In this document: in pieces, positions 1 through 64,000 of the stretch | Position numbering within the stretch: position 1 is the stretch's first letter | How the letters are laid out: each line of letters opens with the position of its first letter | Assembly: GCA_030827135.1 (NCBI GenBank) | Contig: JAURFE010000005.1 | Location: forward strand, 66,257-130,256 | Length of the DNA: 64,000 nt | Direction: 5' to 3' | Source: Vicinamibacterales bacterium | Lineage (GTDB): Bacteria > Acidobacteriota > Vicinamibacteria > Vicinamibacterales > SCN-69-37 | Notes under the pieces: model-generated | The model's input: only the letters and a program-made list of their open reading frames with translations | What the model was told of the DNA's origin: nothing | The model's database searches: none | Position numbers and translations under genes: made by a program

Positions 1-371
1 AACGACGCGAGTTTCCCCGCATCGGCGCGGAAGTTCGGCGGCAACTGGAACAGCAGGCACGCGAGGTGTTCCTGCAGCCCCCGCGCACTCTCAACAAACA
101 TCGTCAGGGCGTCAGCACAATCCACCAGACGCCGGTCATGCGTGATGCGCTTCGGCGCCTTCAGCGTGTATGAGAACCCATCCGGCGCCTGCGCACGCCA
201 GCCCTCGGTCAGCTTCGGCGTGGGCATCCGATAAAACGTGTAGTTAATCTCCACCGTGCGGAAGCGCTCGGCGTAATAAGCGAACATCTTCGACGCGGGG
301 AACGGATCCGGATAAAACGTGCCCTTCCACTCCGGGTAGTTGTAACCGGACGTGCCGACATGGATCTGCAT
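1..371 (-). CDS. DUF72 (YecE-like) family protein, N-terminal part; gene runs off the window start
   Basis: Hand translation of the minus strand from ATG at 371-369 gives MQIHVGTSGYNYPEWKGTFYPDPFPASKMFAYYAERFRTVEINYTFYRMPTPKLTEGWRAQAPDGFSYTLKAPKRITH. This matches the DUF72 hallmarks (GTSGY..W.G.FYP, YA..F..VEIN.TFY, K.P..ITH). It is absent from the ORF track because there is no stop inside the window. Confidence 0.7.
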   Translation of the reverse strand, partial: MQIHVGTSGYNYPEWKGTFYPDPFPASKMFAYYAERFRTVEINYTFYRMPTPKLTEGWRAQAPDGFSYTLKAPKRITHDRRLVDCADALTMFVESARGLQEHLACLLFQLPPNFRADAGKLAS

Positions 372-399
372 CGGCGCTTACGATACCACCCAGCGCGCC

Positions 400-619
400 C
401 TACGCGGTCTCCCGGTACCGCATCCCCGCCACGACGAGCACGGTGACGCCCCAGGCGCCCATGGCGGCGAACTGGGGCCACAGGATGTCCCAGCCAACCC
501 CTTACCGGTGGCATGTTCTCAATCGGGAAGATGAAGCCCGACAGACAGATCATCGGCACAAGAAAGAAGAACATCGACGTCATCATCGCCTCGAGGGTCG
601 AGCTGTGTTTCCAGTTCCG
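400..619 (-). pseudogene. ABC-2 type transporter permease relic (5'-truncated, internal frameshift/deletion)
   Basis: Minus frame a (619-505) reads RNWKHSSTLEAMMTSMFFFLVPMICLSGFIFPIENMPPV, which contains the LSGFxFPIExMP motif of ABC-2 permeases. Minus frame b (501-403) reads GVGWDILWPQFAAMGAWGVTVLVVAGMRYRETA and is followed by TAG at 402-400, a typical C-terminal TM helix. In-frame stops lie at 622-620 and 504-502. The roughly 20-25 residues normally found between the two pieces are missing. Confidence 0.45.
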
Positions 620-752
620 TCAACGTCTGGCCACGGATCACGGATAGGCACCACGTGATAATTGTGGGTGAGAAACAGTCATTTTGCGGCGCCCGGTTCT
701 TTCGGTGGATAGCGGCGGGTCGCCGGTGAACGCCGCCGGGGTATCATCGGCC

Positions 753-1502
753 ATGGCGTTTTTCTCCCGCCCCCCGCAGCCGACCCCCGCGTCACTGGGC
801 GACGTGGTGGGAACCAGCGACGTGCTGATTTCGCTGCGGCAGCTCGAGAAATCGTATGCCCACGGCGCAAGCCGCAGCTGGGTGTTGCGGCGGATCACCG
901 CTGACATCAAGGACGGTGAATTTGTCTCGATCATGGGCCCGTCTGGCGCCGGCAAGTCCACCCTGCTGCATATCCTCGGCATGCACGACAGCGCCTGGAG
1001 CGGCGAGTACTACTTCGGTGGGCAGCCCGTGCATCGACTGAGCCCCAAGGACCGCGCCGCCCTGCACAAGAAGCACATCGGCTTCGTCTTCCAGAGTTAC
1101 CACCTGCTCGACCATCTGACCGTCTACGAAAATCTCGACGTGCCGCTGTCGTACCGCGACATCAGGAAGGCTGAACGCGACAGCATGGTCTGCGACATCC
1201 TCGATCGCTTCTCGATCGTCGGCAAGAAGGACCTGTACCCCAACCAGTTGTCGGGCGGACAACAACAGCTGGTCGCCGTCGCGCGCGCGGTGATCGCCAA
1301 CCCGAAGGTCATCCTCGCCGATGAACCCACGGGGAACCTGCACTCAAGTCAGGGCCGCGAGATTATGGCACTCTTCAAGAAGCTCAATGACGGAGGCACC
1401 ACGATCATCCAGGTCACGCACTCGGAGGCCAACGCCGAATACGGGTCGCGCATCATCGAACTCAAGGACGGCTGGGTGGTCGGCGCCTCCCAGGGGCAGT
1501 AG
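753..1502 (+). CDS. ABC transporter ATP-binding protein (MacB/LolD/FtsE-like)
   Basis: Walker [10 protein letters not shown], signature LSGGQQQ, Walker B ILADEPT. The ORF opens at 684. The ATG at 753 (MAFFSRPP) gives the usual ~20 aa ahead of the first beta strand. Confidence 0.9.
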
Positions 1503-1508
1503 GCAGCC

Positions 1509-2369
1509 ATGACATGCCGTGCGTGGCTGGTCCTCCTGCTCGCCGCAGGTGTGACGACAGGGTGTAACAGGCCGGATCCTCCGAAGCAGTACGCGTTGAC
1601 GGGACAGATTCTGGCCGTCAAGGACAACAGTCAGGAACTGACGATCAAACACGATGACATTCCCGGGTACATGCCGGGGATGACGATGAGCTTCCCCGTG
1701 GTGGCCAGTTCGCTGATGGTGGGCCGTGAGCCGGGCGAACTGATCGCCGCCACGCTCGAAGTCGACGGCCTGAAGTACCAAGTGACCGCCATCACGCGCA
1801 CCGGCATGGCGCCGCTGCCGCAGGGCACAAACGAAGTGGCCATGGCCGGCGGCATCCTGGAAGTCGGCGATCCGATGCCGGACGCCGCGTTGATCGATCA
1901 GACCGACCACCGGCGTTCACTGGCGGAATGGCGCGGCACACCGGTGCTCGTGACGTTCATCTACACGCGGTGCCCGCTCCCCAACTACTGTCCGCTCATG
2001 GATCGGCACTTTGTCACGATCCAGCGGGCGGTGGCTGACGACCCCGCGTTGCGTGGCCAGTTGCAGCTCCTGTCGATCTCCTTCGACGCCGAGTACGACA
2101 CACCCGCGGTACTGGCCGCCCACGCGGCCACGCTGAAGGCGGACACATCTACATGGACGTTTCTTACCGGGGACCGCGTCACCGTGGATCGGCTCGCCGG
2201 CACATTCGGCGTCGGCGTGATCCGCGGCAGCGACGGCGCGACTGAAATCACACACAATCTGCGCACCGCGTTATTTGCGGCCGACGGCACGCTGCTGAAG
2301 ATCTATCCCGGCAGCGACTGGACTCCTCGCACTGCGCTGGCGGATCTGCGTGCGCACCTGGCCCGATAG
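1509..2369 (+). CDS. SCO1/SenC family thioredoxin-fold protein with N-terminal CusF-like metal-binding domain; lipoprotein
   Basis: Lipobox AAGVTTGC. A CusF-like stretch IKHDDIPGYMPGMTMSF. SCO-like YTRCPLPNYCPLM (CX5CP variant) in a thioredoxin-like C-terminal half. Starts 7 nt after the ABC ATPase stop. Confidence 0.8.
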   Translation: MTCRAWLVLLLAAGVTTGCNRPDPPKQYALTGQILAVKDNSQELTIKHDDIPGYMPGMTMSFPVVASSLMVGREPGELIAATLEVDGLKYQVTAITRTGMAPLPQGTNEVAMAGGILEVGDPMPDAALIDQTDHRRSLAEWRGTPVLVTFIYTRCPLPNYCPLMDRHFVTIQRAVADDPALRGQLQLLSISFDAEYDTPAVLAAHAATLKADTSTWTFLTGDRVTVDRLAGTFGVGVIRGSDGATEITHNLRTALFAADGTLLKIYPGSDWTPRTALADLRAHLAR

Positions 2370-3045
2370 TTCACCCGATCGCTCGTGTTTCACGCGCGCC
2401 GAACGGCGCGTCGTGGACCGCCTGGCCACACCACGCGCCGTGCAGCGCTATCTGAACGGCCTCGCCTACAACACCGAACCGCCACCGGGAGGACCGCAAC
2501 AACGCACCTTCCGCAGTGTCGTAGCGACGGGCATGGCGCACTGCCTGGAAGCGGCGCTCACGGCCGCCGTGATTCTTGAACAACACGGGTATCCGCCCAC
2601 GGTCATGAGTCTTGAGTCGATCGACGGACTTGACCACGTGATCTTCGTCTACAAGACACGCACCGGGTGGGGGTCGGTCGCCAGGTCCCGCGACCCGGGC
2701 CTCCATGGACGCAAGCCGTTGTTCCGGTCGTTGCGCGATCTGGCGCTGAGCTACGTCGAGCCGTATATCGACACGACGGGGTGTGTGCGCGCCTACGGCA
2801 TGGTGGATCTTCGTGTGCTGGGACGGTACGACTGGCGGTTCTCCACCGGCCACGTCTGGAAGGTGGAGCGCCTGCTCTACGAGATTCCGCACACCGCGAT
2901 CCGCGTCTCTCCCGCACGGGTCGATCGGCTGCGACGGCGGTACTTCACATTCAGACGTGCGCACCCGGGTGTGAAACCGGTGGCGTACTACGACCGGTCC
3001 ACCTGGACTGAACTACCCCCGCACTTCACCTCGCGACAACGATGA
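2350..3045 (+). CDS. hypothetical protein, possible papain/transglutaminase-like fold (Cys...His...Asp order)
   Basis: 231-aa ORF with high GC3 that overlaps the SCO stop by 20 nt (GTG 2350; alternative GTG 2413). Candidate catalytic residues are MAHCLEAAL and LDHVIFVY. The functional call is weak. Confidence 0.55.
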   Translation: MRTWPDSSPDRSCFTRAERRVVDRLATPRAVQRYLNGLAYNTEPPPGGPQQRTFRSVVATGMAHCLEAALTAAVILEQHGYPPTVMSLESIDGLDHVIFVYKTRTGWGSVARSRDPGLHGRKPLFRSLRDLALSYVEPYIDTTGCVRAYGMVDLRVLGRYDWRFSTGHVWKVERLLYEIPHTAIRVSPARVDRLRRRYFTFRRAHPGVKPVAYYDRSTWTELPPHFTSRQR

Positions 3046-3103
3046 AGGTGGCTGGAGCGCCCGTGCGTCCCACATCGATCCCGCGAAGCGGCGTCGCGGG
3101 CAC

Positions 3104-3406
3104 CTAGTCGAGGTCGAAGTCCCGCGTGGGTTTGGACACCGGTTCGGCCTGCGCCTGCTTGAGGGCGTCTTCAAAACGCTTCGAGAGCGCGTCGCCGCGG
3201 TGCCTTTCCGACAGCACCGACTTCTCGAACAGGGCTTCCCGTCTGGCTTGTTCCTCCGCGAGGATGCGGTGCGCGTCGTCCAGTTCGGGTTTGTCGGTGC
3301 GTGCCGGTTCCACGTGCCGCACCACCCGCTGGAGGCCTTCGTCGATGACAAGTGTGCTCTGGCAGCACGGACAGGTGACGTCGAATTCGGTACGGAGGCG
3401 ACCCAT
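3104..3406 (-). CDS. small hypothetical protein with N-terminal CxxC zinc-ribbon-like motif and charged helical tail
   Basis: ATG at 3406-3404 begins MGRLRTEFDVTCPCCQSTLVIDEG...KPTRDFDLD (100 aa). The upstream part of the 182-aa track ORF is Arg/Pro-rich junk antisense to the start of the neighbouring gene. Confidence 0.55.
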   Translation of the reverse strand: MGRLRTEFDVTCPCCQSTLVIDEGLQRVVRHVEPARTDKPELDDAHRILAEEQARREALFEKSVLSERHRGDALSKRFEDALKQAQAEPVSKPTRDFDLD

Positions 3407-3423
3407 CGGACTATCATAGGGCC

Positions 3424-5244
3424 ATGCGAGACGTCCGCCCCATACTGCGGCTCCCCAGTCTGGTGGCGACCTGTGCAGCCCTGGCGCTTGTGACGGCCGC
3501 GTGCGGCGGCGGAAGCGCGGCCACCCGCGTCGCGACCCCCACGGACGCGGCCGGGCAGCCCCTGCGCCCTGGACAGCCCATCGAAGTACCGCAGACGGAT
3601 GCCACACCGCCGCCCCCCCCGCGCGGCGTCCTCGCGGGCCGCGTGCTCGCATTTGAATCGGGCGCCCCCATTGCCCGCGCCCGCGTCATCCTCACGGCGA
3701 GCGGGCAGGCCCCGGACGGCACGTTGTGGCTGCCCTTCCCCCGCGTCCTGCTGACCGCCGCTGACGGCACCTTCCGGTTCACGGATTTGCCCGCCACCGA
3801 CACCTTCCTGCTGACGGTCACCAAGTCCGGGTTCGCCCCGCGCGCCTTCGGGGAGGCGCCCCCGTCGGTGACGCCGACGCTGATTTCCCTGGCTCAGGAT
3901 GAAGTCAAGGAAGACGTCGAAGTCCGGTTGTTGGAGCACGTGTCGATCGCGGGCCGGGTGCTCGACGAGGACGGCACCCCCTTTGCCGGTGCCCTCGTCG
4001 AGGCCATGCGGCCGATATTCGAGGGGGACCGCCGGACCCTGGTGACGGTGTCCGAGGCGATCACCGATGACCGCGGTGAATTCCGCCTCGTCGGAGTGCC
4101 CCCGGGCCAGTACTACGTGACCGCCTTCGACCCGGCGTTCGGCAATATCGGCGACAAGGACGGGCAGTTGCTCTATTCCCCAACCTTCTACCCCGGTGTG
4201 GTGTTCCCAGACGAAGCGACCCGCATCACCCTTGACCCCGGGATCGCCGCTGAGCGCCTCGAGTTCAAGCTGCAGATCATTCGTCCCTCCCGGGTACAGG
4301 GCTCGATCAGCACGCCGATCGAAGCCGGCGGCGTGTCGAAGCAGTTGATCGCTGCGGCCGTCATCATGAGCCCGATGAGCAACGCCCAGTTCTCGCTGTT
4401 CACCACGACGGAGCCCGCAATGGAACCGGGCGGACAGTTCCTGTTTTCGAACGTGCCGCCCGGCCGGTACCGCATACAGGCCCGCGGCGCAACCGAGCGC
4501 GACGGGATCACGCTCTTCGGCGTCTTTACGCTGAACGTCGAAGGCACCGACCGTCAAAACACCGACATGACGTTGTCACGCGGCGCGGTAGTCTCGGGCA
4601 ACGTCGAGTGGGAAACCACCTCGGGCCGGCTGCCCCTCGACCGCAGGGGCCTCATCATCCGCATGCCGATGGAAGACGGCAACGAGTTCGGCGACTCGGT
4701 CTCCGGCTACGTGGCCCCGGACGATCAGTGGACGATCCGCGGCGTGATGGCGGGCCGCCACTTCTTTCGCGCGGACGGGTTGCCGCCGGGCTGGTACATG
4801 AAACGCGTCGAGTACCAGGGCGCGGACGTGACCGACATCGCAAGGCCGTTCGACTACAACGAAACCGTGACCGGCTTCACCGTCGTCCTCTCGGACCGCC
4901 AGACCGTCGTGCGCGGGTTCGTCACCGCGGAAAAGAACGACGATGTCCAGAGTTATGCCGTCGTGGCGTTCTCCACCAGTCCGCTGCACTGGACGCCGCT
5001 CAGCCGGTACACGCAGCTGGTCTACCCGGACTCGCTGGGCCGGTACGAGATCCGCGGACTCCCCGCCGGCACCTACGTGATGGCCGCCACGCGTGAATTT
5101 GATCGCAGCGACCTGGCCAGCGCGCGGATCTTCGACCGCCTGTTGACTCAGCCTGGTGTGACCACCGCATTTGCATTGGAGGAAGGCCAGGTCTGGCGCC
5201 AGGATATCCAGCCCGTCAGACGCCGGACAGGGATCACCCGCTGA
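3424..5244 (+). CDS. carboxypeptidase regulatory-like (CarboxypepD_reg) multi-domain secreted lipoprotein
   Basis: Lipobox LVTAACGG. Repeated G-R-V-x-D-x-x-G-x-P motifs (GRVLAFESGAPIARARV, GRVLDEDGTPFAGALVEA) and repeated P-G-x-Y motifs (PPGQYYVTA, PPGRYRIQA, PAGTYVMAA). Confidence 0.8.
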   Translation: MRDVRPILRLPSLVATCAALALVTAACGGGSAATRVATPTDAAGQPLRPGQPIEVPQTDATPPPPPRGVLAGRVLAFESGAPIARARVILTASGQAPDGTLWLPFPRVLLTAADGTFRFTDLPATDTFLLTVTKSGFAPRAFGEAPPSVTPTLISLAQDEVKEDVEVRLLEHVSIAGRVLDEDGTPFAGALVEAMRPIFEGDRRTLVTVSEAITDDRGEFRLVGVPPGQYYVTAFDPAFGNIGDKDGQLLYSPTFYPGVVFPDEATRITLDPGIAAERLEFKLQIIRPSRVQGSISTPIEAGGVSKQLIAAAVIMSPMSNAQFSLFTTTEPAMEPGGQFLFSNVPPGRYRIQARGATERDGITLFGVFTLNVEGTDRQNTDMTLSRGAVVSGNVEWETTSGRLPLDRRGLIIRMPMEDGNEFGDSVSGYVAPDDQWTIRGVMAGRHFFRADGLPPGWYMKRVEYQGADVTDIARPFDYNETVTGFTVVLSDRQTVVRGFVTAEKNDDVQSYAVVAFSTSPLHWTPLSRYTQLVYPDSLGRYEIRGLPAGTYVMAATREFDRSDLASARIFDRLLTQPGVTTAFALEEGQVWRQDIQPVRRRTGITR

Positions 5245-5246
5245 TC

Positions 5247-5957
5247 GTGAACCTCCGGATCGTCACCTACAACATCCATCGCGGCCGGGGCCTCGATCGT
5301 CGGACCCGGCCGGAGCGGATCGCAGATGTGCTGCGCCCGCTCGACGCCGATGTCATCGCGATGCAGGAGGTGATCGGGCCCGGGCTCACCTCTCCCGGCC
5401 ACGCCGAAATCATCGGCGCCGCACTGGGGATGGGCTGGATCATGGGCCCCGTCCGGGAACTGCGGCAACACCAGTTCGGCAACATGATCCTCAGCCGTTA
5501 TCCGATGTGGAATCACGCGCAGCACGACTTGTCGTGGAAGACGTGTGAGCCCCGCGGCGCCCAGCGGGTGGCCATCGATGTCGGACCGGGCACGCTGCAG
5601 GTGTACAACGCGCATCTCGGCACGGCGCTGCTGGAACGCCGCTACCAGGCGGAACGCCTGGCGACCTGGGTGCATGACCGCCGCGTGTCGGAGCCCAAGA
5701 TCCTTCTCGGCGACTTCAACGAGTGGTCACGCACCCTGGCCGGCGACATCCTCGCCGAACGGCTCAACAGCATCGACCTGTTCCCGTTCCTGAAGCGCCG
5801 CCGCACATATCCCGGCTTCTTCCCGCTTCTGCACCTCGACCACATCTACTACGAAGGTGCCATCGCGGTCCGGGACGTCTCGTTGCCCACGTCCCGCCTG
5901 GCCAAACTCGCCTCGGACCACCTCCCGCTCATCGCCGACATCACCGTCAAATTCTAG
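5247..5957 (+). CDS. endonuclease/exonuclease/phosphatase (EEP) family protein
   Basis: N-terminus NLRIVTYNIHRGRG, then DVIAMQEV, LLGDFNEW and a C-terminal SDHLPL. GTG start lies 3 nt after the previous stop. Confidence 0.85.
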   Translation: MNLRIVTYNIHRGRGLDRRTRPERIADVLRPLDADVIAMQEVIGPGLTSPGHAEIIGAALGMGWIMGPVRELRQHQFGNMILSRYPMWNHAQHDLSWKTCEPRGAQRVAIDVGPGTLQVYNAHLGTALLERRYQAERLATWVHDRRVSEPKILLGDFNEWSRTLAGDILAERLNSIDLFPFLKRRRTYPGFFPLLHLDHIYYEGAIAVRDVSLPTSRLAKLASDHLPLIADITVKF

Positions 5958-5984
5958 GGTCCAGGGTCCAGGGTCCAGGGTTCA
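5957..5984. repeat. tandem GGGTCCA x3 + GGGTTCA (G3N4 x4, G-quadruplex motif)
   Basis: gggtccagggtccagggtccagggttca begins at the last base of the EEP stop codon TAG (5955-5957). Confidence 0.9.
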
Positions 5985-6010
5985 GAGGCCTTGGCATAAC
6001 CGGGATCATT

Positions 6011-6020
6011 GTGATATCAC
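6011..6020. promoter_or_regulatory. 10-bp perfect palindrome GTGATATCAC upstream of the SPFH gene (candidate operator)
   Basis: Seen 45 nt upstream of ATG 6065 (SD GGAGGA at 6056-6061). An RHH regulator gene follows the SPFH gene. Confidence 0.25.
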
Positions 6021-6064
6021 TTTGAAATCGCGCGAGAGCGTCTCCGGCGACATATGGAGGAGTC

Positions 6065-6940
6065 ATGATCAGCGAACGAGTGCGGGCGTCAGTGTCTGGA
6101 TGGGTGATGGTGCCGGTGATTACGGCGGTTGTGGGCGTCTCGGGGTGGCAACTCGTGGCCGCGGCACAGGCGCAACCGGCCTCATTCCTGATGGTGGTCG
6201 CGTGGTCGACCGTGCTGCTTGTCGCGAGCATTTGCCTCGGGGGCTTCTTCGTGGTCGACCCCAACGAAGCCAAGGTGCTCACGCTGTTCGGCAAGTACTG
6301 GGGCACGGTCAAACAGGACGGCTTCCACTGGGCCAATCCCCTGCTGACCAAACGCCACATCACGCTGCGCGTCCGGAACTTCGAGAGCACGGCGAGCAAG
6401 GTCAACGACCTCGAGGGCAATCCGATTGAAATTGCGGCTGTGGTGGTGTGGAAGGTCACCGACACCGCCGAGGCATGTTTTGAGGTCGACAACTACGAAC
6501 ACTACGTGAAGGTGCAGAGCGAGGCGGCCGTCCGCAACCTGGCCACGCAATACCCGTACGACGCGCACGAGGAAAATCACAAGTCGCTCCGCGGCAACAC
6601 GCAGGAGATCGCCGAGCAGTTGAAGACCGAAGTCCAGCAACGTCTCAACAAGGCCGGCGTCGCCGTGCTGGAGGCCCGGATCAACCACCTGGCCTACGCA
6701 CCCGAGATCGCCTCAGCGATGTTGCAGCGTCAGCAGGCCGGGGCGATCATCGCCGCCCGTCAGCGCATTGTCGAAGGCGCCGTCGGCATGGTGGAGATGG
6801 CTCTCGATCTGCTGTCAAAGCGTGACGTGGTGACACTCGACAACGACCGCAAGGCGGCAATGGTCAGCAATCTGCTGGTCGTGTTGTGCGGAGACCGCAA
6901 TACCCAACCGGTGGTCAACACCGGGACGATCTATCAGTAG
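6065..6940 (+). CDS. SPFH/band-7 domain membrane protein
   Basis: Two N-terminal TM helices, then an SPFH-like core ([32 protein letters not shown] ... [29 protein letters not shown]). Confidence 0.85.
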
Positions 6941-6955
6941 GCCTGAAGGACCCCG

Positions 6956-7141
6956 ATGGCCGACCGTAAACCGTTCCTGCTGCGCATGGATCGCCAGATG
7001 CTCGACGCGTTGCAGCGCTGGGCCAACGACGACCTGCGCAGCCTGAACGGACAGATTGAGTTTGTGCTTCGCCGGGCCCTGCAGCAGACCGGGCGGCTGC
7101 CTGAGCCCCCAGCGGACCGCGGTCCGCGAACCGCGGACTGA
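6956..7141 (+). CDS. Arc/MetJ-type ribbon-helix-helix DNA-binding protein
   Basis: PFLLRMDRQMLDALQRWANDDLRSLNGQIEFVLRRAL has the Arc-like RHH pattern. Starts 15 nt after the SPFH stop. Confidence 0.65.
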   Translation: MADRKPFLLRMDRQMLDALQRWANDDLRSLNGQIEFVLRRALQQTGRLPEPPADRGPRTAD

Positions 7142-7152
7142 GGACCGCGGGC
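7113..7152. terminator. GC-rich repeat/hairpin cluster (GGACCGCGG x3, palindrome GGACCGCGGTCC) between convergent genes
   Basis: cggaccgcggtccgcgaaccgcggactgaggaccgcggg spans the RHH stop (7139-7141) and ends 5 nt before the converging stop at 7157. Confidence 0.4.
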
Positions 7153-7156
7153 GGCT

Positions 7157-7393
7157 TCAGCCTTCTTCTTCGAAGTCGGGCTGGATGTGCGGCGGGTGAC
7201 GCGTGGACGCGCGCATCGCTTCGCGGTGGTCGTACACGGGAAGCCCGGCGACGTGCAGGTGCATCTGGCAGCCGTCGGCCTTGGCAAGGACCACGACGGT
7301 GAACGGGCTGCCTTCAACGCCGTCACGGAACGTCACCTCGCAGCCACAGGCCAGACGGGCGGCCACCAGTGGGTGAATCGGTGTCTGCGCCAT
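7157..7393 (-). CDS. small Cys-containing hypothetical protein (78 aa), co-transcribed with the TlpA-like gene
   Basis: ATG at 7393-7391 lies 2 nt after the TlpA-like stop (7396). Sequence MAQTPIHPLVAARLACGCEVTF...AKADGCQMHLH...PDFEEEG. It is the only credible part of the 915-aa antisense track ORF. Confidence 0.5.
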   Translation of the reverse strand: MAQTPIHPLVAARLACGCEVTFRDGVEGSPFTVVVLAKADGCQMHLHVAGLPVYDHREAMRASTRHPPHIQPDFEEEG

Positions 7394-7395
7394 CG

Positions 7396-7911
7396 TCAGT
7401 TTCCCTCGATCAGTTTCTTCACGCGGTCCTCGAACCACTGTTTTGATTCGGTGCCGGTGTGTTTGTAGTCCACGGTGCCATCCGCCCTGATGAACCACGA
7501 CACCGGCAGCGAGTAGGCCCCGTAGTGTTCCTGAAGCTCGTCGTGACCGAGGCCGACCAGCACCGGATAGTTCATCTTGAATTCGTCCGCGAACGTCCGC
7601 AGGTCTTCCGGCTTGTCGTCCACGGAGATCCCGAGCACGATGAATTTCTGGTCGCGGTACTTGTCCACCAGCTCGACAAACGCGGGGATTTCGTGACGAC
7701 ACGGGGCACACCACGTCGCCCAGAAATTGATGAGCATCGGCCGGCCCTTGTAGTCTCTCAGGCGGACGTCGTTGCCATTCATGTCTTTCAGGGTGTAATC
7801 GAGTTTGGCCATTTCGCCTTCCGGCGCACAGCCCGCCGGCCACACGGCGATCGCGGCGGCCAGGCCGACGGCCACGGCCCAACGGGCCACCCACGGCTTC
7901 GTCACGGTCAT
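7396..7911 (-). CDS. TlpA/ResA-family thiol:disulfide oxidoreductase (redoxin)
   Basis: Signal/anchor followed by FWATWCAPCRHEIP (WCxxC thioredoxin motif). Confidence 0.85.
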   Translation of the reverse strand: MTVTKPWVARWAVAVGLAAAIAVWPAGCAPEGEMAKLDYTLKDMNGNDVRLRDYKGRPMLINFWATWCAPCRHEIPAFVELVDKYRDQKFIVLGISVDDKPEDLRTFADEFKMNYPVLVGLGHDELQEHYGAYSLPVSWFIRADGTVDYKHTGTESKQWFEDRVKKLIEGN

Positions 7912-8134
7912 GGGTCAACCTTATCGCGTCGGGAGTGATGCCCACAAGGGACAACCCGTACGAATTCGCGCGGATTCGGGCACGGCCGCTCGTCCGGCCA
8001 CAGGCATGGCCTTTGCTGCTGCAGAGGCAGGTCGTCCCGGCTGGTGGACACCGGCAACATCCGGCGCCGGGTGCGGACCGTAGCTGCGGCAGTAGTAAGA
8101 TTCGGACTGGTTCCTGTTTCCTGAGGTGAGTGTT

Positions 8135-11100
8135 ATGTTGATGCGCCGTCCGCGCATACTCGCGCGAGTGACCACCCTGCTGGCCGTTGTGATGGCCACG
8201 CTCATCGCGGCCCCCGTCGCGGCCCAGACGCCGTTTGTGCCGTACTTCGGCAAGAACCGCGTCAAATACGACAAGTTCCAGTGGCACATCTACCAGACCG
8301 AACACTTCGAGATTTATTACTATCCGGAACTCGAGCCGCACCTCGAACGCATCGCCTCGTATGCCGAGAGCGCCTACCAGCGGATCAGTTCCGAACTGAA
8401 GCACGATCTGGCCAAGCGGGTGCCGCTCATCCTCTTCAAGACGCAGAGTGAGTTCCAGCAGCAGGACATCTCCGGGAGCGAATTGCCCGAGGGGGTGCTG
8501 GCGTTTGCCGAGCCCTACCGGGACCGGATGGTGTTGCCCATCGATGAACCGCCGGATCAGCTGTACCGGCTGATCACCCACGAACTGACGCACGTCTTCG
8601 AGTTCGACGTCATCCCCCGCGGCCTCATGGGCTCCTCGATTCCCCTCTGGGTGGACGAGGGCCTCGCCAACTACATGGCCGGGTACTGGAACGTGCTGGA
8701 CCTGATGCAGGTGCGCGATGCGGCGCTGACCGACAGCGTGCCGCGCATGAGCGAATTCGAGAGCCAGCCGCTCTCGGGCCGCCTCCCCTACTCGATGGGC
8801 CACGCCGCGTTCGAGTTCATCTCCTCCAAGTGGGGCCAGGACGGCCTCCGGCAGTTCCTCTTCTCCCTGCGCAAGAACGTCATCGGCGGCGGCGAAAGCG
8901 CGTATGAGGAGGCCCTGCGCGTCAAGCCGGACGAATTTGATGAACAGTTCGAACGCTACATCAAGGAACGGTTCCGCGCGTTCCGCGACCAGGAGCGCCC
9001 CGCCGACTATGGGCGGAATCTCGCGCCGCGCCGCGATCGGTCGCAGTACGTATCGGTGCTGTCGATTGAGCCCTCCCCGATCGGCGATGTCATCGCGACG
9101 GTCGTGGGCAACTCCCGGGATCAGGAACTCGACATCATTCTGATCTCGGCCAAGGACGGCCAGGTGATCCGCAACCTGACCAAGGGATTCGATCACCGCA
9201 GGGGCTGGGAGTACATCGCAACCGCCGGCGGCCTGCGCGGCAACATGGTGCCGTGGATCTCGTGGGCCCCGAAGGGCGACCGCATCGCGTACTTTGTGCG
9301 GACCGAGAAGCACAAAACCCTCGTCATCCAGGACGTCGTCAGTGGCCGCATCGAACAGCGGCTGAATCTTGAGCAGGTGGACGCCCCGGAATCCCCCGCC
9401 TTCAGCCCCGATGGCACCCGCGTGGCGTTTTCGGCGCTGAAAGGCGCGGTGAGCGACATCTTTGTCGTGGACCTGGCCACCGGCGACCTGACCAACCTGA
9501 CCGACGATGCCTTTGCCGATTACGCGCCGACCTTTGCACCCGACGGCCGCACGGTCGTCTACACGGCGCGGGTCAGCGGCAACGACAAGTTGTTCCGCGT
9601 CGGCGCGACCGGCGGCGCCAAGACGCAGCTGACGTTCGGCACCCACGACGACACCGCCGCAAAGTTTTTTGATGCGACCACGGTGTACTTCATCTCGACG
9701 GCGACCGATCCGGCCGTAATGCTGGCGCCCGACGTGGCGCGTGACGGCAACATTCCGAACATCTGGTCGCTGAACCTCGCGACGGGTGAACTGCAGCAAT
9801 GGACGGACACGGCCACCGGCAACGTCTCCCCCGCCATTCTGCGTGAAGGCACCACGACGCGCGTCGCGTTCGTGTCCTACTACAAGGGCGAAAACGGCAT
9901 TCATGTGATGAGCCGCGACAAGGCTCTGCTCGCCGTCCCCTCATCGGACTTCGGCGCGCCGGGCCCGATCATCGACTTCCAGCCGCCCCTGAGCCACACG
10001 CTGGTGCGCGACAACATCCAGCGCAAGGGCCCGTGGGAGAAGCTGACGCTCGACGGCCGCCCCCCGGTGAACCTCGGCGTCACCAGCGGCGGCGACTTCT
10101 TCGGCGGCACCCAGGTGTCGTTCACGGATCTGCTCGGCGGCAAACAGATCAACTTCTTCGCATCCTCGGTCTCGCAGTACCGCACGATGGCCTTGACCTA
10201 CATCAATGTCGAGAACCGGGTGCAGTACTCGGCCCAGGCGTTTTCGCAGGATGTGTTTTATTACGGCCAGCTCGACAACTATCTCTACGGCGCGGGACTG
10301 GTGCCGTTTATCGACCGTGACCGCGCGCTCTCGGTCCGGACCCAACGCGGCGTGACCGGCTTTGCGATCTACCCGTTCAACCGGTACACGCGTCTGGAGC
10401 TCTCCGGCGGCTATGTCTACCTGCGGGAACGCTTCGCCGACGAGGAGCTCCAGGATCTCTCCGAGCAGTATCAGCGGGAGAACTTCGGCACCACCTTCTA
10501 TCAGAGCGGGCACGTGGTGCCGCTGGGCCTGTCACTGGTGCACGAGACGACGGTGTTCCGCGACTACGGCCCCGTCTCGGGCACCGCCGCGAATATCGGC
10601 GTGCAGTACTCGCCGAAAATCGGCAACTCGCTGACGCGCCGGACGGTGGAGGGCGATGTGCGGTTCTACCAGCGGATCGGCACCAACGGCGTGCTGGCGT
10701 TCCGCGGCCGCGGCCTGAAGAGCTGGGGCACCAACCCCGACTTCCTGTTCTTCGGTGGCAACTCCGAAATGCGCGGCTACGAGTACCTTGAGTTCATCGG
10801 CCACAAGGCGTTTTTTGCCAACCTTGAACTGCGCATCCCGCTGGTCGAGGCCATGCTGACGCCGCTGGGTGTGGTCGGCGGCCTGCGCGGCACTGCGTTT
10901 TTCAACGTCGGTGGCGCCGGCATCAACGGTCAGTCGTTCTCGCCGTTTGCCAGCAAGGTGGAGATCCTGCCGGTGCTCGTGGACTATGAGTTTGATCCGT
11001 TCCGCGGGTACACACCGGTGTATCAGGATGTGCTCTTCTCCGGCTTCCGCCTCAAGGATGCCCGCGCCGCCTACGGCATCGGTCTCCAGAGCTTCCTCCT

Positions 11101-11239
11101 CGGCTTCCCGATGCACTTCGACTGGTCGTGGAAGACACACCTCAATCGCGACTACGAGGACCTGATCTACTACTTCTACGGCGGCAGCGAAGCTTTCCGG
11201 AAGGTCAAGTTCTCGTTCTGGATCGGCTATGACTTCTGA
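8135..11239 (+). CDS. large outer-membrane protein: peptidase-MA-like domain + TolB/PD40 beta-propeller + Omp85-like C-terminal barrel
   Basis: Signal peptide ending PVAAQ. HELTHVFE plus downstream VDEGLANY (HExxH...E). PD40-like repeats (SPDGTRVAF, APDGRTVVY). The C-terminal ~350 aa show an amphipathic beta pattern ending FSFWIGYDF. ATG 8135 follows GAGGTGAG; the ORF opens at GTG 8126. Confidence 0.85.
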   Translation: MLMRRPRILARVTTLLAVVMATLIAAPVAAQTPFVPYFGKNRVKYDKFQWHIYQTEHFEIYYYPELEPHLERIASYAESAYQRISSELKHDLAKRVPLILFKTQSEFQQQDISGSELPEGVLAFAEPYRDRMVLPIDEPPDQLYRLITHELTHVFEFDVIPRGLMGSSIPLWVDEGLANYMAGYWNVLDLMQVRDAALTDSVPRMSEFESQPLSGRLPYSMGHAAFEFISSKWGQDGLRQFLFSLRKNVIGGGESAYEEALRVKPDEFDEQFERYIKERFRAFRDQERPADYGRNLAPRRDRSQYVSVLSIEPSPIGDVIATVVGNSRDQELDIILISAKDGQVIRNLTKGFDHRRGWEYIATAGGLRGNMVPWISWAPKGDRIAYFVRTEKHKTLVIQDVVSGRIEQRLNLEQVDAPESPAFSPDGTRVAFSALKGAVSDIFVVDLATGDLTNLTDDAFADYAPTFAPDGRTVVYTARVSGNDKLFRVGATGGAKTQLTFGTHDDTAAKFFDATTVYFISTATDPAVMLAPDVARDGNIPNIWSLNLATGELQQWTDTATGNVSPAILREGTTTRVAFVSYYKGENGIHVMSRDKALLAVPSSDFGAPGPIIDFQPPLSHTLVRDNIQRKGPWEKLTLDGRPPVNLGVTSGGDFFGGTQVSFTDLLGGKQINFFASSVSQYRTMALTYINVENRVQYSAQAFSQDVFYYGQLDNYLYGAGLVPFIDRDRALSVRTQRGVTGFAIYPFNRYTRLELSGGYVYLRERFADEELQDLSEQYQRENFGTTFYQSGHVVPLGLSLVHETTVFRDYGPVSGTAANIGVQYSPKIGNSLTRRTVEGDVRFYQRIGTNGVLAFRGRGLKSWGTNPDFLFFGGNSEMRGYEYLEFIGHKAFFANLELRIPLVEAMLTPLGVVGGLRGTAFFNVGGAGINGQSFSPFASKVEILPVLVDYEFDPFRGYTPVYQDVLFSGFRLKDARAAYGIGLQSFLLGFPMHFDWSWKTHLNRDYEDLIYYFYGGSEAFRKVKFSFWIGYDF

Positions 11240-11266
11240 TGCGGCGCTTGCCGCGCATCAGAAGTC
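11231..11266 (+). terminator. stem-loop overlapping the stop codon of the 8135-11239 gene
   Basis: gacttctgatgcg (11231-11243) pairs perfectly with cgcatcagaagtc (11254-11266), giving a 13-bp stem. There is no clear T-tract. Confidence 0.5.
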
Positions 11267-11415
11267 ATTGAGGATGGAGGATTGAGGATTGAGGATTTAT
11301 TGTGGGAATGAGGAATTGGGATTGAGGGATTGAGGGATTGAGGGATTGAGGGATTGAGGGATTGAGGCGACGCCGAACACCACAAATCCTCAATCCTCAA
11401 TCCTCCATCCTCAAT
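11267..11415. repeat. ATTGAGG-family element: 32-nt perfect inverted repeat flanking ATTGAGGG x5.9 tandem core
   Basis: Left arm attgaggatggaggattgaggattgaggattt (11267-11298) is the exact reverse complement of 11384-11415. The core at 11321-11367 is attgaggg repeated: five G3 tracts with 5-nt loops. Confidence 0.95.
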
Positions 11416-11430
11416 AACACGCTATACACC

Positions 11431-11898
11431 ATGGCTTTTCCTCAGGATTCGTACACCGAAATGGTGCAGGTCGTGTTGCCGAACGATGCCAACCCTCTGG
11501 GGTTCATTCTCGGCGGCACGGTCATGCACCTGATTGACATCGCCGGCGCCATTGCCTGCCATCGGCACACGCGCAGCCTGCTGGTCACGGCCGCCGTCGA
11601 TGATCTGCAGTTTCTCCACCCGATCAAGGTGGGCGACCTGATCATTCTGCAGGCGCGTGTGACGGCGGCCTGGAAGACCTCACTGGAGGTGGAGGTCGAG
11701 GTCTATTCGGAGGAGACACTGACCGGCGTGCGGCGCATGACGAGCCGCGCCTATCTGACCTTTGTTGCCATCGACCGGCAGGGTGGCAAGGTCACGATTC
11801 CCCCGCTCGAACTCACCACGGACGCGGAACGCGCCAATGCCGAAGGCGCGCAGGAGCGCCGGCGCGCGCGCCTGGCGCGCAAGGCGACGGCCGGTTAG
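11431..11898 (+). CDS. acyl-CoA thioesterase (hotdog fold, YciA-like)
   Basis: [29 protein letters not shown] is typical of YciA-type thioesterases. ATG 11431 lies just past the repeat; the track ORF start at 11362 lies inside the repeat. Confidence 0.85.
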
Positions 11899-12827
11899 AC
11901 GTTGCGGAGGCGGACGCGTCTGACGGCGTGGGCGGGACCTTTTTCAAGAATCAGGCGCGCGCGCTCGCGCGTCGGAAAGATGTTGTCCCGCAGGTTGACG
12001 CCGTTGATCGTGCGCCAGATATCGTGCGCCGTCTCCACAGCCTGGGCATCCGTGAGACAGGAAAACCGGTGAAAGTAGGATCGCGGGTCGCGGAACACCG
12101 TCTCGCGCAGGGTCTGGAACCGTGCGACGTACCACGCCTCAATGTCGGCCTCGTCGGCGTCGACGTAGATCGAAAAATCGAAATAGTCGGATACAAACAT
12201 CCGCGCCGACCGGCCCGGATGCCCGTCACCTGTCTGCAGCACGTTCAGGCCTTCGACGATCACGATGTCGGGGCGGTCGACGACCTGGAACTCGCCGGGA
12301 AGGATGTCGTACGCCTGGTGCGAGTAGACCGGCGCGTGTACGGCGCCACGGGCCGCCTTGACGTCGGCCATGAACTGCACCAGCGTGCGGACGTCGTAAC
12401 TCTCCGGGAACCCCTTGCGCGCCAGGAGCCCGCGTTCCTCGAGCACCCGGTTGGGGTGCAGGAAGCCGTCGGTGGTGACCAGGTCCACGCGGGGATGAGC
12501 GGGCCAGCGCGCCAGCAGCGCGCGCAGGATGCGGGAAAAGGTGCTTTTCCCCACCGCCACACTGCCCGCCACGCCGATCACGTAGGGAATGGGCGCCGCC
12601 AGGCTCCCCAGAAAGGTGTCGGTCGCCTTGTGCAGCGTCTGGGTCGCCGAGACGTGCAGGTTGAGGAGCCGCGAGAGCGGCAGGTAAATCGTCTCGACTT
12701 CCTCAAGAGAGACCCGTTCGTTGAGCCCCTGGAGTTCAGCGAGATCGGCCTCGCTGAGTGTCAGCGGCGTGGCGGCCCTCAGGGCCGACCACGACCGCCG
12801 ATCGAAATCGAGATACGGAGACGCCAC
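11895..12827 (-). CDS. coaA: type I pantothenate kinase
   Basis: [14 protein letters not shown]-terminus, P-loop [14 protein letters not shown], length 310 aa. Starts immediately after the ferredoxin stop. Confidence 0.9.
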
Positions 12828-13088
12828 CTACTTGTTGTAATGGGCGGCGTTTTCCTCGATGAAGCTCTTCCACTTGTCCGGCACTTCGTCGAGCGCGAAG
12901 ATCGCTTCGACCGGGCAGGCCGGCACGCACGCGCCGCAATCGATGCACTCATCGGGATGGATGTAGAGCATCTTCGCTTCTTCGTATCCCGCTTCGTCTT
13001 TCCGGGGATGAATGCAGTCCACCGGGCACACGTCCACACAGGCGGTGTCCTTGGTGCCGATGCAGGGCTCGGTAATGATGTACGCCAT
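12828..13088 (-). CDS. ferredoxin (two Fe-S cluster motifs, 7Fe-type pattern)
   Basis: [14 protein letters not shown] (Cx7Cx3CP) and [12 protein letters not shown] (CxxCxxCxxxCP); 86 aa. Confidence 0.9.
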
Positions 13089-13110
13089 AGTGGGGGCATT
13101 TTATACGGAA

Positions 13111-14031
13111 ATGCCCCGTGTTTCGTATGAGGAGGATCGTGTGATTGCAGTGTCTCGGTGTGCGGCCGCCCTGGCGGCGTCCGTCCTGGTCGTATTTTCG
13201 GCGCCATTCGTCAGTGTCGCGCAGGCCCAGACGCCGGCCCCCGCTCCCCCGGACGCCGACGACTACGCCATCAACCTGCTCCAGCCGGATTTCGGGCTGG
13301 TGGCGCTCCCCACGTCCCTGCGCATCCCCCAGGGGCGGTTCGCGTTCCGGATGAGCCACCGCTTTTCACGGCCGGTCGCGGGCACCTGCCCCGACGCCGG
13401 CCCGAAGCCCGACGGCTGCGGCGGCGTTGGCGCGTTCGTCGAGAACTTCTTCGGCTTTGACAGCAGTGCGAAGGTGGGCTTCGAGGTGCGATACGGCGTC
13501 GTCTCCGGCACCCAGGTCGCCCTGCAGCGGACCAACGACCGCGCCATCCAGGTCCTGGCGCAGCACCAACTGTTCCGGAGCGCGTCGCAGCCGGTGACGG
13601 TCGACGTCCTCGCGGCCGTGGAAGGCCAGAACAACTTTCGCGAGACGCACACGCTGACAGCCGGTGCGGTCGTGACGTATCTGGCGTCCGACCGAGGCGC
13701 GCTCTACGCGCATCCCGTCCTGCTCTTCAACTCGAATCCCGCCTCCGACACCGACACCGACGACAACCACACGGTGTTGCTCGGCGTCGGCGGACGCCTG
13801 CGTCTCGGTCAGACGAAGATGTATCTGGTGGCCGAGGCGGCCCCGCGACTGGCCGGCTTCAAGCCGGGGGTGGACCACATCTCGTTTGGCTTCGAACATC
13901 GGGCCGGCGGCCACATGTTTCAGCTGAACGTCTCGAACTCGTTCGGGTCCACGCTGCGCCAGGTCGCCCTCGGAGGTCCCGGCAACGGCGACTGGTTCAT
14001 CGGCTTCAATCTGTCACGGAGGTTCTACTGA
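13111..14031 (+). CDS. putative outer-membrane beta-barrel protein (DUF5777-like)
   Basis: Signal peptide ...VFSAPFVSVAQAQ. Alternating beta pattern and an aromatic C-terminus NLSRRFY. Start is uncertain (ATG 13111 or GTG 13141 after GGAGGA). The track start 13012 overlaps the ferredoxin gene. Confidence 0.6.
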   Translation: MPRVSYEEDRVIAVSRCAAALAASVLVVFSAPFVSVAQAQTPAPAPPDADDYAINLLQPDFGLVALPTSLRIPQGRFAFRMSHRFSRPVAGTCPDAGPKPDGCGGVGAFVENFFGFDSSAKVGFEVRYGVVSGTQVALQRTNDRAIQVLAQHQLFRSASQPVTVDVLAAVEGQNNFRETHTLTAGAVVTYLASDRGALYAHPVLLFNSNPASDTDTDDNHTVLLGVGGRLRLGQTKMYLVAEAAPRLAGFKPGVDHISFGFEHRAGGHMFQLNVSNSFGSTLRQVALGGPGNGDWFIGFNLSRRFY

Positions 14032-14414
14032 TGCGCGCTGCCCTGCTCGTCTGTCTGTGCGCCGCCACCGCTGCCGCGTGCGGCGGCAGTTCGACGCCCA
14101 CCACCCCAGGCGGCAACACCACGCCGACGGCCACCAACACGATCACCATCACGTCGGCCGGCGCCAGTCCGCGCAACATCCAGATCGCCCCCGGCACCCG
14201 GGTGACGTTCGTCAACAACGACTCGCGGTCCCACAACATGACCAGCGACCCGCACCCCGAGCACACGCAGTGCCCTGAACTGAATCAGGTCGGCCTGCTC
14301 GCCGCCGGCCAGTCGCGCGAATCCGGCAACCTCAACACCGTCCGCACCTGCGGCTTCCACGATCACGACAATCCCGGGGTCGCGAACCTCACTGGGACGA
14401 TCACGATTCGATAA
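14031..14414 (+). CDS. small cupredoxin-like lipoprotein
   Basis: Lipobox AAACGG and a Thr/Pro linker. A single beta-sandwich-sized domain with SHNMTSDPHPEH and TCGFHDH (a Cys-x2-His pair, no obvious Met ligand). The ATG shares one base with the upstream stop (TGATG). Confidence 0.55.
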   Translation: MRAALLVCLCAATAAACGGSSTPTTPGGNTTPTATNTITITSAGASPRNIQIAPGTRVTFVNNDSRSHNMTSDPHPEHTQCPELNQVGLLAAGQSRESGNLNTVRTCGFHDHDNPGVANLTGTITIR

Positions 14415-14566
14415 GGCAATTGGGCAATGGGGCAATGAGGCAATGGAATGAGGCAATGTGGCAGTGGGCCAATGATGAGTGTTGGGGTCGCGCTGTAGTC
14501 ATTACCCTATTGGCCCATTGCCTCATTCCATTGCCTCATTGCCTCATTGCCCCATTGCCTCATTCC
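14415..14566. repeat. GGCAATGR-family palindromic array
   Basis: ggcaattgggcaatggggcaatgaggcaatggaatgaggcaatgtggcagtgggccaat, then a centre, then attggcccattgcctcattccattgcctcattgcctcattgccccattgcctcattcc. Lies between convergent genes and overlaps the kinase stop at 14560-14562. Confidence 0.95.
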
Positions 14567-15849
14567 ACAGCCCCGGCCGCAGGCCCCGGCCTGCAGGTGA
14601 AGCTCTCGACAATGCCCGTGGGATGGCAGGTGTCGATATAGGCCTGGCGCCAGCGGGTGGCGAAGGTCTCGGCCTCGTCCGTGGGAACGAGCGCCCAGAC
14701 ACTGCCGCCGAAGCCGGCACCGAAGGCGGATGCGGCAAAGGCGCCGTGTGCGTACGCCAGATGGGCAAGCGCGATGGTTTCCGGAATCTGATTGCCGAGC
14801 AGCGTCTCTGCGTCCGCCTGTGACGCGCGCGTCAGCGCACCCACCGCCACGGCATCCGCGTCTGCGAACGCGCGGGCCGCGAGCGGTACGCGCGCCACCT
14901 CGCGTGAGACCTGCGAGAGCCGCCGCTCGAGATCCGCCGGCGAGAAGTCCGGCACCTCGATGCGTGTGAGGGCCTCGCGCAGCCGGCGCTCAGCATCCGG
15001 CGCACTGGCCAGCGCCGCCGCCAATGACGGATTCGTCGAGCCGGTCTCGGCCTGCCAGATCCGCACGAGCGCCCGCACCCCCAATGCCGCGCGGTTGTAG
15101 CGATCGCGCACCGACCCCGCCTTGTCGGCGTGAACGCCACTTGAGAGAATCACAAACGTCCAGTCGGGCGACATGCGCGAGTCCCCGAGCCGCCGCACCG
15201 GCATGAAGCCGAAGTGGCTGACGTGATCGGCGCGGCACGCCAGAATCGCCGTGTGGTCCTGACTGCCGCCGTGGGTGCCGACGCCGGCCGTGCCTGCCAG
15301 CGATTTGTAGGTCAGCCCGTTTTCAACACAGCCCAGGTACCAGGCGAGATCTTCCGGAGAGGTAATCTCCCGCCGCCAGTCGTCGCGGCGGTCGGCGCCA
15401 CTGCGTCTGATCAATGCCGTCGCCAGCCCCACCACCAGCGCGCTCGAACTGCTGACGCCGGCTGCGCGTGGCAGATCGCTCGCAATCGCGATGTCGGTCC
15501 CCAGCGGAATGCCGGGAAAGTTCCTGGCAAGCCGCCGGACGGTCACCGCCGCGTAGTTGACCCACCCCCGCATCGGCGTGTCATCCCCCGCCGAGATCAG
15601 CACTTCCTCGTGGTGCCGCGCATCAATCACCCGAAGGTCGTCGTCATCACGCGGCCCCGCCACGACCGCAAACCCACGCGGTACGGTGGCGAGCAGCGAC
15701 TCGCCCCCGGCGTAGTCGGTGTGTTTGCCGAAAATCTCGATGCGGCCCGGCACGTGCCACCGCCAGGTCGCCGGGCGTCCCGTGCGAGCGAGGAACTGCG
15801 CCTCAGCCTGGGCCACCAGCGCGTCACGACCGATGACCGGCGGCGTCAC
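14560..15849 (-). CDS. galactokinase-like GHMP sugar kinase
   Basis: GRIEIFGKHTDYAGG (galactokinase signature-like), GHMP motif PRAAGVSSSSALVV, C-terminal GAGFGGSVWALV. Confidence 0.8.
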   Translation of the reverse strand: MTPPVIGRDALVAQAEAQFLARTGRPATWRWHVPGRIEIFGKHTDYAGGESLLATVPRGFAVVAGPRDDDDLRVIDARHHEEVLISAGDDTPMRGWVNYAAVTVRRLARNFPGIPLGTDIAIASDLPRAAGVSSSSALVVGLATALIRRSGADRRDDWRREITSPEDLAWYLGCVENGLTYKSLAGTAGVGTHGGSQDHTAILACRADHVSHFGFMPVRRLGDSRMSPDWTFVILSSGVHADKAGSVRDRYNRAALGVRALVRIWQAETGSTNPSLAAALASAPDAERRLREALTRIEVPDFSPADLERRLSQVSREVARVPLAARAFADADAVAVGALTRASQADAETLLGNQIPETIALAHLAYAHGAFAASAFGAGFGGSVWALVPTDEAETFATRWRQAYIDTCHPTGIVESFTCRPGPAAGAVE

Positions 15850-16691
15850 GGACGCGCCTCCAGCCGCTGCAGTCGTGCGGTGACCGACACCACATCCTCG
15901 CGACGCGAGAGGTCAAGCACGGGCCCGCTGGCGGGGATCGCGCGCACCCGCACCCCTCGCGCGATGGCCAGCCGAATGGCCGCCGGCAACTCGAACTCCC
16001 CGCGCGCCGACAGGGGCACGTCACGGCAGGCGCGCAGCACGTCCTCGTTCCCGCGCCAGCAGTTCATGCTGATGAGCGCCTTCGGGCCGGCCGCCTCCAT
16101 CACCTCGGCGCCGGGCTTCTCCACGATGTCCGAGAGCAGCCCCTCGGAGGTCACCTGCAGCAGGGCAAACGCCGCCACCCGCGCATCCGGAATGCCGCTC
16201 GACTGCACGAGGTCGTCGCGCTCGTAGACCGGCAGCGCGGGGCCATCCGCCTCCCGCAACGCGCGCAGGGCCTCGACACCATACAGATTGTCGGCATTGA
16301 GCACGACAAAGGGCCGTGCGCCAATCCAGTCGCCGGCAGACGCCACGGCATCGGCGGTGCCGCGCGCCTCGGGCTGCACCACAAACGACACCCGCACCCG
16401 CGACGGCCGTCCGGCACCCATGTAGTACTCGCGTAAGGGATCCGGACGTCCGGCCGGTGCCTGGGGCGGCACGACGAGGCCCACCTCCTCATACCCCGCG
16501 TCGGCCAACGCGCTCAGGACGTAATCCAGAAAAGGCCGGGCGCGGCCATCGAGGCCCGCGAGCGGCATCATGCCCTTCTGCCCGGCCGCCGCGGCGGCGG
16601 CCTGTGCCGGAGTCAACGCCTCTGACGCGCCGTCTCGCATCCGCGTGCCCAGCCCGCGCGCGAGGATAAGCGCTACGACGGACTGGTCCAC
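15846..16691 (-). CDS. sugar-phosphate nucleotidyltransferase family protein
   Basis: LARGLGTRM G-loop near the N-terminus, plus VVQPEARGTADAV and VVLNADNLY. GTG at 16691-16689 is proposed as the start. The stop overlaps the kinase start (ATGA). The N-terminal 340 aa of the 617-aa track ORF are an out-of-frame overlap with the symporter. Confidence 0.7.
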   Translation of the reverse strand: MDQSVVALILARGLGTRMRDGASEALTPAQAAAAAAGQKGMMPLAGLDGRARPFLDYVLSALADAGYEEVGLVVPPQAPAGRPDPLREYYMGAGRPSRVRVSFVVQPEARGTADAVASAGDWIGARPFVVLNADNLYGVEALRALREADGPALPVYERDDLVQSSGIPDARVAAFALLQVTSEGLLSDIVEKPGAEVMEAAGPKALISMNCWRGNEDVLRACRDVPLSARGEFELPAAIRLAIARGVRVRAIPASGPVLDLSRREDVVSVTARLQRLEARP

Positions 16692-18439
16692 AACGACGGC
16701 CACAGGCGACGCAACAGCGCCAGACTGACCACAAAGATCCCGCCGGACACAAACGCGCTCGTCGTGTGGCCAAGCAGAAAGTGCCCCGTGCCGAACAACG
16801 CGGAATACACCAGCACACACCCGAGGGCCCAGGCCCCAAACGCCGCGTTCAGCGAATCGAGCGGCGCCAGATCCCCACACTGGGCGCGGGTCTTCGCCCA
16901 CCCCGGCCCGGCTGGTCGCGCGAGCCGGTAGAACCGTTGCAGCGTCACGGCATCGGTCGGCTCGGTCGCATACGCGACCACGACCCAGACGACGGTGGTG
17001 ACGGCCACGGTGGCCAGAAGCGTCTCGTGACTCTGCCACGCCATCCCCTGCCGTTCCAGGAGGAACACCACGAGTGCCAGCGCGAACGAACTGACCATCG
17101 CGGCAATTTCGCTCCACGCATTGATGCGCCACCAGAACCACCGGAGCAGATACAGCAGCCCGGTGCCGGCGCCGATCGAGAGCAGCAGATTGAAGCTGCC
17201 GCGGGCCGACTCCAGGACCATCGTCACCAGCGCGGCCACCAGCATCAGCAGGGCCGTGACCAGACGGCCGACCATCACGTAATGCGCTTCGGTCTGCCCA
17301 GGCTTCAAAAACCGCCGATACATGTCGTGCACCAGGTACGACGTCCCCCAGTTGAGGTGCGTGGAGATTGTCGAGATGTAGGCCGAGAGCAGGCCGGCCA
17401 CCATCAGCCCCAGGATGCCGGCCGGCAGAAACGTCAGCATGGCCGGGTACGCCATGTCGTGACCGAGCAGGCGCTGATCCACGTGCGGCAGCGCCCGGCC
17501 GATGTCGGCGACTTCCGGAAACACCAGCATCGACGCCAGCGCCACGATGAGCCAGGGCCACGGCCTGAGCGCGTAATGCGCGACGTTGAAAAGCAACGTG
17601 CCCGACAGCGCATCCCGTTCGGACTTCGCCGCGAGCATGCGCTGCGCGATGTAGCTGCCCCCGCCGGGCTCCGCCCCCGGGTACCAGGTGGACCACCACT
17701 GCACCGCCAGCGGCACGATGAAGATCGGCAGCGCCACGCCCCAGTCGCTGAGATCCGGCAACATGGCGAGCGTCTCGGGCCGGATTTTCTCAATCAGCCC
17801 GTCAAGCCCGCCCACCTCGGGGCGACGCAGGGCATACACGGCAGCCGCGATTGAGCCCGTCATCGCAATGCTGAACTGCAAAAAGTCCGTCACCAGCACT
17901 CCCCACAAACCGGAGACGGCGGCAAATGCGACGTTCAGCAGACTGCAGACGAGCAGCGTCTGCCCCATCGGCCAACCCAGCAGCACGTTGGCGATCTTCG
18001 CGGCCGCCAGATTGACCGCCGCCATGATCATCACGTTGAAGATCACGCCGAGATACACCGCCCTGAACCCGCGCACCCAGGTCGCCGCCCGGCCCGAGTA
18101 CCGCAACTCGTAGAACTCAAGGTCGGTGACCACGCCGAGTCGCCGCCATAACCTCGCGTAGAAAAACACCGTCGTCATGCCGGTGAGCAGGAACGCCCAC
18201 CACACCCAGTTGGCGGAGACGCCACCTTCGCGGACCAGATTCGTGACGAGGTTGGGCGTGTCGGTGCTGAACGTGGTCGCGACCATCGAGACGCCGACGA
18301 GCCACCAGGGCGCCGACCGGCCTGACGTGAAAAACTCCGTTGTGCTCTGCCCGGCGCGGCGCGCCATCCACAGCGCCGGCACAAACGAGATCACAATCGA
18401 TCCGACAACAATCACCCAGTCGAGCGTCGTCAGCTGCAT
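16673..18439 (-). CDS. sodium:solute symporter (SSF) family transporter
   Basis: 588 aa, about 13-14 hydrophobic helices. SSF-like N-terminus FFTSGRSAPWWLVGVSMVATTFSTDTPN. Confidence 0.85.
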   Translation of the reverse strand: MQLTTLDWVIVVGSIVISFVPALWMARRAGQSTTEFFTSGRSAPWWLVGVSMVATTFSTDTPNLVTNLVREGGVSANWVWWAFLLTGMTTVFFYARLWRRLGVVTDLEFYELRYSGRAATWVRGFRAVYLGVIFNVMIMAAVNLAAAKIANVLLGWPMGQTLLVCSLLNVAFAAVSGLWGVLVTDFLQFSIAMTGSIAAAVYALRRPEVGGLDGLIEKIRPETLAMLPDLSDWGVALPIFIVPLAVQWWSTWYPGAEPGGGSYIAQRMLAAKSERDALSGTLLFNVAHYALRPWPWLIVALASMLVFPEVADIGRALPHVDQRLLGHDMAYPAMLTFLPAGILGLMVAGLLSAYISTISTHLNWGTSYLVHDMYRRFLKPGQTEAHYVMVGRLVTALLMLVAALVTMVLESARGSFNLLLSIGAGTGLLYLLRWFWWRINAWSEIAAMVSSFALALVVFLLERQGMAWQSHETLLATVAVTTVVWVVVAYATEPTDAVTLQRFYRLARPAGPGWAKTRAQCGDLAPLDSLNAAFGAWALGCVLVYSALFGTGHFLLGHTTSAFVSGGIFVVSLALLRRLWPSLWTSPS

Positions 18440-18454
18440 GGACTCTCCGCGGCC

Positions 18455-19222
18455 CTACCGGCCGGTGAACTTCGCCGGCCGCTTCTCAAGAAACGCCGTC
18501 GTGCCTTCCTGCTTGTCGTCGGACTGAAAACAAATTGCCTGCGCCAGGGTCTCGATGAGCAGGCCGGACTCGAGATCAACCCTCGCGGACGCGTTGATCG
18601 CGGCCTTGGCCAGCCGGATGGCCAGTGGCCCCCGTGACAGGATGCGGTCTGCCAGCGCACGCGCGGTGGAAAGCACGTCGGCACCAGGCACGACCTGTGA
18701 CACGAGTCCCCAGGCCAGCGCCGTCGGCGCATCGATGGGGTCCCCGGTCAGGATCATGTGTTTGGCGCGGCCGAGGCCAATCAGTCGCGGAAGGCGCTGT
18801 GTCCCGCCTGCGCCGGGAATGATCCCGAGGGCCACTTCGGGCTGTGCGAACCGTGCGTGATCAGCAGCCACGCGCAAGTCGCACGCGATCGCCAGTTCAC
18901 ACCCCCCGCCAAACGCGAGACCGTTGACGGCGGCAATCGTGATCTTTGGACACCGGTCGACCAACGCAAACAACGACTGATTGATCGCCGCCAGGCCATC
19001 GTCGCGCCCACGCGCCTTGATCGCGTTGATGTCGGCTCCGGAGACAAAGACCTTGTCGCCGCCCCCGGTGATGATGATCGCGCCGATGTCGTTGTTGGCG
19101 ATGAGCGACGTCAGCGCCGCGGTCATTTCCTGCACGGTGGCCGAATCGAGGGCGTTACGCACCTCCGGACGGTTGACGCACAGTGTCGCCACGCGCCCGT
19201 CGATCGTGACCTCAATATTCAT
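18455..19222 (-). CDS. enoyl-CoA hydratase/isomerase (crotonase)
   Basis: NRPEVRNAL, FVSGADI, GGGCELAIACDLRVA, FLEKRPAKFTGR. Confidence 0.9.
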   Translation of the reverse strand: MNIEVTIDGRVATLCVNRPEVRNALDSATVQEMTAALTSLIANNDIGAIIITGGGDKVFVSGADINAIKARGRDDGLAAINQSLFALVDRCPKITIAAVNGLAFGGGCELAIACDLRVAADHARFAQPEVALGIIPGAGGTQRLPRLIGLGRAKHMILTGDPIDAPTALAWGLVSQVVPGADVLSTARALADRILSRGPLAIRLAKAAINASARVDLESGLLIETLAQAICFQSDDKQEGTTAFLEKRPAKFTGR

Positions 19223-20063
19223 AGACGCCCTTGCCGACCTTCTTCCCGAGACGGCCGGCTCTGACGTACTGCGAGAGCAGCGGGCACGGCCGGTATTTCT
19301 CGCCCATGCTGCGATGCAGGTATTCGAGAATGCTCAGGCGCGTGTCGAGCCCCACCAGATCCACCAGTTCAAACGGTCCCATCGGGTGGTTCAGTCCGAG
19401 CTTCAACGCCTTGTCGATGTCGCGCGCCGACGCCACGCCTTCCATCAGCATGTAGAACGCCTCATTGCCGATGCTGGCGTTCACGCGTGTGGTGATGAAT
19501 CCCGGCGCCTCGCGCACGAGCACCGTCTCCTTGCCCATCCGCTTCGAGACAGCTTCGATCGTCTCAAGCGCGCGTTCGCTTGATTCCAGCGCCCGCACAA
19601 TTTCGATGAGCTTCATCTTGTGCACGGGGTTGAAGAAGTGCATCCCGGCGACACGGCTGGGGTCACTGAGCGTCGCAGCCATCTCGGTGATGCTCAACGC
19701 CGACGTGTTGCTCGCGACAATCGTGGACGGTGGCGCGTGGGCTTCGATGTCGGCAAACAGCCTGACCTTGAGGTCGATGCGCTCCGGCGCCGTCTCGATG
19801 ATCAGATCCACACCGGCCAGCGCCGTGGCGATATCAGACGAGGTGGAGAGACGGCCGATCGCGGCATCGGCATCAGCGGTCTGCAGTTTGCCGAGTTCGA
19901 CCGCCTTGCGCAGGATGCCGTCGATCTGGGCGTGTGCTTTGGCCAGCTGTGCGTCGGACACGTCATACAAACGTGTCTCGAACCCTGACGACGCGGCGGC
20001 GTGCGCCACCCCGTGCCCCATGGTGCCGGCGCCAAGCACCGCGATACTGCGAATCTCTGTCAT
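19212..20063 (-). CDS. 3-hydroxyacyl-CoA (3-hydroxybutyryl-CoA) dehydrogenase
   Basis: VLGAGTMGHGVA Rossmann motif, NTSALSITE, HFFNPVHKMKLIEIV; 283 aa. Confidence 0.9.
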   Translation of the reverse strand: MTEIRSIAVLGAGTMGHGVAHAAASSGFETRLYDVSDAQLAKAHAQIDGILRKAVELGKLQTADADAAIGRLSTSSDIATALAGVDLIIETAPERIDLKVRLFADIEAHAPPSTIVASNTSALSITEMAATLSDPSRVAGMHFFNPVHKMKLIEIVRALESSERALETIEAVSKRMGKETVLVREAPGFITTRVNASIGNEAFYMLMEGVASARDIDKALKLGLNHPMGPFELVDLVGLDTRLSILEYLHRSMGEKYRPCPLLSQYVRAGRLGKKVGKGVYEY

Positions 20064-21211
20064 CTGTCTCCGACCAACTCTGCCAGGATCTCGACCGCGT
20101 GGTCGATCTCGGCTTCCGTATTGTAGAAGTGCGGCGCGATCCGGATCCCGGCTCCGGGACGATAGTCCACGATCACGTTCCGCGCAATCAGCGCCTGGGT
20201 CACCGCCGCGCCGTCCGGCACGTCAATGACCACCGACGCGCCCCGTTCTCCATCGCCATCGGGGGTATTCAATCGCCACCCCCTCGCAGCCGCCGCGTCC
20301 ATCAGCCGGCGCGTCAGCCGCAGGGACTTCTCGCGAATCGCCGGCACGCCGATCTCGGCGACGATCTCATAGCCGCCACGCGCCGAATACAGCGAGGGCA
20401 CGTTCGGGGTGCCGCTCTGAAAGCGCTCCAGGCCGTCGGCATACGCGATGGGGCCCGGTTCAAACTGGAAGGGCTGCGCGTGTCCGGCCCAGCCGACCAC
20501 CGCCGGCTTCAGGGCATGCATCAAGTCAGGCCGCACGTAGAGATAGCCGGCGCCCGGTCCGCCGCACAGCCACTTCACGCTGCCGCCGACCGCAAAGTCG
20601 ATGCCCAGCGCGGTCACATCCACCGGAACCGCGCCGGCCGTCTGATACAGGTCGAGCACCACCCGCGCGCCCACCCGATGGGCTTTGTCGATTACCGGAC
20701 GCACATCCTGAAGGTGCGCACTCCGGAACAACACGAGCGACAGGTTCACAAACGCGGTGTGTTCATCAATCGCGTCCACAACCCGGTCAATCCGTCCGCG
20801 CACGCGGTCGTCGGACGAGACCGTGACGACCTCGGCGCCGTACCGCTCGAAGCCGTGGAACAGATAGTGATTCGACGGAAAGTCCAGGTCCTGCACGACG
20901 ATCCGTCGCCGCGGACCATCAAAGGAAAAACACGACGTGACGATCGACTGCGCCACGGTCGCGTTCTGATGCATCGAAATCGTGCCGGGTGCCGCGCCAA
21001 TGGTTGGAGCCAGGAGGTCGCCGGTCACCCGGCCGACCTCCCACCACCCCTCGTGCCACGCCCGCACGCCACGGGTGCTCCACTCGCGCGCAAACGTCGA
21101 GAGATGGCGTTCCGTCCTCGCCGGCATCGCCCCCAGTGAATGGCTCACCAGGTACGTGCACGTGTCGAGAATCGGGAATTCACTGCGCCACGCCGCTAAA
21201 GAGTCACTCAT
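20060..21211 (-). CDS. kynU: kynureninase-like class V PLP-dependent enzyme
   Basis: Collinear with what I recall of kynureninases: DLYQTAGAVPVDV, FAVGGSVKWLCGGPGAGYLYV (PLP-Lys region), GWAGHAQPFQFEP, VIVDYRPGAGIRIAPHFYNT. Start ATG 21211 (MSDSLAAW); the track start 21244 lies in the repeat. Confidence 0.7.
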   Translation of the reverse strand: MSDSLAAWRSEFPILDTCTYLVSHSLGAMPARTERHLSTFAREWSTRGVRAWHEGWWEVGRVTGDLLAPTIGAAPGTISMHQNATVAQSIVTSCFSFDGPRRRIVVQDLDFPSNHYLFHGFERYGAEVVTVSSDDRVRGRIDRVVDAIDEHTAFVNLSLVLFRSAHLQDVRPVIDKAHRVGARVVLDLYQTAGAVPVDVTALGIDFAVGGSVKWLCGGPGAGYLYVRPDLMHALKPAVVGWAGHAQPFQFEPGPIAYADGLERFQSGTPNVPSLYSARGGYEIVAEIGVPAIREKSLRLTRRLMDAAAARGWRLNTPDGDGERGASVVIDVPDGAAVTQALIARNVIVDYRPGAGIRIAPHFYNTEAEIDHAVEILAELVGDR

Positions 21212-21221
21212 GGCGTTTTCT

Positions 21222-21376
21222 GTGGTTCGTGGTTCATGGTTCATCGGTTCATGGTTCAGCGGTTCTGTTCATGGTTCTGGGTGCCGGGTTCGTCGTTCAA
21301 GGTTCAAGGTCGGTTCGAGGTTCCTCGGAACCCCGAACCAGCACCATGAACCATGAACCGATGAACCATGAACCCC
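21222..21376. repeat. GGTTCAT-family palindromic array
   Basis: The 27-mer ggttcatggttcatcggttcatggttc (21231-21257) has its exact reverse complement at 21348-21374. The 90-nt centre contains further degenerate units. Confidence 0.95.
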
Positions 21377-21382
21377 GTTGGC

Positions 21383-23044
21383 CTAGCCAACGATGCGCAG
21401 CGGCATCGCCGTCGGCGCCATGACCTTGAAAATCGGCACCAGCGGCGGCGTGGCCGCCTGGCCGCCGCCCCGGCCTGCGCCGGCACCACGGCCACCGCGG
21501 CCGCCGGCCGCCGCCTGCGGCGGCGCATCGTCATCGGCCGGGCCCGCCGCGCGAGCGCCGGGGCGCGACAACCAGGCGTCCATGCGGTTCCAGTAGATGA
21601 CGCTGTCGGTGGACTCGGGCTCGAGCAGGTGCACGGCCACGCGGCCCTGCATCTGTGCCGTGCGCACGACGTAACTGCCGGCCGGGAAGGTCCGCGTGAG
21701 GTTCAGCACCTCGCCCACCTGAATCGTGGCAGCGGCGGCGTGGTTGTACTGCTGGCTGTAGGTGACCCCCGCGACCGTGTACGCCGCGATGTTGAGTGAC
21801 GACGCGGTCGTCAGCTGCTCGACGGTGATGTTGTGCCGGCGCAGCAGGGCCACCGCCTCTGTGGCTTCACGCGGCAACACATACGCATACGGACGAGGCC
21901 GGGAGATGACCGGCACCGGCTTCTTCATGAGCTTGGCGCCCTTGACCTCGACGATCTTCCGGTTTTCCCCCTGCCCTTCGCCGATCAGATAGTTCACGAG
22001 TTCGTCTTCGGCTTCGTACCGCACTTCAATCGGGACGATGTCGCCGGGCTTCTCGCCCAGGGCGATGGTCTCGCGGCGGGCACGGTCCACGGTCTCGCGC
22101 AGCGCCGTGCGATTGGCGCGCGACCACTCGACGACCGCCTTGTAGCCGAGGATGCCGGCCTTCACGCCCGTCTCCATCGGCTGCCCACCCGGCGACTCAA
22201 ACAAGATGCCGACCGAGTTGGCAAACGCGCCGTAGTTGCGGCCGATCCGCGGCTCGGTGCCGCCGACGTTCCACTGTTCCGCGTTGCCGCCCTGGTAGTA
22301 CCACGACCGGAACTGCTCCGCTTCCAGCCGCTTGTCGATCGCCGGGAAGATGCTCTTGTCGCACAGTTGGGTGATGCGCATGTCGTGCGCGGAGTGGCTG
22401 CCACACTGGTAGTTCAGGTTGTACGGAAACGCGCCGCCGTTGTGGCCGTCGATGAAGAGATACGGCTGCCACTTGAGCAGGATGTTCTGGACGTAGCCCT
22501 GGATCTCGGGCTGCTCCAGCTTCATGTAGTCGCGATTGAGATCCAGCCCCCACAGATTGCCGCGCGTCGGATTCGGCTCGGCCGAAAACCCATCGGGGTT
22601 GATCTGCGGGACCACGATGATGACGAGGTCGTCGAGATGGCGGTTGGCTTCGGAGTTCCGGTCGGCCAGTTCGCGCATCAGGATCAGCACCGACTCGCGC
22701 AAGGTGCGCTCGCCGCCGTGGACGCCGGCGGCCAGCACGATGACCGGCTTGCCGAGGGCCCAGGCTTCCCACGGCTGCGTGACGGTGGGGCGGCTGTAAA
22801 TTGCATACGGCAGCGCCCGGGCCGAATGGGTTTCCCCGTAGGTCCCCAGACGCATCTCCAGGCTGCGCGCCTGCAGGTCCTCCAGGTACTTCATCATGTT
22901 GGCGTAGGTGGTGTACTCGGTGAACTTCGACGTCTCCGCCTGTGTCCGCAGATCCGCCACACTCTGCGTCTGCGCCCCGGGCGCCGCCACCAGCGCACAC
23001 ACCACCGCCACCATCGCCGTCATCACTGTTCGGATTCGCTTCAT
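21383..23044 (-). CDS. M14 family zinc carboxypeptidase, secreted, Gly/Arg-rich C-terminal tail
   Basis: Signal peptide MKRIRTVMTAMVAVVCALVAAPGAQ, Zn ligand motif GVHGGERT (HxxE), second His in IDGHNGG, tail AAGGRGGRGAGAGRGGGQ. Confidence 0.85.
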   Translation of the reverse strand: MKRIRTVMTAMVAVVCALVAAPGAQTQSVADLRTQAETSKFTEYTTYANMMKYLEDLQARSLEMRLGTYGETHSARALPYAIYSRPTVTQPWEAWALGKPVIVLAAGVHGGERTLRESVLILMRELADRNSEANRHLDDLVIIVVPQINPDGFSAEPNPTRGNLWGLDLNRDYMKLEQPEIQGYVQNILLKWQPYLFIDGHNGGAFPYNLNYQCGSHSAHDMRITQLCDKSIFPAIDKRLEAEQFRSWYYQGGNAEQWNVGGTEPRIGRNYGAFANSVGILFESPGGQPMETGVKAGILGYKAVVEWSRANRTALRETVDRARRETIALGEKPGDIVPIEVRYEAEDELVNYLIGEGQGENRKIVEVKGAKLMKKPVPVISRPRPYAYVLPREATEAVALLRRHNITVEQLTTASSLNIAAYTVAGVTYSQQYNHAAAATIQVGEVLNLTRTFPAGSYVVRTAQMQGRVAVHLLEPESTDSVIYWNRMDAWLSRPGARAAGPADDDAPPQAAAGGRGGRGAGAGRGGGQAATPPLVPIFKVMAPTAMPLRIVG

Positions 23045-23070
23045 CGACTCTCTCTCCTGCATTCGAGAAC

Positions 23071-23096
23071 TTCTGGACTTCTGGACCCCTGGACTT
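23071..23096. repeat. GTCCAG-family tandem 8-mers (x3) in the S1-M14 spacer
   Basis: On the plus strand, ctggac occurs at 23073, 23081 and 23089 with an 8-nt period. Confidence 0.85.
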
Positions 23097-23100
23097 CGAT

Positions 23101-23913
23101 TCATCGCTCTCCCACGTTTGGCACATGCTGCCGAATGAAGTTCCTGACGTTGGTGTTGAAAACTGCCTGAAAGAAATTGGTGCCCTCGTTACACGCCGCC
23201 GACGACGTCGCCGAGGTAATCCCGCCAATTGCCCATCGCCCGCCTTCCTGAAGGAGGATGGAGCCCCCGGAGTCGCCCGAACAGACGGAGGCCGACGGCG
23301 GTGCAAACCGCGTCTGCAGAAAATTGGCGTTCACGGCGGAAATCGTCGTGGCGCCGGCCTTCAGATTGGTGGTGACGTCGTTTTCGTCGCGTCCCCAGCC
23401 GGAGACCACGGCCGTCTCACCCACACGCCCCTCACGGCTTGTGAGGATGGGCAGCGGGGTGCGGGGGATGTCCTGGGTGAACAGCAACACGCCAACGTCG
23501 AATGTGTTCGGCGCGTTGAAGACAAATCCCGGATAGAAGTGAATGCTGGCGGCGGGAATCTGATCCCCGCTGCCGAGGAATATGAGGGCCGCCGTGACCT
23601 CTTCGTCCACACAATGGGCGGCCGTCAGCACCGCCCGCGGAGCGATCACGGTGCCGGTGCAGATGCCGGCCGAGGGACCCGCCGCCGTGCGCAGATTCAC
23701 GCGAACCACCGCCGAGTGTGCGGGGCTGCACACGCCCCCGCTCAACACGGCGGGTCTGGCATCACTCGACGCGGTGCCGAGCGCGCCGCAGGCATCAACC
23801 GCCGGCGCCGGGGTCGTCACCGGCGGCGTCGTGGGCGCAGCCGGCCCACCGCACGCAGCGGCGAACGCCGCTGTGAGGATCCCGAAGACCGCGCGCCGCA
23901 TGCGGGAAAGCAT
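23101..23913 (-). CDS. trypsin-like (S1) serine protease lipoprotein
   Basis: Lipobox FAAACGG, His motif VLTAAHCV, Ser motif CSGDSGGS. Confidence 0.85.
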   Translation of the reverse strand: MLSRMRRAVFGILTAAFAAACGGPAAPTTPPVTTPAPAVDACGALGTASSDARPAVLSGGVCSPAHSAVVRVNLRTAAGPSAGICTGTVIAPRAVLTAAHCVDEEVTAALIFLGSGDQIPAASIHFYPGFVFNAPNTFDVGVLLFTQDIPRTPLPILTSREGRVGETAVVSGWGRDENDVTTNLKAGATTISAVNANFLQTRFAPPSASVCSGDSGGSILLQEGGRWAIGGITSATSSAACNEGTNFFQAVFNTNVRNFIRQHVPNVGER

Positions 23914-23921
23914 AGTCGCTT

Positions 23922-25448
23922 CTACTGCCTGCCGGGCGTGATCTTGAAGCGCTCCACGATCGGCAGACCGGCCTCGAAGTCAAAAAACGTGACTTCCTTG
24001 AGCCGGCGGAGCGCCTGCTGGTAGCCGCGGTACGCGTTGAGCAGATTGGTGGCCGTGGTGGATTCGCGGGACAGCGCCTGCATGAGGTCCGACAGGCCCA
24101 CTTCCCCCGCGCGGTACCGCGCCACGGTGGTTTCGGTGAGGTCGTGCGCCAGCCGCAGGGTATCAAGCATGGTCTGAGTCCGGCGACCGTAGTCGTTGAG
24201 ACTGCTGACGAGATTCCGGACTTCGGTCTCGATTTCCGACAGCGCCTGCTGCTCGGAGAGGTGCGCGCGATCGAGCGAGAACTGCTGCGCCTGGATGCGG
24301 TGCTGCCGCTGCCCCCAGTCCCAGATCGGCACGGTGGCATTGACCTCGACCGTGTAGCTGTTGCGCGGCTCGCTCCACAGATTCTGAAACCGCGGGTCCT
24401 GCACCTCGCGGCCGTAGGTCAGGCCGAGATTCATGCGGAACGCGTTGCCGCCCCGGGTCTCGTCAAGGCGAATCTCGTTTTCCCGGGTCGCAATCGCCAA
24501 CTGGCGGATCCGCGGCGTCAGCGTGGACGCCAGCCGGATCGCTTCATCGACACTGACCGTGACCGGCGCGATCTCGAGGCTGGCCTTGACGGTGACCGGT
24601 GTTGACGGAGCCATCTGGATGCGCTGTTTGATGGTCTGTTCGCGGTTGCGCAGATTGTTGGCGGACTGACTCTCGGCTTCCCGCGCGTTGGCCAGCTCCA
24701 CGCGCAACAGGTCCAGATCGCCGGCGCGCGTCGGGTTGTTCTCCACCACCTCGCGGACGGCCTCCATCGCCATGACGAGGTCGCGGGCAAACTCGCTGGC
24801 GCGCTCCACCCGGAAGGCATCGCTCACCAGATCGGCAAAGTCGGTGGCGTAGTCATCAATGGCCCCGACCACGTCGCTGGCGTAGCGCAATTCGGCCTTC
24901 TCCAGATTGAGTTCGGCCGCCTCGAGGTCGTTTTTCATCGTGTTGGGCTGAAACAGGGGCTGGTTGTAGGCGATGAAGTAGCGGTTGTAGAAGGTCGTGT
25001 CCTTGTCGTTGCCGTCCACCTGCGTGTAGCGGTACACGCGGTTGTTGAGCGACAACACGCCATTGGTGGGATAGCCGAACAGGATCACCGGCTGCCGGAT
25101 CGACATCTCGGCCTGGAACCGGCGCGTGTCCTCGCGCACCAGTTCGTTGCGCTGCAGCGTGGAGTTCCATTTGTTGTCCGAGATCTTCTGGAAGTGCGGC
25201 GCCGCGATGCTCAGCGACACGCGGGACTTCATCCCGGCGCGCTCCGCACTGAGCAGGCTCCGCGTGCGTTCCACTTCCAGCTGGAGGTGTCGCACCCGAT
25301 AACTGTCCCGCAGGCCCAGCTCCACCATGCGGTCGAGGGTGAGTTCCACCGGCGCTTCCTGCCCCGTGGTCTGCACCTGCGCTAAGACCATGCCCGGCGC
25401 GCAGAAGAGCGCCAGAGCCCACCCGTACCTTCGCAGCTTCACCCGCAT
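23922..25448 (-). CDS. TolC-family outer membrane protein
   Basis: Signal peptide MRVKLRRYGWALALFCAPGMVLAQ. Two-repeat coiled-coil/beta architecture with Leu/Arg/Glu-rich helical segments typical of outer membrane efflux proteins. About 508 aa. Confidence 0.75.
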   Translation of the reverse strand: MRVKLRRYGWALALFCAPGMVLAQVQTTGQEAPVELTLDRMVELGLRDSYRVRHLQLEVERTRSLLSAERAGMKSRVSLSIAAPHFQKISDNKWNSTLQRNELVREDTRRFQAEMSIRQPVILFGYPTNGVLSLNNRVYRYTQVDGNDKDTTFYNRYFIAYNQPLFQPNTMKNDLEAAELNLEKAELRYASDVVGAIDDYATDFADLVSDAFRVERASEFARDLVMAMEAVREVVENNPTRAGDLDLLRVELANAREAESQSANNLRNREQTIKQRIQMAPSTPVTVKASLEIAPVTVSVDEAIRLASTLTPRIRQLAIATRENEIRLDETRGGNAFRMNLGLTYGREVQDPRFQNLWSEPRNSYTVEVNATVPIWDWGQRQHRIQAQQFSLDRAHLSEQQALSEIETEVRNLVSSLNDYGRRTQTMLDTLRLAHDLTETTVARYRAGEVGLSDLMQALSRESTTATNLLNAYRGYQQALRRLKEVTFFDFEAGLPIVERFKITPGRQ

Positions 25449-25486
25449 CCCCACATTGTATAAGCTCCACCGTGGAGGCCCCATCC

Positions 25487-26377
25487 ATGGAACGCAAGAC
25501 GGCTGCTGACTTTGATCCGGAAGTGCTGATTCTGTTCGACGCCTACGTGCACGGCCACATCGACCGCCGTGGCTTTCTGGATCGCGCGTCCAAGTTTGCC
25601 GTGGGCAGCGTCACGGCGGGGATGCTGCTTGACTCGCTGAGCCCGAACTTCGCGGCCGCGCAGAAAGTGGCGAAGGACGACAGCCGCCTCAAGGCCGAAT
25701 ACGTCGAATACCCGTCGCCGCAGGGTTCGGGCACGATGAAGGGATACCTCGTGCGTCCGGCGAAGGCGGCCGGCAAACTGCCGGGCGTCGTGGTCTTTCA
25801 TGAAAACCGCGGCCTGAACCCGCACATCGAGGACATCACACGTCGCCTTGCGCTCGACAACTTCATCGCGTTTGCGCCCGACGCGCTGACACCGCTTGGC
25901 GGCTATCCGGCCTCCGGCGAAGACGAAGCGCGGACGCTGTTCGGCAAACTCGATCGGGCGAAGACGGCCGAGGACATGCTCGCCGGCGCGAAGTTCCTGC
26001 AGGCGCACGCCGAATGCACGGGCCGCATCGGAGCCGTGGGGTTCTGCTGGGGCGGGAGTACCACCAAGACCCTCGCATCGCGCATGCCGGACCTGGCAGC
26101 CGCGGTGCCGTTTTACGGGGGCGGCCAGGTCGCCGAAGCCGCCACGATCAAGGCGCCGATGCTGATCCACTACGCAGGCACCGACCCCCGCATCAACGAT
26201 GCGTGGCCGGCCTACGAGGCCGCCCTGAAGGCTGCTGGCGTCCAGTATCAGATGTTCATGTACGAGGGCACGCAGCACGGCTTCAACAACGACACGACGC
26301 CCCGTTTTGACGAAAAGGCCGCGGCCCTCGCCTGGTCACGGACGGTCGAATTCTTCAATAAACACGTGCGCCAATGA
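25487..26377 (+). CDS. dienelactone hydrolase family protein with Tat-like signal
   Basis: DRRGFLDRASKFAVGSVTAGMLL...AAAQ (twin-Arg signal), nucleophile elbow GAVGFCWGG, C-terminal GTQHGF. ATG 25487 follows GGAGG. Confidence 0.85.
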   Translation: MERKTAADFDPEVLILFDAYVHGHIDRRGFLDRASKFAVGSVTAGMLLDSLSPNFAAAQKVAKDDSRLKAEYVEYPSPQGSGTMKGYLVRPAKAAGKLPGVVVFHENRGLNPHIEDITRRLALDNFIAFAPDALTPLGGYPASGEDEARTLFGKLDRAKTAEDMLAGAKFLQAHAECTGRIGAVGFCWGGSTTKTLASRMPDLAAAVPFYGGGQVAEAATIKAPMLIHYAGTDPRINDAWPAYEAALKAAGVQYQMFMYEGTQHGFNNDTTPRFDEKAAALAWSRTVEFFNKHVRQ

Positions 26378-26407
26378 GGCAATGAGGCAATGCCCCTTTG
26401 CCTCATT
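26371..26407. repeat. minimal GGCAATGR-family hairpin (likely terminator)
   Basis: ccaatgaggcaatgaggcaatgcccctttgcctcatt. The 10-bp stem is aatgaggcaa/ttgcctcatt. It contains the DLH stop TGA at 26375-26377. Confidence 0.85.
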
Positions 26408-26455
26408 AACGAAACGTCCCCGCACCTTCCGGCGTAGACTTGGCAGAAGCCCTGC

Positions 26456-28015
26456 GTGTCTGTCATCCGTTACGTCATCTTTTCGCTTGCCGCCCTTTCC
26501 CTGGGGCCCGCGTACCCTCGCTTTGTCGTCGAAGAGACCACGATCGGGCAGGTGCATGCGGCGTTCCAGAATCACACCCTGACCTGCCGCGCGCTGGTGG
26601 ACACCTACCTCGCGCGCATTGCACGCTACGACCATCAGGGGCCTGAACTGAATGCCATTGCCAGCATCAATCCCCTGGCCCAGACGGAAGCCGCGCGCCT
26701 GGACAAGGCCTTTGCGGAACGCGGCCTGACCGGCCCCCTGCACTGCGTCCCCGTCATCGTCAAGGACAACATCCAGACGGCAGGATGGGAGACCACTGCG
26801 GGGTCTCTGGCGCTCAAGGGATTCATCCCCGACCGTGATGCCACCGCGATCACCAGGCTCAAAGCCGCCGGCGCCATCATTCTGGCCAAGTCGAACATGT
26901 CGGACCTGGCGTTGAATGCGCTGGCGACGGTAAACCTGATCCAGGGCGCAACGCGGAACCCGTATGCCCTGAACCGTGTGCCTGCCGGATCGAGCGGCGG
27001 CACGGCGGTCGCGGTGGCGGCAAACTTTGGTCTGGTGGGCCTGGGCACCGACACCGGCAACTCCGTGCGGGGACCGGCGGCCCACGCCTCGCTGGTCGGC
27101 ATTCGCCCCACCCTGGGACTCACGAGCCGGGCGGGACTGATTCCGCTCGACATGCAGTCGGACGCGATTGGCCCGATGGCCCGGACCGTGGAGGACGCGG
27201 CCATGGTCCTGGACGTGCTTGTTGGTCATGACCCGGCGGATCCCACGACGGAGGTCCTGCGGCAGTGGCCAACCAAGCCGTCGATGCTGGCTGCGGCAGG
27301 GAACGGGCTTGACGGCATCAGGATCGGCGTCTTGCGGCAGGCCTATCAGGGCGGCAATCTTCGACTGGATCCGCAGATTGCGCGTGTTTTTGCGAACGCG
27401 CTCAACGACCTGGAGAGTCTGGGTGCGGAGGTGGTGGATTCCGTCTCCATCGAGTTTGTCCCCAACGTGCCTGGGGCGGAGGCCTGCCACGGCCTCAAAT
27501 ACGACCTGAACGCCTACCTGGCGGCGCAAGGCGCGCGTGCACCGGTGTCCAGCCTTGCAGCCATCATCGCCAGCGGTCGCTTCCATGCGTCGGTCGCTGA
27601 CGACATGCGCGCGCTCAACGCGATCAACTCGGAAGGCCCTGGCAGCCAGGCGTGCCGCCTCGCCAGCGACTACCGTGAAGCGGTGGCTGGTGCCCTGTCC
27701 GACGAGATGCTGCGACTCCACCTCGACGTTCTCGTGTATCCGACGTGGAGCCAGTTGCCGCAGATGACGTCAAAGATCGTCCTTGAAGAAGCCGGTCAGT
27801 CACTCCGGTTCGCGACGGCATCCGGCTTTCCCGCGATGACGGTCCCCATGGGTTTTACGCCTGACGCCCTTCCAGTCGGCCTCTCGTTCTTGAGCCGGTC
27901 ATGGAGCGAAATCAGCTTGATTCGCGTGGGGTATGCCTACGAACAGGCGACGCGGCACCGCCGCCCGCCCGTCCTCGCCCCGCCCATTCCCTGCCTCTGC
28001 GGCGACATTCGCTGA
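26456..28015 (+). CDS. amidase (amidase-signature family), probably secreted
   Basis: GGSSGG-type motif PAGSSGGTAVAVAA, hydrophobic N-terminus, 519 aa, GTG start. Confidence 0.9.
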   Translation: MSVIRYVIFSLAALSLGPAYPRFVVEETTIGQVHAAFQNHTLTCRALVDTYLARIARYDHQGPELNAIASINPLAQTEAARLDKAFAERGLTGPLHCVPVIVKDNIQTAGWETTAGSLALKGFIPDRDATAITRLKAAGAIILAKSNMSDLALNALATVNLIQGATRNPYALNRVPAGSSGGTAVAVAANFGLVGLGTDTGNSVRGPAAHASLVGIRPTLGLTSRAGLIPLDMQSDAIGPMARTVEDAAMVLDVLVGHDPADPTTEVLRQWPTKPSMLAAAGNGLDGIRIGVLRQAYQGGNLRLDPQIARVFANALNDLESLGAEVVDSVSIEFVPNVPGAEACHGLKYDLNAYLAAQGARAPVSSLAAIIASGRFHASVADDMRALNAINSEGPGSQACRLASDYREAVAGALSDEMLRLHLDVLVYPTWSQLPQMTSKIVLEEAGQSLRFATASGFPAMTVPMGFTPDALPVGLSFLSRSWSEISLIRVGYAYEQATRHRRPPVLAPPIPCLCGDIR

Positions 28016-28048
28016 CGCGCGTCGGTCCGCCGTCCGTCCGTGGCGGAT

Positions 28049-28267
28049 TCAGGGCGCAGGGCCGCTGAAGAGAGCAATCGCGAGGGAGAGACCGATCCCC
28101 ACGCCCCAGGCCCAGGCCGGCAGCACCTGCTCGAAAGTCTCCCTCGTCAGATCCTGTACGCCGGCGCCGATCATGACCGCGAGGCTGGATCGGGGCAGCA
28201 TGCCGCTCAGCCTGCCCACGATGAAGGAGCCCTGCGGCACCTTCACCGAAGCCACGAGGAGGTTCAT
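28049..28267 (-). pseudogene. possible C-terminal relic of a TVP38/TMEM64 (DedA-like) membrane protein
   Basis: 72-aa ORF with high GC3. (FAL)MNLLVASVKVPQGSFIVGRLSGMLPRSSLAVMIGAG resembles the C-terminal G-x-LP-x-x-x-x-x-x-G region of the family. No room upstream for the ~150 missing residues. Confidence 0.3.
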
Positions 28268-28319
28268 GAGCGCGAAGGGTGAACTGGGCGGAGCCTCAAC
28301 AGCGCGACCATGAGGTTCA

Positions 28320-28709
28320 TCACGAGGCGTGCCGGCCCAGCCAGAAGCGCCGCCAGTCGCCGCCGCTGCGGTGGAGCGCGATGAACGTGTAGAGACTGCC
28401 GGCGAAGAAGCCGAGCGTCATCATCGCGATCGTCCACAACACGGCGACGGGCACGGACCGCTCGCGATAGATGATCCAGGCCGAAAACAGCACGAAGCCC
28501 GTGTAGAGGTCGACCAGCGAGACAATGCCCCAGGGCATGGCGACAAGCTGGCGCCCTTCGCCGAAGAAGTCACCGTTGGCGAAGCCGTGAAAGAGTGCGA
28601 CCGACATCGCCAACACGCCCAGCAGGGCCACGATCTTTGCGAGGACCATGCAACAAAGAATACCGGCAACGATGGCCAGCGGGGTCACGCTATAATCGCC
28701 ACCTTCCAT
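28320..28709 (-). CDS. DUF1475 family small membrane protein
   Basis: Four hydrophobic helices. WGIVSLVDLYTGFVLFSAWIIYRE is characteristic of DUF1475. An alternative start (M21) at 28649. Confidence 0.65.
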   Translation of the reverse strand: MEGGDYSVTPLAIVAGILCCMVLAKIVALLGVLAMSVALFHGFANGDFFGEGRQLVAMPWGIVSLVDLYTGFVLFSAWIIYRERSVPVAVLWTIAMMTLGFFAGSLYTFIALHRSGGDWRRFWLGRHAS

Positions 28710-31419
28710 GAGTCTGGCTCCCGGCGCCTCTATCGGACCCTACGCAATCGTTGGCCCCCTTGGCGCAGGTGGCATGGGCGAGGTGTATCGCGCGCGCGAC
28801 ACCCGGCTGGACCGTGATGTCGCGATCAAAGTACTGCCACCGCATCTGGCAGACGACGACGTGGCGCGCGCGCGATTTGAGCGTGAAGCCAAGGCCATCG
28901 CCGCGCTGTCGCACCCGAATATCCTCGCCATCTATGAATTCGGGTCCGGCCCTTCGGCCAACTCCGGGCAGGCGGTCAACTTCGTCGTCATGGAGTTGCT
29001 CGAAGGTGAGACGCTCCGTGAACGGCTGAACCCGGCAGGGGGAAGCGGCGTGGCGTTGCCAATCCGGAAGGTGACGCAGATCGGTATTGAGATCGCGCAG
29101 GGCCTGGCGGCCGCTCATGAGAAACAGATTGTTCACCGCGACCTGAAGCCGGAAAACATCTTCCTGGCGGCCGATGGCCGTGTGAAGATTCTCGACTTCG
29201 GTCTGGCCAAGACCCTCGACCACACCCCGTCCGGCGGGGCGTCGGATGCCACCAGCGCTCCGACGCAACTCCAGCAGACAAGTCCGGGCACCGTCATGGG
29301 TACGGTCGGCTATATGGCGCCTGAGCAGGTCAAAGGGCTGGCCGCCGATCACCGCGCCGACATCTTTTCGCTCGGGTGCGTGCTCTACGAAATGGTGAGC
29401 GGTCGCCGCGCCTTCGCGCGCGACACGGCAGCGGAAACGATGACCGCCATCCTGCGCGAGGACCCACCGGATTTGGTGCGCGACAGCGGAGCCTTTCCTT
29501 CAGCCTTCGAGTCCCTCGTCCGGCACTGCCTTGAGAAGCGCCCGGAGGAACGCTTCCAGTCGGCGCGCGATCTGGCGTTTGCCCTCCAGTCGGCTGGAGC
29601 ATCGACGGCTTCTGGGGGAGCGGCGATCCCCCCCTCCCACTCCCGACGGCGACGACACCTCCCGGTGGCGGCAGCTCTGGTCCTTGCGGGCGCCGCCGTC
29701 CTGTTCATGGCGGGTCGTTACACGGCGAACGGCGCGACGACCGCCACGGCACTGCACGTGACGGAATTCCTGCAAGTCAGCGACTTCCCCGGCGTCGAGA
29801 CCACTCCCACACTCTCACCCGATGGCAAGACCGTGGTCTACGCGAGCGACGCCACAGGAAGCTGGCAGATCTATGCCCTGCGTGTGGGGGCGCGCAAAGG
29901 CGTGGCGCTGACGACCGAATCAGCGAACAGCACGCCGGCATTTTCAGCCGACGGCGAACGCATCGCGTTCCGATCCGAACGTGATGGGGGCGGCATCTTC
30001 CTGATGTCGTCGACCGGGGAATCGGTCACACGCGTGAGCGACGAGGGCGTCCGACCTGCGTGGTCACCGGATGGCCTCGCGCTCGTGGTGTCGCGCTCGG
30101 ATTTTGCGGCGCCCACCGATCTCGGCGGCAGCGTGCCCGGCTTGCTGGTGATCGACGTCAAGTCCGGCCAGAAGCGCGAGATCACGACGACCGGTGCCGC
30201 GCTGCAGCCCGCGTGGTCGCCGCACGGATGGCGCATCGCGTTCTTCGGCCTTCGCACCGGCACGGGCCAGCGCGACATCTGGACCGTCGCGGCTGACGGC
30301 ACGGATGGGGAGGCGTCCCGCGTTGAAGTCACCAACGATGCGGCGCTTGATTGGAGTCCCGTGTGGTCGCCACAAGGCGACTATCTGTATTTCTCCAGCA
30401 ACCGTGGCGGCACCATGAACCTGTGGCGCATCGCCATCGACGAGCGAAGCGGCCAGGTGACAGGTGAACCCGAGCCGGTGACGACGCCATCGGGCTGGAG
30501 CGGGGCGATGTCATTCTCGCGTGACGGCAGCCGCCTGGCCTACGCCAGCCTTGACTCGCGGTCCACGCTGCTCCGGCAGGACTTCGACCCGGTACGCGAG
30601 ACGCTCGTGGGGCCGCCGATCACCATGCTCAAAGGCAGCCGGCCCATTCGTGACCATGACATTTCTCCCGATGGACGCTGGATCGCTTTTAATGAGACAG
30701 GCGCTCGCGAAGACCTGCTTGTCGCCCGCACCGATGGAAGCGACTATCGGCGCCTCACCGATGACGCGGCGCGGGATCGTGGCCCGATTTGGTCGCCTGA
30801 CGGGACGCGGATTCTGTTCTATTCCGATCGTGGCGGCACCTATGACCTCTGGACCATTCGTCCGGATGGGAGCCGCCTGGAGCAGCTGACCTCTGGGGCG
30901 AATGCAAACTTCCCGACATGGTCGCCCGACGGCGCGCGCATCGCCTACTCCGGCGTCGGTGCCGGCGGCCTGTTCCTGAATGACAGCGGCTCAAAGGCCG
31001 TGACCGCACCGCCCCCGGAGCCGCCACCTGCCGCTGACGCCGTCTTCTGGCCGTATTCCTGGTCTCGTGACGGAGCGCGGCTTCTGGGTTCGATGTTGAC
31101 GGCAGCAGGCGCCATCGAAGGCCTGGCGACCTATGACGTTGTGTCAAAGCAGTATCGCCGCCTGTCGCTGGCAACGGATGGCCCCTGGCTCCTGCCCGCC
31201 TGGCTCAGCGACAGCCGGCGCCTGCTGCTGCGCACGTCTTCCGGTATCTCGCTGGTCACGGCCGCGACTGGCGCCGCCAGACCCCTGGTTTCTGTCCGAG
31301 GTTATTCGATCGGACGCAGCCTCAGCGTCGCGCGTGACGACACGTGGTTTTCGTACACGGAGACCGCCACCGAAGGCGACATCTGGGTGGCGGTCCTCAA
31401 AGATACGAAGGTGCGATAG
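28708..31419 (+). CDS. Ser/Thr protein kinase with TM helix and TolB/PD40-like beta-propeller ectodomain
   Basis: GAGGMGEVYRA, VAIKVL, HRDLKPENI, DFGLAK, APE. TM helix at LPVAAALVLAGAAVLFMAG. Repeated SPDG/WSPDG PD40 motifs follow. Confidence 0.9.
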   Translation: MSLAPGASIGPYAIVGPLGAGGMGEVYRARDTRLDRDVAIKVLPPHLADDDVARARFEREAKAIAALSHPNILAIYEFGSGPSANSGQAVNFVVMELLEGETLRERLNPAGGSGVALPIRKVTQIGIEIAQGLAAAHEKQIVHRDLKPENIFLAADGRVKILDFGLAKTLDHTPSGGASDATSAPTQLQQTSPGTVMGTVGYMAPEQVKGLAADHRADIFSLGCVLYEMVSGRRAFARDTAAETMTAILREDPPDLVRDSGAFPSAFESLVRHCLEKRPEERFQSARDLAFALQSAGASTASGGAAIPPSHSRRRRHLPVAAALVLAGAAVLFMAGRYTANGATTATALHVTEFLQVSDFPGVETTPTLSPDGKTVVYASDATGSWQIYALRVGARKGVALTTESANSTPAFSADGERIAFRSERDGGGIFLMSSTGESVTRVSDEGVRPAWSPDGLALVVSRSDFAAPTDLGGSVPGLLVIDVKSGQKREITTTGAALQPAWSPHGWRIAFFGLRTGTGQRDIWTVAADGTDGEASRVEVTNDAALDWSPVWSPQGDYLYFSSNRGGTMNLWRIAIDERSGQVTGEPEPVTTPSGWSGAMSFSRDGSRLAYASLDSRSTLLRQDFDPVRETLVGPPITMLKGSRPIRDHDISPDGRWIAFNETGAREDLLVARTDGSDYRRLTDDAARDRGPIWSPDGTRILFYSDRGGTYDLWTIRPDGSRLEQLTSGANANFPTWSPDGARIAYSGVGAGGLFLNDSGSKAVTAPPPEPPPAADAVFWPYSWSRDGARLLGSMLTAAGAIEGLATYDVVSKQYRRLSLATDGPWLLPAWLSDSRRLLLRTSSGISLVTAATGAARPLVSVRGYSIGRSLSVARDDTWFSYTETATEGDIWVAVLKDTKVR

Positions 31420-31482
31420 CGATCCCGGCGCGGCGAAAGCCACCCCCTGCGAAGAGGCGGAGCGCCCGAGCGCCAACCGTCG

Positions 31483-32292
31483 TCAGCCGTTGTCGCCGTC
31501 GAGCAGACGCCCCAGACCACCGAGCACGGAGCCCTCTTCCTTGCCGCCCCTGCCAAGCCCCGGCACCGCAGCCACGATCCGATTGGCCAGGCGACTGAGC
31601 GGCAGCGACTGCAGCCAGATCTTTCCCGGGCCGGTGAGTGTCGCGAAGAACAACCCTTCCCCGCCAAACAACGCCGTCTTGATCTTGCCGACGTACTGAA
31701 TGTCGTAATTCACTGACGGCATCATCGCGACGATACAGCCGGTGTCGACGCGGACGATTTCACCGGGTGCGAGGGTGCGCTCCTGGAGCGTGCCGCCGGC
31801 GTGCACAAACGCCCAGCCGTCCCCTTCGAGTTTCTGCATGATGAAGCCTTCACCGCCAAACAGGCCGACGCCAAGCCGACGCTGAAATGCGATGCCGACA
31901 CTTACACCTTTGGCCGCCGCCAGGAACGAGTCCTTCTGGGCGATCAACGTGCCGCCGACTTCACTGAGGTGGACGGGAATGATCTTGCCGGGATACGGCG
32001 CGCCGAACGCAAGTTTACGCCGCTGATGACTGCGATTCAGGAACACGGTCATGAACAGGGACTCCCCCGTCAACAACCGCTTACCAGCCCCCATCAGCGC
32101 GCCCATGAACCCGGTGTTCTGCTGGGAGCCGTCACCGAAGATGGTCTCCATCTCGATCCCGTCGTCCATGAACATCATGCCGCCCGCTTCGGCAACAACG
32201 GCTTCGTTGGGATCCAGTTCGACTTCGACGAACTGCATGTCGTCGCCGAAAATCCTGTAATCAATCTCGTGCATTCCTGCCATGTCGGTCAT
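31483..32292 (-). CDS. AIM24/TIGR00266 (DUF124) family protein
   Basis: [35 protein letters not shown] and the [21 protein letters not shown] pattern. Confidence 0.8.
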
Positions 32293-32323
32293 ACTCCTCG
32301 CCCCGACAGTCTACTGCTGCACC

Positions 32324-32342
32324 ATGTGCTACGATGTGCTAC
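32324..32342. promoter_or_regulatory. direct repeat ATGTGCTAC(G)ATGTGCTAC abutting the antitoxin ATG (candidate TA operator)
   Basis: atgtgctac occurs at 32324-32332 and 32334-32342, a 10-bp phase, immediately before ATG 32343. Confidence 0.35.
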
Positions 32343-32618
32343 ATGGCAACCGTCGGCGTCCGGGAACTTCGGCAAAACCTGAGTGTGTATCTCGACCGCG
32401 TGAAGAAGGGCGAAGCCTTGTCCGTCACCGAGCGAGGGCAGGTGGTCGCGATGCTGCGACCACCCGAGGCCACCGGGAGCCTGACCGAACGGCTCGTGAG
32501 TGAGGGGCGTGCCCGCCGCGCCACCAGGCGCCCTGGAGACCTCCCGAAGCCGCTCCGCCTCACGTTGGACCACCCGTTGAGCCGGATTCTCGACGAACAG
32601 CGGGACGATCGCCTGTGA
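32343..32618 (+). CDS. Phd/YefM-family type II antitoxin
   Basis: MATVGVRELRQNLSVYLDRVKKGEALSVTERGQVVAMLRP. The stop overlaps the toxin GTG (GTGA). Confidence 0.85.
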   Translation: MATVGVRELRQNLSVYLDRVKKGEALSVTERGQVVAMLRPPEATGSLTERLVSEGRARRATRRPGDLPKPLRLTLDHPLSRILDEQRDDRL

Positions 32619-33016
32619 CCTCGACTCCGTACGCCTATGTCGACACGTCAGCACTCGTGAAGCTGGTGGTCGCTGAACGTGAGACGCCGGCGCTGGAGGC
32701 CGATCTGACACAGCGAGCCGGACTCCTCTGCTCTGCGCTGGGAGCCGCCGAGCTGCGCCGCGCGTGCCGTCGCTCGCTGAACCGCCGACAGATGTCCCGT
32801 GTGGATGAGGTGCTGGAAGCGCTGTTCCTGGTCGACGTCACTCCGGCCATTCTGGATGTCGCGGCAGAGTTGGCGCCGACCACGCTTCGGACACTGGACG
32901 CCATCCATCTCGCGACCGTCCTGTCACTCGACGAAAGGTCGCTCGACGTCATCACCTACGACCGCCGGCTCGCCGCTGCCGCGGCGTCCCGCGGCCTCTC
33001 GGTCGTCGCCCCGTGA
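32615..33016 (+). CDS. vapC: VapC-family PIN-domain toxin
   Basis: YVDTSALVKL (first acidic residue), LDAIHLATV, ITYDRRL; 133 aa. Confidence 0.85.
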   Translation: MTSTPYAYVDTSALVKLVVAERETPALEADLTQRAGLLCSALGAAELRRACRRSLNRRQMSRVDEVLEALFLVDVTPAILDVAAELAPTTLRTLDAIHLATVLSLDERSLDVITYDRRLAAAAASRGLSVVAP

Positions 33017-33041
33017 GAATGCGTGTCTGAATTCCCAGACT

Positions 33042-35141
33042 CTACACCTTGATGGTCTTGGCGTACTCGCTGCCCACCACCCCGCGGGTGCAGGCGTCGG
33101 TGACCATGAATTTCGCGGAATGCAGGGCCTGAACGGTCAGGGCCTCGGCCACAGGGACGCTGCACGACGCGACCACGGTGTCGGTAATCGCCTTGCGGGC
33201 GGCGGTGGTCGCCGGGCTGCCGGCACCCGGAAGTCCGGCCACGTCAGTCGGCACGCCGCTCACAGCACCCGACTCAAACGGGCGCCGCGCCACGCCGGCG
33301 TCCTTCCCGTTCGCGAGGCTCCAGGCGGTCGAGAGCACGGCATCCATCGGACCGGCGAAATCAACGAGCCAGCCCGTCGCCTGCGTCGCAGCGACCGGGC
33401 GTCCCGTGAGCAGAAGCGCCATGAGCTTCGACTGCTGCTCACGCGTCGCTTTGCGGAACGGCCAGTGACAGCCTTCCATGCCAGGAACCACGGGCAGCGT
33501 GACTTCGGGAAATCCGAGCTGCGCACTGTCGAGCGCGACGACAAAGTGGCAGTGCGTCATCAGTTCGAGCATGCCACCCAGGCAACGCTTGCCGGTGATG
33601 ACACCGACAGACACCTTGAACTCGTCGTGCAGCCTCCGAGAGGTGCGCGACCAGCCTTCCGCCACGGCCTGCCCGGCCTCGACCTTTTCGAGGGCCGGGA
33701 AAAACGCCGTGGTGTCGGCGCCGACCATCTGCGTGGAGAGATGGAAGTCTCCGCTGAGGATGACGCGCTCGATCTTCGCAGCCTTGAGCCAGTCAATCGC
33801 GCGATTGAGTTCCGCATCCACGTCGTGTGAATAACTCTCGCGACTCAGACTGATCACACCCACCGTGCCGTCGTGTTCCGCATTGACGTACAGCTGCTGC
33901 CACTCGGGCGTCGAGATGCGCTCAAGCACTTCGGGATGCCAGGGCGACGACGCCGCGGCGGGATGGAGCGCGTGGTACGCCTTCACGCGGGCGATGGCCG
34001 TCTCGGCGCCAAGCGATCGAATGGAGGCGAGGACGCCCTGCCGGAACTGCGCACACAGTTCACCAATCGCGTTCATCTGCGAGAGGTGTGAGCGCTCTTC
34101 CGCAAGCATCAGCGCCGTCATCTGGATGAGCGCGCCGCCCACCCACGTCTGAAACACCGCCTCATCGTCGCCCTGCATGGCAAAGTCGACGAGCGGGCGG
34201 AAGTGATTGGGTGGGTACCAGTTCTGGCCGGTGTCCTTGCGTTCGGTCAGATCGGGCGTGGGTTCAAAGAGATCGCCGTAGGTCGCGTGGAGGTGATGCA
34301 GGCACGACCACGTGAGGAAGTTCGCGCCCTTGGCGCCAATGGCATCGTGCGCACGAAGCGGATTCGGACCGAAGTACTTCCGGACGAACTTGTCGACCTT
34401 CCAGTACGGCACGTTCGTCGCACCCGCGTAACGGAGCGAGGCGTTCGTGACACCGCAAAACAACACGTCGAGCACAAACGACCAGTGATCGCTCACCGGC
34501 ATCGGCACCAGGCCGAGCGCCCAGAACAACCGTGTGATGTCGGACGGGGTCTGCTCCACCGTCTCGTACACCTTATTGATTTCGTGCGGGAACGCCGGAT
34601 GCGAAATCCCGACACCCAGTTCACGGCTCGGGAATCCGGAGGTGACCGATCGGATCTCGATCCCCGGATACGCGGCGCGGAACATCGCGTAATGCGCCTT
34701 CTTGATCTCGAGTACTTCCGGAATTGCTTCGAGCAGCATCTTCGGCCGGAAGTGCGCGAGCGCCGCCGGCAGCGTCTTTCCGTCGTAGTTCAGACGGACG
34801 ACGTTCGAGAAGATCTCCGCGGCGCGATCCCGCCCGAATGTGGAGACGAGCGCATTGAACTTCGGCGACAGGCCGTCAGGCGCATTGGGAAAATCGAGGC
34901 CGACGATGGGCACGCCGTACGGCTGCAGGCGCGATCCCAGCTGCAGCACCTTGCCGGCACCGACGATGCCGCTCGCCCCGGAGATGACGAGCGCTCCGCG
35001 CTGTCCAGGCGGCCCGAACACCTTGTCCACCAGCGAGTCAACGTCGATGGGCAGCCGGCCGCGCTGAAAGATCTCGTGTACGGTTCCCAGCCCGAGGGTC
35101 TCAAGTGTGGACGAACGCATTCCGTGTACCGAGGCAGCCAT
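33042..35141 (-). CDS. 3-hydroxyacyl-CoA dehydrogenase-like (N-terminal) / enoyl-CoA hydratase-like (C-terminal) fusion protein
   Basis: ISGASGIVGAGK Rossmann-like loop, LLEAIPEVLEIKK and ISHPAFPHEINKVYETV (HACD-like), and a crotonase-like C-terminal third. ATG 35141-35139 shares a base with the thiolase stop (TAATG). Confidence 0.7.
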   Translation of the reverse strand: MAASVHGMRSSTLETLGLGTVHEIFQRGRLPIDVDSLVDKVFGPPGQRGALVISGASGIVGAGKVLQLGSRLQPYGVPIVGLDFPNAPDGLSPKFNALVSTFGRDRAAEIFSNVVRLNYDGKTLPAALAHFRPKMLLEAIPEVLEIKKAHYAMFRAAYPGIEIRSVTSGFPSRELGVGISHPAFPHEINKVYETVEQTPSDITRLFWALGLVPMPVSDHWSFVLDVLFCGVTNASLRYAGATNVPYWKVDKFVRKYFGPNPLRAHDAIGAKGANFLTWSCLHHLHATYGDLFEPTPDLTERKDTGQNWYPPNHFRPLVDFAMQGDDEAVFQTWVGGALIQMTALMLAEERSHLSQMNAIGELCAQFRQGVLASIRSLGAETAIARVKAYHALHPAAASSPWHPEVLERISTPEWQQLYVNAEHDGTVGVISLSRESYSHDVDAELNRAIDWLKAAKIERVILSGDFHLSTQMVGADTTAFFPALEKVEAGQAVAEGWSRTSRRLHDEFKVSVGVITGKRCLGGMLELMTHCHFVVALDSAQLGFPEVTLPVVPGMEGCHWPFRKATREQQSKLMALLLTGRPVAATQATGWLVDFAGPMDAVLSTAWSLANGKDAGVARRPFESGAVSGVPTDVAGLPGAGSPATTAARKAITDTVVASCSVPVAEALTVQALHSAKFMVTDACTRGVVGSEYAKTIKV

Positions 35142-36352
35142 TACCGCGCTCCCTTCTCGGTCACGCTGAAGACCGCGGCAATGCCGACGTCGCCGGCCGC
35201 ACATCCGAACAAGAGTACGTGGCCGCCACCGAGAGCCACCGCCTCTTCGAGGCCTTCAATCAGCGACCGCGTCAGCGTCGGCCCCTGCGGGTGCCCCCAC
35301 ACGAGGGAACATCCGGTCTGATTCATCTTCTTCCAGTCGTAGTTGAGCACTTTGGCAAACACCGCGTCGTTGACGGCGAACGGATTGTGGTTCTTCACCA
35401 CGGCCATATCCGCCATGGTCATGCCCGTCTTGTGGAGGAGTTTCTGCACGGCAATCGCCGGCGCTTCAGGCATGAGCCCCGGGTTGGCGCGCGCTTCGGC
35501 CTTCGCCACCAGTGAGATTTCGATCTCAGGACGCGGGCTGAGTTCCGCGGCCCTTTCGGCTGTCGTGACGAGCAGTGTGGCCATGCCGTCGGCGGCGTGG
35601 GTCTGACCACCGGCCGTGACCGCGGTTTCAAGTTCGCGCATCGCGCGCAAGCCCTCGGCCGTCACGCGACGGATCCCGAGGTCCGCATCGATGCGTCCGA
35701 GCGGCTTGCCCTGCACGTTCAACAGGTCGAGCGGCACACACGTCTTCTCGAGCAGGCCTGCCGCCTTCGTGTTGAAGTACTGGTCGTAGCGATACAGCGT
35801 CAGGTCATCCACTTCGCGCCGATCGATCTTGTGTTTGCGCGCCGCCGCTCCGGCCGTCGCGAGCATCGATCCGCCCGTGGCCGGATCAAACCCGAAGTTG
35901 TCCCACACGTCGCCCAACGCGATCGTGCGTTCGTAGGCGCGACGCTCGGGAAACACACCGACCGGGGAATCACTCGTGCGATCAAAGGCCAGGACGCCGA
36001 CGACGTCGTGATCACCGCTCTGCACCTGCGCGGCCGCGGCGAGGGTTGCCTGCAGCCCGGTGGCACACGCCTGTTCGACGTGATGCCCCGGAATCCGCTG
36101 CCCCACCAGCGCCGACAACATCGGCGCGTTCCAGAACTTCCAATGCCAGGGGATCGTGGACCCGAGGACGAGGTAGTCCAGCCGGCTCAGCGGCACCTTG
36201 CGCAGGCCCATGATGCGGGCCATCGACTCGGCCGCGAACTGGCCGATGTTCACCTCGGCAATCGCCGAGGTCTGCCACGCGGGAAAGTAACTGTTGCCCC
36301 ACGTTCCGTAGGGAATGCGGGCCCTGGAGAAGATGCCGTCGGGTCGACTCAT
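35141..36352 (-). CDS. thiolase-family acyl-CoA acetyltransferase
   Basis: Active-site Cys context VEQACATGLQA, C-terminal FGCAAGDVGIAAV. ATG at 36352 (GTG 36373 is possible). Confidence 0.85.
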   Translation of the reverse strand: MSRPDGIFSRARIPYGTWGNSYFPAWQTSAIAEVNIGQFAAESMARIMGLRKVPLSRLDYLVLGSTIPWHWKFWNAPMLSALVGQRIPGHHVEQACATGLQATLAAAAQVQSGDHDVVGVLAFDRTSDSPVGVFPERRAYERTIALGDVWDNFGFDPATGGSMLATAGAAARKHKIDRREVDDLTLYRYDQYFNTKAAGLLEKTCVPLDLLNVQGKPLGRIDADLGIRRVTAEGLRAMRELETAVTAGGQTHAADGMATLLVTTAERAAELSPRPEIEISLVAKAEARANPGLMPEAPAIAVQKLLHKTGMTMADMAVVKNHNPFAVNDAVFAKVLNYDWKKMNQTGCSLVWGHPQGPTLTRSLIEGLEEAVALGGGHVLLFGCAAGDVGIAAVFSVTEKGAR

Positions 36353-36426
36353 AACTGGTTTCCAAGGTATCACGCTCCCTGAAGCAGGATCTGCCGGACC
36401 TCACCGGCCTGCGCTAGACTGCCCCC

Positions 36427-39096
36427 ATGTCAGCATGCCGCACACGATCAGCGCTTCCCCGGTCGATTGCCATACTCGCGGGGCTTACCGTCGCCGCCGC
36501 CGCTTTGTCGGCGCAGTCAAGTGGCGGAGCCGTCTCGAATCGCCAGTTCACCGTCGACACCTTTCGCGGTCTGGCGTTCCGAAGCATCGGACCAAGTATC
36601 ACGACCGGCCGGATTTCCGATCTCGAGATCGATCCGAACAATCGCAACGTGTGGTACCTGGCCGTCGGCTCGGGCGGCCTGTGGAAGACGGTGAATCGTG
36701 GCAATACGTGGACGCCGATTTTCGACGAATATCCGTCGTACTCGATCGGCGCCGTGGTCGTCGACCCGCGCGATTCGAACGTGGTGTGGCTGGGCACCGG
36801 CGAGAATACGCACAACCGCAGCACGTCGTACGGTGACGGCGTCTACAAGTCAACCGATGCCGGCGCGACGTGGACGCAGGTGGGCTTGAAGGACTCGCAG
36901 AAGATTCAGCGCATCCTCATCGATCCGCGCAACTCCAACGTCGTGTATGTCGCGACCGCCGGGCCGCTCTGGAATGCCGGCGGCGATCGCGGGCTGTACA
37001 AGACCACCAACGGTGGTGCGACGTGGTCCCGCGTCCTGCACGTCAATGACGACACCGGGATCACCGACGCGGTCTTCCATCCCACCAATCCCGACACCCT
37101 CTACGCCGCCGCGTATCAGCGGCGGCGCCGGAATGCGATGACAATCGGCGGGGGCCCGGATGCCGGCATCTTCAAGAGCACCGATGCCGGCACCACCTGG
37201 ACACGCATCGAGAACGGCATCCAGAGCGGCGAGAAGGGACGGATTGCGCTCGGCGTGGATCCCAGGCACCCTGACCGCGTGTATGCGCTTGTCGTGGCGC
37301 GCGAGAACGAGGGCGGGTTTTATGTGTCGGAGAATGCCGGTCGCGCCTGGCAGCGGATGAGCACCTACGCCGGCGGCGACCCGCAGTACTACGGCGAGAT
37401 CTTTGTCGACCCCCATCAGCCCGACACCATCTGGAATGTCGAAGCGCCTCTAATGCGCAGCACCGACAAAGGCGTGACCTGGGAACAAATGCCCTTCCAG
37501 ATTCATTCGGACCATCACGAGGTGGTCTTCGACAAGGACGACCCGCAGCACATGTGGATCGGCAACGACGGCGGCCTGTACGAAACGTATGATGCCGGCC
37601 GGACCTGGCGACACTTCACCAACCTGCCGCTCTCGCAGTTCTATCGCGTCAGCGCCGATACCTCGCGGCCGTTTTATCGCATCTGCGGCGGCGCGCAGGA
37701 CAACGGCACGGTGTGCGGCCCGTCGCGCACGCTGAATGCCGTTGGCATTCGCACCAGCGAGTGGTTCCGCGTCGGCGGCGGCGACGGGTTCCAGGCGTAC
37801 ATCGACCCGCACACGCCGAACATCGTCTATGCGCAGTCGCAAAACGGCGCGCTCAACCGGCTCGACCTGGCCACGGGCGAGAGTGTCGGCATTCGTCCGA
37901 CGCGCGTCGCCCCCGGTGGCAATGATCAGGATCTCGGCCGCTGGCATTGGGACAGCCCGTTGCTGGTCAGTCCACACGCGCCGGGGCGCATCTACTACGC
38001 CGGCCACCGCTTGTACCGGAGCGACGACCGGGGTGATGGATGGACACCGGTCAGCGGCGATCTCACGCGGAATCTGGATCGACGCGAGATGGCCATCATG
38101 GGCCGCGTCTGGCCGGAGGACGCCATCGGACTGCATCTCTATACCACCACCATGAGCGTGATTACCGCGCTCGATGAATCACCGCTGGTGGAGGGCCTCT
38201 TGTACGTGGGCACCGACGATGGGTTGATCCAGGTGTCGGAGAACGGCGGGAACACCTGGCGCCGCATCGAACAACTGCCCGGGCTGCCGAACCAGAGTTA
38301 TGTGACCGACGTGTATGCCTCGCCCCGTAATGCCGACGTGGTGTTTGCGACGTTCAACAACTGGCAGAACGGCGACTTCCGGCCCTGGGTGCTGCGCAGC
38401 GATGATCGCGGCCGCACGTGGGTGAACATCACCGGCAACCTGCCGGTGCGATCGGGCGCGTGGTCGGTCGTACAGGATCATGTCAATCCCGACCTGCTCT
38501 TTGCCGGACTGGAGTTTGGCGTGTGGTTCAGTGTGAACGGTGGCGGACACTGGACCGAACTGCGCGGCGGCCTGCCGCGGATTCAGGCACGCGACCTCCA
38601 CATTCAGCGGCAGTGGACCGACCTGGTCGTGGGCACCTTCGGGCGCGGCGCGTACATCCTCGACGACTACACCGCGCTGCGGACGGTCACGCCGGAACAT
38701 CTGGCTGCCGACGGCTGGCTCTTTCCGCTGCGGCCGGTGCCGCTGTTTCATGAGCTGGGACAGGTGCGTGAGGTCTGGGGCGATCAGGCGTTTCCGAACC
38801 CGCCATTCGGGGCCACGATGACCTATCACCTGCGCGAAGCGGGCGCGGCCGGCAGCCGGCTGGTGCTGACGATAGCGAATGAGCAGGGGGAATCTGTGCG
38901 GCGACTCGACCTGCCCACCCAGGCCGGAATCCACCGTGTGACCTGGGACCTCCGACGCGACAGTGGCACAGGAAATCGGCCGGGCCCCCGCGTGGGGCCG
39001 GGACGCTACACCGCCACGCTGGGGCGTCTGACGGGCACCCAGGTCACCACGCTCGGCACACCCCAGACCGTGCTGGTGGTGCCGCTGCCACGGTGA
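36427..39096 (+). CDS. secreted BNR/Asp-box repeat protein (VPS10/sortilin-like, GH74-like double propeller)
   Basis: Signal peptide. Many S-x-D-x-G-x-T-W boxes (KSTDAGATWTQV, KTTNGGATWSRV, KSTDAGTTWTRI, RSTDKGVTWEQM, SENGGNTWRRI, SDDRGRTWVNI). Confidence 0.85.
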   Translation: MSACRTRSALPRSIAILAGLTVAAAALSAQSSGGAVSNRQFTVDTFRGLAFRSIGPSITTGRISDLEIDPNNRNVWYLAVGSGGLWKTVNRGNTWTPIFDEYPSYSIGAVVVDPRDSNVVWLGTGENTHNRSTSYGDGVYKSTDAGATWTQVGLKDSQKIQRILIDPRNSNVVYVATAGPLWNAGGDRGLYKTTNGGATWSRVLHVNDDTGITDAVFHPTNPDTLYAAAYQRRRRNAMTIGGGPDAGIFKSTDAGTTWTRIENGIQSGEKGRIALGVDPRHPDRVYALVVARENEGGFYVSENAGRAWQRMSTYAGGDPQYYGEIFVDPHQPDTIWNVEAPLMRSTDKGVTWEQMPFQIHSDHHEVVFDKDDPQHMWIGNDGGLYETYDAGRTWRHFTNLPLSQFYRVSADTSRPFYRICGGAQDNGTVCGPSRTLNAVGIRTSEWFRVGGGDGFQAYIDPHTPNIVYAQSQNGALNRLDLATGESVGIRPTRVAPGGNDQDLGRWHWDSPLLVSPHAPGRIYYAGHRLYRSDDRGDGWTPVSGDLTRNLDRREMAIMGRVWPEDAIGLHLYTTTMSVITALDESPLVEGLLYVGTDDGLIQVSENGGNTWRRIEQLPGLPNQSYVTDVYASPRNADVVFATFNNWQNGDFRPWVLRSDDRGRTWVNITGNLPVRSGAWSVVQDHVNPDLLFAGLEFGVWFSVNGGGHWTELRGGLPRIQARDLHIQRQWTDLVVGTFGRGAYILDDYTALRTVTPEHLAADGWLFPLRPVPLFHELGQVREVWGDQAFPNPPFGATMTYHLREAGAAGSRLVLTIANEQGESVRRLDLPTQAGIHRVTWDLRRDSGTGNRPGPRVGPGRYTATLGRLTGTQVTTLGTPQTVLVVPLPR

Positions 39097-39210
39097 GCCC
39101 GGTGCCAGTCACCGCCGCTCCACGATCCGGAGGTCCGACTCGGCCCCCATCCCTCGGGCGATCCGCAGCGCGGGGCGCCTGATGGGCGCACCAGGCGAGC
39201 GGCCGGGCGC

Positions 39211-40437
<1,227 letters not shown>

Positions 40438-40479
40438 GGGTACGGACTCTAGCAGGACCGCGACCATTCGGATACAGCC

Positions 40480-40530
40480 AGTTTTAAGATCAGGCTGACA
40501 TTTCTGTTCGCAGTCTGACGCCTTAAAACT
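40480..40530. promoter_or_regulatory. AT-rich inverted repeat AGTTTTAAG-N33-CTTAAAACT upstream of the S8 gene
   Basis: Seen in the only AT-rich spacer of this region. It contains the direct repeat ggctgac/gtctgac. Function unknown. Confidence 0.25.
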
Positions 40531-40565
40531 CACAGGTGCGGCTTCGCCGCGGTTGCCCAGCTCGC

Positions 40566-40847
40566 CTACCCGGCGAAGACGTCGCGGATCGACTCGTCCT
40601 TCCTGAACTGCGCCAGGGCGTACGGACAGGTCGCCATCACCTTCGTGCCAGTCTGCCGCGCCCAGGCCACCAGCGCATCGAGCAGCTGGCGCCCCATGCC
40701 CTGCCCCTTGAGGACCTCGGACACGTCGGTATGGTCGATGATGACCAGCGTCGGGGTCGTGCGCGAGTAGGTCATCGCCGCGAGCCGAATGTCAGCGCGC
40801 TCGAAGAAGAACGCGCCATGGTTGCCGGTTTCTTCGTGTTTGATCAT
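40566..40847 (-). CDS. small GNAT (YjdJ-like) N-acetyltransferase
   Basis: 93 aa. [35 protein letters not shown] (acetyl-CoA-binding Q/RxxGxG/A region). The ATG overlaps the ALDH stop (ATGA). Confidence 0.7.
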
Positions 40848-42292
40848 GCGAGATCCACCCAGATGGTCTTGACCTGCGTGTAGTACTCGAGTGCGTGCAT
40901 CGACATCTCGCGTCCGAAGCCGCTTTGTTTGTAGCCGCCAAATGCCGCTGCGGTGTCGTAGACGTTGTAGGTGTTGATCCAGACCGTGCCGGCCTTGAGC
41001 TTCGAGGCCACGTAGTGGGCCTTCTTCACGTCCTTCGTCCACACGCCGGAGGCGAGTCCGTAGATCGAATCGTTCGCCTTGGCGATCGCGTCTTCGACGT
41101 CGGCGAACTCGATGGCTGCGAGCACGGGTCCGAAGATCTCTTCGCGCGCAATGGTCATGTCAGGCGTGACGTTGCCAAACACCGTCGGCTGCAGAAAGAA
41201 GCCCTTGCCCGTACCGATGTCCGTGCGCGCGCCGCCCGCAAGAAGCGTCGCGCCCTCCTTTTTCGCCGTCTCGATGTAGCCGAGCACCCGCTCCATCTGC
41301 GTCTTCGACGAAATCGCGCCCAGGCGCGTCTTCGGGTTCAGCGGATCGCCGGCGACCATCTTCTTCGCGCGGTCCGCGACCTTGGCCAGGAACTCGTCCT
41401 TGATCGACGCCTCAACCAGCAACCGCGATCCGGCGGCGCAGACTTCGCCCTTACCGTAGAAGATGCCCATCGTCGCGCCACGCACAGCCGCATCCAGGTC
41501 GGCATCGGCGAACACGATGTTCGGCGACTTGCCGCCCAGTTCCAGCGTGATGTGCTTCACGGTGTCGGCGGCCGACTTCATGATGCCCTTGCCGGTGGAC
41601 GTGTCGCCTGTGAACGCAATCTTGTCGATGCCGGGGTGATCGACGATGGCCTGGCCGGCGGTGGAGCCCGAGCCGGTGATGACATTGAGCACGCCCGGGG
41701 GGAAGCCGAGCGCGGTCGCCATCTCGCCGAGTTTGAGCGCCGTAAGCGGCGTCTGACTCGCGGGCTTCAGGACGACGGTGTTCCCCATCGCCAGGGCCGG
41801 CGCGACCTTCCAGATCGCGATCAGCAGCGGAAAGTTCCAGGGCACGATTGCCGCGACCACCCCGATGGGCTCACGCAGCGTGTACACGAGCTGGCCGCCC
41901 TTGACCGGCACCGTCTCGCCATGGACCTTGTCCGCCCAGCCTGCGAAATACTGCAGGCATTCGGCCGCCATGGGAATTTCGACATGGCGCGATTCGGTGA
42001 TCGGCTTGCCGTTGTGCAACGTCTCAAGCCGCGCGACCTCATCGGCCTCGGCCATCAACTGCTCGCCAAGTTTGTAGACCAGTCGCCCGCGCTCACGTGC
42101 CGACATCGTGCCCCACGGGCCGGCGAGCGCCGCACGCGCGGCCTGCACCGCCGCGTCAACATCCTGCGGTGTCGCCGACGCGACCTCGGCAATGACTTCC
42201 TCGGTCGCAGGGTTCACGACCGGCTGCGTCCTGCCATTCGACGCATCCCGCCACTCGCCGTTAATCAGCAGCTGTTTCTTCCCAAGCATCAT
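40844..42292 (-). CDS. NAD(P)-dependent aldehyde dehydrogenase (candidate for the BoxD step)
   Basis: ELGGKSP and the catalytic Cys context KGEVCAAGSR; 482 aa. Lies in the box operon. Confidence 0.85.
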   Translation of the reverse strand: MMLGKKQLLINGEWRDASNGRTQPVVNPATEEVIAEVASATPQDVDAAVQAARAALAGPWGTMSARERGRLVYKLGEQLMAEADEVARLETLHNGKPITESRHVEIPMAAECLQYFAGWADKVHGETVPVKGGQLVYTLREPIGVVAAIVPWNFPLLIAIWKVAPALAMGNTVVLKPASQTPLTALKLGEMATALGFPPGVLNVITGSGSTAGQAIVDHPGIDKIAFTGDTSTGKGIMKSAADTVKHITLELGGKSPNIVFADADLDAAVRGATMGIFYGKGEVCAAGSRLLVEASIKDEFLAKVADRAKKMVAGDPLNPKTRLGAISSKTQMERVLGYIETAKKEGATLLAGGARTDIGTGKGFFLQPTVFGNVTPDMTIAREEIFGPVLAAIEFADVEDAIAKANDSIYGLASGVWTKDVKKAHYVASKLKAGTVWINTYNVYDTAAAFGGYKQSGFGREMSMHALEYYTQVKTIWVDLA

Positions 42293-42295
42293 TTG

Positions 42296-43093
42296 CTATT
42301 TCCCTTCGAACTTCGGGGCACGCTTTTCGAGGTTCGCCGCAATGCCCTCTTTGGCGTCCGCGCTCTGGAACAACAACTGCTGCAGTTCGCGCTCCATGGC
42401 CAACCCTTCGTGGAAGCCGGCTTCCGGTCCGGACTGGACGGCGCGCTTGATGCGGCCCACCGCGAGACTGGCCTTGTGCGGCGGCGTAAACGTCTGCGCA
42501 TAGGCAATCACCGCGTCGAGGAACGACCGCCCCGCCAGCGTGTCGTCACCCCACACCTCGGTGATGAGCCCGGCCGCCAGCGCCTCATCCATCGTCATCA
42601 GCCGGCCGCTGATCATCAGTTCCATTGACTTCGCTTTGCCGAGCAGACGCGCCAGCCGCTGCGTGCCGCCGGTGCCGGGCAACACGCCAAGCGCCACTTC
42701 CGGCAACCCAATCTTGCCGCCGCCACGCTTCGCAATCCGCAGGTCGGCCGCCAGCGCCACTTCCAGGCCACCGCCCACCGTGTGGCCATTGAGCGCCGCG
42801 ATGACAAGCTTCGGCGTCTGTTCCAGCCGGTTCAGCGTCTCGTTCGCATGCAGGCAGAAGTAGTACTTGTACTCGGGCGTGGCGTCCTTGAGCATCCCGA
42901 TGGTCGCGCCCGCGCAGAAGAACTTCTCGCCCGCGCCCGTCAACACGATCACATGCACCGATGGGTCCATGCGCGCGTCCAGCACCGCGCAATCAAGCTC
43001 CTGCATCAGTTCGTACGAATAGGTATTCGCCGGCGGCTCACACAGCGTCAGGACACGAACACCGGAATGATCCGAGATCTGAATTCTGGCCAC
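42296..43093 (-). CDS. enoyl-CoA hydratase/isomerase
   Basis: Crotonase motifs FCAGATI, GGGLEVALAADLRIA, NLEKRAPKFEGK. Confidence 0.85.
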   Translation of the reverse strand: MARIQISDHSGVRVLTLCEPPANTYSYELMQELDCAVLDARMDPSVHVIVLTGAGEKFFCAGATIGMLKDATPEYKYYFCLHANETLNRLEQTPKLVIAALNGHTVGGGLEVALAADLRIAKRGGGKIGLPEVALGVLPGTGGTQRLARLLGKAKSMELMISGRLMTMDEALAAGLITEVWGDDTLAGRSFLDAVIAYAQTFTPPHKASLAVGRIKRAVQSGPEAGFHEGLAMERELQQLLFQSADAKEGIAANLEKRAPKFEGK

Positions 43094-43096
43094 GCG

Positions 43097-44515
43097 CTAC
43101 ATCTCCGTGCGCACGTATTCGAAGTTCACCGGCGTGCCCTTGACGCCGCGCGCGGGAGGCACGATGTAGTTGGCAAACTTGCCGATCTCGTACACCGGCC
43201 GATTCATGATCGACAGCAGATACTCCTTGTCCTTGGGACTCGGCAGCCACTCGTACTTGCGGCGCAGCCACGTCTCTTCGGAAATCAGGGCGCCATCGGG
43301 ATCGGTGTGGATCGGCGTGTACTGCCCGATGCCCCGATTGAACTTCCGGTCCGGCAGCCGCAGGCGGTCGGCAATGCCGTACCGCTCGAGGATCTTGTTC
43401 CAGCGCGTGACGCCGGACTGGCAGTCGTCCACGTACCAGTCGCGCAGCACTTCGTTCATCGCGTTGCGCATCGGCACCGCCTGACGCGTGAGTTTCCCGT
43501 CTTCGACCAGCTCGAGCTCATACGCGGTCTCCTTGACCTCGTGCTCGCTCCACTTCGCCTCCTCCGCGCGCCCCTTGAGGCCGTTCGCGAAGTACGCCGC
43601 CGCGTTTGTCGACACCTCATTGCCATGCAGGTCGAGGCTGAGCGAGAACCACAGATTGATGTGCTTCTGAATCGTCGGCAGGTCGATGCCGCCCAGTTTC
43701 CGCACGTCCTCCGAGTACCCCGTCTCCTTCATCAGCTGCGCGGTGCGTTCGACGATGCGGCCGATGCCGGAGTCGCCCACGAACATGTGATGCGCTTCCT
43801 CAGTGAGCATGAACCGCGTCGTGCGCGACAGCGGATCAAGCGCACTCTCCGAGAGCGACAGCAGCTGCGACTTGCCGTCGCGGTCGGTGAACATCGTGAA
43901 CATGAAGAAGTCCAGCCAGGTATCGATCGGCTCGTTGAAGGCGTCGAGGATGCGGGGCTTGTCGCGGTTGCCCGACTGACGTGCCAGCAGGTCTTCCGCC
44001 TCGTCGCGCCCGTCGCGCCCGAAGTACGAGTGCAGCAGATACACCATCGCCCACAGGTGGCGGCCTTCTTCGACGTTCACCTGGAACAGGCTGCGCAGGT
44101 CATACAGGCTCGGGCACCGGTGGCCCAGCCAGCGCTGCTGCTCGACCGACGCCGGCTCGGTGTCGCCCTGCGTCACGATCAGCCGGCGCAGCTGGTTGCG
44201 GAACTCTCCCGGCACTTCCTGCCAGACGGGTCTGCCGTAGAAGTCGCCGAAGCCGATCGTGCGATTGATGACCGGATCCGCAAGGAAGATGCCCCAGCGG
44301 TATTCGGGCAGGCGCACGTACTCAAAGTGCGCCCAGCCTGACGGGTCCACACTGATTGCCGTGCGGACGTAGACCTGATGGAAGTGCTGGAACCCCTGCG
44401 GGCCCATGTCCTGCCACCACTGGATGTACGCCGGCTGCCAGTGCTCAAGCGCCCGCTGCAAGCGCTTGTTGAGGTGCAAATCAACGTTATTCGGAATCTT
44501 GTCTGATGAAATCAT
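43097..44515 (-). CDS. boxB: benzoyl-CoA 2,3-epoxidase (oxygenase) subunit B
   Basis: MISSDKIPNNVDLHLNKRLQRALEHWQP, IVTQGDTEPASVEQQR, QVNVEEGRHLWAMVYLL, MLTEEAHH, C-terminal VNFEYVR. Collinear with BoxB as I recall it, 472 aa. The track ORF extension to 44836 overlaps boxC. Confidence 0.9.
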   Translation of the reverse strand: MISSDKIPNNVDLHLNKRLQRALEHWQPAYIQWWQDMGPQGFQHFHQVYVRTAISVDPSGWAHFEYVRLPEYRWGIFLADPVINRTIGFGDFYGRPVWQEVPGEFRNQLRRLIVTQGDTEPASVEQQRWLGHRCPSLYDLRSLFQVNVEEGRHLWAMVYLLHSYFGRDGRDEAEDLLARQSGNRDKPRILDAFNEPIDTWLDFFMFTMFTDRDGKSQLLSLSESALDPLSRTTRFMLTEEAHHMFVGDSGIGRIVERTAQLMKETGYSEDVRKLGGIDLPTIQKHINLWFSLSLDLHGNEVSTNAAAYFANGLKGRAEEAKWSEHEVKETAYELELVEDGKLTRQAVPMRNAMNEVLRDWYVDDCQSGVTRWNKILERYGIADRLRLPDRKFNRGIGQYTPIHTDPDGALISEETWLRRKYEWLPSPKDKEYLLSIMNRPVYEIGKFANYIVPPARGVKGTPVNFEYVRTEM

Positions 44516-44521
44516 AAGGAA

Positions 44522-44558
44522 GGTCCAGAGGTCCAGGGGTCCAGGGGTCCAGGGGTCC
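44522..44558. repeat. GGTCCAGR tandem 8-mers x4.5 filling the boxC-boxB spacer
   Basis: ggtccagaggtccaggggtccaggggtccaggggtcc. Confidence 0.95.
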
Positions 44559-44559
44559 T

Positions 44560-46221
44560 TTACGTTCTGTTGTAGTCGAATTCGGCGCGGTCCGATGTGC
44601 CGTAGGACGTCAGGGCACCCTTCGGGCCGACGGCGTTCGGACGCTGGAAGATCCAGTTCTGCCAGGCCGTCAATCGTCCGAAGATCTTTGTCTCCATCGT
44701 CTCGGGGCCGACGAACCGGAGGTTCGCTTCCATGCCCGTCAGCGCATCGGGCGACATCGCCGCGCGACTCTCCACCGCCAGCCGCACCTCGTCGTCCCAG
44801 TCGATGGAGTCGGGCGCAAACGTGACGAGACCGCACTCCAGCGCTTCCTGCGGATCGAACGCGCCATCGTGCGCGAGCGCTTCGTCGACCTTCTCCGGCG
44901 CGCCGTAGAACCGCGTCTGCAGACGCGTGAGGCCGTTGCTCATCTTCAGCGGCCCCGCGTTCATGCCCGACAGCGCGATCCGGTTCGTCTGGTCATCGTC
45001 ATCCAGCAGGTACGACCGGTCGGCCGCGAGCGCCAGTTCGAAGAGCGTGCCGGCAAACGCGTTCCCGGGTTCGATCACCGCGAAGAAACTTTTGGCGGAG
45101 AGGTCCACACGCTTGAGCGTGCGCTTGATGAAGTGCGTGATCTCGCGCACCAGCCAGTCGCCCTGGTTCGCCAGAAGCACGTCATCCGCCTGCAATACCA
45201 GCGCCTGATCGCCTTCGGTCTTCAACACGATGGTGCCGAGTTCGCGTTCGTTCACCCGCAGCCGCAAAATTGCGTCGTCGAGTTCGCGGAACACCCGGAG
45301 CGGCCAGAACTGATCGCCGGCCGCGTGAATCGCGTCGGGCGTGGATTCCACCGGCGCGGTCGGCGCCTTGACCGTCAACACGGCTGAACGCTTCGCGCGG
45401 TCGAACACGACGGTGACCGACGGATAGGTGTAGCCGTCCTCCGTGATCGTCGAGTGGAGTGAGCCGAGCGTGATGCCCTTCGCGCCCGACGGACGGTCGG
45501 ACGTCGCCGCCAGCTCCGCCGCGCGCTTCTGCACGGCGTCCTTGAACTTGCTCGACGGCGCGATGGCGTCCACAAGACCCCATTCCACCGCGCGCTTGCC
45601 CTTCACACCTTCAGCGATCGTGCCGAAGAAGTCGGCGAGGTCGCGACGCACCTTGCGCTTGTCGACCACGCGGGTCAGTCCGCCGGTGCCCGGCAACACG
45701 GCCAGCAGCGGCGTTTCGGGAAGGCTGACGGCCGAGTTCGAGTCGTCCACCAGCAGGATTTCGTCGCAGGCCAACGCGAGTTCGTAGCCGCCGCCGGCGC
45801 AGATGCCGTTGAGCGCCGCGAGGAACTTGAGGCCGCTGTGTGCCGACGCATCCTCCATGCCGAGGCGCGTCTCGTTGGTGAACTTGCAGAAGTTCACCTT
45901 CCACGCATGGCCGGAGCTGCGCAACATGAAGATGTTTGCGCCGGCGCAGAAGATGCGCTCCTTCAGACTCGTCACCACGACCGTCCTGACTTCGGGATGT
46001 TCGAAGCGCAGCCGCGTGATCGCGTCGGCCAGTTCGATATCCACGCCCAGGTCGTAGGAATTCAGCTTCAGCTTGTAGTCGGGCGAGAGTCCGGCGTCTT
46101 CCTGGACGTCCATGCCGAGTGTCGCGATAGGCCCATCAAACGTCAGGCGCCAGTGGCGGTATTTGTCAGGAGTAGTCTCAAACGAGACCGAGGGCAGCAC
46201 TGTCGCGGTTTCTGTGGCCAT
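44560..46221 (-). CDS. boxC: 2,3-epoxybenzoyl-CoA dihydrolase (benzoyl-CoA-dihydrodiol lyase)
   Basis: 553 aa double crotonase-like protein. FCAGANIFML, ICAGGGYELALACDEI. Adjacent to boxB. Confidence 0.85.
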   Translation of the reverse strand: MATETATVLPSVSFETTPDKYRHWRLTFDGPIATLGMDVQEDAGLSPDYKLKLNSYDLGVDIELADAITRLRFEHPEVRTVVVTSLKERIFCAGANIFMLRSSGHAWKVNFCKFTNETRLGMEDASAHSGLKFLAALNGICAGGGYELALACDEILLVDDSNSAVSLPETPLLAVLPGTGGLTRVVDKRKVRRDLADFFGTIAEGVKGKRAVEWGLVDAIAPSSKFKDAVQKRAAELAATSDRPSGAKGITLGSLHSTITEDGYTYPSVTVVFDRAKRSAVLTVKAPTAPVESTPDAIHAAGDQFWPLRVFRELDDAILRLRVNERELGTIVLKTEGDQALVLQADDVLLANQGDWLVREITHFIKRTLKRVDLSAKSFFAVIEPGNAFAGTLFELALAADRSYLLDDDDQTNRIALSGMNAGPLKMSNGLTRLQTRFYGAPEKVDEALAHDGAFDPQEALECGLVTFAPDSIDWDDEVRLAVESRAAMSPDALTGMEANLRFVGPETMETKIFGRLTAWQNWIFQRPNAVGPKGALTSYGTSDRAEFDYNRT

Positions 46222-46270
46222 AGTCGTCCCCGATCGTATGCGCCACCATCCGGACCGTCAAGGTCGCACA

Positions 46271-46284
46271 TGCAGTATAGTGCG
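46271..46284. promoter_or_regulatory. TGCA-N6-TGCG motif in the boxC/boxR divergent region (candidate BoxR operator)
   Basis: tgcagtatagtgcg, embedded in gcaca...gtgcgc. Confidence 0.35.
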
Positions 46285-46295
46285 CTTGGCGGATT

Positions 46296-46327
46296 GGCAG
46301 TTGGGCGACTGGGCGACTGGGCAGATG
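46296..46327. repeat. tandem 8-mers GGCRNYTG x4 in the box promoter region
   Basis: ggcagttg ggcgactg ggcgactg ggcagatg. Confidence 0.85.
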
Positions 46328-46362
46328 GCCGTTCGCCAACCCGCACACCTGCACATCAACTC

Positions 46363-46376
46363 AGCATTATAATGCT
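46363..46376. promoter_or_regulatory. perfect 14-bp palindrome AGCATTATAATGCT overlapping the boxR start codon
   Basis: Self-complementary on inspection. It has a 4-6-4 architecture like TGCA-N6-TGCA and contains TATAAT and the ATG at 46372. Confidence 0.4.
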
Positions 46377-47106
46377 CGACGTGTCTGCTCTCCTCGCCGA
46401 CCTCGGCCATCGCGTCCGCGCGCATCGCACCCGCGGCGGGATGACGGTGCGCGAGTTGGCGATGGCGGCGGACTTGTCCACGCGGTTTCTGTCGGAAGTG
46501 GAGGCGGGGCGAGGGAACATTTCGGTCAGCCGGCTGGCGATGCTTGCACAGGCGCTGGGCGTTGACATCACCACATTGCTCGCGCCGGATGAACGCACCG
46601 GCACGCGGTCGATCGCACTGCTGGGCCTCCGGGGCGCAGGCAAGACCACGATCGGACGCCGTCTCGCCCGCCGCCTGAAACTGCCCTTCGTCGAACTCGA
46701 CACCCACATTGCCGCGCGAGCCGGCATGGCGCTCGGCGAAGTCTTTTCCCTCTACGGCGAGGACTACTACCGCCAGATCGAGCGTGCGGCGCTGACCGAC
46801 GTCCTCGGCGACTCGACCCCCAAGGTCATCGCCACCGGCGGCGGCCTGGTGACCGCCGGCGAGACCTTTGCCCTCCTGCAGCGCCACGCCACCACCGTCT
46901 GGCTCAAAGCCCGGTCCACCGACTACTGGAATCGGGTCGTCAAACAAGGCGACCGCCGCCCGACCGACCATCCCCAGGCCCGCGAGGCCCTCCGCGACCT
47001 GGTCTCCCGGCGCGATCCCCTCTATCGCCAGGCCGACTTGACCATTGACACCTCAGGCCTCACCATCGCCCAGACCGTGGACCGCGTCGCCCGTGCACTC
47101 GACTAA
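46372..47106 (+). CDS. boxR: BzdR/BoxR-type regulator: XRE helix-turn-helix fused to a shikimate-kinase-like domain
   Basis: MTVRELAMAADLSTRFLSEVEAGRGNISVSRLAMLAQALG (HTH_XRE), then P-loop LGLRGAGKTTIGRRLA and a shikimate-kinase-like remainder. Divergent from boxC. Confidence 0.8.
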   Translation: MLDVSALLADLGHRVRAHRTRGGMTVRELAMAADLSTRFLSEVEAGRGNISVSRLAMLAQALGVDITTLLAPDERTGTRSIALLGLRGAGKTTIGRRLARRLKLPFVELDTHIAARAGMALGEVFSLYGEDYYRQIERAALTDVLGDSTPKVIATGGGLVTAGETFALLQRHATTVWLKARSTDYWNRVVKQGDRRPTDHPQAREALRDLVSRRDPLYRQADLTIDTSGLTIAQTVDRVARALD

Positions 47107-47182
47107 GCAAAAGCCGGGTCGAAGTCGTATTCAGTCGCGGTAGAAACCGTTCCCAGCCCAGGGAATGAAGGAGCGCCCGTAT

Positions 47183-50100
47183 ATGACTGATTGCCTCTCC
47201 CGATTCCGACGACATCTTGTGATGGCGGCCGGTATTACCGCCCTGCTTTCCCCGTTTGCCGGCGACCTCGTCGCGCAGTCGGTTGGCACCCAGGCAGCGC
47301 CCCCATCCGGGATGCTGCTGAACGCGCCCACCGACCCCCGCCTGAAGGGCTTCCGCTGGCGCTCGGTCGGACCGACCGGCCAGGGTGGCCGCATCGATGA
47401 CCTCGCGGTCGTGGAATCCGATCCCAGCACCTTCTACATCGGCTACGCCGTCAGCGGTCTCTGGAAGACCGTCAACAACGGCGTGACCTACGAGCACCTG
47501 ACGGCGCTCCCGAACCATTCCGTCGGTGACCTCGCCATCGCGCCGACCAATCCCGACATCCTCTACGTCGGCAGCGGCGAACCAAACAACCGGCAGAGTT
47601 CGTCCTTCGGCGACGGCATGTACAAGTCCACCGACGGCGGCAAGACATTCACCCACATCGGCCTGCGCGAAACGCAGTCGATTGGCCGCGTCATCATCCA
47701 CCCGAAGAACCCGAACATCGTGTGGGTCGCGGCGGTGGGCCACCTCTTCGGACCGAATGAGGAGCGCGGCGTCTTCATGACCACCGACGGCGGCGCCACC
47801 TGGCAGAAGACCCTCTACATCAACCAGGACGTCGGCGCGACCGACCTGGTCATCGACCCGTCGAATCCGAACGTGCTCTTCGCCGCAACCTACGAGCGTC
47901 GGCGCACGTCGTGGGGCTTCGTCGGTGGGGGGCCCGGCTCGGGCATCCATCAGTCGACCGACGGCGGCAAGACCTGGCGCAAGGTGTCGGGCGGCGGACT
48001 GCCAAACGGCACGATGGGCCGCATCGGCATGGACTTCTCACGCTCGAACCCGAATGTGCTCTACGCGCAGATTGAAGTCGCGATGGACAAGGAACCGGCA
48101 GCGCCGGCTGGTGCCGCCCCGGCCGCAGCGCCCGCAGGTCCTCCGGCAGGCGGCGGTGGAGGTGGTGGACGTCAGGGCGGCGCAGTCCTTCCGCCGAACC
48201 CGCAGCTGGCCGGCATCTGGCGTTCGGCCGACAAGGGCAAGACCTGGACGTTCATGTCGAACGAAAACCAGCGCCCGATGTACTACTCCCAGATTCGCGT
48301 GGATCCAAACGCGCCTGACACCATCTATGTGGGCGGCGTGAACCCGCGCAAGTCACTCGACGGCGGCAAGACGTGGATCAACCTCAACGGCATGGGGCAC
48401 GTCGACAACCACGCGATCTGGATCAACCCGCGCAACAGCAAACATGTGATGTACGGCAACGACGGCGGCCTCGACATCAGCTGGGACGCCGGCGAGACGT
48501 GGGAATCCGTCCGTCTCCAGGCTGTTGGTCTCCCCTACCACGTCTCTGTGGACATGCGTCGCCCCTACTGGATCTGCACCGGGTTGCAGGACAACGGATC
48601 GTGGTGTGGGCCGAGCGCGCAGCGATCGGGCGGCATCTACATGTGGAACTGGATCAGCGTCGGCGGTGGCGACGGCTTCCAGACCCAGGTCGATCCGAAT
48701 GACCCGAACATCTTCTACACCGAGTCGCAGAACGGCAATATCAACCGCTACGACCTGAACACCGGAACCACGCAGAACATCCGTCCCCGTCTCGCGGGTG
48801 GCGGCGGGCGTGGTGGTGCGGCCGGCGGCCCCGGCGGCCCCGGCGGCGCCGGCACCTCCAACATCGTCGGCGACCTGCCCGAGGAACAGACGATGCAGTT
48901 CAACTGGAACTCGCCAATCCGCATCTCGCCGCACAACCCGCAGACGATCCTGTTTGCCGGCCGTCACGTGTTTGTGTCGCGCGACCGGGGCAACACGTGG
49001 ACGATGACGCAGCCGATGGGCAAGGGCATCGACGTCAACCAGCGCAACATCATGGAGCAGTCATACAGCCTGCCGTCGTGTGGACGCGGATCCGGCCCCG
49101 GCGAAAAGTGCATCCTCTCGAAGCACGACGGCTACGTGCAGAACGAGTTCGGCACGGTGACCGAGCTTGAAGAATCCGCAGTCGTGCCGGGCATTCTCTG
49201 GGCGGGCACCGACGACGGCAACCTGCAGGTGTCGCGTGACTACGGCAAGACGTGGACCGAGGTCGGCAAGAACATCCCCGGCGGCACACGCGAGTACCAC
49301 ATCTCGGGCGTGCAGCCGTCGCACTTCGACGCGGCCACCGCGTATGTGTCGCTCGACGGTCACCGCAACAACGACCACACGCCCTACGTGTTCAAGACGA
49401 CCGACTACGGACAGACGTGGACGTCGATTGCGGGCGATCTGCCGCGCGGCAACGTGAACCAGATTCGGCAGGATCCCAAGGCGAAGTCGCTGCTCTACGC
49501 CCCGGCCGAATACGGGTTCTACATCTCGCTGAACGAAGGCACAAACTGGATCAAGTTCTCGCCCGGTCTCCCGAATGGCCGCGTGGACGAAGTCGTCGTG
49601 CATCCGCGCGACAACGACCTCGTACTCGGCACACACGGCTACAGCGTGTGGGTGATGGACGACATCACCGCGTTGCAGCAACTCGCCAACGAGGCGCCAA
49701 CGGCGCCGAAGCTCTTCCAGCCGCGCGAAGCCGTGCAGTGGAAGACCGACCGTCGCAACATGACGGAAGTGCCCGGTGCGAAGCACTGGGTCGGCGAGAA
49801 CATGCCGCGTGGCACGGCGATCTCCTGGTACCTCCCCCAGGCCACGACCGACCAGGTGCTCGTGAAGATCACGAACACCGCGACCGGCACCGATGTGCGC
49901 ACGTGTGTGGGCACCGGTGATGCGGGCATGAACCGCTTCCAGTGGGCGCTCACCGGCAACCTGCCCGCGGGGGGCGGTGCCGGCGGACGACAGGGCGGCG
50001 GCCAGGCCGCGCAGGCGCCTGCGACTCCGGCCGGGCCGGGTCCGTGTGCGGCGCCTGCTGCCGGCGGCGGCCGCGGCGGCGGTGGTGGCTTCGGTGGCGG

Positions 50101-50212
50101 CGGCGGTGGCATCGGCCCCGGCGTCTACAAGGTCTCGCTCTCGATCGCCGGCAAGGAGATCGGGACGCAGACGTTCAGCATCATCGAAGACATCTGGTTG
50201 AACCAGAAGTAA
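47183..50212 (+). CDS. secreted BNR/Asp-box (VPS10/sortilin-like) protein, paralog of 36427-39096, with Gly-rich insertions
   Basis: Asp-boxes YKSTDGGKTFTHI, MTTDGGATWQKT, HQSTDGGKTWRKV, RSADKGKTWTF, KSLDGGKTWINL, SRDRGNTWTM, SRDYGKTWTEV, KTTDYGQTWTSI. AAGGAG lies 9 nt before ATG 47183. Confidence 0.85.
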   Translation: MTDCLSRFRRHLVMAAGITALLSPFAGDLVAQSVGTQAAPPSGMLLNAPTDPRLKGFRWRSVGPTGQGGRIDDLAVVESDPSTFYIGYAVSGLWKTVNNGVTYEHLTALPNHSVGDLAIAPTNPDILYVGSGEPNNRQSSSFGDGMYKSTDGGKTFTHIGLRETQSIGRVIIHPKNPNIVWVAAVGHLFGPNEERGVFMTTDGGATWQKTLYINQDVGATDLVIDPSNPNVLFAATYERRRTSWGFVGGGPGSGIHQSTDGGKTWRKVSGGGLPNGTMGRIGMDFSRSNPNVLYAQIEVAMDKEPAAPAGAAPAAAPAGPPAGGGGGGGRQGGAVLPPNPQLAGIWRSADKGKTWTFMSNENQRPMYYSQIRVDPNAPDTIYVGGVNPRKSLDGGKTWINLNGMGHVDNHAIWINPRNSKHVMYGNDGGLDISWDAGETWESVRLQAVGLPYHVSVDMRRPYWICTGLQDNGSWCGPSAQRSGGIYMWNWISVGGGDGFQTQVDPNDPNIFYTESQNGNINRYDLNTGTTQNIRPRLAGGGGRGGAAGGPGGPGGAGTSNIVGDLPEEQTMQFNWNSPIRISPHNPQTILFAGRHVFVSRDRGNTWTMTQPMGKGIDVNQRNIMEQSYSLPSCGRGSGPGEKCILSKHDGYVQNEFGTVTELEESAVVPGILWAGTDDGNLQVSRDYGKTWTEVGKNIPGGTREYHISGVQPSHFDAATAYVSLDGHRNNDHTPYVFKTTDYGQTWTSIAGDLPRGNVNQIRQDPKAKSLLYAPAEYGFYISLNEGTNWIKFSPGLPNGRVDEVVVHPRDNDLVLGTHGYSVWVMDDITALQQLANEAPTAPKLFQPREAVQWKTDRRNMTEVPGAKHWVGENMPRGTAISWYLPQATTDQVLVKITNTATGTDVRTCVGTGDAGMNRFQWALTGNLPAGGGAGGRQGGGQAAQAPATPAGPGPCAAPAAGGGRGGGGGFGGGGGGIGPGVYKVSLSIAGKEIGTQTFSIIEDIWLNQK

Positions 50213-50213
50213 T

Positions 50214-50237
50214 CGGGGTTCCGGGGTTCCGGAGTGC
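50214..50237. repeat. tandem CGGGGTTC x2 (+1 degenerate)
   Basis: cggggttccggggttccggagtgc, immediately after stop 50210-50212. Confidence 0.8.
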
Positions 50238-50250
50238 CGAAGTTCGCAGG

Positions 50251-50289
50251 GCCGGCTGGTGCGCAAGCATCAGCCGGCTCTTTTTTCTT
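50251..50289 (+). terminator. Rho-independent terminator
   Basis: Stem gccggctg (50251-58) pairs with cagccggc (50271-78), followed by tcttttttctt. Confidence 0.8.
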
Positions 50290-50330
50290 GCGCGACGAGA
50301 CTTCGGAACTTCGAGATACGATCCCCACTC

Positions 50331-51350
50331 ATGTCCGCCCCCGAACCTGTCGTTCCAGTCTTTGCGACGTTTACAGGCCGGGGATCGGAGTACTTCCGCA
50401 TCTGGGCGGTGAACGTGGTGCTGACGGTGGTGACGCTGGGCACCTACTCGGCATGGGCCAAAGTCCGGCGCACGCAGTATTTCTACCGGCACACACAGAT
50501 CGCCGGGTCGAGCTTCGACTATCGCGGACGACCTGTGGCGATCCTCAAAGGGCGGATCGTCGCGGCCGGGCTGTTGTGGCTGTACTCGCTTGTCGGGTAC
50601 GTCAGCTGGCACATCGCCATCGCGATCCTTGCCGCGTTGGCGGCGGTGTTGCCCTGGCTCCTCGGCCAGTCCATCCGCTTCCGCATGGCGAACACACGCT
50701 GGCGCGGGCTGGCTTTCGGCTTCCATGGCTCGGTCGCGGAGGCGTATCGCGTGTTTCTCTTCTGGCCTCTCGCGACACTGGTGTCGCTGTCCTTGTTGTT
50801 CCCGCTGTGGAAGCAGCGCATCGCGGCCTTTCAGTTCGGCAACACCTCATTCGGCAGTCACCGGGCTCGCTGCACGGTCGACGCCGGTCCGTTCTACGCC
50901 GCCTACGTCCAGGTCTTCGTCCTCATGGCTGGACTCGTGGTGGCGGCGACGGCCCTGGCCTTCGGCGTAGGCGCGCAACTCGGGCCGTCAGCCGGTCTCA
51001 CGGCTTTCCTGATCCTGTATGCCCTGAGCTGGGTGGGGCTCTCGGGATTCCTCGCGGCACGCATCCAGGAGGCGACGTGGAGCGCGACCCGCATCGGGAC
51101 GCACCGGGTCTCCCTGCGGATGGACGGCCGGCGCCTGTCGTGGATCCAGCTGACCAATCTCCTGCTCACGATCGGCACTCTGGGCTTCTACCGCCCGTTT
51201 GCGCAGGTCCGCGTTGCCGCGTATTACGCGGCGTGTCTCGAACTCGCCCCAGGCACACCGCTCAACGACATCGCGCGCGCTGACGTGGCCGAATCTGGAG
51301 CAGCCGGTGATGCGACGATGGACCTCTTCAACCTGGACGTGACGTTGTGA
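50331..51350 (+). CDS. DUF898 (YjgN) family multi-pass membrane protein
   Basis: FTGRGSEYFRIWAVNVVLTVVTLGTYSAWAKVRRTQYFYRHT and a second repeat ending LTIGTLGFYRPFAQVRVAAYY. ATG at 50331. Confidence 0.8.
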   Translation: MSAPEPVVPVFATFTGRGSEYFRIWAVNVVLTVVTLGTYSAWAKVRRTQYFYRHTQIAGSSFDYRGRPVAILKGRIVAAGLLWLYSLVGYVSWHIAIAILAALAAVLPWLLGQSIRFRMANTRWRGLAFGFHGSVAEAYRVFLFWPLATLVSLSLLFPLWKQRIAAFQFGNTSFGSHRARCTVDAGPFYAAYVQVFVLMAGLVVAATALAFGVGAQLGPSAGLTAFLILYALSWVGLSGFLAARIQEATWSATRIGTHRVSLRMDGRRLSWIQLTNLLLTIGTLGFYRPFAQVRVAAYYAACLELAPGTPLNDIARADVAESGAAGDATMDLFNLDVTL

Positions 51351-52333
51351 TGCACGCGACGTGGTTTGATGGCCAGACGGCCACGCCTCATGAGGCCACC
51401 CTCAGCATTGCGCACCATCGCGTGCGGATACACACCGCACACGGTTCGTTCGAGTGGGCGCTGAGTAAGGTGCACCTCACACCCGAACTGGGGACAGCGC
51501 CCAGATGGATGTATTGCCCTGACGGCGGGGCGTGCCAGATCACGGACGTCGCCGCCTTGCGCGCCGCGCTCACGGCAACAGGCCAACCGGTGAGTGTGGT
51601 GACGCAGTGGCACGACGACATGCGCCTGGTCCTCGGCGCAATCGGGGCCTTGATCGCGGTCGTGGTCACGGCCTACCTGTTCCTGCTGCCTCCCGCTGCG
51701 GATGCCCTGGCGCGCCGCCTGCCTGACTCGGCGCTGGACATCCCCAGTCAGACCGCCGCACTGTGGCTCGAGGAGCAGATCTTTGAACCCACCCAACTCA
51801 CTCCACAGCGCATCATCGAATTGCAGGCGCTGCTGAACAGCCTTGAGCTGCCGGACGTTCCCGATCGCCGTCCCATTCGCCTCGAATTCCGACGCAGCGC
51901 ACAACTCGGCCCAAATGCGATCGCACTGCCGTCAGGGTTGATCGTGATGACCGACGAACTCGTGGCGCTGTCGACCGATGACCGCGCGCTGCTCGGCATC
52001 CTCGCCCATGAAGCCGGTCACATCGAGGGACGACACGGCCTGCGGCAACTCATCAAGGATTCGACAGTGGGCCTGATCATCGCGGGGTTGCTCGGTGACG
52101 TGAACGGCGCCCTGCTGATTGCGCCAACCGCTTTTCTCAAGACGCGCCACTCCCGCCAGTTCGAAGAAGAAGCCGACGCGTTCGCGATTGACGTGCTCAC
52201 GAAGATGGGCATCCCCACCGCGCCGATGGCCGACCTGCTGGCCGCCATGCCCAGCACCGGCCAAACCCCCGGCTATCTCTCCACGCACCCACCGACGCCG
52301 GAGAGGGTTCAGAGGCTAAAGCATAGGCAATGA
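51347..52333 (+). CDS. M48 family zinc metallopeptidase with N-terminal extra domain and TM helix
   Basis: HEAGHIEGRH (HExxH) and downstream EEEAD. The start overlaps the DUF898 stop (GTGATG). Confidence 0.85.
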   Translation: MMHATWFDGQTATPHEATLSIAHHRVRIHTAHGSFEWALSKVHLTPELGTAPRWMYCPDGGACQITDVAALRAALTATGQPVSVVTQWHDDMRLVLGAIGALIAVVVTAYLFLLPPAADALARRLPDSALDIPSQTAALWLEEQIFEPTQLTPQRIIELQALLNSLELPDVPDRRPIRLEFRRSAQLGPNAIALPSGLIVMTDELVALSTDDRALLGILAHEAGHIEGRHGLRQLIKDSTVGLIIAGLLGDVNGALLIAPTAFLKTRHSRQFEEEADAFAIDVLTKMGIPTAPMADLLAAMPSTGQTPGYLSTHPPTPERVQRLKHRQ

Positions 52334-52492
52334 GGCAATGAGGCAATGAGGCAATGGGGCAATGGGGCAATGGAATTGCCCCAATGGCTCAATGGGCGAA
52401 TGCAATTCCGGCAATTCTGATAATTGAATTGAAGCATTGCGGAATTGCCCCATTCCATTGCCTCATTGCCCCATTGCCCCATTGCCTCATTC
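52326..52492. repeat. GGCAATGR-family palindromic array (largest copy)
   Basis: Six units at 52326-52373 and complementary units at 52455-52491. The centre is AT-richer. Lies between convergent genes. Confidence 0.95.
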
Positions 52493-52493
52493 T

Positions 52494-53201
52494 CTAAATG
52501 GCCGTTTCCCCCGGCTGCAGTTCGAGCACCTCGATATCGGTGCCCTTCAGGTGCTCCTTGAGCATCGCGGGAGTACCGGTCAGCAGCGGAAACGTGCCCC
52601 AATGCATGGGCACGACCTGGCGGACGCGAAGCCACTGCGCTGCGATCGCGGCAGTGTCGGGCCCCATCGTGTAGTGATCGCCGATCGGCAGAAACGCGAT
52701 CTCGGGCTTGTACAGATCCGCGATGATCTTCATGTCCCCGAATAGCGCCGTGTCGCCGGCGTAGTAGATCGTCGGCATCCCTGGCTGACGCAGCACAAAC
52801 CCGGCTGCTCCGCCGAGGTACACGATCTGGTTCCCGTCGGTGTGACTCCCCGAGTGCACCGCATTCGTCATCGTCACCCGCACTCCCGCCACCTCCTGGG
52901 TGCCGCCGATGCCCATGTCGCGCACATCCTTGAGCCCCTTTGCTCCGAGGTACTGCCCCACTTCGTAGAGGCAGACGACCGGCGCGCCGGACTCGCGGGC
53001 GACCTGGACGGTGTCCCCGAGGTGGTCCCCATGCCCGTGCGACAGCAGAATCAGGTCCAGCGGCTGCACCGACGCGGCCTTCGCCCACTCCGCAGGACAC
53101 GACGGATTGCCCAGCCACGGGTCACACACAATGCGCGTGCCAACGGGGGTTTTCAGGAGGAATGCCGAGTGACCGAGCCACGTGATACCAAGTCCGGACA
53201 T
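52494..53201 (-). CDS. metallo-beta-lactamase-fold hydrolase (UPF0173-like)
   Basis: ITWLGHSAFLL and LLSHGHGDH (HxHxDH); 235 aa. Confidence 0.85.
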   Translation of the reverse strand: MSGLGITWLGHSAFLLKTPVGTRIVCDPWLGNPSCPAEWAKAASVQPLDLILLSHGHGDHLGDTVQVARESGAPVVCLYEVGQYLGAKGLKDVRDMGIGGTQEVAGVRVTMTNAVHSGSHTDGNQIVYLGGAAGFVLRQPGMPTIYYAGDTALFGDMKIIADLYKPEIAFLPIGDHYTMGPDTAAIAAQWLRVRQVVPMHWGTFPLLTGTPAMLKEHLKGTDIEVLELQPGETAI

Positions 53202-53227
53202 TCGGAAAGTATACTTACCTGGAACCC

Positions 53228-53338
53228 GGGTTCATCGGTTCATCGGTTCATGGTTCAGCGGTGCTGAACCCGGCACCACAAACCCGGCACCAAGAACCAA
53301 GAACAGAACCATGAACCCTGAACCGATGAACCATGAAC
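53228..53338. repeat. GGTTCAT-family array (degenerate) in a divergent intergenic region
   Basis: gggttcatcggttcatcggttcatggttcagcggtgctgaacc ... gaaccatgaaccctgaaccgatgaaccatgaac. Confidence 0.9.
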
Positions 53339-53349
53339 AGCCGTAAGAG

Positions 53350-54273
53350 ATGCCCACTTTCGATTTACCCCTGATCCGCGGTCGCCACCAGCGGCAGACG
53401 CCCCTGGCCAAAGAACAAAAGCCGGAGTGGCTGAAAGTCCGGGCACCGGGCTCTGAGAACTACGTGCGGATCAAGGGCCTGATGCGCGACATGGGCCTGC
53501 ACACCGTGTGTGAAGAGGCGCATTGCCCGAATATCGGGGAGTGCTGGCATCACGGCACGGCGACGTTCATGATCATGGGCGACACATGCACGCGCGCGTG
53601 CACGTACTGCAACGTCAACCACGGGACGCCCGAGAAGCTCGACGCCGACGAACCGCACAAACTCGCGCACGCGGTGGACACGATGGCACTCGAATACGTC
53701 GTCGTCACATCCGTCGACCGCGACGACCTCCCCGACTTCGGCGCCGGACACTTTGCTGAAACGATCCTCGCGATCCACGCCAAGCGCCCCGCCTGTCAGG
53801 TTGAAGTGTTGATTCCCGACTTCCAGGGGCAGGAAGGGCCGCTCCGCACCGTGCTTGAGGCCAGGCCGAACATCCTCAACCACAACATGGAGACCGTGCC
53901 GCGCCTCTATCGCGTCGCGCGCCCAGGCGGCAAATACGATCGCGCGCTCGAACTGCTCGACCGCGCCCGTCGATGGGCGCCATCAATCCCCACCAAGACC
54001 GGTCTGATGGTCGGCCTCGGCGAAACGTTCGATGAAGTTGTAGACGTCCTCAAGGACCTGCGCAAGATCGACACGCAGATCCTGACGATCGGCCAGTATC
54101 TGCGTCCCTCACTCGCTCACATCCCGATGGACCGTTATTACACGCCCGACGAGTTCAAGGAATTCAAGCGCATCGCCCTCGACCTCGGCTTCGGCCATGT
54201 CGAGTCCGGCCCCCTCGTGCGCTCGTCGTACCACGCGCACGAACAGACAAAATCGTTTGAAGCCAAGCAGTAG
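53350..54273 (+). CDS. lipA: lipoyl synthase
   Basis: CEEAHCPNIGECW (auxiliary cluster) and CTRACTYCNV (radical-SAM CxxxCxxC); 307 aa. Confidence 0.95.
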   Translation: MPTFDLPLIRGRHQRQTPLAKEQKPEWLKVRAPGSENYVRIKGLMRDMGLHTVCEEAHCPNIGECWHHGTATFMIMGDTCTRACTYCNVNHGTPEKLDADEPHKLAHAVDTMALEYVVVTSVDRDDLPDFGAGHFAETILAIHAKRPACQVEVLIPDFQGQEGPLRTVLEARPNILNHNMETVPRLYRVARPGGKYDRALELLDRARRWAPSIPTKTGLMVGLGETFDEVVDVLKDLRKIDTQILTIGQYLRPSLAHIPMDRYYTPDEFKEFKRIALDLGFGHVESGPLVRSSYHAHEQTKSFEAKQ

Positions 54274-54349
54274 GGCGCGCTGGTCTTGAGCGCGACTCGC
54301 CCCAGCCGACGATGGTATCGTCGTCGTCTTACCGGGCGGGGTGCGGAAC

Positions 54350-54544
54350 ATGAAGGAAATCCTTGATCGGCTCGATCGGATGGATGCGGGCTTCCAGAAG
54401 CAGGGCGTGCAGTTGGAGGCGTTGCAGGACGACGTGAAACAGGCACTGGAAGGTATTTCCGGCAACCGGAAGGTCCTGGATGACAAGTTCGCCGAGGTGC
54501 TGCAGAAGCTCGACGAGCGCGTGAAGCCGAAGAAGCGGGCCTGA
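54350..54544 (+). CDS. small coiled-coil hypothetical protein
   Basis: MKEILDRLDRMDAGFQKQGVQLEALQDDVKQALEG...KPKKRA. High GC3. A GTG at 54341 is also possible. Confidence 0.5.
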   Translation: MKEILDRLDRMDAGFQKQGVQLEALQDDVKQALEGISGNRKVLDDKFAEVLQKLDERVKPKKRA

Positions 54545-54573
54545 ATTGCCCTGACCGGTAGAATGGTCCCGAT

Positions 54574-55206
54574 ATGCGCTCCGTCGTTCTTTCGCTATTG
54601 GCCGTCCTGAGCCTGGTACCACTCGGCGCGCGGCCACAGTCTCCCCTGCTCACCCCCGCCGCACTCAACGCGACGGCCCCGGCTGAGTTCGACGCGATGG
54701 TGAACACCTCGGTCGGCAGCTTTGTGATTCACGTGAAGCGCGACTGGGCGCCGAATGGCGCGGACCGGTTCTACAACCTCGCGAAGAACGGCTACTACGA
54801 CCAGAATCGGTTCTTCCGCGTCATTCCCCAATTCATGGCGCAGGTGGGATTACATGGTGACCCGGCGATCGCTGCCGCGTGGAAGGATGCAACCATTGAG
54901 CCCGACCGCGCGATCATGAGCAACATCCGCGGCATGGTCACGTTTGCGAAGGGCACACTCGCCTCCTCGCGCACCACACAGTTCTTCATCAACTTCGGGA
55001 ACAACTCGCGCCTCGACATCGACGGCTTCGCGCCGTTCGGCCAGGTCATCACCAGCATGGTGCTCGTCGAACGCCTCTACAGCGAATACGGCGAAGGCCC
55101 CGACCAGGGAGCCATCATCGCCAACGGGAATGCCTGGCTCGTCCGCAACTTCCCGCGCATGGACTTTATTCGGAGCATTCAAGTCAATGAGGCAATGGGG
55201 CAATGA
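54574..55206 (+). CDS. cyclophilin-type peptidyl-prolyl cis-trans isomerase, secreted
   Basis: Signal peptide. FFRVIPQFMAQVG and MVTFAKG...TQFFINF. The last six codons lie in the repeat. Confidence 0.9.
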   Translation: MRSVVLSLLAVLSLVPLGARPQSPLLTPAALNATAPAEFDAMVNTSVGSFVIHVKRDWAPNGADRFYNLAKNGYYDQNRFFRVIPQFMAQVGLHGDPAIAAAWKDATIEPDRAIMSNIRGMVTFAKGTLASSRTTQFFINFGNNSRLDIDGFAPFGQVITSMVLVERLYSEYGEGPDQGAIIANGNAWLVRNFPRMDFIRSIQVNEAMGQ

Positions 55207-55357
55207 GGCAATGAGGCAATGGAATGCCCGCATGGGTGAATGAGCCAATGGAATGGCCGTAATCACTCAATCACTCAATTACATTGCGGGAATTGCATTA
55301 ACCCATTAGCCAATGGCGGCAATTCCATTGCCTCATTGCCTCATTGCCCCATTGCCT
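55185..55357. repeat. GGCAATGR-family palindromic array
   Basis: caatgaggcaatggggcaatgaggcaatgaggcaatggaatg ... ccattgcctcattgcctcattgccccattgcc. The centre contains aatcactc x2. Lies between convergent genes. Confidence 0.95.
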
Positions 55358-55362
55358 AATTC

Positions 55363-57909
55363 TTAAGCGACCTCAAAGATCCGTACCCGTCGCAGCAGCA
55401 GATCGCCGGCCCAGGCAAATGCCGCGAAGAGCACCAGCCACGGCCACAGGGCGATGCGCGAAGCGCGTGAGTCGCCGGCGCCGCGCTCGAGGGCGGCGGG
55501 TTCCGGCATGACCGACCCGCCCGTGGAATCGGCGATGGCCGCGAGCAGCGACGTGTCGGGCTGCTGGAAGCGATATTCGGCCCCCTGGTCGGGCACAAAA
55601 CTCCGCGACAAGGCTGATGTATCCGGTAGCGTGGCGTCCACCAGTTCGGCGTCGACGGCCACGGTCGAATCAGTCGTGAGCCTGGCTTCGTAGCGGCCGG
55701 GCGCCACCTGACGAGCAACAAGCGTGCGCTCGATGTCGCCGGCCTTCACGCGGATGTTGGGACGCATGAGATTGCGCGGCTTGCCCTGTTCGTCGCGAGC
55801 CTCGACGGTCAACGTCACCGATCGACTGGTGCCGCGCGCAGCGCCCACTTCCATGTCGAGTGCCCATGGCACAGGGCGCTGACCGGCGAGTTCACGCACA
55901 ACCGCGGAGAAGAAGGGACCGTAGCCGCGCCACCGCACCCAGTCGGCGGCCCAGCGGTCCTTCACGTCGGACGCGAACACGGCCGCACGACCGGCGCCAA
56001 TCGGCCAGAACGCGAGGAGTGGGTCCTCTTCCTCGGTGCCGAGCATCTCAAGCGCCGTGTCCTTGATCACCGTCGCCGTACGGCCACGCAACGCGGGTGC
56101 CGTCGAAAAATCGATCCCGTCAAGGAACCCGAGATGTTTCACCACGGGCTTCAGCGGCTTTTCGTCGAAGCCCGGGGACATGATGTCCTTGGCTTCCTTC
56201 ACGAAGATCTGCGGCACGTCCTTGGGATTGTCGGCGGCATAGTTGCGGCCCTTGCCCCACTTGGCGATATTCGTCAGCAACTCACGGTCGGCAGCCGCGC
56301 CCATGGCGACCGTGGACACGGTCATCTTCTCCGCGACCATCTTGTTGACGAGCGTCTCGTAATCGTCGGGATACGACCGGCCATCCGAAAGCAGCAACAC
56401 GTGTTTCGCGCGCGCCTTCAACTTCTGCAGCGCCATGTAGCCCTGCTCCACCGCCGGAAAAATCAGCGTGTGACCACTCGGCTCGATGCCGGCGATGGCT
56501 TTTGCAATCGACTGCCGGTTCGGACCGACCTGCTGCGGCAGCAGCGTCCAATCCAGCCCGTCGTTAAACGTCACGATCCCAAGCGTGTGTTCGTCATCCA
56601 TGACGTCCACCGCCGCCTGAGCGGAAATCCGGAGCATCTCGATGTTGGTGCCGGCCATCGACCACGACTTGTCGAGCACCATGATGAGCGCCACCTCGGG
56701 TTCGTCCTTGCGCTCGAAGGTCACGGGCAACAGGCGTTCGAGTGCCGACTCGCGGTAGCCGTCCTCGCCGAAGACCGCCTCCCCACCCGCCACCAGCAAG
56801 CCGCCGCCGGACTGCTCCACCCACTCGGCAAGCACCGCGATCTTCGGATCGGGCATCGTCGACTTGGCAAGGTCACTCAGAATCACCACTTCAAACGGCG
56901 CGAGTTCGGTCAGCGTTCCCGGCAAGCCCGCGGCTCCGCGAGTTTCGACGTCAAACCCTGACTGGTCGAGTGCCGTCTGCAGATACCGCGCCGACTGCGG
57001 CGTACCTTCGATGTACAGGACTTTCGGTCGCGGCGCGACCCACGCGGCCTGCAACAGGCGATTGTTCTCCCGCAGCGGGTCCCCAGCCGTCGTCACCACC
57101 GCTTCAAACGTCGTGGCGCCGGCATCGTCAAGCGACACTTCCAGAGCCACCGGCGTCACGCCGACCGTCAACGGCAGTGTCTTGGTCGCGAGCACCCGAT
57201 CGCCGCTTTTCAGTTCGACGACCCCGCTCACAGCCCGCTGACTGCCAATCTCGACGGTCACCGGCACCAGGCCACCAGGCGACAGGCGCTGCGGCAGGCG
57301 CACCGCCTCCACCCACGTGTCGCCGATGTCGCGAGGCGCCAGTGGATACACGTGCACGGGAATGCCCGACGCCGCCAGCTGCGTCACCGCAGCCGTCACA
57401 TCGCCACTGGTTGAACGCGCATCGGTGAACAGCACGAGCCGCGGCACATGACCCGGCGCAAGCTCGGCCCGCGCGGCAGCAAGCGCCGCCTCGAGGTCCG
57501 TGCCCGTGCGGTCAAACGTTGCGCCTGCGGCCGCATCGGCATCCACCACCTGCTGCAATGCCTGCACCGACTCCACCACCTGCGCGCTGCGGGCGAACGC
57601 GACAATGCGGGAGTGGTCGGGGCGCAGTCCGTCGTTGAGCGCGGTGATGCGGGCCCCGGCATCGGCGACCGCGGCGGATGACACGCTGTAGGACGCGTCC
57701 ACGAGATAGACGACTGAAAGATTCGACGAGCCGATCTGCATGACGGGCCGCGCGAGGGCCACGGCGAGCGCGATCAGCACGAGTGCACGCACGACCTGCT
57801 GCAGCAGGTGCTGACGCGGACTGAAATTCGTACGCGAGAACTTGCTGGCCACCCACACGAGGGGCACCAGGGCCAGCAGCCACAAGGCGGAGGGCACGGT
57901 CCAGATCAC
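55363..57909 (-). CDS. large membrane-anchored protein with two VWA-like domains (Bat-like operon, last gene)
   Basis: MIDAS-like VDASYSVS and LDKSWSMAG, with N- and C-terminal TM helices. The proposed GTG 57909 overlaps the upstream stop (GTGA). Confidence 0.75.
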   Translation of the reverse strand: MIWTVPSALWLLALVPLVWVASKFSRTNFSPRQHLLQQVVRALVLIALAVALARPVMQIGSSNLSVVYLVDASYSVSSAAVADAGARITALNDGLRPDHSRIVAFARSAQVVESVQALQQVVDADAAAGATFDRTGTDLEAALAAARAELAPGHVPRLVLFTDARSTSGDVTAAVTQLAASGIPVHVYPLAPRDIGDTWVEAVRLPQRLSPGGLVPVTVEIGSQRAVSGVVELKSGDRVLATKTLPLTVGVTPVALEVSLDDAGATTFEAVVTTAGDPLRENNRLLQAAWVAPRPKVLYIEGTPQSARYLQTALDQSGFDVETRGAAGLPGTLTELAPFEVVILSDLAKSTMPDPKIAVLAEWVEQSGGGLLVAGGEAVFGEDGYRESALERLLPVTFERKDEPEVALIMVLDKSWSMAGTNIEMLRISAQAAVDVMDDEHTLGIVTFNDGLDWTLLPQQVGPNRQSIAKAIAGIEPSGHTLIFPAVEQGYMALQKLKARAKHVLLLSDGRSYPDDYETLVNKMVAEKMTVSTVAMGAAADRELLTNIAKWGKGRNYAADNPKDVPQIFVKEAKDIMSPGFDEKPLKPVVKHLGFLDGIDFSTAPALRGRTATVIKDTALEMLGTEEEDPLLAFWPIGAGRAAVFASDVKDRWAADWVRWRGYGPFFSAVVRELAGQRPVPWALDMEVGAARGTSRSVTLTVEARDEQGKPRNLMRPNIRVKAGDIERTLVARQVAPGRYEARLTTDSTVAVDAELVDATLPDTSALSRSFVPDQGAEYRFQQPDTSLLAAIADSTGGSVMPEPAALERGAGDSRASRIALWPWLVLFAAFAWAGDLLLRRVRIFEVA

Positions 57910-59705
57910 ACCGTGATCCTCCGGTGCCAGGTCCACCACTCGACCAGCACCAACAAAAAGGCGATCCCAATGATCCATGGCCACCACGGATCGTTGGCGC
58001 GCGCGGCTGCGGATTGCGCCTGCGCTTCGTCACTCAATGATGTGCGGTTGACGTTGGAGACCTGCGGGTCGCCGACGTTCACGGCAAACGTCGTCCGCAT
58101 GCCGCCGCCCTCCGCCAGATACAACCCCGGCTTGGGGAAGCGCACCAACTGGGCGTCACCGAATGCGGTGGTCGGCAGCGTCTCGCCGTCGGCCGACATC
58201 ACGCGCGTCAGCGCCGCATCCACCGCAACCACCCCGGGCCGCAGCTGGCCGGCCAGCGTCGGCCGCCCGAGCCACTCAATCGCATTCACGACCAGCACGG
58301 GGAACGCCGGCTGCAGCGCGACGTTTGATTCGGCTTCAAGGAAGCCGAAGCCGAGCATCACGCCGCGGGCCTCGGTGGTTTCCTTCACGCTGACAAGCGG
58401 CACACCCGTCGCCGAGCGGGCCACGGGTGTCCACGCCTCGGATTCAACCGAGCGGGCGCGTTCGAGCATGACGGTCGCAGGATCCACACCGCGAAGCACG
58501 GGATGCCGGTCCGCCGTGGCCCACACCGGCTTGGATTCATCACGCGATGTGCCGAGCCACCCCGTGCCGGGTGTCAACATCGGCGAGACAAACAACGCGG
58601 GCTTGGTCGGCGCAGCCGGCGGCACCCAGTGATCAAACACAAGCACGTGTTCGGCCCCCTGTCGCGGCTGGTCGTACGCACCAGGCGCGATGTAGGTCAC
58701 GCGCATGCCGGGCAGGCTGTCGAACAGCACCTTCAGAAACCCGGGCTCCGGCGTCACCACCGTCACCGACAACTGCTCGGCGCGGGCAATCCACGCCACG
58801 GCTTCATCATCCACCGCCAACGCATTGTTGGGCGCGCTGATGCGGGCCCGCACGCGGGCGTCGCCTTCGGTGCCGAGCGCCACCACCTGCCGCACAGCTT
58901 CACCGGCGGCAAGGTCGATCTGCACGTCGCCGACTTCGCGAGTGCCACGGGCGACCACAAGACGCGCGGTCTGCGCCTCGGCGCTGTAGTTCGCAAGCTC
59001 CAGATACCCTTCCGCCTGCGCAGTCGGGTCGCCGGGCTCGTAGACCTCAAACGCCGTAATCGCCACGTTCGGCGCCGCTTCGTACACCGACTGCACCACA
59101 ACATCCGCGCCTGTCGCTTCGAGGTCGGCCATCGCGCGCGGCACGGTGCCGTCGGTCAGGAAATGCACCTTGCTGACATTCGCAAGCCTCGGCCAGTCGC
59201 TGCCTTCCCCGCCGGAGGGGACGAGCCGGTCGAGCGCCGCTTCGAGCAACACGGCGTCCGTGGACGGGCCTTCGACGAGTCCATCGGCCGTCGTCGCAAC
59301 CGCGACTTCATCACCGGCAGACGCCTGAATCAACGCGCGCGCTTCGGCGAGGGCACGGTCCCACCGGGTTTCGCCCGCCGAGGTTGCGGCGCCCATTGAC
59401 CACGAGGAATCCAGAATGATGAGCCGGCGGCCACCACCCGCCGCGGTCACGCTCGGCGCCGGGCGCATCACGGCGAGCACCAGCATCACGCCGATCAGCG
59501 TGATGACAATCCACGACACGACCTTGCGGATGCGTTCCCACAGGGTCATTTCGCGTGCCTCGTCGAGCACGCGCTGCCACAGCAGCAGCGACGGCACCGC
59601 CACGCGCGGCGCCCGAATCTTCAGAAAGAACAGCCAGGAAAACAGGCCCGCCGTTGCCAGCAACGCGAGCCAGGCCTGCCATCCCGCCAGGGCGCCAAAA
59701 CTCAT
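57906..59705 (-). CDS. BatA-like protein (aerotolerance-regulator N-terminal domain + VWA domain)
   Basis: The N-terminus LFFLKIRAPRVAVPSLLLWQRVL resembles BatA_N. MIDAS ILDSSWSMGA. C-terminal TM helix. The ATG overlaps the DUF58 stop (ATGA). Confidence 0.8.
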   Translation of the reverse strand: MSFGALAGWQAWLALLATAGLFSWLFFLKIRAPRVAVPSLLLWQRVLDEAREMTLWERIRKVVSWIVITLIGVMLVLAVMRPAPSVTAAGGGRRLIILDSSWSMGAATSAGETRWDRALAEARALIQASAGDEVAVATTADGLVEGPSTDAVLLEAALDRLVPSGGEGSDWPRLANVSKVHFLTDGTVPRAMADLEATGADVVVQSVYEAAPNVAITAFEVYEPGDPTAQAEGYLELANYSAEAQTARLVVARGTREVGDVQIDLAAGEAVRQVVALGTEGDARVRARISAPNNALAVDDEAVAWIARAEQLSVTVVTPEPGFLKVLFDSLPGMRVTYIAPGAYDQPRQGAEHVLVFDHWVPPAAPTKPALFVSPMLTPGTGWLGTSRDESKPVWATADRHPVLRGVDPATVMLERARSVESEAWTPVARSATGVPLVSVKETTEARGVMLGFGFLEAESNVALQPAFPVLVVNAIEWLGRPTLAGQLRPGVVAVDAALTRVMSADGETLPTTAFGDAQLVRFPKPGLYLAEGGGMRTTFAVNVGDPQVSNVNRTSLSDEAQAQSAAARANDPWWPWIIGIAFLLVLVEWWTWHRRITV

Positions 59706-60586
59706 GCGACGAACCGCCCCTGCCGGAAGGTCTTGAGCACGATCTCTTCCACCGGCCGTTCCACGTCCGCGCGGACGTAGCCGATGTTGTACCGCCCGCA
59801 GAATGTCTGCAGGTCTTCGGTGTGTTTCTCCCACGCGGCCGTGTACGCCCGTGCGAGCGCCGGCGTCACTTCGACGTCGCGCGTGTCACCGCTTTCGGCA
59901 TCCACAAACCGCACATCCCCCAGCGCGCCGGGATCGCGATCCTTCCCGGATGCCATCTGCACCGCGTACACATCATGGCCACGCGCCTGCAGCATCTTGA
60001 GCGGCTTTTCGTAGCCGTTGGGATCCAGGAAATCGGAAATGACGACCGTGAGGCCCGCGCGCCGGCCGCGCGCCGCGAAATTCTTGAACGCCTCGGCCAT
60101 GTCCGTCTTGCCGCCGGGCGTCATCTGCTCGAGCATTTCGAACACCCGGAAGATACGGCCCTTGCCCTGACCCGGCGACCGTTCCTCACGCACCGTCGTG
60201 TCAAACGGCATGATCGTCACGCGGTCGAGGTGCGCCAGACCGATGTAACAGAGCGCGGCGGCCAGGCGCAGCGCCTGTTCAAACTTCTCGGGCCCCTGCC
60301 CCGCAGGCGCCATGGACTGACTCGCGTCGATGAACAGGTAGATCGGCAGGTCCTGCTCTTCGTCGAACAACCGCAGCAGCAAGCGGCCAAGGCGGCGATA
60401 GGCCTTCCAGTCAATGTGGCGGAAGTCGTCGCCGACCGAGTACGGACGGGTATCGGCAAACTCCAAGCCGCGCCCGCGCTTGGGCGCGAGTCGATCGGCA
60501 CGAGCCTGCCCTGCAAACGCCTTCTTGGAGACGACGTGCAGGTACTCGAGCTTCTTGAGGAAGTCGCTGTCGAACCCTATGGCCAC
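59702..60586 (-). CDS. DUF58 domain protein
   Basis: RGRGLEFADTRPYSVGDDFRHIDWKAYRR. GTG 60586 lies 15 nt after the MoxR stop. Confidence 0.8.
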   Translation of the reverse strand: MAIGFDSDFLKKLEYLHVVSKKAFAGQARADRLAPKRGRGLEFADTRPYSVGDDFRHIDWKAYRRLGRLLLRLFDEEQDLPIYLFIDASQSMAPAGQGPEKFEQALRLAAALCYIGLAHLDRVTIMPFDTTVREERSPGQGKGRIFRVFEMLEQMTPGGKTDMAEAFKNFAARGRRAGLTVVISDFLDPNGYEKPLKMLQARGHDVYAVQMASGKDRDPGALGDVRFVDAESGDTRDVEVTPALARAYTAAWEKHTEDLQTFCGRYNIGYVRADVERPVEEIVLKTFRQGRFVA

Positions 60587-60600
60587 GGTGACAGACCGTC

Positions 60601-61593
60601 TTATGCGTCGGGCGAGACGCCGGCCAGCAGCTCGTTGACCATCACGTCGGCATCCACCTGCTCGGCTTCGCCTTCGAAGTTCATCAACACACGATGACGG
60701 AGGGCCGGCAGCGCGACTGCGCGGATGTTCTCCGGGGAGACAAACGCCTGACCGTGGCACAGCGCGTGAATCTTGGCCGCCAGCACCAGCGCCTGCGCCG
60801 CCCGCGGGCTCGCGCCGTAGCGCACGTACTGTTTGATCATCGGCGTGGCATAAGGCGACGAGGGATGGGTGCCCAGGGTGATGCGAATCGCGTACCCCTG
60901 CACCGGCTGGGCAATCGGCACGAGCCGCGCCGCGTGACGCATCTTCAGGATTTCCTCCGCATCCACCACACGCTCCACCTGATCGCTGCTCGCCTGCGTC
61001 GTGCGCTCAAGAATCGTGTGCATGGCGCTTTCGGTCGGGTACTTCACCTTCAGCTTGAAGAAGAAGCGGTCCAGCTGCGCTTCGGGCAGCGGGTACGTGC
61101 CCTCCATCTCCAGCGGGTTCTGCGTCGCGAGCACGAGGAACGGCTGTTCCAGCTTGTAGGTCGTCTTGCCGACCGACACGCTCATTTCCTGCATCGCTTC
61201 GAGCAGCGCCGACTGCGTCTTCGGCGTCGCGCGGTTGATTTCGTCCGCCAGCACGATGTTCGCGAAGATCGGGCCCGGCTGGAATTCGAAGAACGTACCA
61301 CCCGCGTCATGCTCCTGCACGATGTTCGTGCCGACGATGTCGGCAGGCATCAGGTCAGGCGTGAACTGGATGCGCGAAAACTTCAGATGCAGCACGTCCG
61401 ACAGCGTGTGCACGAGGGCCGTTTTGCCGACGCCAGGAATGCCTTCGAGCAGCACATGGCCGCCTGCCAGCAGGCTCGTCACCGTATTGGCGACGATGTC
61501 TTCGTTGCCGACGATGCGGCGCCCGACTTCCTTGGTGATGCGAACGAAACGTTCCTGAAAGTGATCGATGTGTTGTTCGACGGCTGTGGTCAT
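60601..61593 (-). CDS. moxR: MoxR-family AAA+ ATPase
   Basis: Walker A GIPGVGKT, Walker B VLADEINRATPKTQSALLEAMQE; 330 aa. Confidence 0.95.
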   Translation of the reverse strand: MTTAVEQHIDHFQERFVRITKEVGRRIVGNEDIVANTVTSLLAGGHVLLEGIPGVGKTALVHTLSDVLHLKFSRIQFTPDLMPADIVGTNIVQEHDAGGTFFEFQPGPIFANIVLADEINRATPKTQSALLEAMQEMSVSVGKTTYKLEQPFLVLATQNPLEMEGTYPLPEAQLDRFFFKLKVKYPTESAMHTILERTTQASSDQVERVVDAEEILKMRHAARLVPIAQPVQGYAIRITLGTHPSSPYATPMIKQYVRYGASPRAAQALVLAAKIHALCHGQAFVSPENIRAVALPALRHRVLMNFEGEAEQVDADVMVNELLAGVSPDA

Positions 61594-63005
61594 TGGCGGC
61601 GTTGGAAGTAGCGCTGAAGGAGCGACCGATGGGCCTCCGGAACTGGAGGCGGCAGGGCCGCGCGGCTGCGATCAAATGTCGTGGGTGCGGGCACGCGGGT
61701 GAAGCTCACCTTGGCCTGGCTCTGTTCGGTCTTGCGTCGAAGTTCGGTGTCGATGTTTTCGCCGAGCTGGTCGGTCTGGGCCTGGATCATCTCCTGCCGC
61801 AGCGCCTGCGCCAGCGCCTTCAGGTCGACCGGACCGCTGCCGCCCTGATTGCCGCCGGCGCCGGGCTTCGAGTCGCCACCCATCGCGCCGCCGCCGCCCT
61901 GCATCATCTGGCCTTCGGTCGCGTCGGATGCGGCCTCGCGCACCATCTGCATGCCCGCGGCCTGCTCCATCTGCGCCGCTTCCGCGCCTTCGCCGGCCTG
62001 CCCCTTTTCGCCCGTCTGCTCGGAGGCGGCCTGGTTCTTTTCGTTGGTCTTGGACTGGTTTTCTTTCGCGTTGGCCAGACGGTTCGCGAGATCTTCCAGC
62101 GACCAGCGTACATCTTCGGGGAGACCGGCGCTGGCGTCGGCGGCTTCTTCGGCCTTGGCCGCGAGTTTGTCACCCGGATCGTCGCTCGGCTTTTCGCCGC
62201 CCTGCGCGTCAGCCGCTTCGCCCTTGGCGAGTTCGGCTTCCTTCGACGCTTCGTCGAGTTTGCCGAGCAGGTCGCGCAGTTCGTCCATCTTCAGACGGGC
62301 CGCTTCGTCGGTCATCCCGCCTTCGGCGATTTCACCAAGCAGGGCGTCGATCCTGGCCTGAATGTCGTCGGGCAACATCTCGCCCGACATCGCGGCTTCG
62401 ATTTCCTCGGGCGACAGGCCCTGGCTGGCGAGAATCGCTTCGCGCGACCGCGGCCCCACGACAAGGGCGATGATCGCGACGGCCACCAGCGCGCCGCTCG
62501 TGAGCCACTGCCGGGTCGCCCGCACGGGCGGATACAGCGCCGTCCAATCCACCGACTGGATTCGTGCAGAGGCTTTCTGGAGATGGAATGCCGACCACGA
62601 GGTGCCGTCTGGCGCATCGGCGTCCGGAAGCGGACGTCCGGCAAACCAATGCGCACTATGGAGTTCGCCCGCAAGGCTGGCGTCCTGATCAATGGAGGCC
62701 GCTGCGGCGTCCGTGACCGGCAACTCCCGGCCGCCCCACCACGCCCACACCGCCAGGGCGATGGCGACGACAACCAGCGCAATCGCGGGAATCCCCGCCG
62801 TCCAACCAAACCATCGGCTCGCCAGGGCCAGACTCAGGGCAAATCCTGCGGCATATGGCGCCACCTGCGCCACACGCGCCCGCACGGCGCGGGCACGACG
62901 ACGTTGGTCAATGGCGGCAACGGTGGCTCTAAGCGTGGGGTCGGACGGCGTCGATGCACCCATCATGACTGTCTGGGCTGTATACGATATCCGAAGACCC
63001 GTCAT
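61590..63005 (-). CDS. hypothetical membrane protein with a long acidic/Gly-rich region (first gene of the MoxR operon)
   Basis: Three predicted TM helices, a Glu/Ala/Lys/Asp-rich coiled region and a GGGAMGGDSKPGAGGNQGG segment. C-terminal LLQRYFQRRQ. The stop overlaps the MoxR start (ATGA). Confidence 0.6.
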   Translation of the reverse strand: MTGLRISYTAQTVMMGASTPSDPTLRATVAAIDQRRRARAVRARVAQVAPYAAGFALSLALASRWFGWTAGIPAIALVVVAIALAVWAWWGGRELPVTDAAAASIDQDASLAGELHSAHWFAGRPLPDADAPDGTSWSAFHLQKASARIQSVDWTALYPPVRATRQWLTSGALVAVAIIALVVGPRSREAILASQGLSPEEIEAAMSGEMLPDDIQARIDALLGEIAEGGMTDEAARLKMDELRDLLGKLDEASKEAELAKGEAADAQGGEKPSDDPGDKLAAKAEEAADASAGLPEDVRWSLEDLANRLANAKENQSKTNEKNQAASEQTGEKGQAGEGAEAAQMEQAAGMQMVREAASDATEGQMMQGGGGAMGGDSKPGAGGNQGGSGPVDLKALAQALRQEMIQAQTDQLGENIDTELRRKTEQSQAKVSFTRVPAPTTFDRSRAALPPPVPEAHRSLLQRYFQRRQ

Positions 63006-63033
63006 TTACGTACGGCTCTGGGCTGGAACACAC

Positions 63034-63118
63034 GGTTCATGGTTCATCGGTTCATGGTTCCGGGTGCTGTTCCGGGTGCTGGGTTCCCCATGAACCATGA
63101 ACCGATGAACCATGAACC
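63034..63118. repeat. GGTTCAT-family palindromic array
   Basis: 27-mer arms at 63034-63060 and 63092-63118 are identical to those at 21231/21348. The 31-nt centre contains cgggtgctg twice. Confidence 0.95.
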
Positions 63119-63120
63119 AG

Positions 63121-63179
63121 ACACAGGACGTCCGCCAGAGCCGGCCGCGTCAGCGGCCGGCGAGGCGGACGTCCTGTGT
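63121..63179 (-). terminator. long GC-rich hairpin spanning the stop codon of the partial gene
   Basis: acacaggacgtccgcc (63121-36) pairs with ggcggacgtcctgtgt (63164-79). There is an inner stem gccggccgc/gcggccggc around the stop at 63150-63152. Confidence 0.6.
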
Positions 63180-64000
63180 CTTGCGTTCTCCGTTGCCAAG
63201 CGTCACTTTGAGGGCAGAGCCAATCAGGGATTCCAGAAACGCCGCACTGCCAAGTTCACGCGTGTCCAGCTCGGTCACGGCCGCGAGGTAATAGTCGCCG
63301 GGCGGCAGCCCGGCGACCACATAACTGCCATCGAGGGCCGGTTGTACGGCGTGGGTGCGGCGCGACCCGGGCCCCCAATGCGCGCGATTGGCCGAAAACA
63401 CCACGAGCGGGTAGGCCGAAAATGGCTGCGACGCGCCATCAAACACACGGCCTGACAACTCCGACGGCCGGTCCGTCAACGTGACCACAATGCCCGAGAG
63501 GTCGGTGCCGCCGGTGAGGTCCACGCCCTCGTCCGCGAGGTCGCGGCCGCCGAGTTGAATGGACTTCACCATCCAGCCTGTCCCCGGCTCGGTCGGCGAG
63601 GTCCGCATGCCGGGGAACGCGACGGCCGCGCGGAACCGCCCCGGCACCAGCCCGGCCACTTCAAACGTCCCGTCGGCCTTCACAACGCCGGACGCCTGCC
63701 CCATCTGCAGCAGGGCCATGGCCGGCATCTCGCGGTTTGCCGCGATATCCGCCAGTCCAAACCGGATATTGGTCAGCGTCGCGGGCGCCGTACCGTCGAA
63801 CGCGACGCTGCCTGACACCTTCAGGCCCTCACGCAGTTGCAGGCTGAGTGGCCCGATCGGCTGCCCATTCACCTCAACCGGTTCACGCGCCCACAGCAAC
63901 AGGGCATTCCCGTTGCCCCCCATCATGCCGGCCATCATCCCGGCGAGCATGGCTTGTTGCGTGGCCGCGCCCGTCGCGGCTGCACGTGTTCCCGGCAGTG
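63150..64000 (-). CDS. carboxypeptidase regulatory-like domain protein, C-terminal part (gene continues beyond the window end)
   Basis: The frame stays open to base 64000. GRFRAAVAF, PPGDYYLAAV, and the tail ...LKVTLGNGERKTQDVRLAGR parallel the C-terminus of the 3424-5244 protein. Confidence 0.6.
   Translation of the reverse strand, partial: LPGTRAAATGAATQQAMLAGMMAGMMGGNGNALLLWAREPVEVNGQPIGPLSLQLREGLKVSGSVAFDGTAPATLTNIRFGLADIAANREMPAMALLQMGQASGVVKADGTFEVAGLVPGRFRAAVAFPGMRTSPTEPGTGWMVKSIQLGGRDLADEGVDLTGGTDLSGIVVTLTDRPSELSGRVFDGASQPFSAYPLVVFSANRAHWGPGSRRTHAVQPALDGSYVVAGLPPGDYYLAAVTELDTRELGSAAFLESLIGSALKVTLGNGERKTQDVRLAGR

Follow-up and report, generated by a model that had tools for sequence, protein, structure and literature searches.

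Pairs of inverted, G-rich heptameric simple sequence repeats (SSRs) were described in bacteria by Rehm et al. (2015; PMC4692102), with GGGAATC as the unit in Xanthomonas and GGGGAYT as the unit in Nostoc. The same study tied the preference of these arrays for four units to the formation of a G-quadruplex (G4). In Coxiella burnetii, the S23p intervening sequence (IVS) has a 28-bp stem, carries heptamers that vary between strains and is cleaved by RNase III (Warrier et al. 2016; PMC4990558). A heptamer hairpin of hmw1A in H. influenzae is also processed by RNase III, and the number of its repeats sets expression (Rapun-Araiz et al. 2025; PMC12721329).

The locus analysed here lies in a 64,000-nucleotide stretch of bacterial DNA (hereafter, the window) from an assembly of 3.24 Mb, 65% G+C and 80 contigs. 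It holds an inserted, gene-less member of an ATTGAGG hairpin family, with a core prone to slippage. This element is probably an internally deleted copy of a hairpin cassette, which in its intact form is a small PF05635 four-helix-bundle gene between two inverted ATTGAGG heptamer arrays. The features of the locus are listed in Table 1.

Table 1. Coordinates of the foldback element, its parts and the flanking genes in the window.
Feature	Position	Strand	Basis
Upstream gene, 1037 aa	8126..11239	+	ORF list, NCBIfam and Pfam matches, C-terminus
Stop-codon hairpin, perfect 15-bp stem, 10-nt loop	11229..11268	+	Stem 11229-11243 / 11254-11268
Whole foldback element, gene-less ATTGAGG-family copy	11264..11418	+	Inverted repeat, family architecture, fold z-scores
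Left G-rich arm ATTGAGG ATGGAGG ATTGAGG ATTGAGG ATTT (ATTGAGGATGGAGGATTGAGGATTGAGGATTT)	11267..11298	+	Exact reverse complement of 11384-11415
Degenerate units ATTGTGGG AATGAGG AATTGGG	11299..11320	+	Repeat family D1; hold two extra G3 tracts
ATTGAGGG octamer array, G4-capable core	11321..11367	+	Unit count strain-variable; aligned to gene-bearing copy
CGACGCCGAACACCACAAAT, putative remnant of the 5' end of a lost four-helix-bundle ORF	11368..11387	+	14-mer match, collinear alignment
Right C-rich arm AAAT CCTCAAT CCTCAAT CCTCCAT CCTCAAT	11384..11415	+	Reverse complement of left arm
15-nt tail AACACGCTATACACC	11416..11430	+	Absent in congeners, similar to sister-copy tails
Downstream gene, 155-aa hot-dog (4HBT/YciA-like) acyl-CoA thioesterase	11431..11898	+	NCBIfam YciA and PaaI, Pfam 4HBT

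An earlier sequence-only reading had reported two arms of 32 nt built from ATTGAGG and ATGGAGG heptamers around a core of 5.9 octamers with five G3 tracts and 5-nt loops. When the features were re-derived from the sequence, the arms were found to be exact reverse complements of 32 nt each, and the core was found to be ATTGAGGG repeated 5.9 times with five G3 tracts and loops of 5 nt. With its flanks, the palindrome extends to 41 nt at 93% (inverted repeat I1, 11264-11304 / 11378-11418), which includes the GT(T/C)...AAC ends of the ATTGAGG family, and two further G3 tracts lie directly 5' of the core. ATGGAGG occupies the second heptamer of both arms, a combination present in no other copy. The distance to the thioesterase ATG, earlier given as 16 nt, is 15 nt, and the ATG is at 11431. 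The tail that fills this distance is similar to the AAC(T/A)CG..CTCTC tails of sister copies and contains no Shine-Dalgarno-like sequence (11416-11430).

The upstream gene ends in TGA (11237-11239); its product contains Tricorn-N/PD40 beta-propeller regions and, towards the C-terminus, shows a weak Omp85-like match. This protein matches the TolB-propeller and Omp85_fam models of NCBIfam, and its Pfam families were read on identical metagenome genes. Both sides of the junction are conserved among congeners, as the C-terminus of the upstream protein (FSFWIGYDF*) and the N-terminus of the thioesterase are kept in them. In at least six genomes of the same genus (G011, G015, G009, G010, G012 and others), only 0-8 nt separate the stop from the ATG, which makes all 191 nt of the spacer new, including the stop-codon hairpin and the 15-nt tail. 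The flanks of G011 are 90% identical to the studied junction; in G001, the gap is 23 nt. Two congeners carry foldbacks of other families at the same junction, of the GGTGCTC/GTGCACC type and 134 nt in G014 and of the CAGGGCA type and 97 nt in G008. Judged from these alignments, the element is a recent insertion in the studied lineage.

We read ten of the at least 22 public contigs that encode the identical thioesterase protein; these ten derive from freshwater metagenome assemblies and one GenBank metagenome-assembled genome and represent near-identical strains. All ten carried the insertion. Their spacers measured 175, 183, 191 or 199 nt, corresponding to 3, 4, 5 or 6 ATTGAGGG units, and such strain differences in repeat number are one mark of a phase-variable SSR. 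The arms and the stop-codon hairpin were invariant in the ten contigs, save two point changes. The length of the ATTGAGGG core thus appears to change by replication slippage. An exact-pattern search of metagenomes for the left junction gave no match.

The element belongs to a large family. In the host genome, Tandem Repeats Finder detected 371 arrays with a 7- or 8-nt period, which form 279 clusters; these are largely intergenic and are enriched between convergent genes. A genome-wide search for ATTGAGG, suggested in the earlier reading, found about 30-40 ATTGAGG-type loci within the 279 clusters, and ATTGAGGATTGAGG occurred 63 times in the genome against 0.02 expected. Four units were the commonest array size. 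Among paired arrays, 52 had the G-rich array first and one had the C-rich array first. About 14 loci are full ATTGAGG foldbacks of 120-210 nt with one common architecture, namely GTT, four heptamers, ATTGGCAATTG, variable octamers, an inner region, CAATTGCCAAT, four heptamers and AAC. The variable ATTGNGG(G) units of these foldbacks contain GATTGATTGA, and the mirror image ends with four CCTCAAT heptamers and AAC. The studied element has the same arms and the same polarity as these copies. A search of Rfam returned sub-threshold look-alikes of miRNA precursors only, as a generic hairpin would give, and a scan of the genome collection found the arm-linker 22-mer only in G014; the subfamily is therefore narrow.

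The flanks of 14 sister copies were joined and used as queries across the genus. Empty sites were found in G011 and G014 for several copies (el2, el7, el9, el10, el12 and el13), three sites were common with G014 (el11, el13 and el14), and one sister junction holds another family in G010. The third heptamer varied among copies and was often mirrored in the opposite arm (AATGAGG/CCTCATT, AGGGAGG/CCTCCCT, ATGGAGG/CCTCCAT). The two arms of one copy were slightly more alike than arms across copies, a modest effect in a permutation test (p = 0.036). Arm perfection may be maintained by intrastrand copying, through snap-back or template switching, or by selection for the stem.

The origin of the element was traced through a resident ATTGAGG foldback of 680 nt (C22:171417-172093), which adjoins ftsZ and holds a 130-aa ORF (C22:171546-171935) between ATTGAGG arms, together with the linker and subterminal motifs of the family. 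The ORF is assigned to Pfam PF05635, the 23S rRNA intervening-sequence protein (E = 2.5e-13), and its product also matches PDB 2RLD. Avd is related to the PF05635/S23p family. Each of the six PF05635 genes of the genome is enclosed by inverted 7/8-nt arrays of a family not shared with the other five (ATTGAGG, GGTTCAT, GGTCCAG, GGCGGAT/GGTGGGC, GGCAATG and GGGAATCGG), and at least 194 of the 279 clusters can be assigned to these six arm families.

In the resident copy, the G-rich octamer array reaches the ATG and reads ...GGGATTGACGATGACGCTGCCGAACAACACAAC; at the same place, the studied element reads ...GGGATTGAGGCGACGCCGAACACCACAAAT, and the alignment of the two copies is collinear. The counterpart of CGACGCCGAACACCACAAAT in the resident copy reads ATGACGCTGCCGAACAACACAAC. 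The 14-mer GCCGAACANCACAA occurs at two places only in the genome, the studied element and the start of the resident ORF. In the local alignment, 13 of 14 nt match with a gapped extension, with p ranging from 3.5e-4 to 1e-3. The 14-mer and the alignment thus identify the segment between core and right arm as a probable scrap of the lost PF05635 gene. When the genome was searched by BLAST with the resident copy, no further gene-less copy matched into the ORF. The studied element also lacks the inner-arm linker and the subterminal motifs of the ATTGAGG family, which is consistent with an internal deletion: the inner right arm would be missing because one deletion removed the ORF together with the right subterminal region. 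The stem, which is 32 bp and perfect, agrees with the inverted heptamer arrays of about 24-32 bp expected of a cassette. The loop contains no PF05635 ORF, only the 14-20-nt remnant of its start, and we therefore filed the element as a gene-less derivative rather than as a cassette. The ATTGAGGG core would then be what is left of the G-rich leader that once preceded the lost gene.

These comparisons also bear on a simpler origin, in which slippage and local duplication made the arrays and the palindrome in place, with no descent from a cassette. The octamer number does slip between strains, and an excess of heptamer SSRs in bacteria is known (PMC4692102). However, unlinked copies share a complex, non-repetitive architecture (ATTGGCAATTG, GATTGATTGA, CAATCAATCCCACAATCAGCAATTG and the GTT/AAC ends), their polarity is fixed at 52 to 1, the element holds an ORF remnant, and the array type tracks the resident gene across species. 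A birth in place is thus very improbable.

The last of these points comes from a comparison of the resident site within the genus. The PF05635 gene of the ATTGAGG clade occupies one syntenic site, between the ftsZ stop and the start of the next gene, with the left boundary GATTGTACCTGCG, in seven genomes (G000, G014, G010, G005, G007, G001 and G008). The arms of the resident gene are of ATTGAGG types in most species, of the ATGGRGG type in G010 and of the GGATGGCGG/GGATTGCGG type in G001. Of the genomes with the gene, G010 had 0 ATTGAGG dimers and the others had 63, 43, 84, 30, 29 and 10; the count was 0-2 in seven of the eight assessable gene-less genomes. ATGGRGG dimers numbered 62 in G010, 38 in G015 and 0-2 elsewhere. 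At least ten such dimers were present in 7/7 gene-bearing and 1/8 gene-less genomes (Fisher p = 0.0014, a value that overstates independence, as the genomes are related). From species to species, the arm type of the resident gene is matched by that of the dispersed arrays.

The gene-less genomes differ at the resident site. G011 and G002 have only a gene-less hairpin with matching arms, and these remnants show the decay path. The site is without a cassette in G006, G009 and G018, and also in G012 and G013, where this was judged from match spacing alone. G015 has a deletion at the resident site and carries arrays (48 dimers) with no gene. Arrays were also present in G003 (56 dimers), G016 (11) and G019 (13), where no ortholog was found and the resident site was not assessable.

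The sequence-only reading had described the stop-codon hairpin as an ordinary 13-bp hairpin at 11231-11266. A hairpin is indeed present there; its stem is of 15 bp, and it is not ordinary, as its 3' arm repeats, in inverted form, the last four codons and the stop of the upstream gene. It shares 2 nt with the foldback element and is missing in all congeners, where the stop and the ATG abut; it was therefore copied from the end of the upstream gene. Across the genome, 18 perfect hairpins with the 5' arm over the last codons and the stop were found among 2393 genes, and 7/18 adjoin arrays (odds ratio 8.8, p = 1e-4), two of these seven being internal to arrays. The other five array-side hairpins have inverted coding sequence as their 3' arm, which extends to the foldback; one such mirrored hairpin lies beside a GGTTCAT foldback at 63034-63119 of the window. 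Additionally, the palindrome runs on into the flanks in the sister copies el3, el10 and el13. From the sequences, we infer that a mirrored gene end may be the trace of snap-back or template-switch synthesis, a process that would likewise account for perfect arms and for palindromes that run into the flanks.

We also considered a REP/MITE-type element mobilised by a RAYT (Y1 transposase) or by an insertion sequence with matching terminal inverted repeats. The terminal inverted repeats, the many copies, the intergenic positions and the filled and empty sites are all as such an element would have them, and the genome contains two RAYT genes. However, the REPs on either side of each RAYT are classic ones of its own and have no relation to ATTGAGG, and a link to the RAYTs was rejected on this ground. 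Neither the target-site duplication nor the cognate transposase with the same ends that would define a MITE was found at the element; the search for direct target-site duplications was negative at the sister copies as well, and GTT...AAC is part of the palindrome. The sole gene found between ATTGAGG arms encodes the 130-aa four-helix bundle, which has no catalytic domain. Taken together, mobilisation of this type has very little probability. Retro-mobility was rejected too, as the genome (100% complete by markers) contains no PF00078 reverse transcriptase. No SbcD_C domain was matched in the genome, a domain that is not universal in control genomes. For the ATTGAGG family, we saw no enzyme, no target-site duplication and no movement event.

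The folding of the element was then considered. The RNA fold over 211 nt had a free energy of -97.4 kcal/mol (z = -8.1), and the DNA fold over 155 nt had -36.7 kcal/mol (z = -8.9); the z-scores were computed against 200 shuffles, of which 0/200 folded as well. For the G4 potential, the prediction suggested in the earlier reading was run, and the core (11321-11367) fits the canonical pattern of at least four tracts of G3 or longer with loops of 1-7 nt, as a (G3N5)n motif on the sense strand. G4Hunter scored the core at about 1.3 (1.28 for its full length, 1.32 for the highest-scoring 25-nt window), a value between 1.2 and 1.5; scores of at least 1.2 were reached in just 1.1% of the 25-nt windows across the 64 kb. 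The structural potential pointed out earlier, a 32-bp stem and a canonical motif on the sense strand, is thus real in both parts. When G4 formation was allowed in ViennaRNA, a three-layer G4 was predicted within the loop of the intact arm hairpin, at -102.1 vs -97.4 kcal/mol, so that the quadruplex option adds -4.7 kcal/mol in this thermodynamic prediction.

On this potential, the sequence-only reading had built the speculative proposal that a quadruplex in the core and a hairpin of the arms affect one another and could act as a structural switch. Such a switch would tune termination or translation at the thioesterase. The canonical sense-strand motif with its G4Hunter scores is in its favour, as are the in vitro G4 formation of related G-rich heptamer repeats (PMC4692102), the retention of at least five G3 tracts in all strain variants and the G-tract-rich leader of the resident gene in several species. 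The mutual influence was not supported by the folding prediction, in which the G4 sits in the loop of an intact 32-bp stem and both structures coexist without competing. Nor was the switch itself supported: the spacer is missing at the orthologous junction in at least six congeners, and strains differ in carrying 3 to 6 units. Genome-wide, 86 of the 318 canonical G4 motifs lie within 7/8-nt arrays, and in the arrays of co-directional spacers, 20 are sense vs 17 antisense. The eight ATTGAGG loci with at least four G3 tracts have them on either strand, and the expanded octamer is likewise found on either strand among sister copies. The arms, which hold GG tracts only, show the same four-unit preference, for which a stem of about 28 bp accounts equally well.

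The locus therefore shows neither the conservation (congeners without the element, 3-6 units) nor the strand bias (20 vs 17) of a functional G4 regulator, and nothing points to selection of the motif as a switch. We regard the switch as quite improbable; the G4 motif appears to be a property of the repeat unit. The G-tract array may still exert a local regulatory effect, and by analogy with the 5'-UTR hairpin of hmw1A (PMC12721329), a hairpin-based effect on the downstream gene is plausible.

A further possibility is that the stop hairpin and the foldback were domesticated as a terminator or mRNA stabiliser, which would end or stabilise the upstream transcript while the thioesterase is expressed separately. 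Strong stems, the enrichment of arrays between convergent genes and their position near stops (median 16 nt from the stop vs 62 nt from the start) agree with this role. Nevertheless, a scan of 11000-11600 found neither promoter-like nor terminator-like sites, and the GC-rich stem with a U-tract of an intrinsic terminator is not present at the element. The insertion is also recent and of variable length, and it folds alike on both strands, as a passenger palindrome would. We consider this role unlikely, if somewhat less so than the other alternatives above.

For the preferred reading, a gene-less copy of the PF05635 cassette, a different consequence can be proposed by analogy with rRNA. In a co-transcript of both genes, the 32-bp stem would act like an rRNA intervening sequence and serve as a putative substrate of RNase III, whose gene (rnc) is present in the host genome. 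The cut would uncouple the two cistrons, which would be translationally coupled in the relatives, and the stop-codon hairpin would be left as a protective 3' end.

A wider reading, which we put forward as a tentative possibility, is that the resident four-helix-bundle protein acts in trans on its own arms and seeds or maintains dozens of gene-less hairpins at gene junctions; in transcripts, RNase III would then cut the copies as mRNA intervening sequences, and slippage could tune their G-rich loop. Such a mobile system would work with no transposase, no reverse transcriptase and no direct target duplication and would mirror the ends of neighbouring genes. The long-noted surplus of bacterial heptamer repeats and the S23p/IVS family would then be two faces of one system. 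Inverted heptamer arrays (cyanobacterial STRR and Xanthomonas GGGAATC), 23S rRNA intervening sequences and S23p/PF05635, all long unexplained, meet at this locus, which offers a dated insertion with an empty site in congeners, a gene scrap, strain-level slippage and a genus-wide match between arrays and arms. The results also call for caution before G4 motifs in such arrays are taken for dedicated regulators.

Compared with known systems, the locus is closest in its arrays to the SSR pairs of Rehm et al. and the cyanobacterial STRR. Here too, hundreds of 7-nt arrays are dispersed in intergenic regions, with a four-unit preference and convergent inverted pairs, lie close behind the upstream stop, vary in unit number among relatives and consist of units capable of G4 formation. 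As to the unit, which is GGGNATC or GGGGAYT in those pairs, the arm unit here is ATTGAGG, with GG only, and the G3 tracts sit in the 8-nt array of the core, ATTGAGGG. The same genome carries, elsewhere, the GGGAATCGG family and an ATTGGGG variant, which equals GGGGATT. The host also belongs to another phylum, and the paper by Rehm et al. names no associated gene, whereas each PF05635 arm family here has a gene between the same arms.

The ORF-bearing intervening sequences of 23S rRNA (helix 45 in Coxiella burnetii, and Leptospira) share with this family a terminal-inverted-repeat stem of about 28-32 bp, strain-variable tandem heptamers before the ORF, decay of the ORF and, in the resident copy, PF05635 in the loop. 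In contrast to them, the studied copy has lost its ORF and is placed in an mRNA spacer, between two protein-coding genes and not at helix 9, 25 or 45 of 23S rRNA; no rRNA genes are assembled in the host genome. Cleavage by RNase III, described for Coxiella, is proposed here by analogy. The hmw1A hairpin resembles the element in that a heptamer arm pairs with a complementary G/C-rich arm into a long hairpin upstream of a gene, with repeats that vary between strains. There, the repeats form one arm and their number sets the expression of a surface adhesin, whereas here the variable array lies in the loop and the gene is a housekeeping-type thioesterase.

MITEs, REP/BIME and eukaryotic foldback elements are likewise short, non-autonomous palindromes, related to a longer gene-bearing copy, that occupy intergenic sites and differ in presence or absence between relatives. 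The arms of Drosophila FB elements consist of tandem subrepeats, as here. Unlike these elements, the ATTGAGG family comes with no transposase and no direct target duplication, and its gene-bearing copy keeps to a single syntenic site genus-wide.

At the counterpart of the junction between the upstream gene stop and the thioesterase ATG, where the window carries the gene-less ATTGAGG foldback (an inverted pair of 7/8-nt arrays), foldbacks of different unit families were found in the sister species G014 (L003) and in the same-genus genome G008 (L004). The junction of el7, one sister ATTGAGG copy of the source genome, is taken in G010 (L023) by a foldback of another unit family. Foldbacks of different unit families thus came to occupy the same stop|ATG junctions independently in different species, and tightly coupled gene junctions are either hot spots or the sole tolerated sites.

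The GGTTCAT foldback near the end of the window is directly followed by a hairpin of ~28 bp. A gene on the minus strand, with its start near 63150, supplies the distal arm of this hairpin with its 3' end, while the loop contains the stop codon. This hairpin and the stop-codon hairpin at 11229-11268 represent one mirrored gene-end pattern.

ATTGAGG copies also lie beside tRNA and ribosomal protein genes (Table). Upstream of the tRNA-Met (CAT) gene lies an ATTGAGG foldback, and downstream of it lies a G-rich ATTGAGG/ATTGGGG array; the source genome and G014 have this arrangement in common. The foldback between rplK and rplA is missing in G011 and G014.

Table. Coordinates of repeat elements and associated genes in the window and the source genome (C, contigs of the source genome).
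Feature	Location	Remark
tRNA-Met (CAT) gene	C22:165292-165367	within region C22:165141-165430
ATTGAGG foldback, 208 nt	C80:3354-3561	between rplK and L1 leader of rplA
GGTTCAT foldback	window 63034-63119	region with hairpin, 63034-63190
GGCAATG and GGTTCAT family foldbacks	window 14415-14564, 21223-21374, 52325-52491, 53229-53338, 55185-55361	
GGCAATG family PF05635 gene	C61:59402-59638	
GGTTCAT family PF05635 gene	C11:1370891-1371178	
CCGAAGT/CCGGAGT array	C11:419779-419861	example; ~10-20 loci genome-wide
REP-RAYT system (L013)	C11:1080320-1080970	outside window
REP-RAYT system (L014)	C51:143091-143600	outside window

The GGCAATG and GGTTCAT families each have one PF05635 (four-helix-bundle) gene of their own elsewhere in the source genome. 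For the CCGAAGT/CCGGAGT array family, no PF05635 gene with matching arms was found in this assembly.

A search of the whole source genome for the SbcD C-terminal domain (PF12320) gave no match, and its assembly contains no 16S rRNA. Lack of a hairpin nuclease, for which the PF12320 search is weak evidence, could let so many palindromes persist more easily. The outer-membrane-type genes here are consistent with a diderm host.

Two REP-RAYT systems were located in the source genome. One RAYT is bounded by 51-nt AAAAAGACGTCGGGTGTCTTTTTC hairpins, and the other has three GTACGTAGGACGCGCTGGGTTGTAGCGCGTC REPs per side.

Follow-up and report, generated by a model that had tools for sequence, protein, structure and literature searches.

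The window, by which we mean the whole 64-kb stretch of Vicinamibacterales DNA analysed here, has a G+C content of 65% and encodes ordinary housekeeping genes. Three loci within it, E21 (next to the kynureninase gene), E53 (next to lipA) and E63, carry palindromic arrays of GGTTCAT units (Table 1). The 27-mer GGTTCATGGTTCATCGGTTCATGGTTC matches exactly at 21231-21257(+), 21348-21374(-), 63034-63060(+) and 63092-63118(-), which reproduces the positions given for both arms of E21 and E63 by an earlier examination of this DNA without database searches (hereafter the sequence-only reading). With 2 mismatches it also matches at 53313-53339(-), in E53, the degenerate copy that had been noticed at about 53228-53338. 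None of 100 dinucleotide-preserving shuffles of the sequence contained a match, so the exact modules lie far beyond chance. As had been claimed, the arms consist of tandem 7-8 nt units: TRF detected arrays of period 7/8 (also 15) in every arm of the three loci. The long hairpin envisaged at each locus is likewise predicted, the single strands folding at -85, -59 and -56 kcal/mol (z-scores of -9.0, -8.3 and -7.7).

Two points of the sequence-only reading are modified. The centres of E21 and E63 do have the 90 and 31 nt attributed to them; they are not wholly unrelated, since GGTGCTG/GGTTCTG subterminal units are common to both. The 27-nt arm is exact, and the conserved module is really 28 nt. 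A search of the whole window against Rfam at gathering thresholds returned no match, and the sole sub-threshold match, to a miRNA hairpin, scores 26 bits where the cut-off is 79 and is spurious. A 63-nt hairpin that adjoins E63 is locus-specific and without dispersed copies.

Table 1. Foldback elements, related arrays and the REP copy of the window (positions counted from its first nucleotide)
Feature	Position	Strand	Context or remark
Solo heptamer array (GGTCCAG)n	5956..5985	+	immediately 3' of a stop codon
Solo heptamer array (GCGGACC)n	7112..7150	+	
GAGGATT/GAGGGATT arrays facing AATCCTC arrays	11264..11418	.	same design, different unit
E14, GGCAATGR octamer family	14411..14564	.	last unit gives galactokinase-like stop (14560-14562)
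E21, GGTTCAT foldback element	21224..21377	.	M14 carboxypeptidase stop (21383) to kynureninase start (21211), both genes minus
E21 left terminal module, 28 nt	21231..21258	+	GGTTCAT-GGTTCATC-GGTTCAT-GGTTCA
E21 core, degenerate heptamers and central hairpin	~21271..21347	.	
E21 right terminal module	21347..21374	-	exact reverse complement of left module
Miniature GGCAATGA hairpin, grouped with GGCAATGR	26372..26407	.	CAATGAGGCAATGAGGCAATG ... GCCTCATT
Solo octamer array (GGTCCAGG)n, GGTCCAG[G] type	44522..44558	+	between two minus-strand genes
E52, GGCAATGR-family palindrome	52324..52500	.	
E53, degenerate family member	53228..53339	.	divergent spacer, metallo-beta-lactamase-fold gene / lipA
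REP copy	54270..54296		downstream of lipA
E55, GGCAATGR-family palindrome	55182..55361	.	PPIase stop codon (55204-55206) within left arm
E63	63034..63118	.	perfect 27-nt arms, 31-nt centre of GGTGCTG-type units

An inverted-repeat scan of the window revealed five additional palindromes, again with tandem 7-8 nt units as arms but with other unit sequences. The sequence-only reading, whose three loci are confirmed, had overlooked these palindromes of the same design. Counting the solo arrays, about one in five intergenic spacers of the window has such units. Read directly, E14, E52 and E55 show that the GGCAATGR family has an ordered terminus of ~43 nt, ATTCCATTGCCTCATTGCCYCATTGCCCCATTGCCTMATTC, and in this it behaves like the GGTTCAT family. 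The orientation of the arms also appears to follow a rule: of 51 inverted pairs built from 7/8-nt arrays, 50 have their G-rich arm on the 5' side and their C-rich arm on the 3' side. All 20 scorable rows outside the GGTTCAT family agree, although some overlap and they represent ~14 independent loci. We regard the G-rich-first polarity as suggestive rather than proven because, if polarity within a family reflects descent, the independent sample is ~5-6 families.

Repeats of this sort are able to mislead assemblers, which raises the question of whether the elements are assembly or chimera artefacts created at low-complexity sequence in short-read metagenomes. A lipoyl synthase protein identical to that of the window is encoded by MAG GCA_041255685.1 and by several freshwater assemblies from ENA, JGI and Logan, and short Logan contigs from the same population carry lipA, the gene adjoining E53. 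The Vicinamibacterales MAG Co_metawrap_1169, in which the exact 28-mer element is likewise present, is the source of a locus whose LipA is 92% identical. Homologues with 75-85% identity bear the NCBI labels Acidobacteria or Vicinamibacterales, and the host is accordingly placed among freshwater Vicinamibacterales (Acidobacteriota subdivision 6). E53 and E63 themselves recur with the same flanks in independent ENA, NCBI and JGI assemblies of different samples (E53 with one SNP in one assembly), and orthologous copies are kept in other species. This recurrence in independently assembled strains leaves a negligible probability for an artefact.

We sampled the family by an exact 20-mer scan of JGI metagenomes. 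The scan yielded 71 stretches, which after dereplication by flanks gave 34 flank-distinct inverted pairs at ~30 distinct sites once orthologues were merged, and many solo arms beside them. All copies have in common the 28-nt terminus GGTTCAT-GGTTCATC-GGTTCAT-GGTTCA, inverted at both ends and with a sharp outer boundary, although its outermost unit is occasionally GGTTACT or GGTTCCT. Outside the module the flanks are unrelated between sites; inward of it the units decay to GGTGCTG, GGTTCTG and GGTGCCG. The exact inverted termini measure 21-28 nt and the centres from 7 to 599 nt. The motif is thus present at ~30 intergenic sites in related freshwater contigs and is not restricted to the loci of the window.

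The resemblance among copies stops short of their full length. With termini masked, non-orthologous loci are alike for merely 16-73 nt next to them, and full-length likeness is confined to orthologues; as no full-length copy occurs at two non-orthologous loci, recent transposition is not demonstrated. The contigs examined contained no arm pairs 1-5 kb apart, and neither an autonomous copy nor a candidate transposase was found in them. No consistent target-site duplication is apparent at the ~30 sites; one possible 9-bp duplication, CCC[T/A]GCGCG, was seen at L131. Hit density is ~39 per 3.6 Mb among contigs with at least one hit and 3 per 64 kb in the window. From these densities we estimate tens to perhaps a few hundred copies per genome, a figure biased upward. 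The loose pattern GGTTCATN{0,1}GGTTCAT, applied to a genome collection, gave chance matches in all phyla. Among the matches listed in the genome-collection scan were a Vicinamibacterales MAG (L108) and a member of Acidobacteria gp6 (L116).

Positions relative to gene ends were scored for 36 sites with a crude GC3-based gene caller. Half of the sites (18) lie between tandem genes, 10 between convergent and 5 between divergent genes, and 3 could not be resolved. The elements fill their spacers to within 0-40 nt of the neighbouring genes, so copies sit close to gene ends, mostly in tandem or convergent contexts. An intrinsic terminator was considered and rejected: no U-tract or T-run follows the arms of the elements examined, canonical terminators exist elsewhere (at 50248-50281 in the window and, in L198, directly after a solo arm), and E53 lies between divergent starts.

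Comparison of orthologous spacers revealed both filled and empty sites at E21, E53, E55, E14 and L131. The window, L172 and L205 have an element at the E21 site; L206 and L207 have none there, and 7 nt and 2 nt, respectively, separate stop from start. These short spacers indicate that E21 sits within an apparent operon, between two genes that sister species keep as one unbroken unit. At the E53 site, L201 has a diverged GGTTCCT/GGTTCAT palindrome, L202 is empty with a 23-nt spacer, L203 has a palindrome of another octamer (GTGCTCGG/GAGCACCC) and L204 a single (CAAATCAC)n array. The different unit family in L203 is equally compatible with local turnover and with repeated insertion. E55 has no copy in L201 (gap of 12 nt), nor does E14 at the orthologous site of L172. 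Conversely, L131 has a GGTTCAT element between two genes that are separated by 6 nt in the window; beyond the element lies a relic of former C-terminal codons, and an inverted copy of flanking sequence adjoins the element. Overall, empty orthologous spacers measure 2-23 nt, and those examined contain no seed or proto-repeat. Copies are optional between species, which gains or precise losses fit alike. The ~30 sites and these presence/absence patterns bear out the earlier proposal of a dispersed, homogenised or mobile non-coding element.

Where copies are shared, termini and interiors have fared differently. Contig Ga0194120_10000153 is syntenic with the window at 83.7% nucleotide identity, and across species so far apart the element termini are identical. 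The E63 orthologue in the syntenic species is re-phased, with a shorter centre and one degenerate arm. E21 is shared with species L172, its arms also re-phased, and its ~77-nt core shows zero differences between the two (98.8% over 86 nt by BLAST). The 60 nt at 21287-21346 in this core are the sole fully identical interval of that length in 3.5 kb, whereas the flanking genes are about 84-87% identical; the core is not conserved in L205. Within the species of the window, strains differ solely by indels of whole units, 8 or 16 nt long, which affect the centre or one of the arms in E52 and E55: three strains lack 16 nt, or two units, from the left arm of E52, and 8-nt unit indels distinguish strains at E55. 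E53 is invariant within this species except for the one SNP. Established copies are inherited, and they change for the most part as whole 7/8-nt units are gained or lost.

Do the hairpins carry cargo genes? After examination of three long centres we rejected this as a general property. The first encloses a 23S_rRNA_IVP gene (PF05635, 1.2e-21). L188, with a solo arm, an intact 23S_rRNA_IVP gene and a complete element, displays the ancestral layout and L191 is a deletion derivative, so this apparent cargo results from deletion. In the second, a GntR gene (PF00392, 4.9e-17) lies between the arms at one locus that is kept in two species and has its own operator-like palindrome. The third, the 505-nt centre of L140, has no Pfam match, and at the orthologous site in L198 a solo 28-mer stands alone. 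By eye, the L140 centre resembles a decayed IS110-family transposase.

Other centres contain members of a co-resident REP family, (TAC)GTAGGGC[GC]CGCTG-N5-7-AGCG[GC]GCC, with 55 dereplicated copies in the contig pool and one in the window. The GGCGCGCT..AGCGCGCC palindrome has 184 strand-wise matches, of which 62 follow a GTAG, and the TAG of this tag is frequently a gene stop codon. These REPs are single, in tandem runs (five in L142) or in inverted REPIN-like pairs. They lie just beyond GGTTCAT arms or nested in centres in L164, L179, L139, L142 and L177, which explains part of the heterogeneity of the centres and indicates that the GGTTCAT elements are a separate entity.

So, are the GGTTCAT elements themselves REPs? 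REP/BIME sequences and REPINs are also short, extragenic and high-copy, are found single, in tandem or as hairpin-forming inverted pairs, and abut stop codons (PMC3733652, PMC3116915). Movement by a RAYT (Y1) transposase would account for the copy number and the inverted pairs, and GTAG-tagged REPs, the substrate family of RAYT, are clearly active in the same genomes and physically associated with the elements. However, a REP unit is an imperfect palindrome of 20-40 nt with a GTAG or CGTC tag (PMC3733652, PMC3116915), and the 28-mer is neither. It lacks an internal palindrome (its folding energy is -1 kcal/mol and that of the co-resident REP GTAGGGCGCGCTGGTCTTGAGCGCGAC -7.9), no GTAG or CGTC tag was found at its ends or flanks at the ~30 sites, and the true REPs are a distinct family inserted into or beside the elements. 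The failed defining features already largely refute a REP/RAYT origin, which we consider very improbable. The sequence-only reading had named REP/BIME elements and STRRs as the nearest analogies; as analogies they hold, while the definition of a REP fails and genuine GTAG-REPs coexist with the elements.

The design is not new in kind. Xanthomonas genomes have about 180-185 arrays of the heptamer GGGAATC, of which 70-75 are convergent inverted pairs (Rehm et al. 2015, PMC4692102). Sister species carry arrays at the same sites, with much variation in length and sequence, and the arrays are depleted between divergent genes, mostly transcribed and functionally unexplained (PMC4692102). The Nostoc GGGGAYT repeats are intergenic heptameric SSR arrays, Calothrix heptanucleotides are mentioned in the same study (PMC4692102), and the TAACTGA arrays of Beggiatoa are a related phenomenon (PMC4679880). 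Like the Xanthomonas and Nostoc arrays, the Vicinamibacterales repeats are dispersed head-to-tail 7/8-nt units, mostly non-coding and near gene ends, and rarest between divergent genes. Shared too are sites occupied in common by sister species, convergent inverted pairs with the G-rich array first and variation in unit number, seen here as the indels of E52 and E55 and the re-phasing of E21 and E63. The GAGGATT/GAGGGATT and GGCAATGGGG families of the window even resemble the Xanthomonas and Nostoc units. Yet those arrays contain G-tracts capable of forming G-quadruplexes, whereas GGTTCAT has GG runs only, so a G-quadruplex rationale is inapplicable to it; by direct reading, G3-4 tracts are present in the GGCAATGGGG and GAGGGATT families. 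The phyla also differ, and neither an ordered 28-nt module nor a heterogeneous centre with nested REPs was reported in Xanthomonas.

STRR heptamers, reportedly described in heterocystous cyanobacteria by Mazel et al. in 1990, similarly form intergenic tandem-heptamer families dispersed round the chromosome. They are defined as direct arrays, and inverted pairs with conserved termini fall outside that definition. MITEs are comparable in being non-coding elements of 85-230 nt with terminal inverted repeats of 21-28 nt and in being optional between species. A typical MITE was nevertheless rejected: there is no fixed target-site duplication, neither interior nor length is common to the copies, and no parent IS with matching ends was seen, in keeping with centres of 7 to 599 nt and no arm pairs 1-5 kb apart. 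CRISPR arrays have direct repeats of 24-48 nt with unique spacers of similar length. Here the arms are inverted rather than direct, with one pair per locus and no Rfam match, which agrees with the earlier statement that the loci are not CRISPR, IS or tRNA. A likeness to the tRNA T-loop was rejected for a misfit at position 58, and likenesses to telomere-like repeats and anti-Shine-Dalgarno sequences were noted by eye and dropped for want of a supporting feature.

The eukaryotic Foldback and Galileo transposons share long inverted ends made of short tandem repeats, arms and loops of variable length, and loops that sometimes contain unrelated DNA (PMC3573991, PMC3688188). The internally repetitive terminal inverted repeats of Galileo provide multiple transposase-binding sites (PMC3688188, PMC3573991). 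The likeness is in architecture only, as these transposons are of kilobase scale and have known autonomous copies that encode transposase (PMC3573991, PMC3688188). The closest described counterparts are thus the Xanthomonas GGGAATC inverted pairs and cyanobacterial STRRs and, by architecture, the Foldback transposons. Our literature search found no description of such repeats in Vicinamibacteria. The view that the design fits no described family needs qualifying, since inverted heptamer pairs are known from Xanthomonas (PMC4692102). The element is real and abundant, and new are the phylum, a GGTTCAT family without G4 potential, a TIR-like terminal module kept across species, the documented empty and filled sites, and the nesting of REPs in element centres.

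The three loci probably belong to a dispersed, non-coding, foldback-like family of Vicinamibacterales that derives from insertion and whose ends are kept identical by a sequence-specific factor. An ordered module at ~30 sites, sharp boundaries, solo modules and seedless empty sites argue for insertion of pre-formed elements and against purely local slippage. The module is letter-perfect at dozens of loci across species ~16% apart whose element interiors diverge, which points to a conserved trans-acting, sequence-specific factor. Pre-formed elements would be inserted, with unit slippage the main mode of change thereafter. A putative conserved trans-acting protein would recognise the 28-nt module; it could be a transposase or recombinase that uses the repetitive ends as stacked binding sites, as in Foldback and Galileo, or a binding protein that imposes selection on the module. 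A transcript across a copy would fold into a hairpin with a perfect basal stem of 21-28 bp, predicted to be long enough for a substrate of RNase III or a barrier to 3' exonucleases. On single-stranded DNA, the extruded loop may be an insertion hot spot, which the nested REPs and the IS110-like remnant fit. These RNA-level and loop effects we infer from the 21-28 bp basal stems and the nested REPs, as we do any function of the elements.

Two rivals accept the elements as real and dispense with mobility. Purely local processes, heptamer slippage by the replicase and template switching, might build and symmetrise the palindromes in place with no transfer between loci. The strain-level indels of whole units in a single arm or in the centre, the unit turnover at one orthologous site and the inverted copy of flank beside the L131 element are all in keeping with this, as is the excess of heptamer SSRs in many bacteria, for which polymerase slippage has been proposed (PMC4692102). 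But slippage would have to recreate an ordered 7-8-7-6 module, including a single inserted C, in both arms at ~30 unrelated sites, and the ordered terminus of the GGCAATGR family as well; sharp outer boundaries and empty sites without a proto-repeat speak against it too. We consider a wholly local origin decidedly unlikely.

The alternative that the elements are cis-acting, either binding platforms or RNA hairpins that serve a host function and spread through selection, deserves somewhat more credit and is still improbable. Under it the copies might act in intercistronic RNase III processing, mRNA 3'-end protection, transcriptional insulation or nucleoid-protein binding, options to which we extend the same low credence. 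It would explain why termini are identical between species ~16% apart in nucleotides, why the E21 core contains the sole perfect 60-nt interval, and why G-rich-first polarity extends over several unit families. In one spacer the units that make up the palindrome differ from species to species, which looks like retention of a design and not of a sequence, and the comparable Xanthomonas repeats are mostly transcribed (PMC4692102). Yet the gene contexts are mixed, U-tracts are lacking while canonical terminators are at hand, and the E21 core was not kept in L205. Copies are dispensable at orthologous sites of sister species, even within an apparent operon. Moreover, no single binding protein can account for all the unit families, because their sequences are unrelated.

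Heptameric tandem repeats are over-represented in many bacteria, and the two studied cases (Xanthomonas and Nostoc arrays, STRRs) ended without an assigned function. More speculatively, such repeats could be bacterial counterparts of Foldback transposons, with heptamer ends as stacked sites for a putative recombinase and a universal G-rich-first polarity. They would then span several phyla, through the Acidobacteriota elements, the Xanthomonas GGGAATC pairs, the cyanobacterial STRR pairs and possibly Marinimicrobia arrays in L029. We hold this wider proposal, the span of phyla included, to be a tentative one with the odds against it; were it true, it would give a mechanistic reason why heptameric SSRs are in excess in bacterial genomes, a long-standing puzzle. 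The lineage is unusually informative in this respect, offering a trackable ordered module, clear empty and filled orthologous sites, unit slippage at the strain level, strict polarity across unrelated unit families, and REPs that insert into centres. Closer to hand, the elements affect annotation and gene evolution by donating stop codons and spurious in-frame start codons. Element units supply the stop codons of the galactokinase-like and PPIase genes, and the outermost ATGAACC of E21 provides an in-frame upstream ATG for the kynureninase gene in both the window species and L172.

Array units of the foldback elements reshape the ends of neighbouring genes. They provide the stop codons of both a galactokinase-like gene (window 14560-14562) and a PPIase gene (55204-55206), with replacement of the ancestral C-terminal residues. 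The outermost ATGAACC unit of E21, the GGTTCAT foldback element beside the kynureninase gene, creates an upstream in-frame ATG for that gene (21242-21244; MNHEPRTTENA...), which mechanical ORF calling picks as the start. Because kynureninase homologues vary in length (382-402 aa), we suggest that start mis-annotation from such upstream ATGs is common.

In hybrid elements, the place of the complementary ATGAACC arm is taken by AATCCTC units, which form the C-rich arm in the GAGGATT family and here come after GGTGCTG units and a canonical GGTTCAT arm, so arms from separate families can end up side by side. Palindromes and arrays of other units (GTGCTCGG/GAGCACCC, GATTGGC, ATCATCA, CAAATCAC and GGTTCCT) were also seen in related species, and some of those in L201, L203 and L204 occupy the spacer orthologous to that of E53, a GGTTCAT element of the window.

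One element, in L140, has a 505-nt centre (5081-5585) with two out-of-frame ORF fragments (…RRGQLLEMLTAERNRL…, …AAMRKLLTILNAMV…). By eye this centre looks like a putative decayed IS110-family transposase; a Pfam search of it gave no match. The same centre is found in L155 and L187, and the orthologous site in L198 carries only a solo 28-mer arm.

A classical, GTAG-tagged REP family is also present, with the consensus (TAC)GTAGGGC[GC]CGCTG-N5-7-AGCG[GC]GCC and 55 copies in the pool after dereplication. Copies stand alone, line up in tandem runs or form inverted pairs that are REPIN-like, and the TAG within the REP's GTAG often doubles as the upstream gene's stop codon. Such a family implies that these Vicinamibacterales have a RAYT-type system.

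Coordinates of repeat features in the window and at other loci
Feature	Locus	Positions	Source
Other-unit palindromes/arrays	L203	9088-9206, 9934-9999	
Other-unit palindromes/arrays	L204	8438-8623, 9957-9982	
Other-unit palindromes/arrays	L201	9909-9989	
Hybrid element	L149	144-260	
Hybrid element	L194	6201-6320	
REP copy	window	54270-54296	
REP (pool example)	L142	2579-2725	
REP (pool example)	L136	2965-3093, 8517-8644	
REP (pool example)	L132	4574-4744	
Long array	L029	959-1180, 1607-1989	Neomarinimicrobiota MAG
Long array	L006	6671-6760	Trinickia
Long array	L116	2742-2820, 4545-4610	Acidobacteria gp6

The long heptamer or octamer arrays from other phyla among the matches listed are chance by-catch of a loose-pattern genome scan. 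L029 carries two arrays ~430 nt apart, the G-rich one (GGTTCAAG/GGCTCAGG) before the C-rich one (TGAACCCA), which is also the polarity of the window's own elements.

Immediately abutting E63, the GGTTCAT element near the window's end, is a two-tier perfect hairpin of 63 nt (63119-63181; -39 kcal/mol, z = -10.7), whose apical loop region contains the stop codon (63150-63152) of a CarboxypepD_reg-domain gene. The hairpin is locus-specific rather than a dispersed repeat, and in the L136 orthologue it is preserved by two double changes that are compensatory, one from A-T to G-C and the other from C-G to T-A.

The spacer that separates lipA from the PPIase gene holds a small ORF (54341-54544), whose product is 67 aa long in the window; in strains L120-L123, which are otherwise nearly identical, its lengths are 64, 68 and 75 aa. 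L201 lacks this ORF, and there the two flanking genes abut. At the 3' end of a 1015-aa BNR/Sortilin-domain gene, a (CGG)n / GGCGGCGGTGGC 12-nt repeat (50062-50123) gives the protein a tail rich in glycine. After this repeat comes an intrinsic terminator (50248-50281), the sole convincing canonical one seen in the window's last 14 kb.

Follow-up and report, generated by a model that had tools for sequence, protein, structure and literature searches.

Between the convergent M48 peptidase and MBL-fold genes of a Vicinamibacterales bacterium, a head-to-tail array of the octamer GGCAATGR is followed by an array of its complement. The question is whether such a palindrome serves the genes beside it, as a bidirectional terminator or as a landing pad for a protein or RNase, or whether it is a repeat that is copied between sites and tolerated at gene ends. 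We analysed a stretch of 64,000 nucleotides of contig JAURFE010000005.1 (the window), for which the first-pass annotation had reported inverted GGCAATGR arrays at four loci. All four were confirmed when the sequences were re-read, and shuffling excluded chance. The 15-mer GGCAATGRGGCAATG was matched 23 times in the window with at most one mismatch (0.00 expected from 100 shuffles), and the GGCAATGR 8-mer 36 times against an expectation of 4.95 +/- 2.36.

The element between the M48 and MBL-fold genes (element C, 52326-52491) starts with a plus-strand left arm of six perfect GGCAATGR units, three of GGCAATGA and three of GGCAATGG (52326-52373). The right arm (52455-52491, minus strand) has the composition CCATTGCC/TCATTGCC, that is four YCATTGCC units and then a terminal TCATT. 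The core between the arms (52374-52454) contains many decayed unit fragments; 18 of the 5-mers in its 81 nt derive from the unit. The M48 peptidase gene (51347-52333, plus strand) takes its stop codon from the first unit (TGA, 52331-52333), and the MBL-fold gene (52494-53201, minus strand) has its 3' end 3 nt from the right arm. Element D (55183-55361) has five units in its plus-strand left arm (55183-55222), and four units followed by TAATT in its minus-strand right arm (55325-55361); its core (55223-55324) holds a second small array, AATCACTC. Here the last seven codons and the TGA (55204-55206) of the PPIase gene are encoded by units 1 to 3, and 2 nt separate the right arm from the end of the VWA gene (55363-57987, minus strand). 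In element A, the left arm (14415-14475, plus strand; GGCAATTG, GGCAATGG, GGCAATGA and more units) begins immediately after the cupredoxin-like gene (14031-14414), whose stop codon is TAA. The right arm (14507-14564, minus strand) ends in the terminal partial unit TCATT, inside which the stop codon of the GHMP kinase gene is found (TCA on the plus strand, 14560-14562).

Pfam assignments supported the placement of these three elements between convergent pairs, namely cupredoxin-like(+)/GHMP kinase(-), M48(+)/MBL-fold(-) and cyclophilin PPIase(+)/VWA(-), with stop codons inside the element or 0-7 nt away. The fourth locus, the minimal element B (26370-26407, plus strand), has a co-directional and not a convergent setting. 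It reads GCCAATGA GGCAATGA GGCAATG, followed by an 8-nt spacer and one complementary unit. The dienelactone hydrolase gene (+) stops at the TGA of its first unit (26375-26377), and an amidase gene (+) follows downstream. With three units against one complementary unit, element B forms a 10-bp stem only (-20.3 kcal/mol, z -4.1). When each strand of the larger elements was folded, as the first-pass annotation had proposed, both strands of A, C and D gave stems of 40-60 bp with z between -8.3 and -10.2. The folding energies were -107.4 kcal/mol for A, -97.7 and -104.7 kcal/mol for the two strands of C, and -101.4 kcal/mol for D. No Rfam family reached its gathering score within the window; permissive matches were sub-threshold, involved only eukaryotic miRNA-precursor models, which describe generic long hairpins, and were discarded.

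The architecture was said to be common to the GGCAATGR and GGTTCAT families. This is true, and it extends further. In the window, an ATTGAGG hairpin, (ATTGAGG)n…(CCTCAAT)n, occupies positions 11264-11418 with a 41-nt stem, and its loop contains a one-sided octamer expansion of GATTGAGG in about 7 copies. GGTTCAT hairpins were located at 21224-21377 (GGTTCAT…ATGAACC, between two co-directional genes on the minus strand), at 53229-53338, where the divergent MBL/lipA spacer is filled, and at 63031-63119 with a 27-nt stem that is 100% complementary. In relatives, the units CTCCCAA, AGGTCAG, GGTCCGCT and others are built in the same way, so that at least five unit families have this architecture. 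Orthologous junctions in relatives use unrelated units (CACTCCG, AGGTCAG, CTCCCAA or GGTCCGCT), and a family-agnostic census based on TRF found tandem hairpins at all junction types.

In the genome collection, at least 111 GGCAATGR stretches were found, mostly in Acidobacteriota MAGs with many loci per MAG. More than 12 occur in CAWFLT01 and four in the 64 kb of the window, and nearly all are intergenic. Because the locus sample required at least 3 perfect units, comes in large part from few MAGs and includes some possibly orthologous loci, all p-values are nominal. The elements measure 40-180 bp, with 3-13 unit copies per arm. In 51 of 51 cases the polarity is 5'-(GGCAATGR)n…(YCATTGCC)n-3'. 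Since an unbiased inverted duplication in situ is expected to give both orders, this counts towards dispersal and common descent. The terminal phase is also constant. The elements end sharply at AATGR…YCATT, and among 142 outer flanks the composition was that of the background beyond position -5. The A- or T-rich flanks that were suspected by eye were rejected by these position-specific counts, which resolved them into the AATGR partial unit followed by background.

Loop and core sequences form sub-families that are common to several loci and MAGs. One MAG has the loop ATACAGCGTGACGCAACGCTCT at four loci, and a second MAG has it in inverted orientation. Within the window, C and D have homologous cores that run in opposite directions (z = 19.8), which indicates that whole elements were copied; short units and concerted evolution could mimic some of this core homology, as the cores are themselves decayed units. 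Several elements (L012, L040 and L075) are perfect palindromes without a loop, centred on a unit boundary. Sites that are empty in the window are filled elsewhere: the lipA 3' end in L033, the divergent spacer 46222-46375 in L044, and the junction at about 47107 in L105, which is also empty in L044. Such pairs are too diverged for exact insertion boundaries. Flanking direct repeats of 49 elements stayed at chance level, a weak test for target-site duplication since the ends may be misjudged by a few nt. Among 518 clustered ORFs at the 111 loci no transposase or RAYT was recognised, the recurrent neighbours being ordinary paralogous families, and the viral contigs searched contained no GGCAATGR arrays. 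Taken together, our results show that whole elements, arms and core, have been copied between intergenic sites without detectable target duplication.

Fixed polarity was also observed in four of the other families, wherever more than one copy could be checked: CTCCCAA 5/5, GGTTCAT 3/3, ATTGAGG 2/2 and AGGTCAG 2/2. A universal rule that the G-rich arm comes first was refuted by the CTCCCAA and ATCCCAA hairpins, which have the C-rich arm first. Stop codons as a general cause of the polarity fit GGCAATGR and ATTGAGG. They do not fit CTCCCAA, which has a stop codon in neither arm, nor GGTTCAT, which read 5' to 3' has stops in its right (3') arm only. The fixed polarity of the stop-free CTCCCAA, and also of GGTTCAT, ATTGAGG and AGGTCAG, therefore argues for a polarity that is inherited and not selected through stop codons.

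The first-pass prediction that unit numbers vary by slippage was borne out by 8- and 16-bp differences between strains at elements C and D. Between near-identical strains the only indels were of 8 or 16 bp, within the arrays and in one arm at a time. With identical or nearly identical flanks, the strains showed a 16-bp (two-unit) difference at locus C, and at locus D they differed by 8 bp in an arm (the right arm is one unit longer in loci L001 and L002) and by 8 bp, one unit, in the core array. Loci L001-L006 come from freshwater populations. Element A was invariant in 8 contigs. The lengths of the two arms are uncorrelated (rho = 0.005) and often very unequal, e.g. 24 against 104 nt. These data show that arms in place lengthen and shorten independently in 8-bp steps. 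Over larger distances, the same junctions of a syntenic relative (about 82% nucleotide identity) showed growth, gain or loss, and replacement by other unit families; the element at the PPIase gene end is about 179 bp long in the window, and its orthologue in L033 about 43 bp.

The proposed check of the distribution relative to gene ends gave a bias to 3' ends. With gene calls from a GC3-based ORF heuristic, the convergent, co-directional and divergent contexts of the GGCAATGR family numbered 19/20/3 against 9.5/23.2/9.3 expected (nominal p = 8e-4). A gene 3' end adjoins 87 of 135 array ends, and in 44 of these 87 the stop codon lies inside the element. Elements start 0-18 nt from stop codons, and single arrays are sense to the flanking genes in a ratio of 27:6. 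Divergent spacers are occupied as well, as in L044 and by the GGTTCAT element 53229-53338. Hence most copies are located at gene 3' ends, and roughly half of the genes that adjoin them stop inside the element.

We consider it somewhat probable that the GGCAATGR elements are dispersed, non-coding foldback repeats with arms that evolve by slippage, which are tolerated at gene 3' ends and whose hairpins may have secondary effects. The 8-bp steps would then result from replication slippage, and the centre would decay to an asymmetric core, as expected of long palindromes. Within 24 nt, the outward-facing arms offer a TGA in each of the three frames, and landing at or near a gene end should therefore cost few C-terminal codons; this may explain why copies persist there, and copies in promoters would be selected against. 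When transcribed from either side, the 40-60 bp stem could impede read-through or 3' exonucleases, or it could be an RNase III substrate. Its action as a REP/BIME-like 3'-end hairpin and as an insulator of convergent genes would be a by-product, or an effect exploited later, and not the reason for the element.

Alternatively, the elements may be dedicated bidirectional terminators or insulators whose hairpin is selected against the collision of convergent transcription, with slippage merely tuning the stem. The very stable stems on both strands, the distance of 0-18 nt from stop codons, and the about 2-fold enrichment at convergent and about 3-fold depletion at divergent junctions all agree with this. 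So does the 3' end of the MBL orthologues, which holds different unit families in several lineages, so that position and architecture recur without sequence conservation. Moreover, canonical terminator-like sites were hardly above the level of shuffled sequence (16 vs 12.4 +/- 3.8; 19 vs 11.0 +/- 3.5). However, the termini have no U/A tract and a consensus terminator scan did not pick up the elements, yet the genome does use a canonical hairpin with U-tract at 50248-50281. A strong hairpin is missing from three other convergent junctions in the window, and many relatives lack an element at the MBL 3' end. Elements also occur in divergent promoter spacers, and tandem hairpins, counted irrespective of family, are found at every junction type. 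In addition, the arms vary in length without correlation and are often very unequal, and in co-directional contexts the sense strand folded better than the antisense strand in only 6 of 20 cases (p = 0.16). The specific bidirectional-terminator function put forward in the first-pass annotation thus found no support, and we regard dedicated terminators as rather unlikely; judged from the sequence, some terminator role of the hairpins is plausible. An origin purely in situ, by slippage of a local seed and template switching for the inverted arm, would require no copying between sites, and the families would reflect mutational convergence. It accommodates the unit-step indels between strains, the many unit families that replace one another at the same junction, the one-sided loop expansion in 11264-11418 and the loop-free palindromes L012, L040 and L075, and an excess of intergenic 7-mer repeats in other bacteria has been attributed to polymerase slippage (PMC4692102). 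It gives no reason why one octamer should recur at four sites within 64 kb and at more than 100 across MAGs, and it accounts neither for the polarity in 51/51 elements and in the other families nor for the constant terminal phase, the common non-unit loops (ATACAGCGTGACGCAACGCTCT) or the homologous cores of C and D. We regard it as decidedly unlikely.

The octamer itself might be functional, as the landing pad of an RNase that recognises GGCAAUGR or of a sequence-specific protein that binds DNA or RNA. It is kept across MAGs in which protein identity to the window is only 50-90%, and the 27:6 co-orientation of single-arm arrays with the upstream gene would suit a signal at the RNA level. An AUGA start/stop overlap and a Shine-Dalgarno-like GAGG core can also be read in the unit, and ATTGAGG has the same TGAGG core. 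Against this, the co-orientation is equally explained by the keeping of the stop-codon arm, the motif is sequestered in a duplex in the hairpin copies, and repeats of 7 or 8 bp do not keep in phase with the helix. No candidate gene for a binding protein recurred near the arrays at the 111 loci. Because orthologous junctions carry different, unrelated units, a sequence-specific landing pad, the other function suggested at first, is most improbable in general. Errors of short-read metagenome assembly or binning at low-complexity sequence also had to be considered, as the data come entirely from MAGs and metagenome contigs and the repeats often lie near contig ends (e.g. L011, L013, L037, L045 and L082). 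Yet the indels are clean whole units, the elements sit well inside contigs of 38-143 kb, and at least eight assemblies, made independently from different samples with different pipelines, contain the same element sequences with identical flanks. Since identical copies recur in separate ENA and NCBI assemblies, the elements are no assembly artefacts, and an explanation of our findings by such errors is scarcely credible. A more ambitious proposal is that foldback simple-sequence elements of Acidobacteriota are a class new to science, actively targeted near stop codons by a hairpin-specific enzyme and acting as slippage-tunable bidirectional insulators. We hold this to be very unlikely. If it were true, the number of 7- or 8-nt units per arm would set the read-through into the neighbour gene, as a rheostat resembling a contingency locus but acting on terminators and not on promoters or ORFs, and unrelated families at the same gene ends would mean selection for some element there.

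Literature searches returned no description of such elements in Acidobacteriota. The dispersed foldback repeats that we favour are akin to STRR, REP and MITE-like repeats. The STRRs of cyanobacteria and the long-unit intergenic SSRs (GGGAATC in Xanthomonas and Nostoc, TAACTGA in Beggiatoaceae) are also tandem units of the 7-nt class at many intergenic sites. Like them, GGCAATGR has a head-to-tail unit within 5-11 nt, many dispersed and mainly intergenic loci, and copy-number polymorphism between strains. Intergenic repeats of this kind lie nearer to the 3' end of the upstream ORF than to the next ORF and differ in length among close relatives (PMC4692102), and the same SSR unit occurs in distant taxa without a known vector (PMC4679880). 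STRRs proper belong to heterocyst-forming cyanobacteria and have 7-nt units, whereas GGCAATGR is an 8-nt unit of Acidobacteriota. STRRs can form hairpins, e.g. between hupS and hupL (PMC2670836), and for TAACTGA a single indirect set stands beside 169 direct ones (PMC4679880); in the GGCAATGR family, in contrast, the hairpin of inverted arrays is the rule and not the exception. Strict polarity, sharp termini, conserved cores and the supply of stop codons were not described in the STRR/SSR papers that we consulted.

REP, BIME and REPIN sequences are dispersed extragenic palindromes, mostly between co-directional and convergent ORFs, on the 3' side of coding regions. They are believed to be transcribed and to play a part in termination or in stabilising mRNA, and several families can occur in one genome (PMC3733652, PMC3116915). 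GGCAATGR elements share the placement downstream of co-directional and convergent genes. A REP, however, is a single imperfect palindrome of 20-40 bp with a GTAG/CGTC tag, and not a pair of tandem-octamer arms with AATGR/YCATT ends. REPs are accompanied by RAYT, a Y1 transposase, which was not seen near the 111 GGCAATGR loci. Bacterial MITEs (Correia/NEMIS, ERIC, RUP, and a P. gingivalis MITE that carries an internal minisatellite) can overlap the ends of genes (PMC4596501, PMC2759123). GGCAATGR elements resemble them in being small, non-coding and dispersed, with terminal inverted repeats, a common interior and filled and empty sites, but have no detected target-site duplication or known parent IS, and their inverted repeats are hypervariable tandem arrays. 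With Rho-independent bidirectional terminators they have in common a stable stem-loop straight after stop codons, between convergent genes and foldable on both strands; unlike these, they have no U/A tract, and their stems, 3-6 times longer than is usual, differ in length from strain to strain. In the eukaryotic Foldback-type transposons (FB, Galileo, Tetris), a variable middle is flanked by long terminal inverted repeats that themselves consist of short tandem repeats, and the structure is highly dynamic (PMC4079207, PMC3573991). As such transposons are kilobase-sized, with transposases and target duplications, the likeness is architectural only.

If this picture holds, the intergenic space of a large, little-studied soil and freshwater phylum is shaped by hairpin families with 7- and 8-nt units, which rewrite gene C-termini and stop codons. 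They would be a bacterial counterpart of the eukaryotic foldback elements and a tractable case for the origin, copying and tolerance of palindromic simple-sequence DNA. In practice, their turnover between species of about 80% identity and their variation between strains would make them ready-made markers for strain typing, and in Acidobacteriota MAGs they would repeatedly cause contigs to break and gene ends to be mis-called. The proteins encoded at the Acidobacteriota MAG loci were 81-93% identical to those of the window. Loci from MAGs labelled Solibacteraceae and from MAGs labelled Vicinamibacterales showed a similar identity to the window.

The GGCAATGR arrays arranged as palindromes, which the first-pass annotation had reported at four loci, were borne out by the sequence at each of them (elements A to D). 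Element C has a left arm of six perfect GGCAATGR units (52326-52373) and a right arm of four YCATTGCC units with a terminal TCATT (52455-52491). The design is the same in A (14415-14564) and D (55183-55361), and B (26370-26407) is a miniature of three units and one complementary unit. With up to one mismatch, the 15-mer of two units matched the window 23 times where 0 matches were expected, and the 8-mer 36 times where 4.95 were expected. RNA folding of each strand, as proposed earlier, gave stable stems of 40-60 bp on either strand of the large elements A, C and D (about -100 kcal/mol, z -8 to -10), and the result was unchanged under DNA parameters. Genes were called heuristically as ORFs, which together with Pfam upheld the convergent pairs flanking three copies. 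Locus B lies between co-directional genes, a dienelactone hydrolase followed by an amidase, so that only three of the four loci are convergent. The plus-strand genes at C, D and B stop at a TGA within the array units, the GHMP kinase at A stops within the terminal TCATT, and element D supplies the seven final codons of the PPIase gene.

The lipoyl synthase gene lipA (53350-54273) was found with identical sequence on 20 freshwater-metagenome contigs and in one NCBI MAG. In these contigs the flanks of C were identical to the window and those of D identical or different by one base. The left arm of C varied by 16 bp (two units), the right arm of D by 8 bp (one unit), and the small AATCACTC array within the D core by a single unit; these unit steps were the only indels at C and D among the compared contigs. 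The slippage variation between strains for which the first-pass annotation had suggested a comparison is present as 8- and 16-bp steps at both loci. Locus A had the same sequence in eight contigs. The GGCAATGR elements are not an artefact. Between lipA and the PPIase gene lies a small ORF (54340-54545; 64 aa, coiled-coil-like). Two strain contigs (L003:3921-4264; L004:3921-4263) have 33 bp of it duplicated in tandem and in frame, and one of the two additionally has a 1-bp deletion.

An exact scan for three consecutive units, with one genome per species, detected at least 111 stretches. Among the matches listed, the majority belonged to Acidobacteriota MAGs, and a single MAG frequently contributed many loci; the labels of these MAGs were Solibacteraceae, Vicinamibacterales or unclassified. 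Bacteroidota, Pseudomonadales, Chloroflexia, Paenibacillus and others among these matches had single-orientation arrays in genomes of another G+C content, and these arrays look like independent simple-sequence expansions. Viral contigs were scanned and contained no GGCAATGR arrays. The window proteins were 81-93% identical to ORFs of the related stretches L033 and L015 and 83-89% identical to those of L044 and L079, which places the window in the Acidobacteriota, with an unreliable label at family level. A contig binned as Acidimicrobiia carried hairpins of both window families, ATTGAGG and GGCAATGR (L030:4425-4491 and L030:5487-5540), which suggests that the contig was mis-binned or that a relative of the window organism was the donor in a transfer.

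When opposite arrays lay at most 300 bp apart, (GGCAATGR)n preceded (YCATTGCC)n in 51 of 51 cases among the matches listed and never the inverse. This polarity is not required for a hairpin, and an unbiased inverted duplication in situ would yield both orders. Other unit families with more than one checkable copy also kept one polarity each (GGTTCAT 3/3, CTCCCAA 5/5, ATTGAGG 2/2, AGGTCAG 2/2). The outer ends have a constant phase, with AATGR as the five bases preceding the first full unit. Beyond AATGR the flanks had background composition with no A or U tract, and the stem does not extend into them. Loop sub-families were common to several loci and MAGs: one MAG had ATACAGCGTGACGCAACGCTCT at four loci, a second had it in inverted form, and the type GTGAATGAGGCAAT…CGAACTTCA occurred in a third. 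The core of C is a homologue of the core of D in inverted orientation (z = 19.8 vs shuffles), and L114 contains the same core module. Arm lengths were uncorrelated (rho = 0.005) and differed by up to 10 units, and several copies had no loop and formed perfect palindromes with a unit boundary at the centre. Taken together, the polarity, termini, shared loops and cores, arms and loopless copies indicate that entire elements were copied from site to site and that each arm then drifts by slippage. Palindrome instability is well established in bacteria, and a decayed, asymmetric centre would be the expected fate of a long palindrome.

Orthologous junctions were compared with L033, in which MBL, lipA and PPIase are syntenic with the window and the nucleotide identity is about 82%. 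The GGCAATGR hairpin at the PPIase end is a mini version of 43 bp in L033 and about 179 bp long in the window, a difference that would reflect growth or shrinkage. At the lipA end a GGCAATGR hairpin is present in L033 and absent from the window. Further filled/empty pairs, with approximate boundaries, were L044 (filled) versus the window at 46.2-46.4 kb and, near 47.1 kb, L105 (filled) versus both L044 and the window; such junctions are best read as gain or loss. The MBL 3' end and the MBL/lipA divergent spacer of L033 carry an unrelated heptamer (CACTCCG / GTGCGGA) in single arrays where the window has a GGCAATGR and a GGTTCAT hairpin, respectively, which by sequence comparison amounts to replacement of one unit family by another. 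Many MBL orthologues at 46-75% identity have a tandem-repeat hairpin of other units right after the stop (AGGTCAG, AGTCAGA, CTCCCAA/ATCCCAA, GGTCCGCT, GCCCGCA, CGATCACC), and others of this set have no element there.

The window's GGTTCAT hairpin (53229-53338) fills the MBL/lipA spacer, 27 nt from the MBL start and 11 nt from the lipA start as called; the L033 spacer is 79 bp with (GTGCGGA)x6 instead. The whole L033 MBL-fold gene lies between two inverted arrays of one heptamer separated by about 730 bp: its 3' end carries (CACTCCG)n and the 5' spacer (CGGAGTG)n (L033:640-675, L033:1410-1450). Likewise, (AGGGTCC)n at 5956-5985 and (GCGGACC)n at 7112-7150 enclose the window gene 6065-6940. In some relatives tandem arrays, of (GGTTCCG)n…(CGGAACC)n or GTTCGAAG type, seem to extend into the lipA 3' coding end (L025:546-900; L140:130-363, L152:1091-1330, minus strand); if so, repeat units would encode the LipA C-terminus there over tens of codons. 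At 46.2-46.4 kb, the gene 46378-47106, with an XRE-type HTH-like N-terminal region, and its neighbour, which ends at 46221, are divergent. Their spacer holds two -10-like boxes (TATAGT, TATAAT) and a mini-array (TGGGCGAC)x2.6, and in L044 a full GGCAATGR hairpin lies between the equivalent boxes.

GGCAATGR hairpins lay at 19 convergent, 20 co-directional and 3 divergent junctions versus 9.5, 23.2 and 9.3 expected from junction frequencies in related DNA (p = 8e-4; all statistics are nominal, the loci having been chosen for perfect units and stemming from a restricted group of MAGs). When 304 kb were surveyed irrespective of unit family, tandem hairpins turned up at every junction type. Outer array ends were within 40 nt of a gene 3' end in 87 of 135 cases, and in 44 of these 87 the stop codon was part of the element; it fell in a full unit 32 times and in the terminal AATGA 12 times. 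The unit length of 8 nt is not divisible by 3, so that a run of GGCAATGA units offers a TGA to each reading frame within 24 nt and an element on a gene end swaps only a few C-terminal residues, as in the PPIase at element D and in the altered C-terminus of the L033 lipA product. This would explain the tolerance of elements at 3' ends. The 3' bias is not absolute, because elements are also found in divergent spacers (L044). Single-arm arrays had the same orientation as flanking co-directional genes by 27:6. In some co-directional contexts of single sense arrays (L018, L049, L078, L090, L093, L115, L116), the upstream gene ends in the first units and the last ATG is in frame with the downstream ORF; each AATGAGGC unit combines an AUGA start/stop overlap with a GAGG motif. 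This recalls the mycobacterial MIRUs, which overlap stop and start, and could equally be an artefact of ORF calling.

Hairpin-forming 7-bp STRRs are described in filamentous cyanobacteria (PMC2670836), intergenic heptamer repeats near upstream ORF ends in Xanthomonas and Nostoc (PMC4692102) and TAACTGA repeats in Beggiatoaceae (PMC4679880). REPs resemble the GGCAATGR elements in genomic distribution. Their defining features are a GTAG or CGTC tag and RAYTs (PMC3733652); the GGCAATGR elements lack the tag, and no RAYT gene was found near their loci. Terminal inverted repeats and dispersal are common to MITEs, whereas no target-site duplication was detected at the elements. Eukaryotic Foldback elements share inverted arms of tandem repeats (PMC4079207, PMC3573991). 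No description of such elements was found in the Acidobacteriota literature. From the comparison with STRRs, REPs, MITEs and Foldback elements, we class them as akin to known repeat types and outside any one family.

The evidence on a terminator role, which had been proposed, is mixed. Position, symmetry and stability speak for it, but a dedicated terminator is at odds with the missing U-tract at the element ends, the unequal and variable arms, the location in promoter spacers and further convergent junctions of the window that have no strong hairpin. In addition, a classic intrinsic terminator exists elsewhere (50248-50281, in the region 50214-50281; 15-bp stem and TTTTTTCTT), the sole convincing one in the 40 kb scanned. 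The sense strand was not the better folder in co-directional contexts (6/20, p = 0.16). Sequence-specific binding is unlikely as a common denominator because the units differ at the same junction. Our reading is that the elements are dispersed foldback repeats, and we infer that the hairpin may have REP-like effects on transcripts.

Other arrays were observed in the window. A mini-array (CGGGGTTC)x2.4 precedes the intrinsic terminator, immediately past the stop of a 1015-aa gene. Single-arm GGTCC-type arrays occupy almost the whole 46-nt spacer of two co-directional minus-strand genes ((GGTCCAGG)x4.6, 44522-44558) and begin within the TAG stop of the gene ending at 5957 ((AGGGTCC)x4.3, 5956-5985). 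In the region 11230-11418, a further, almost perfect palindrome GACTTCTGATGCG…GCGCATCAGAAGTC overlaps the stop of a 1037-aa gene ending at 11239 and is followed by an ATTGAGG hairpin, in whose loop an octamer variant has expanded on one side (GATTGAGG, about 7 copies).
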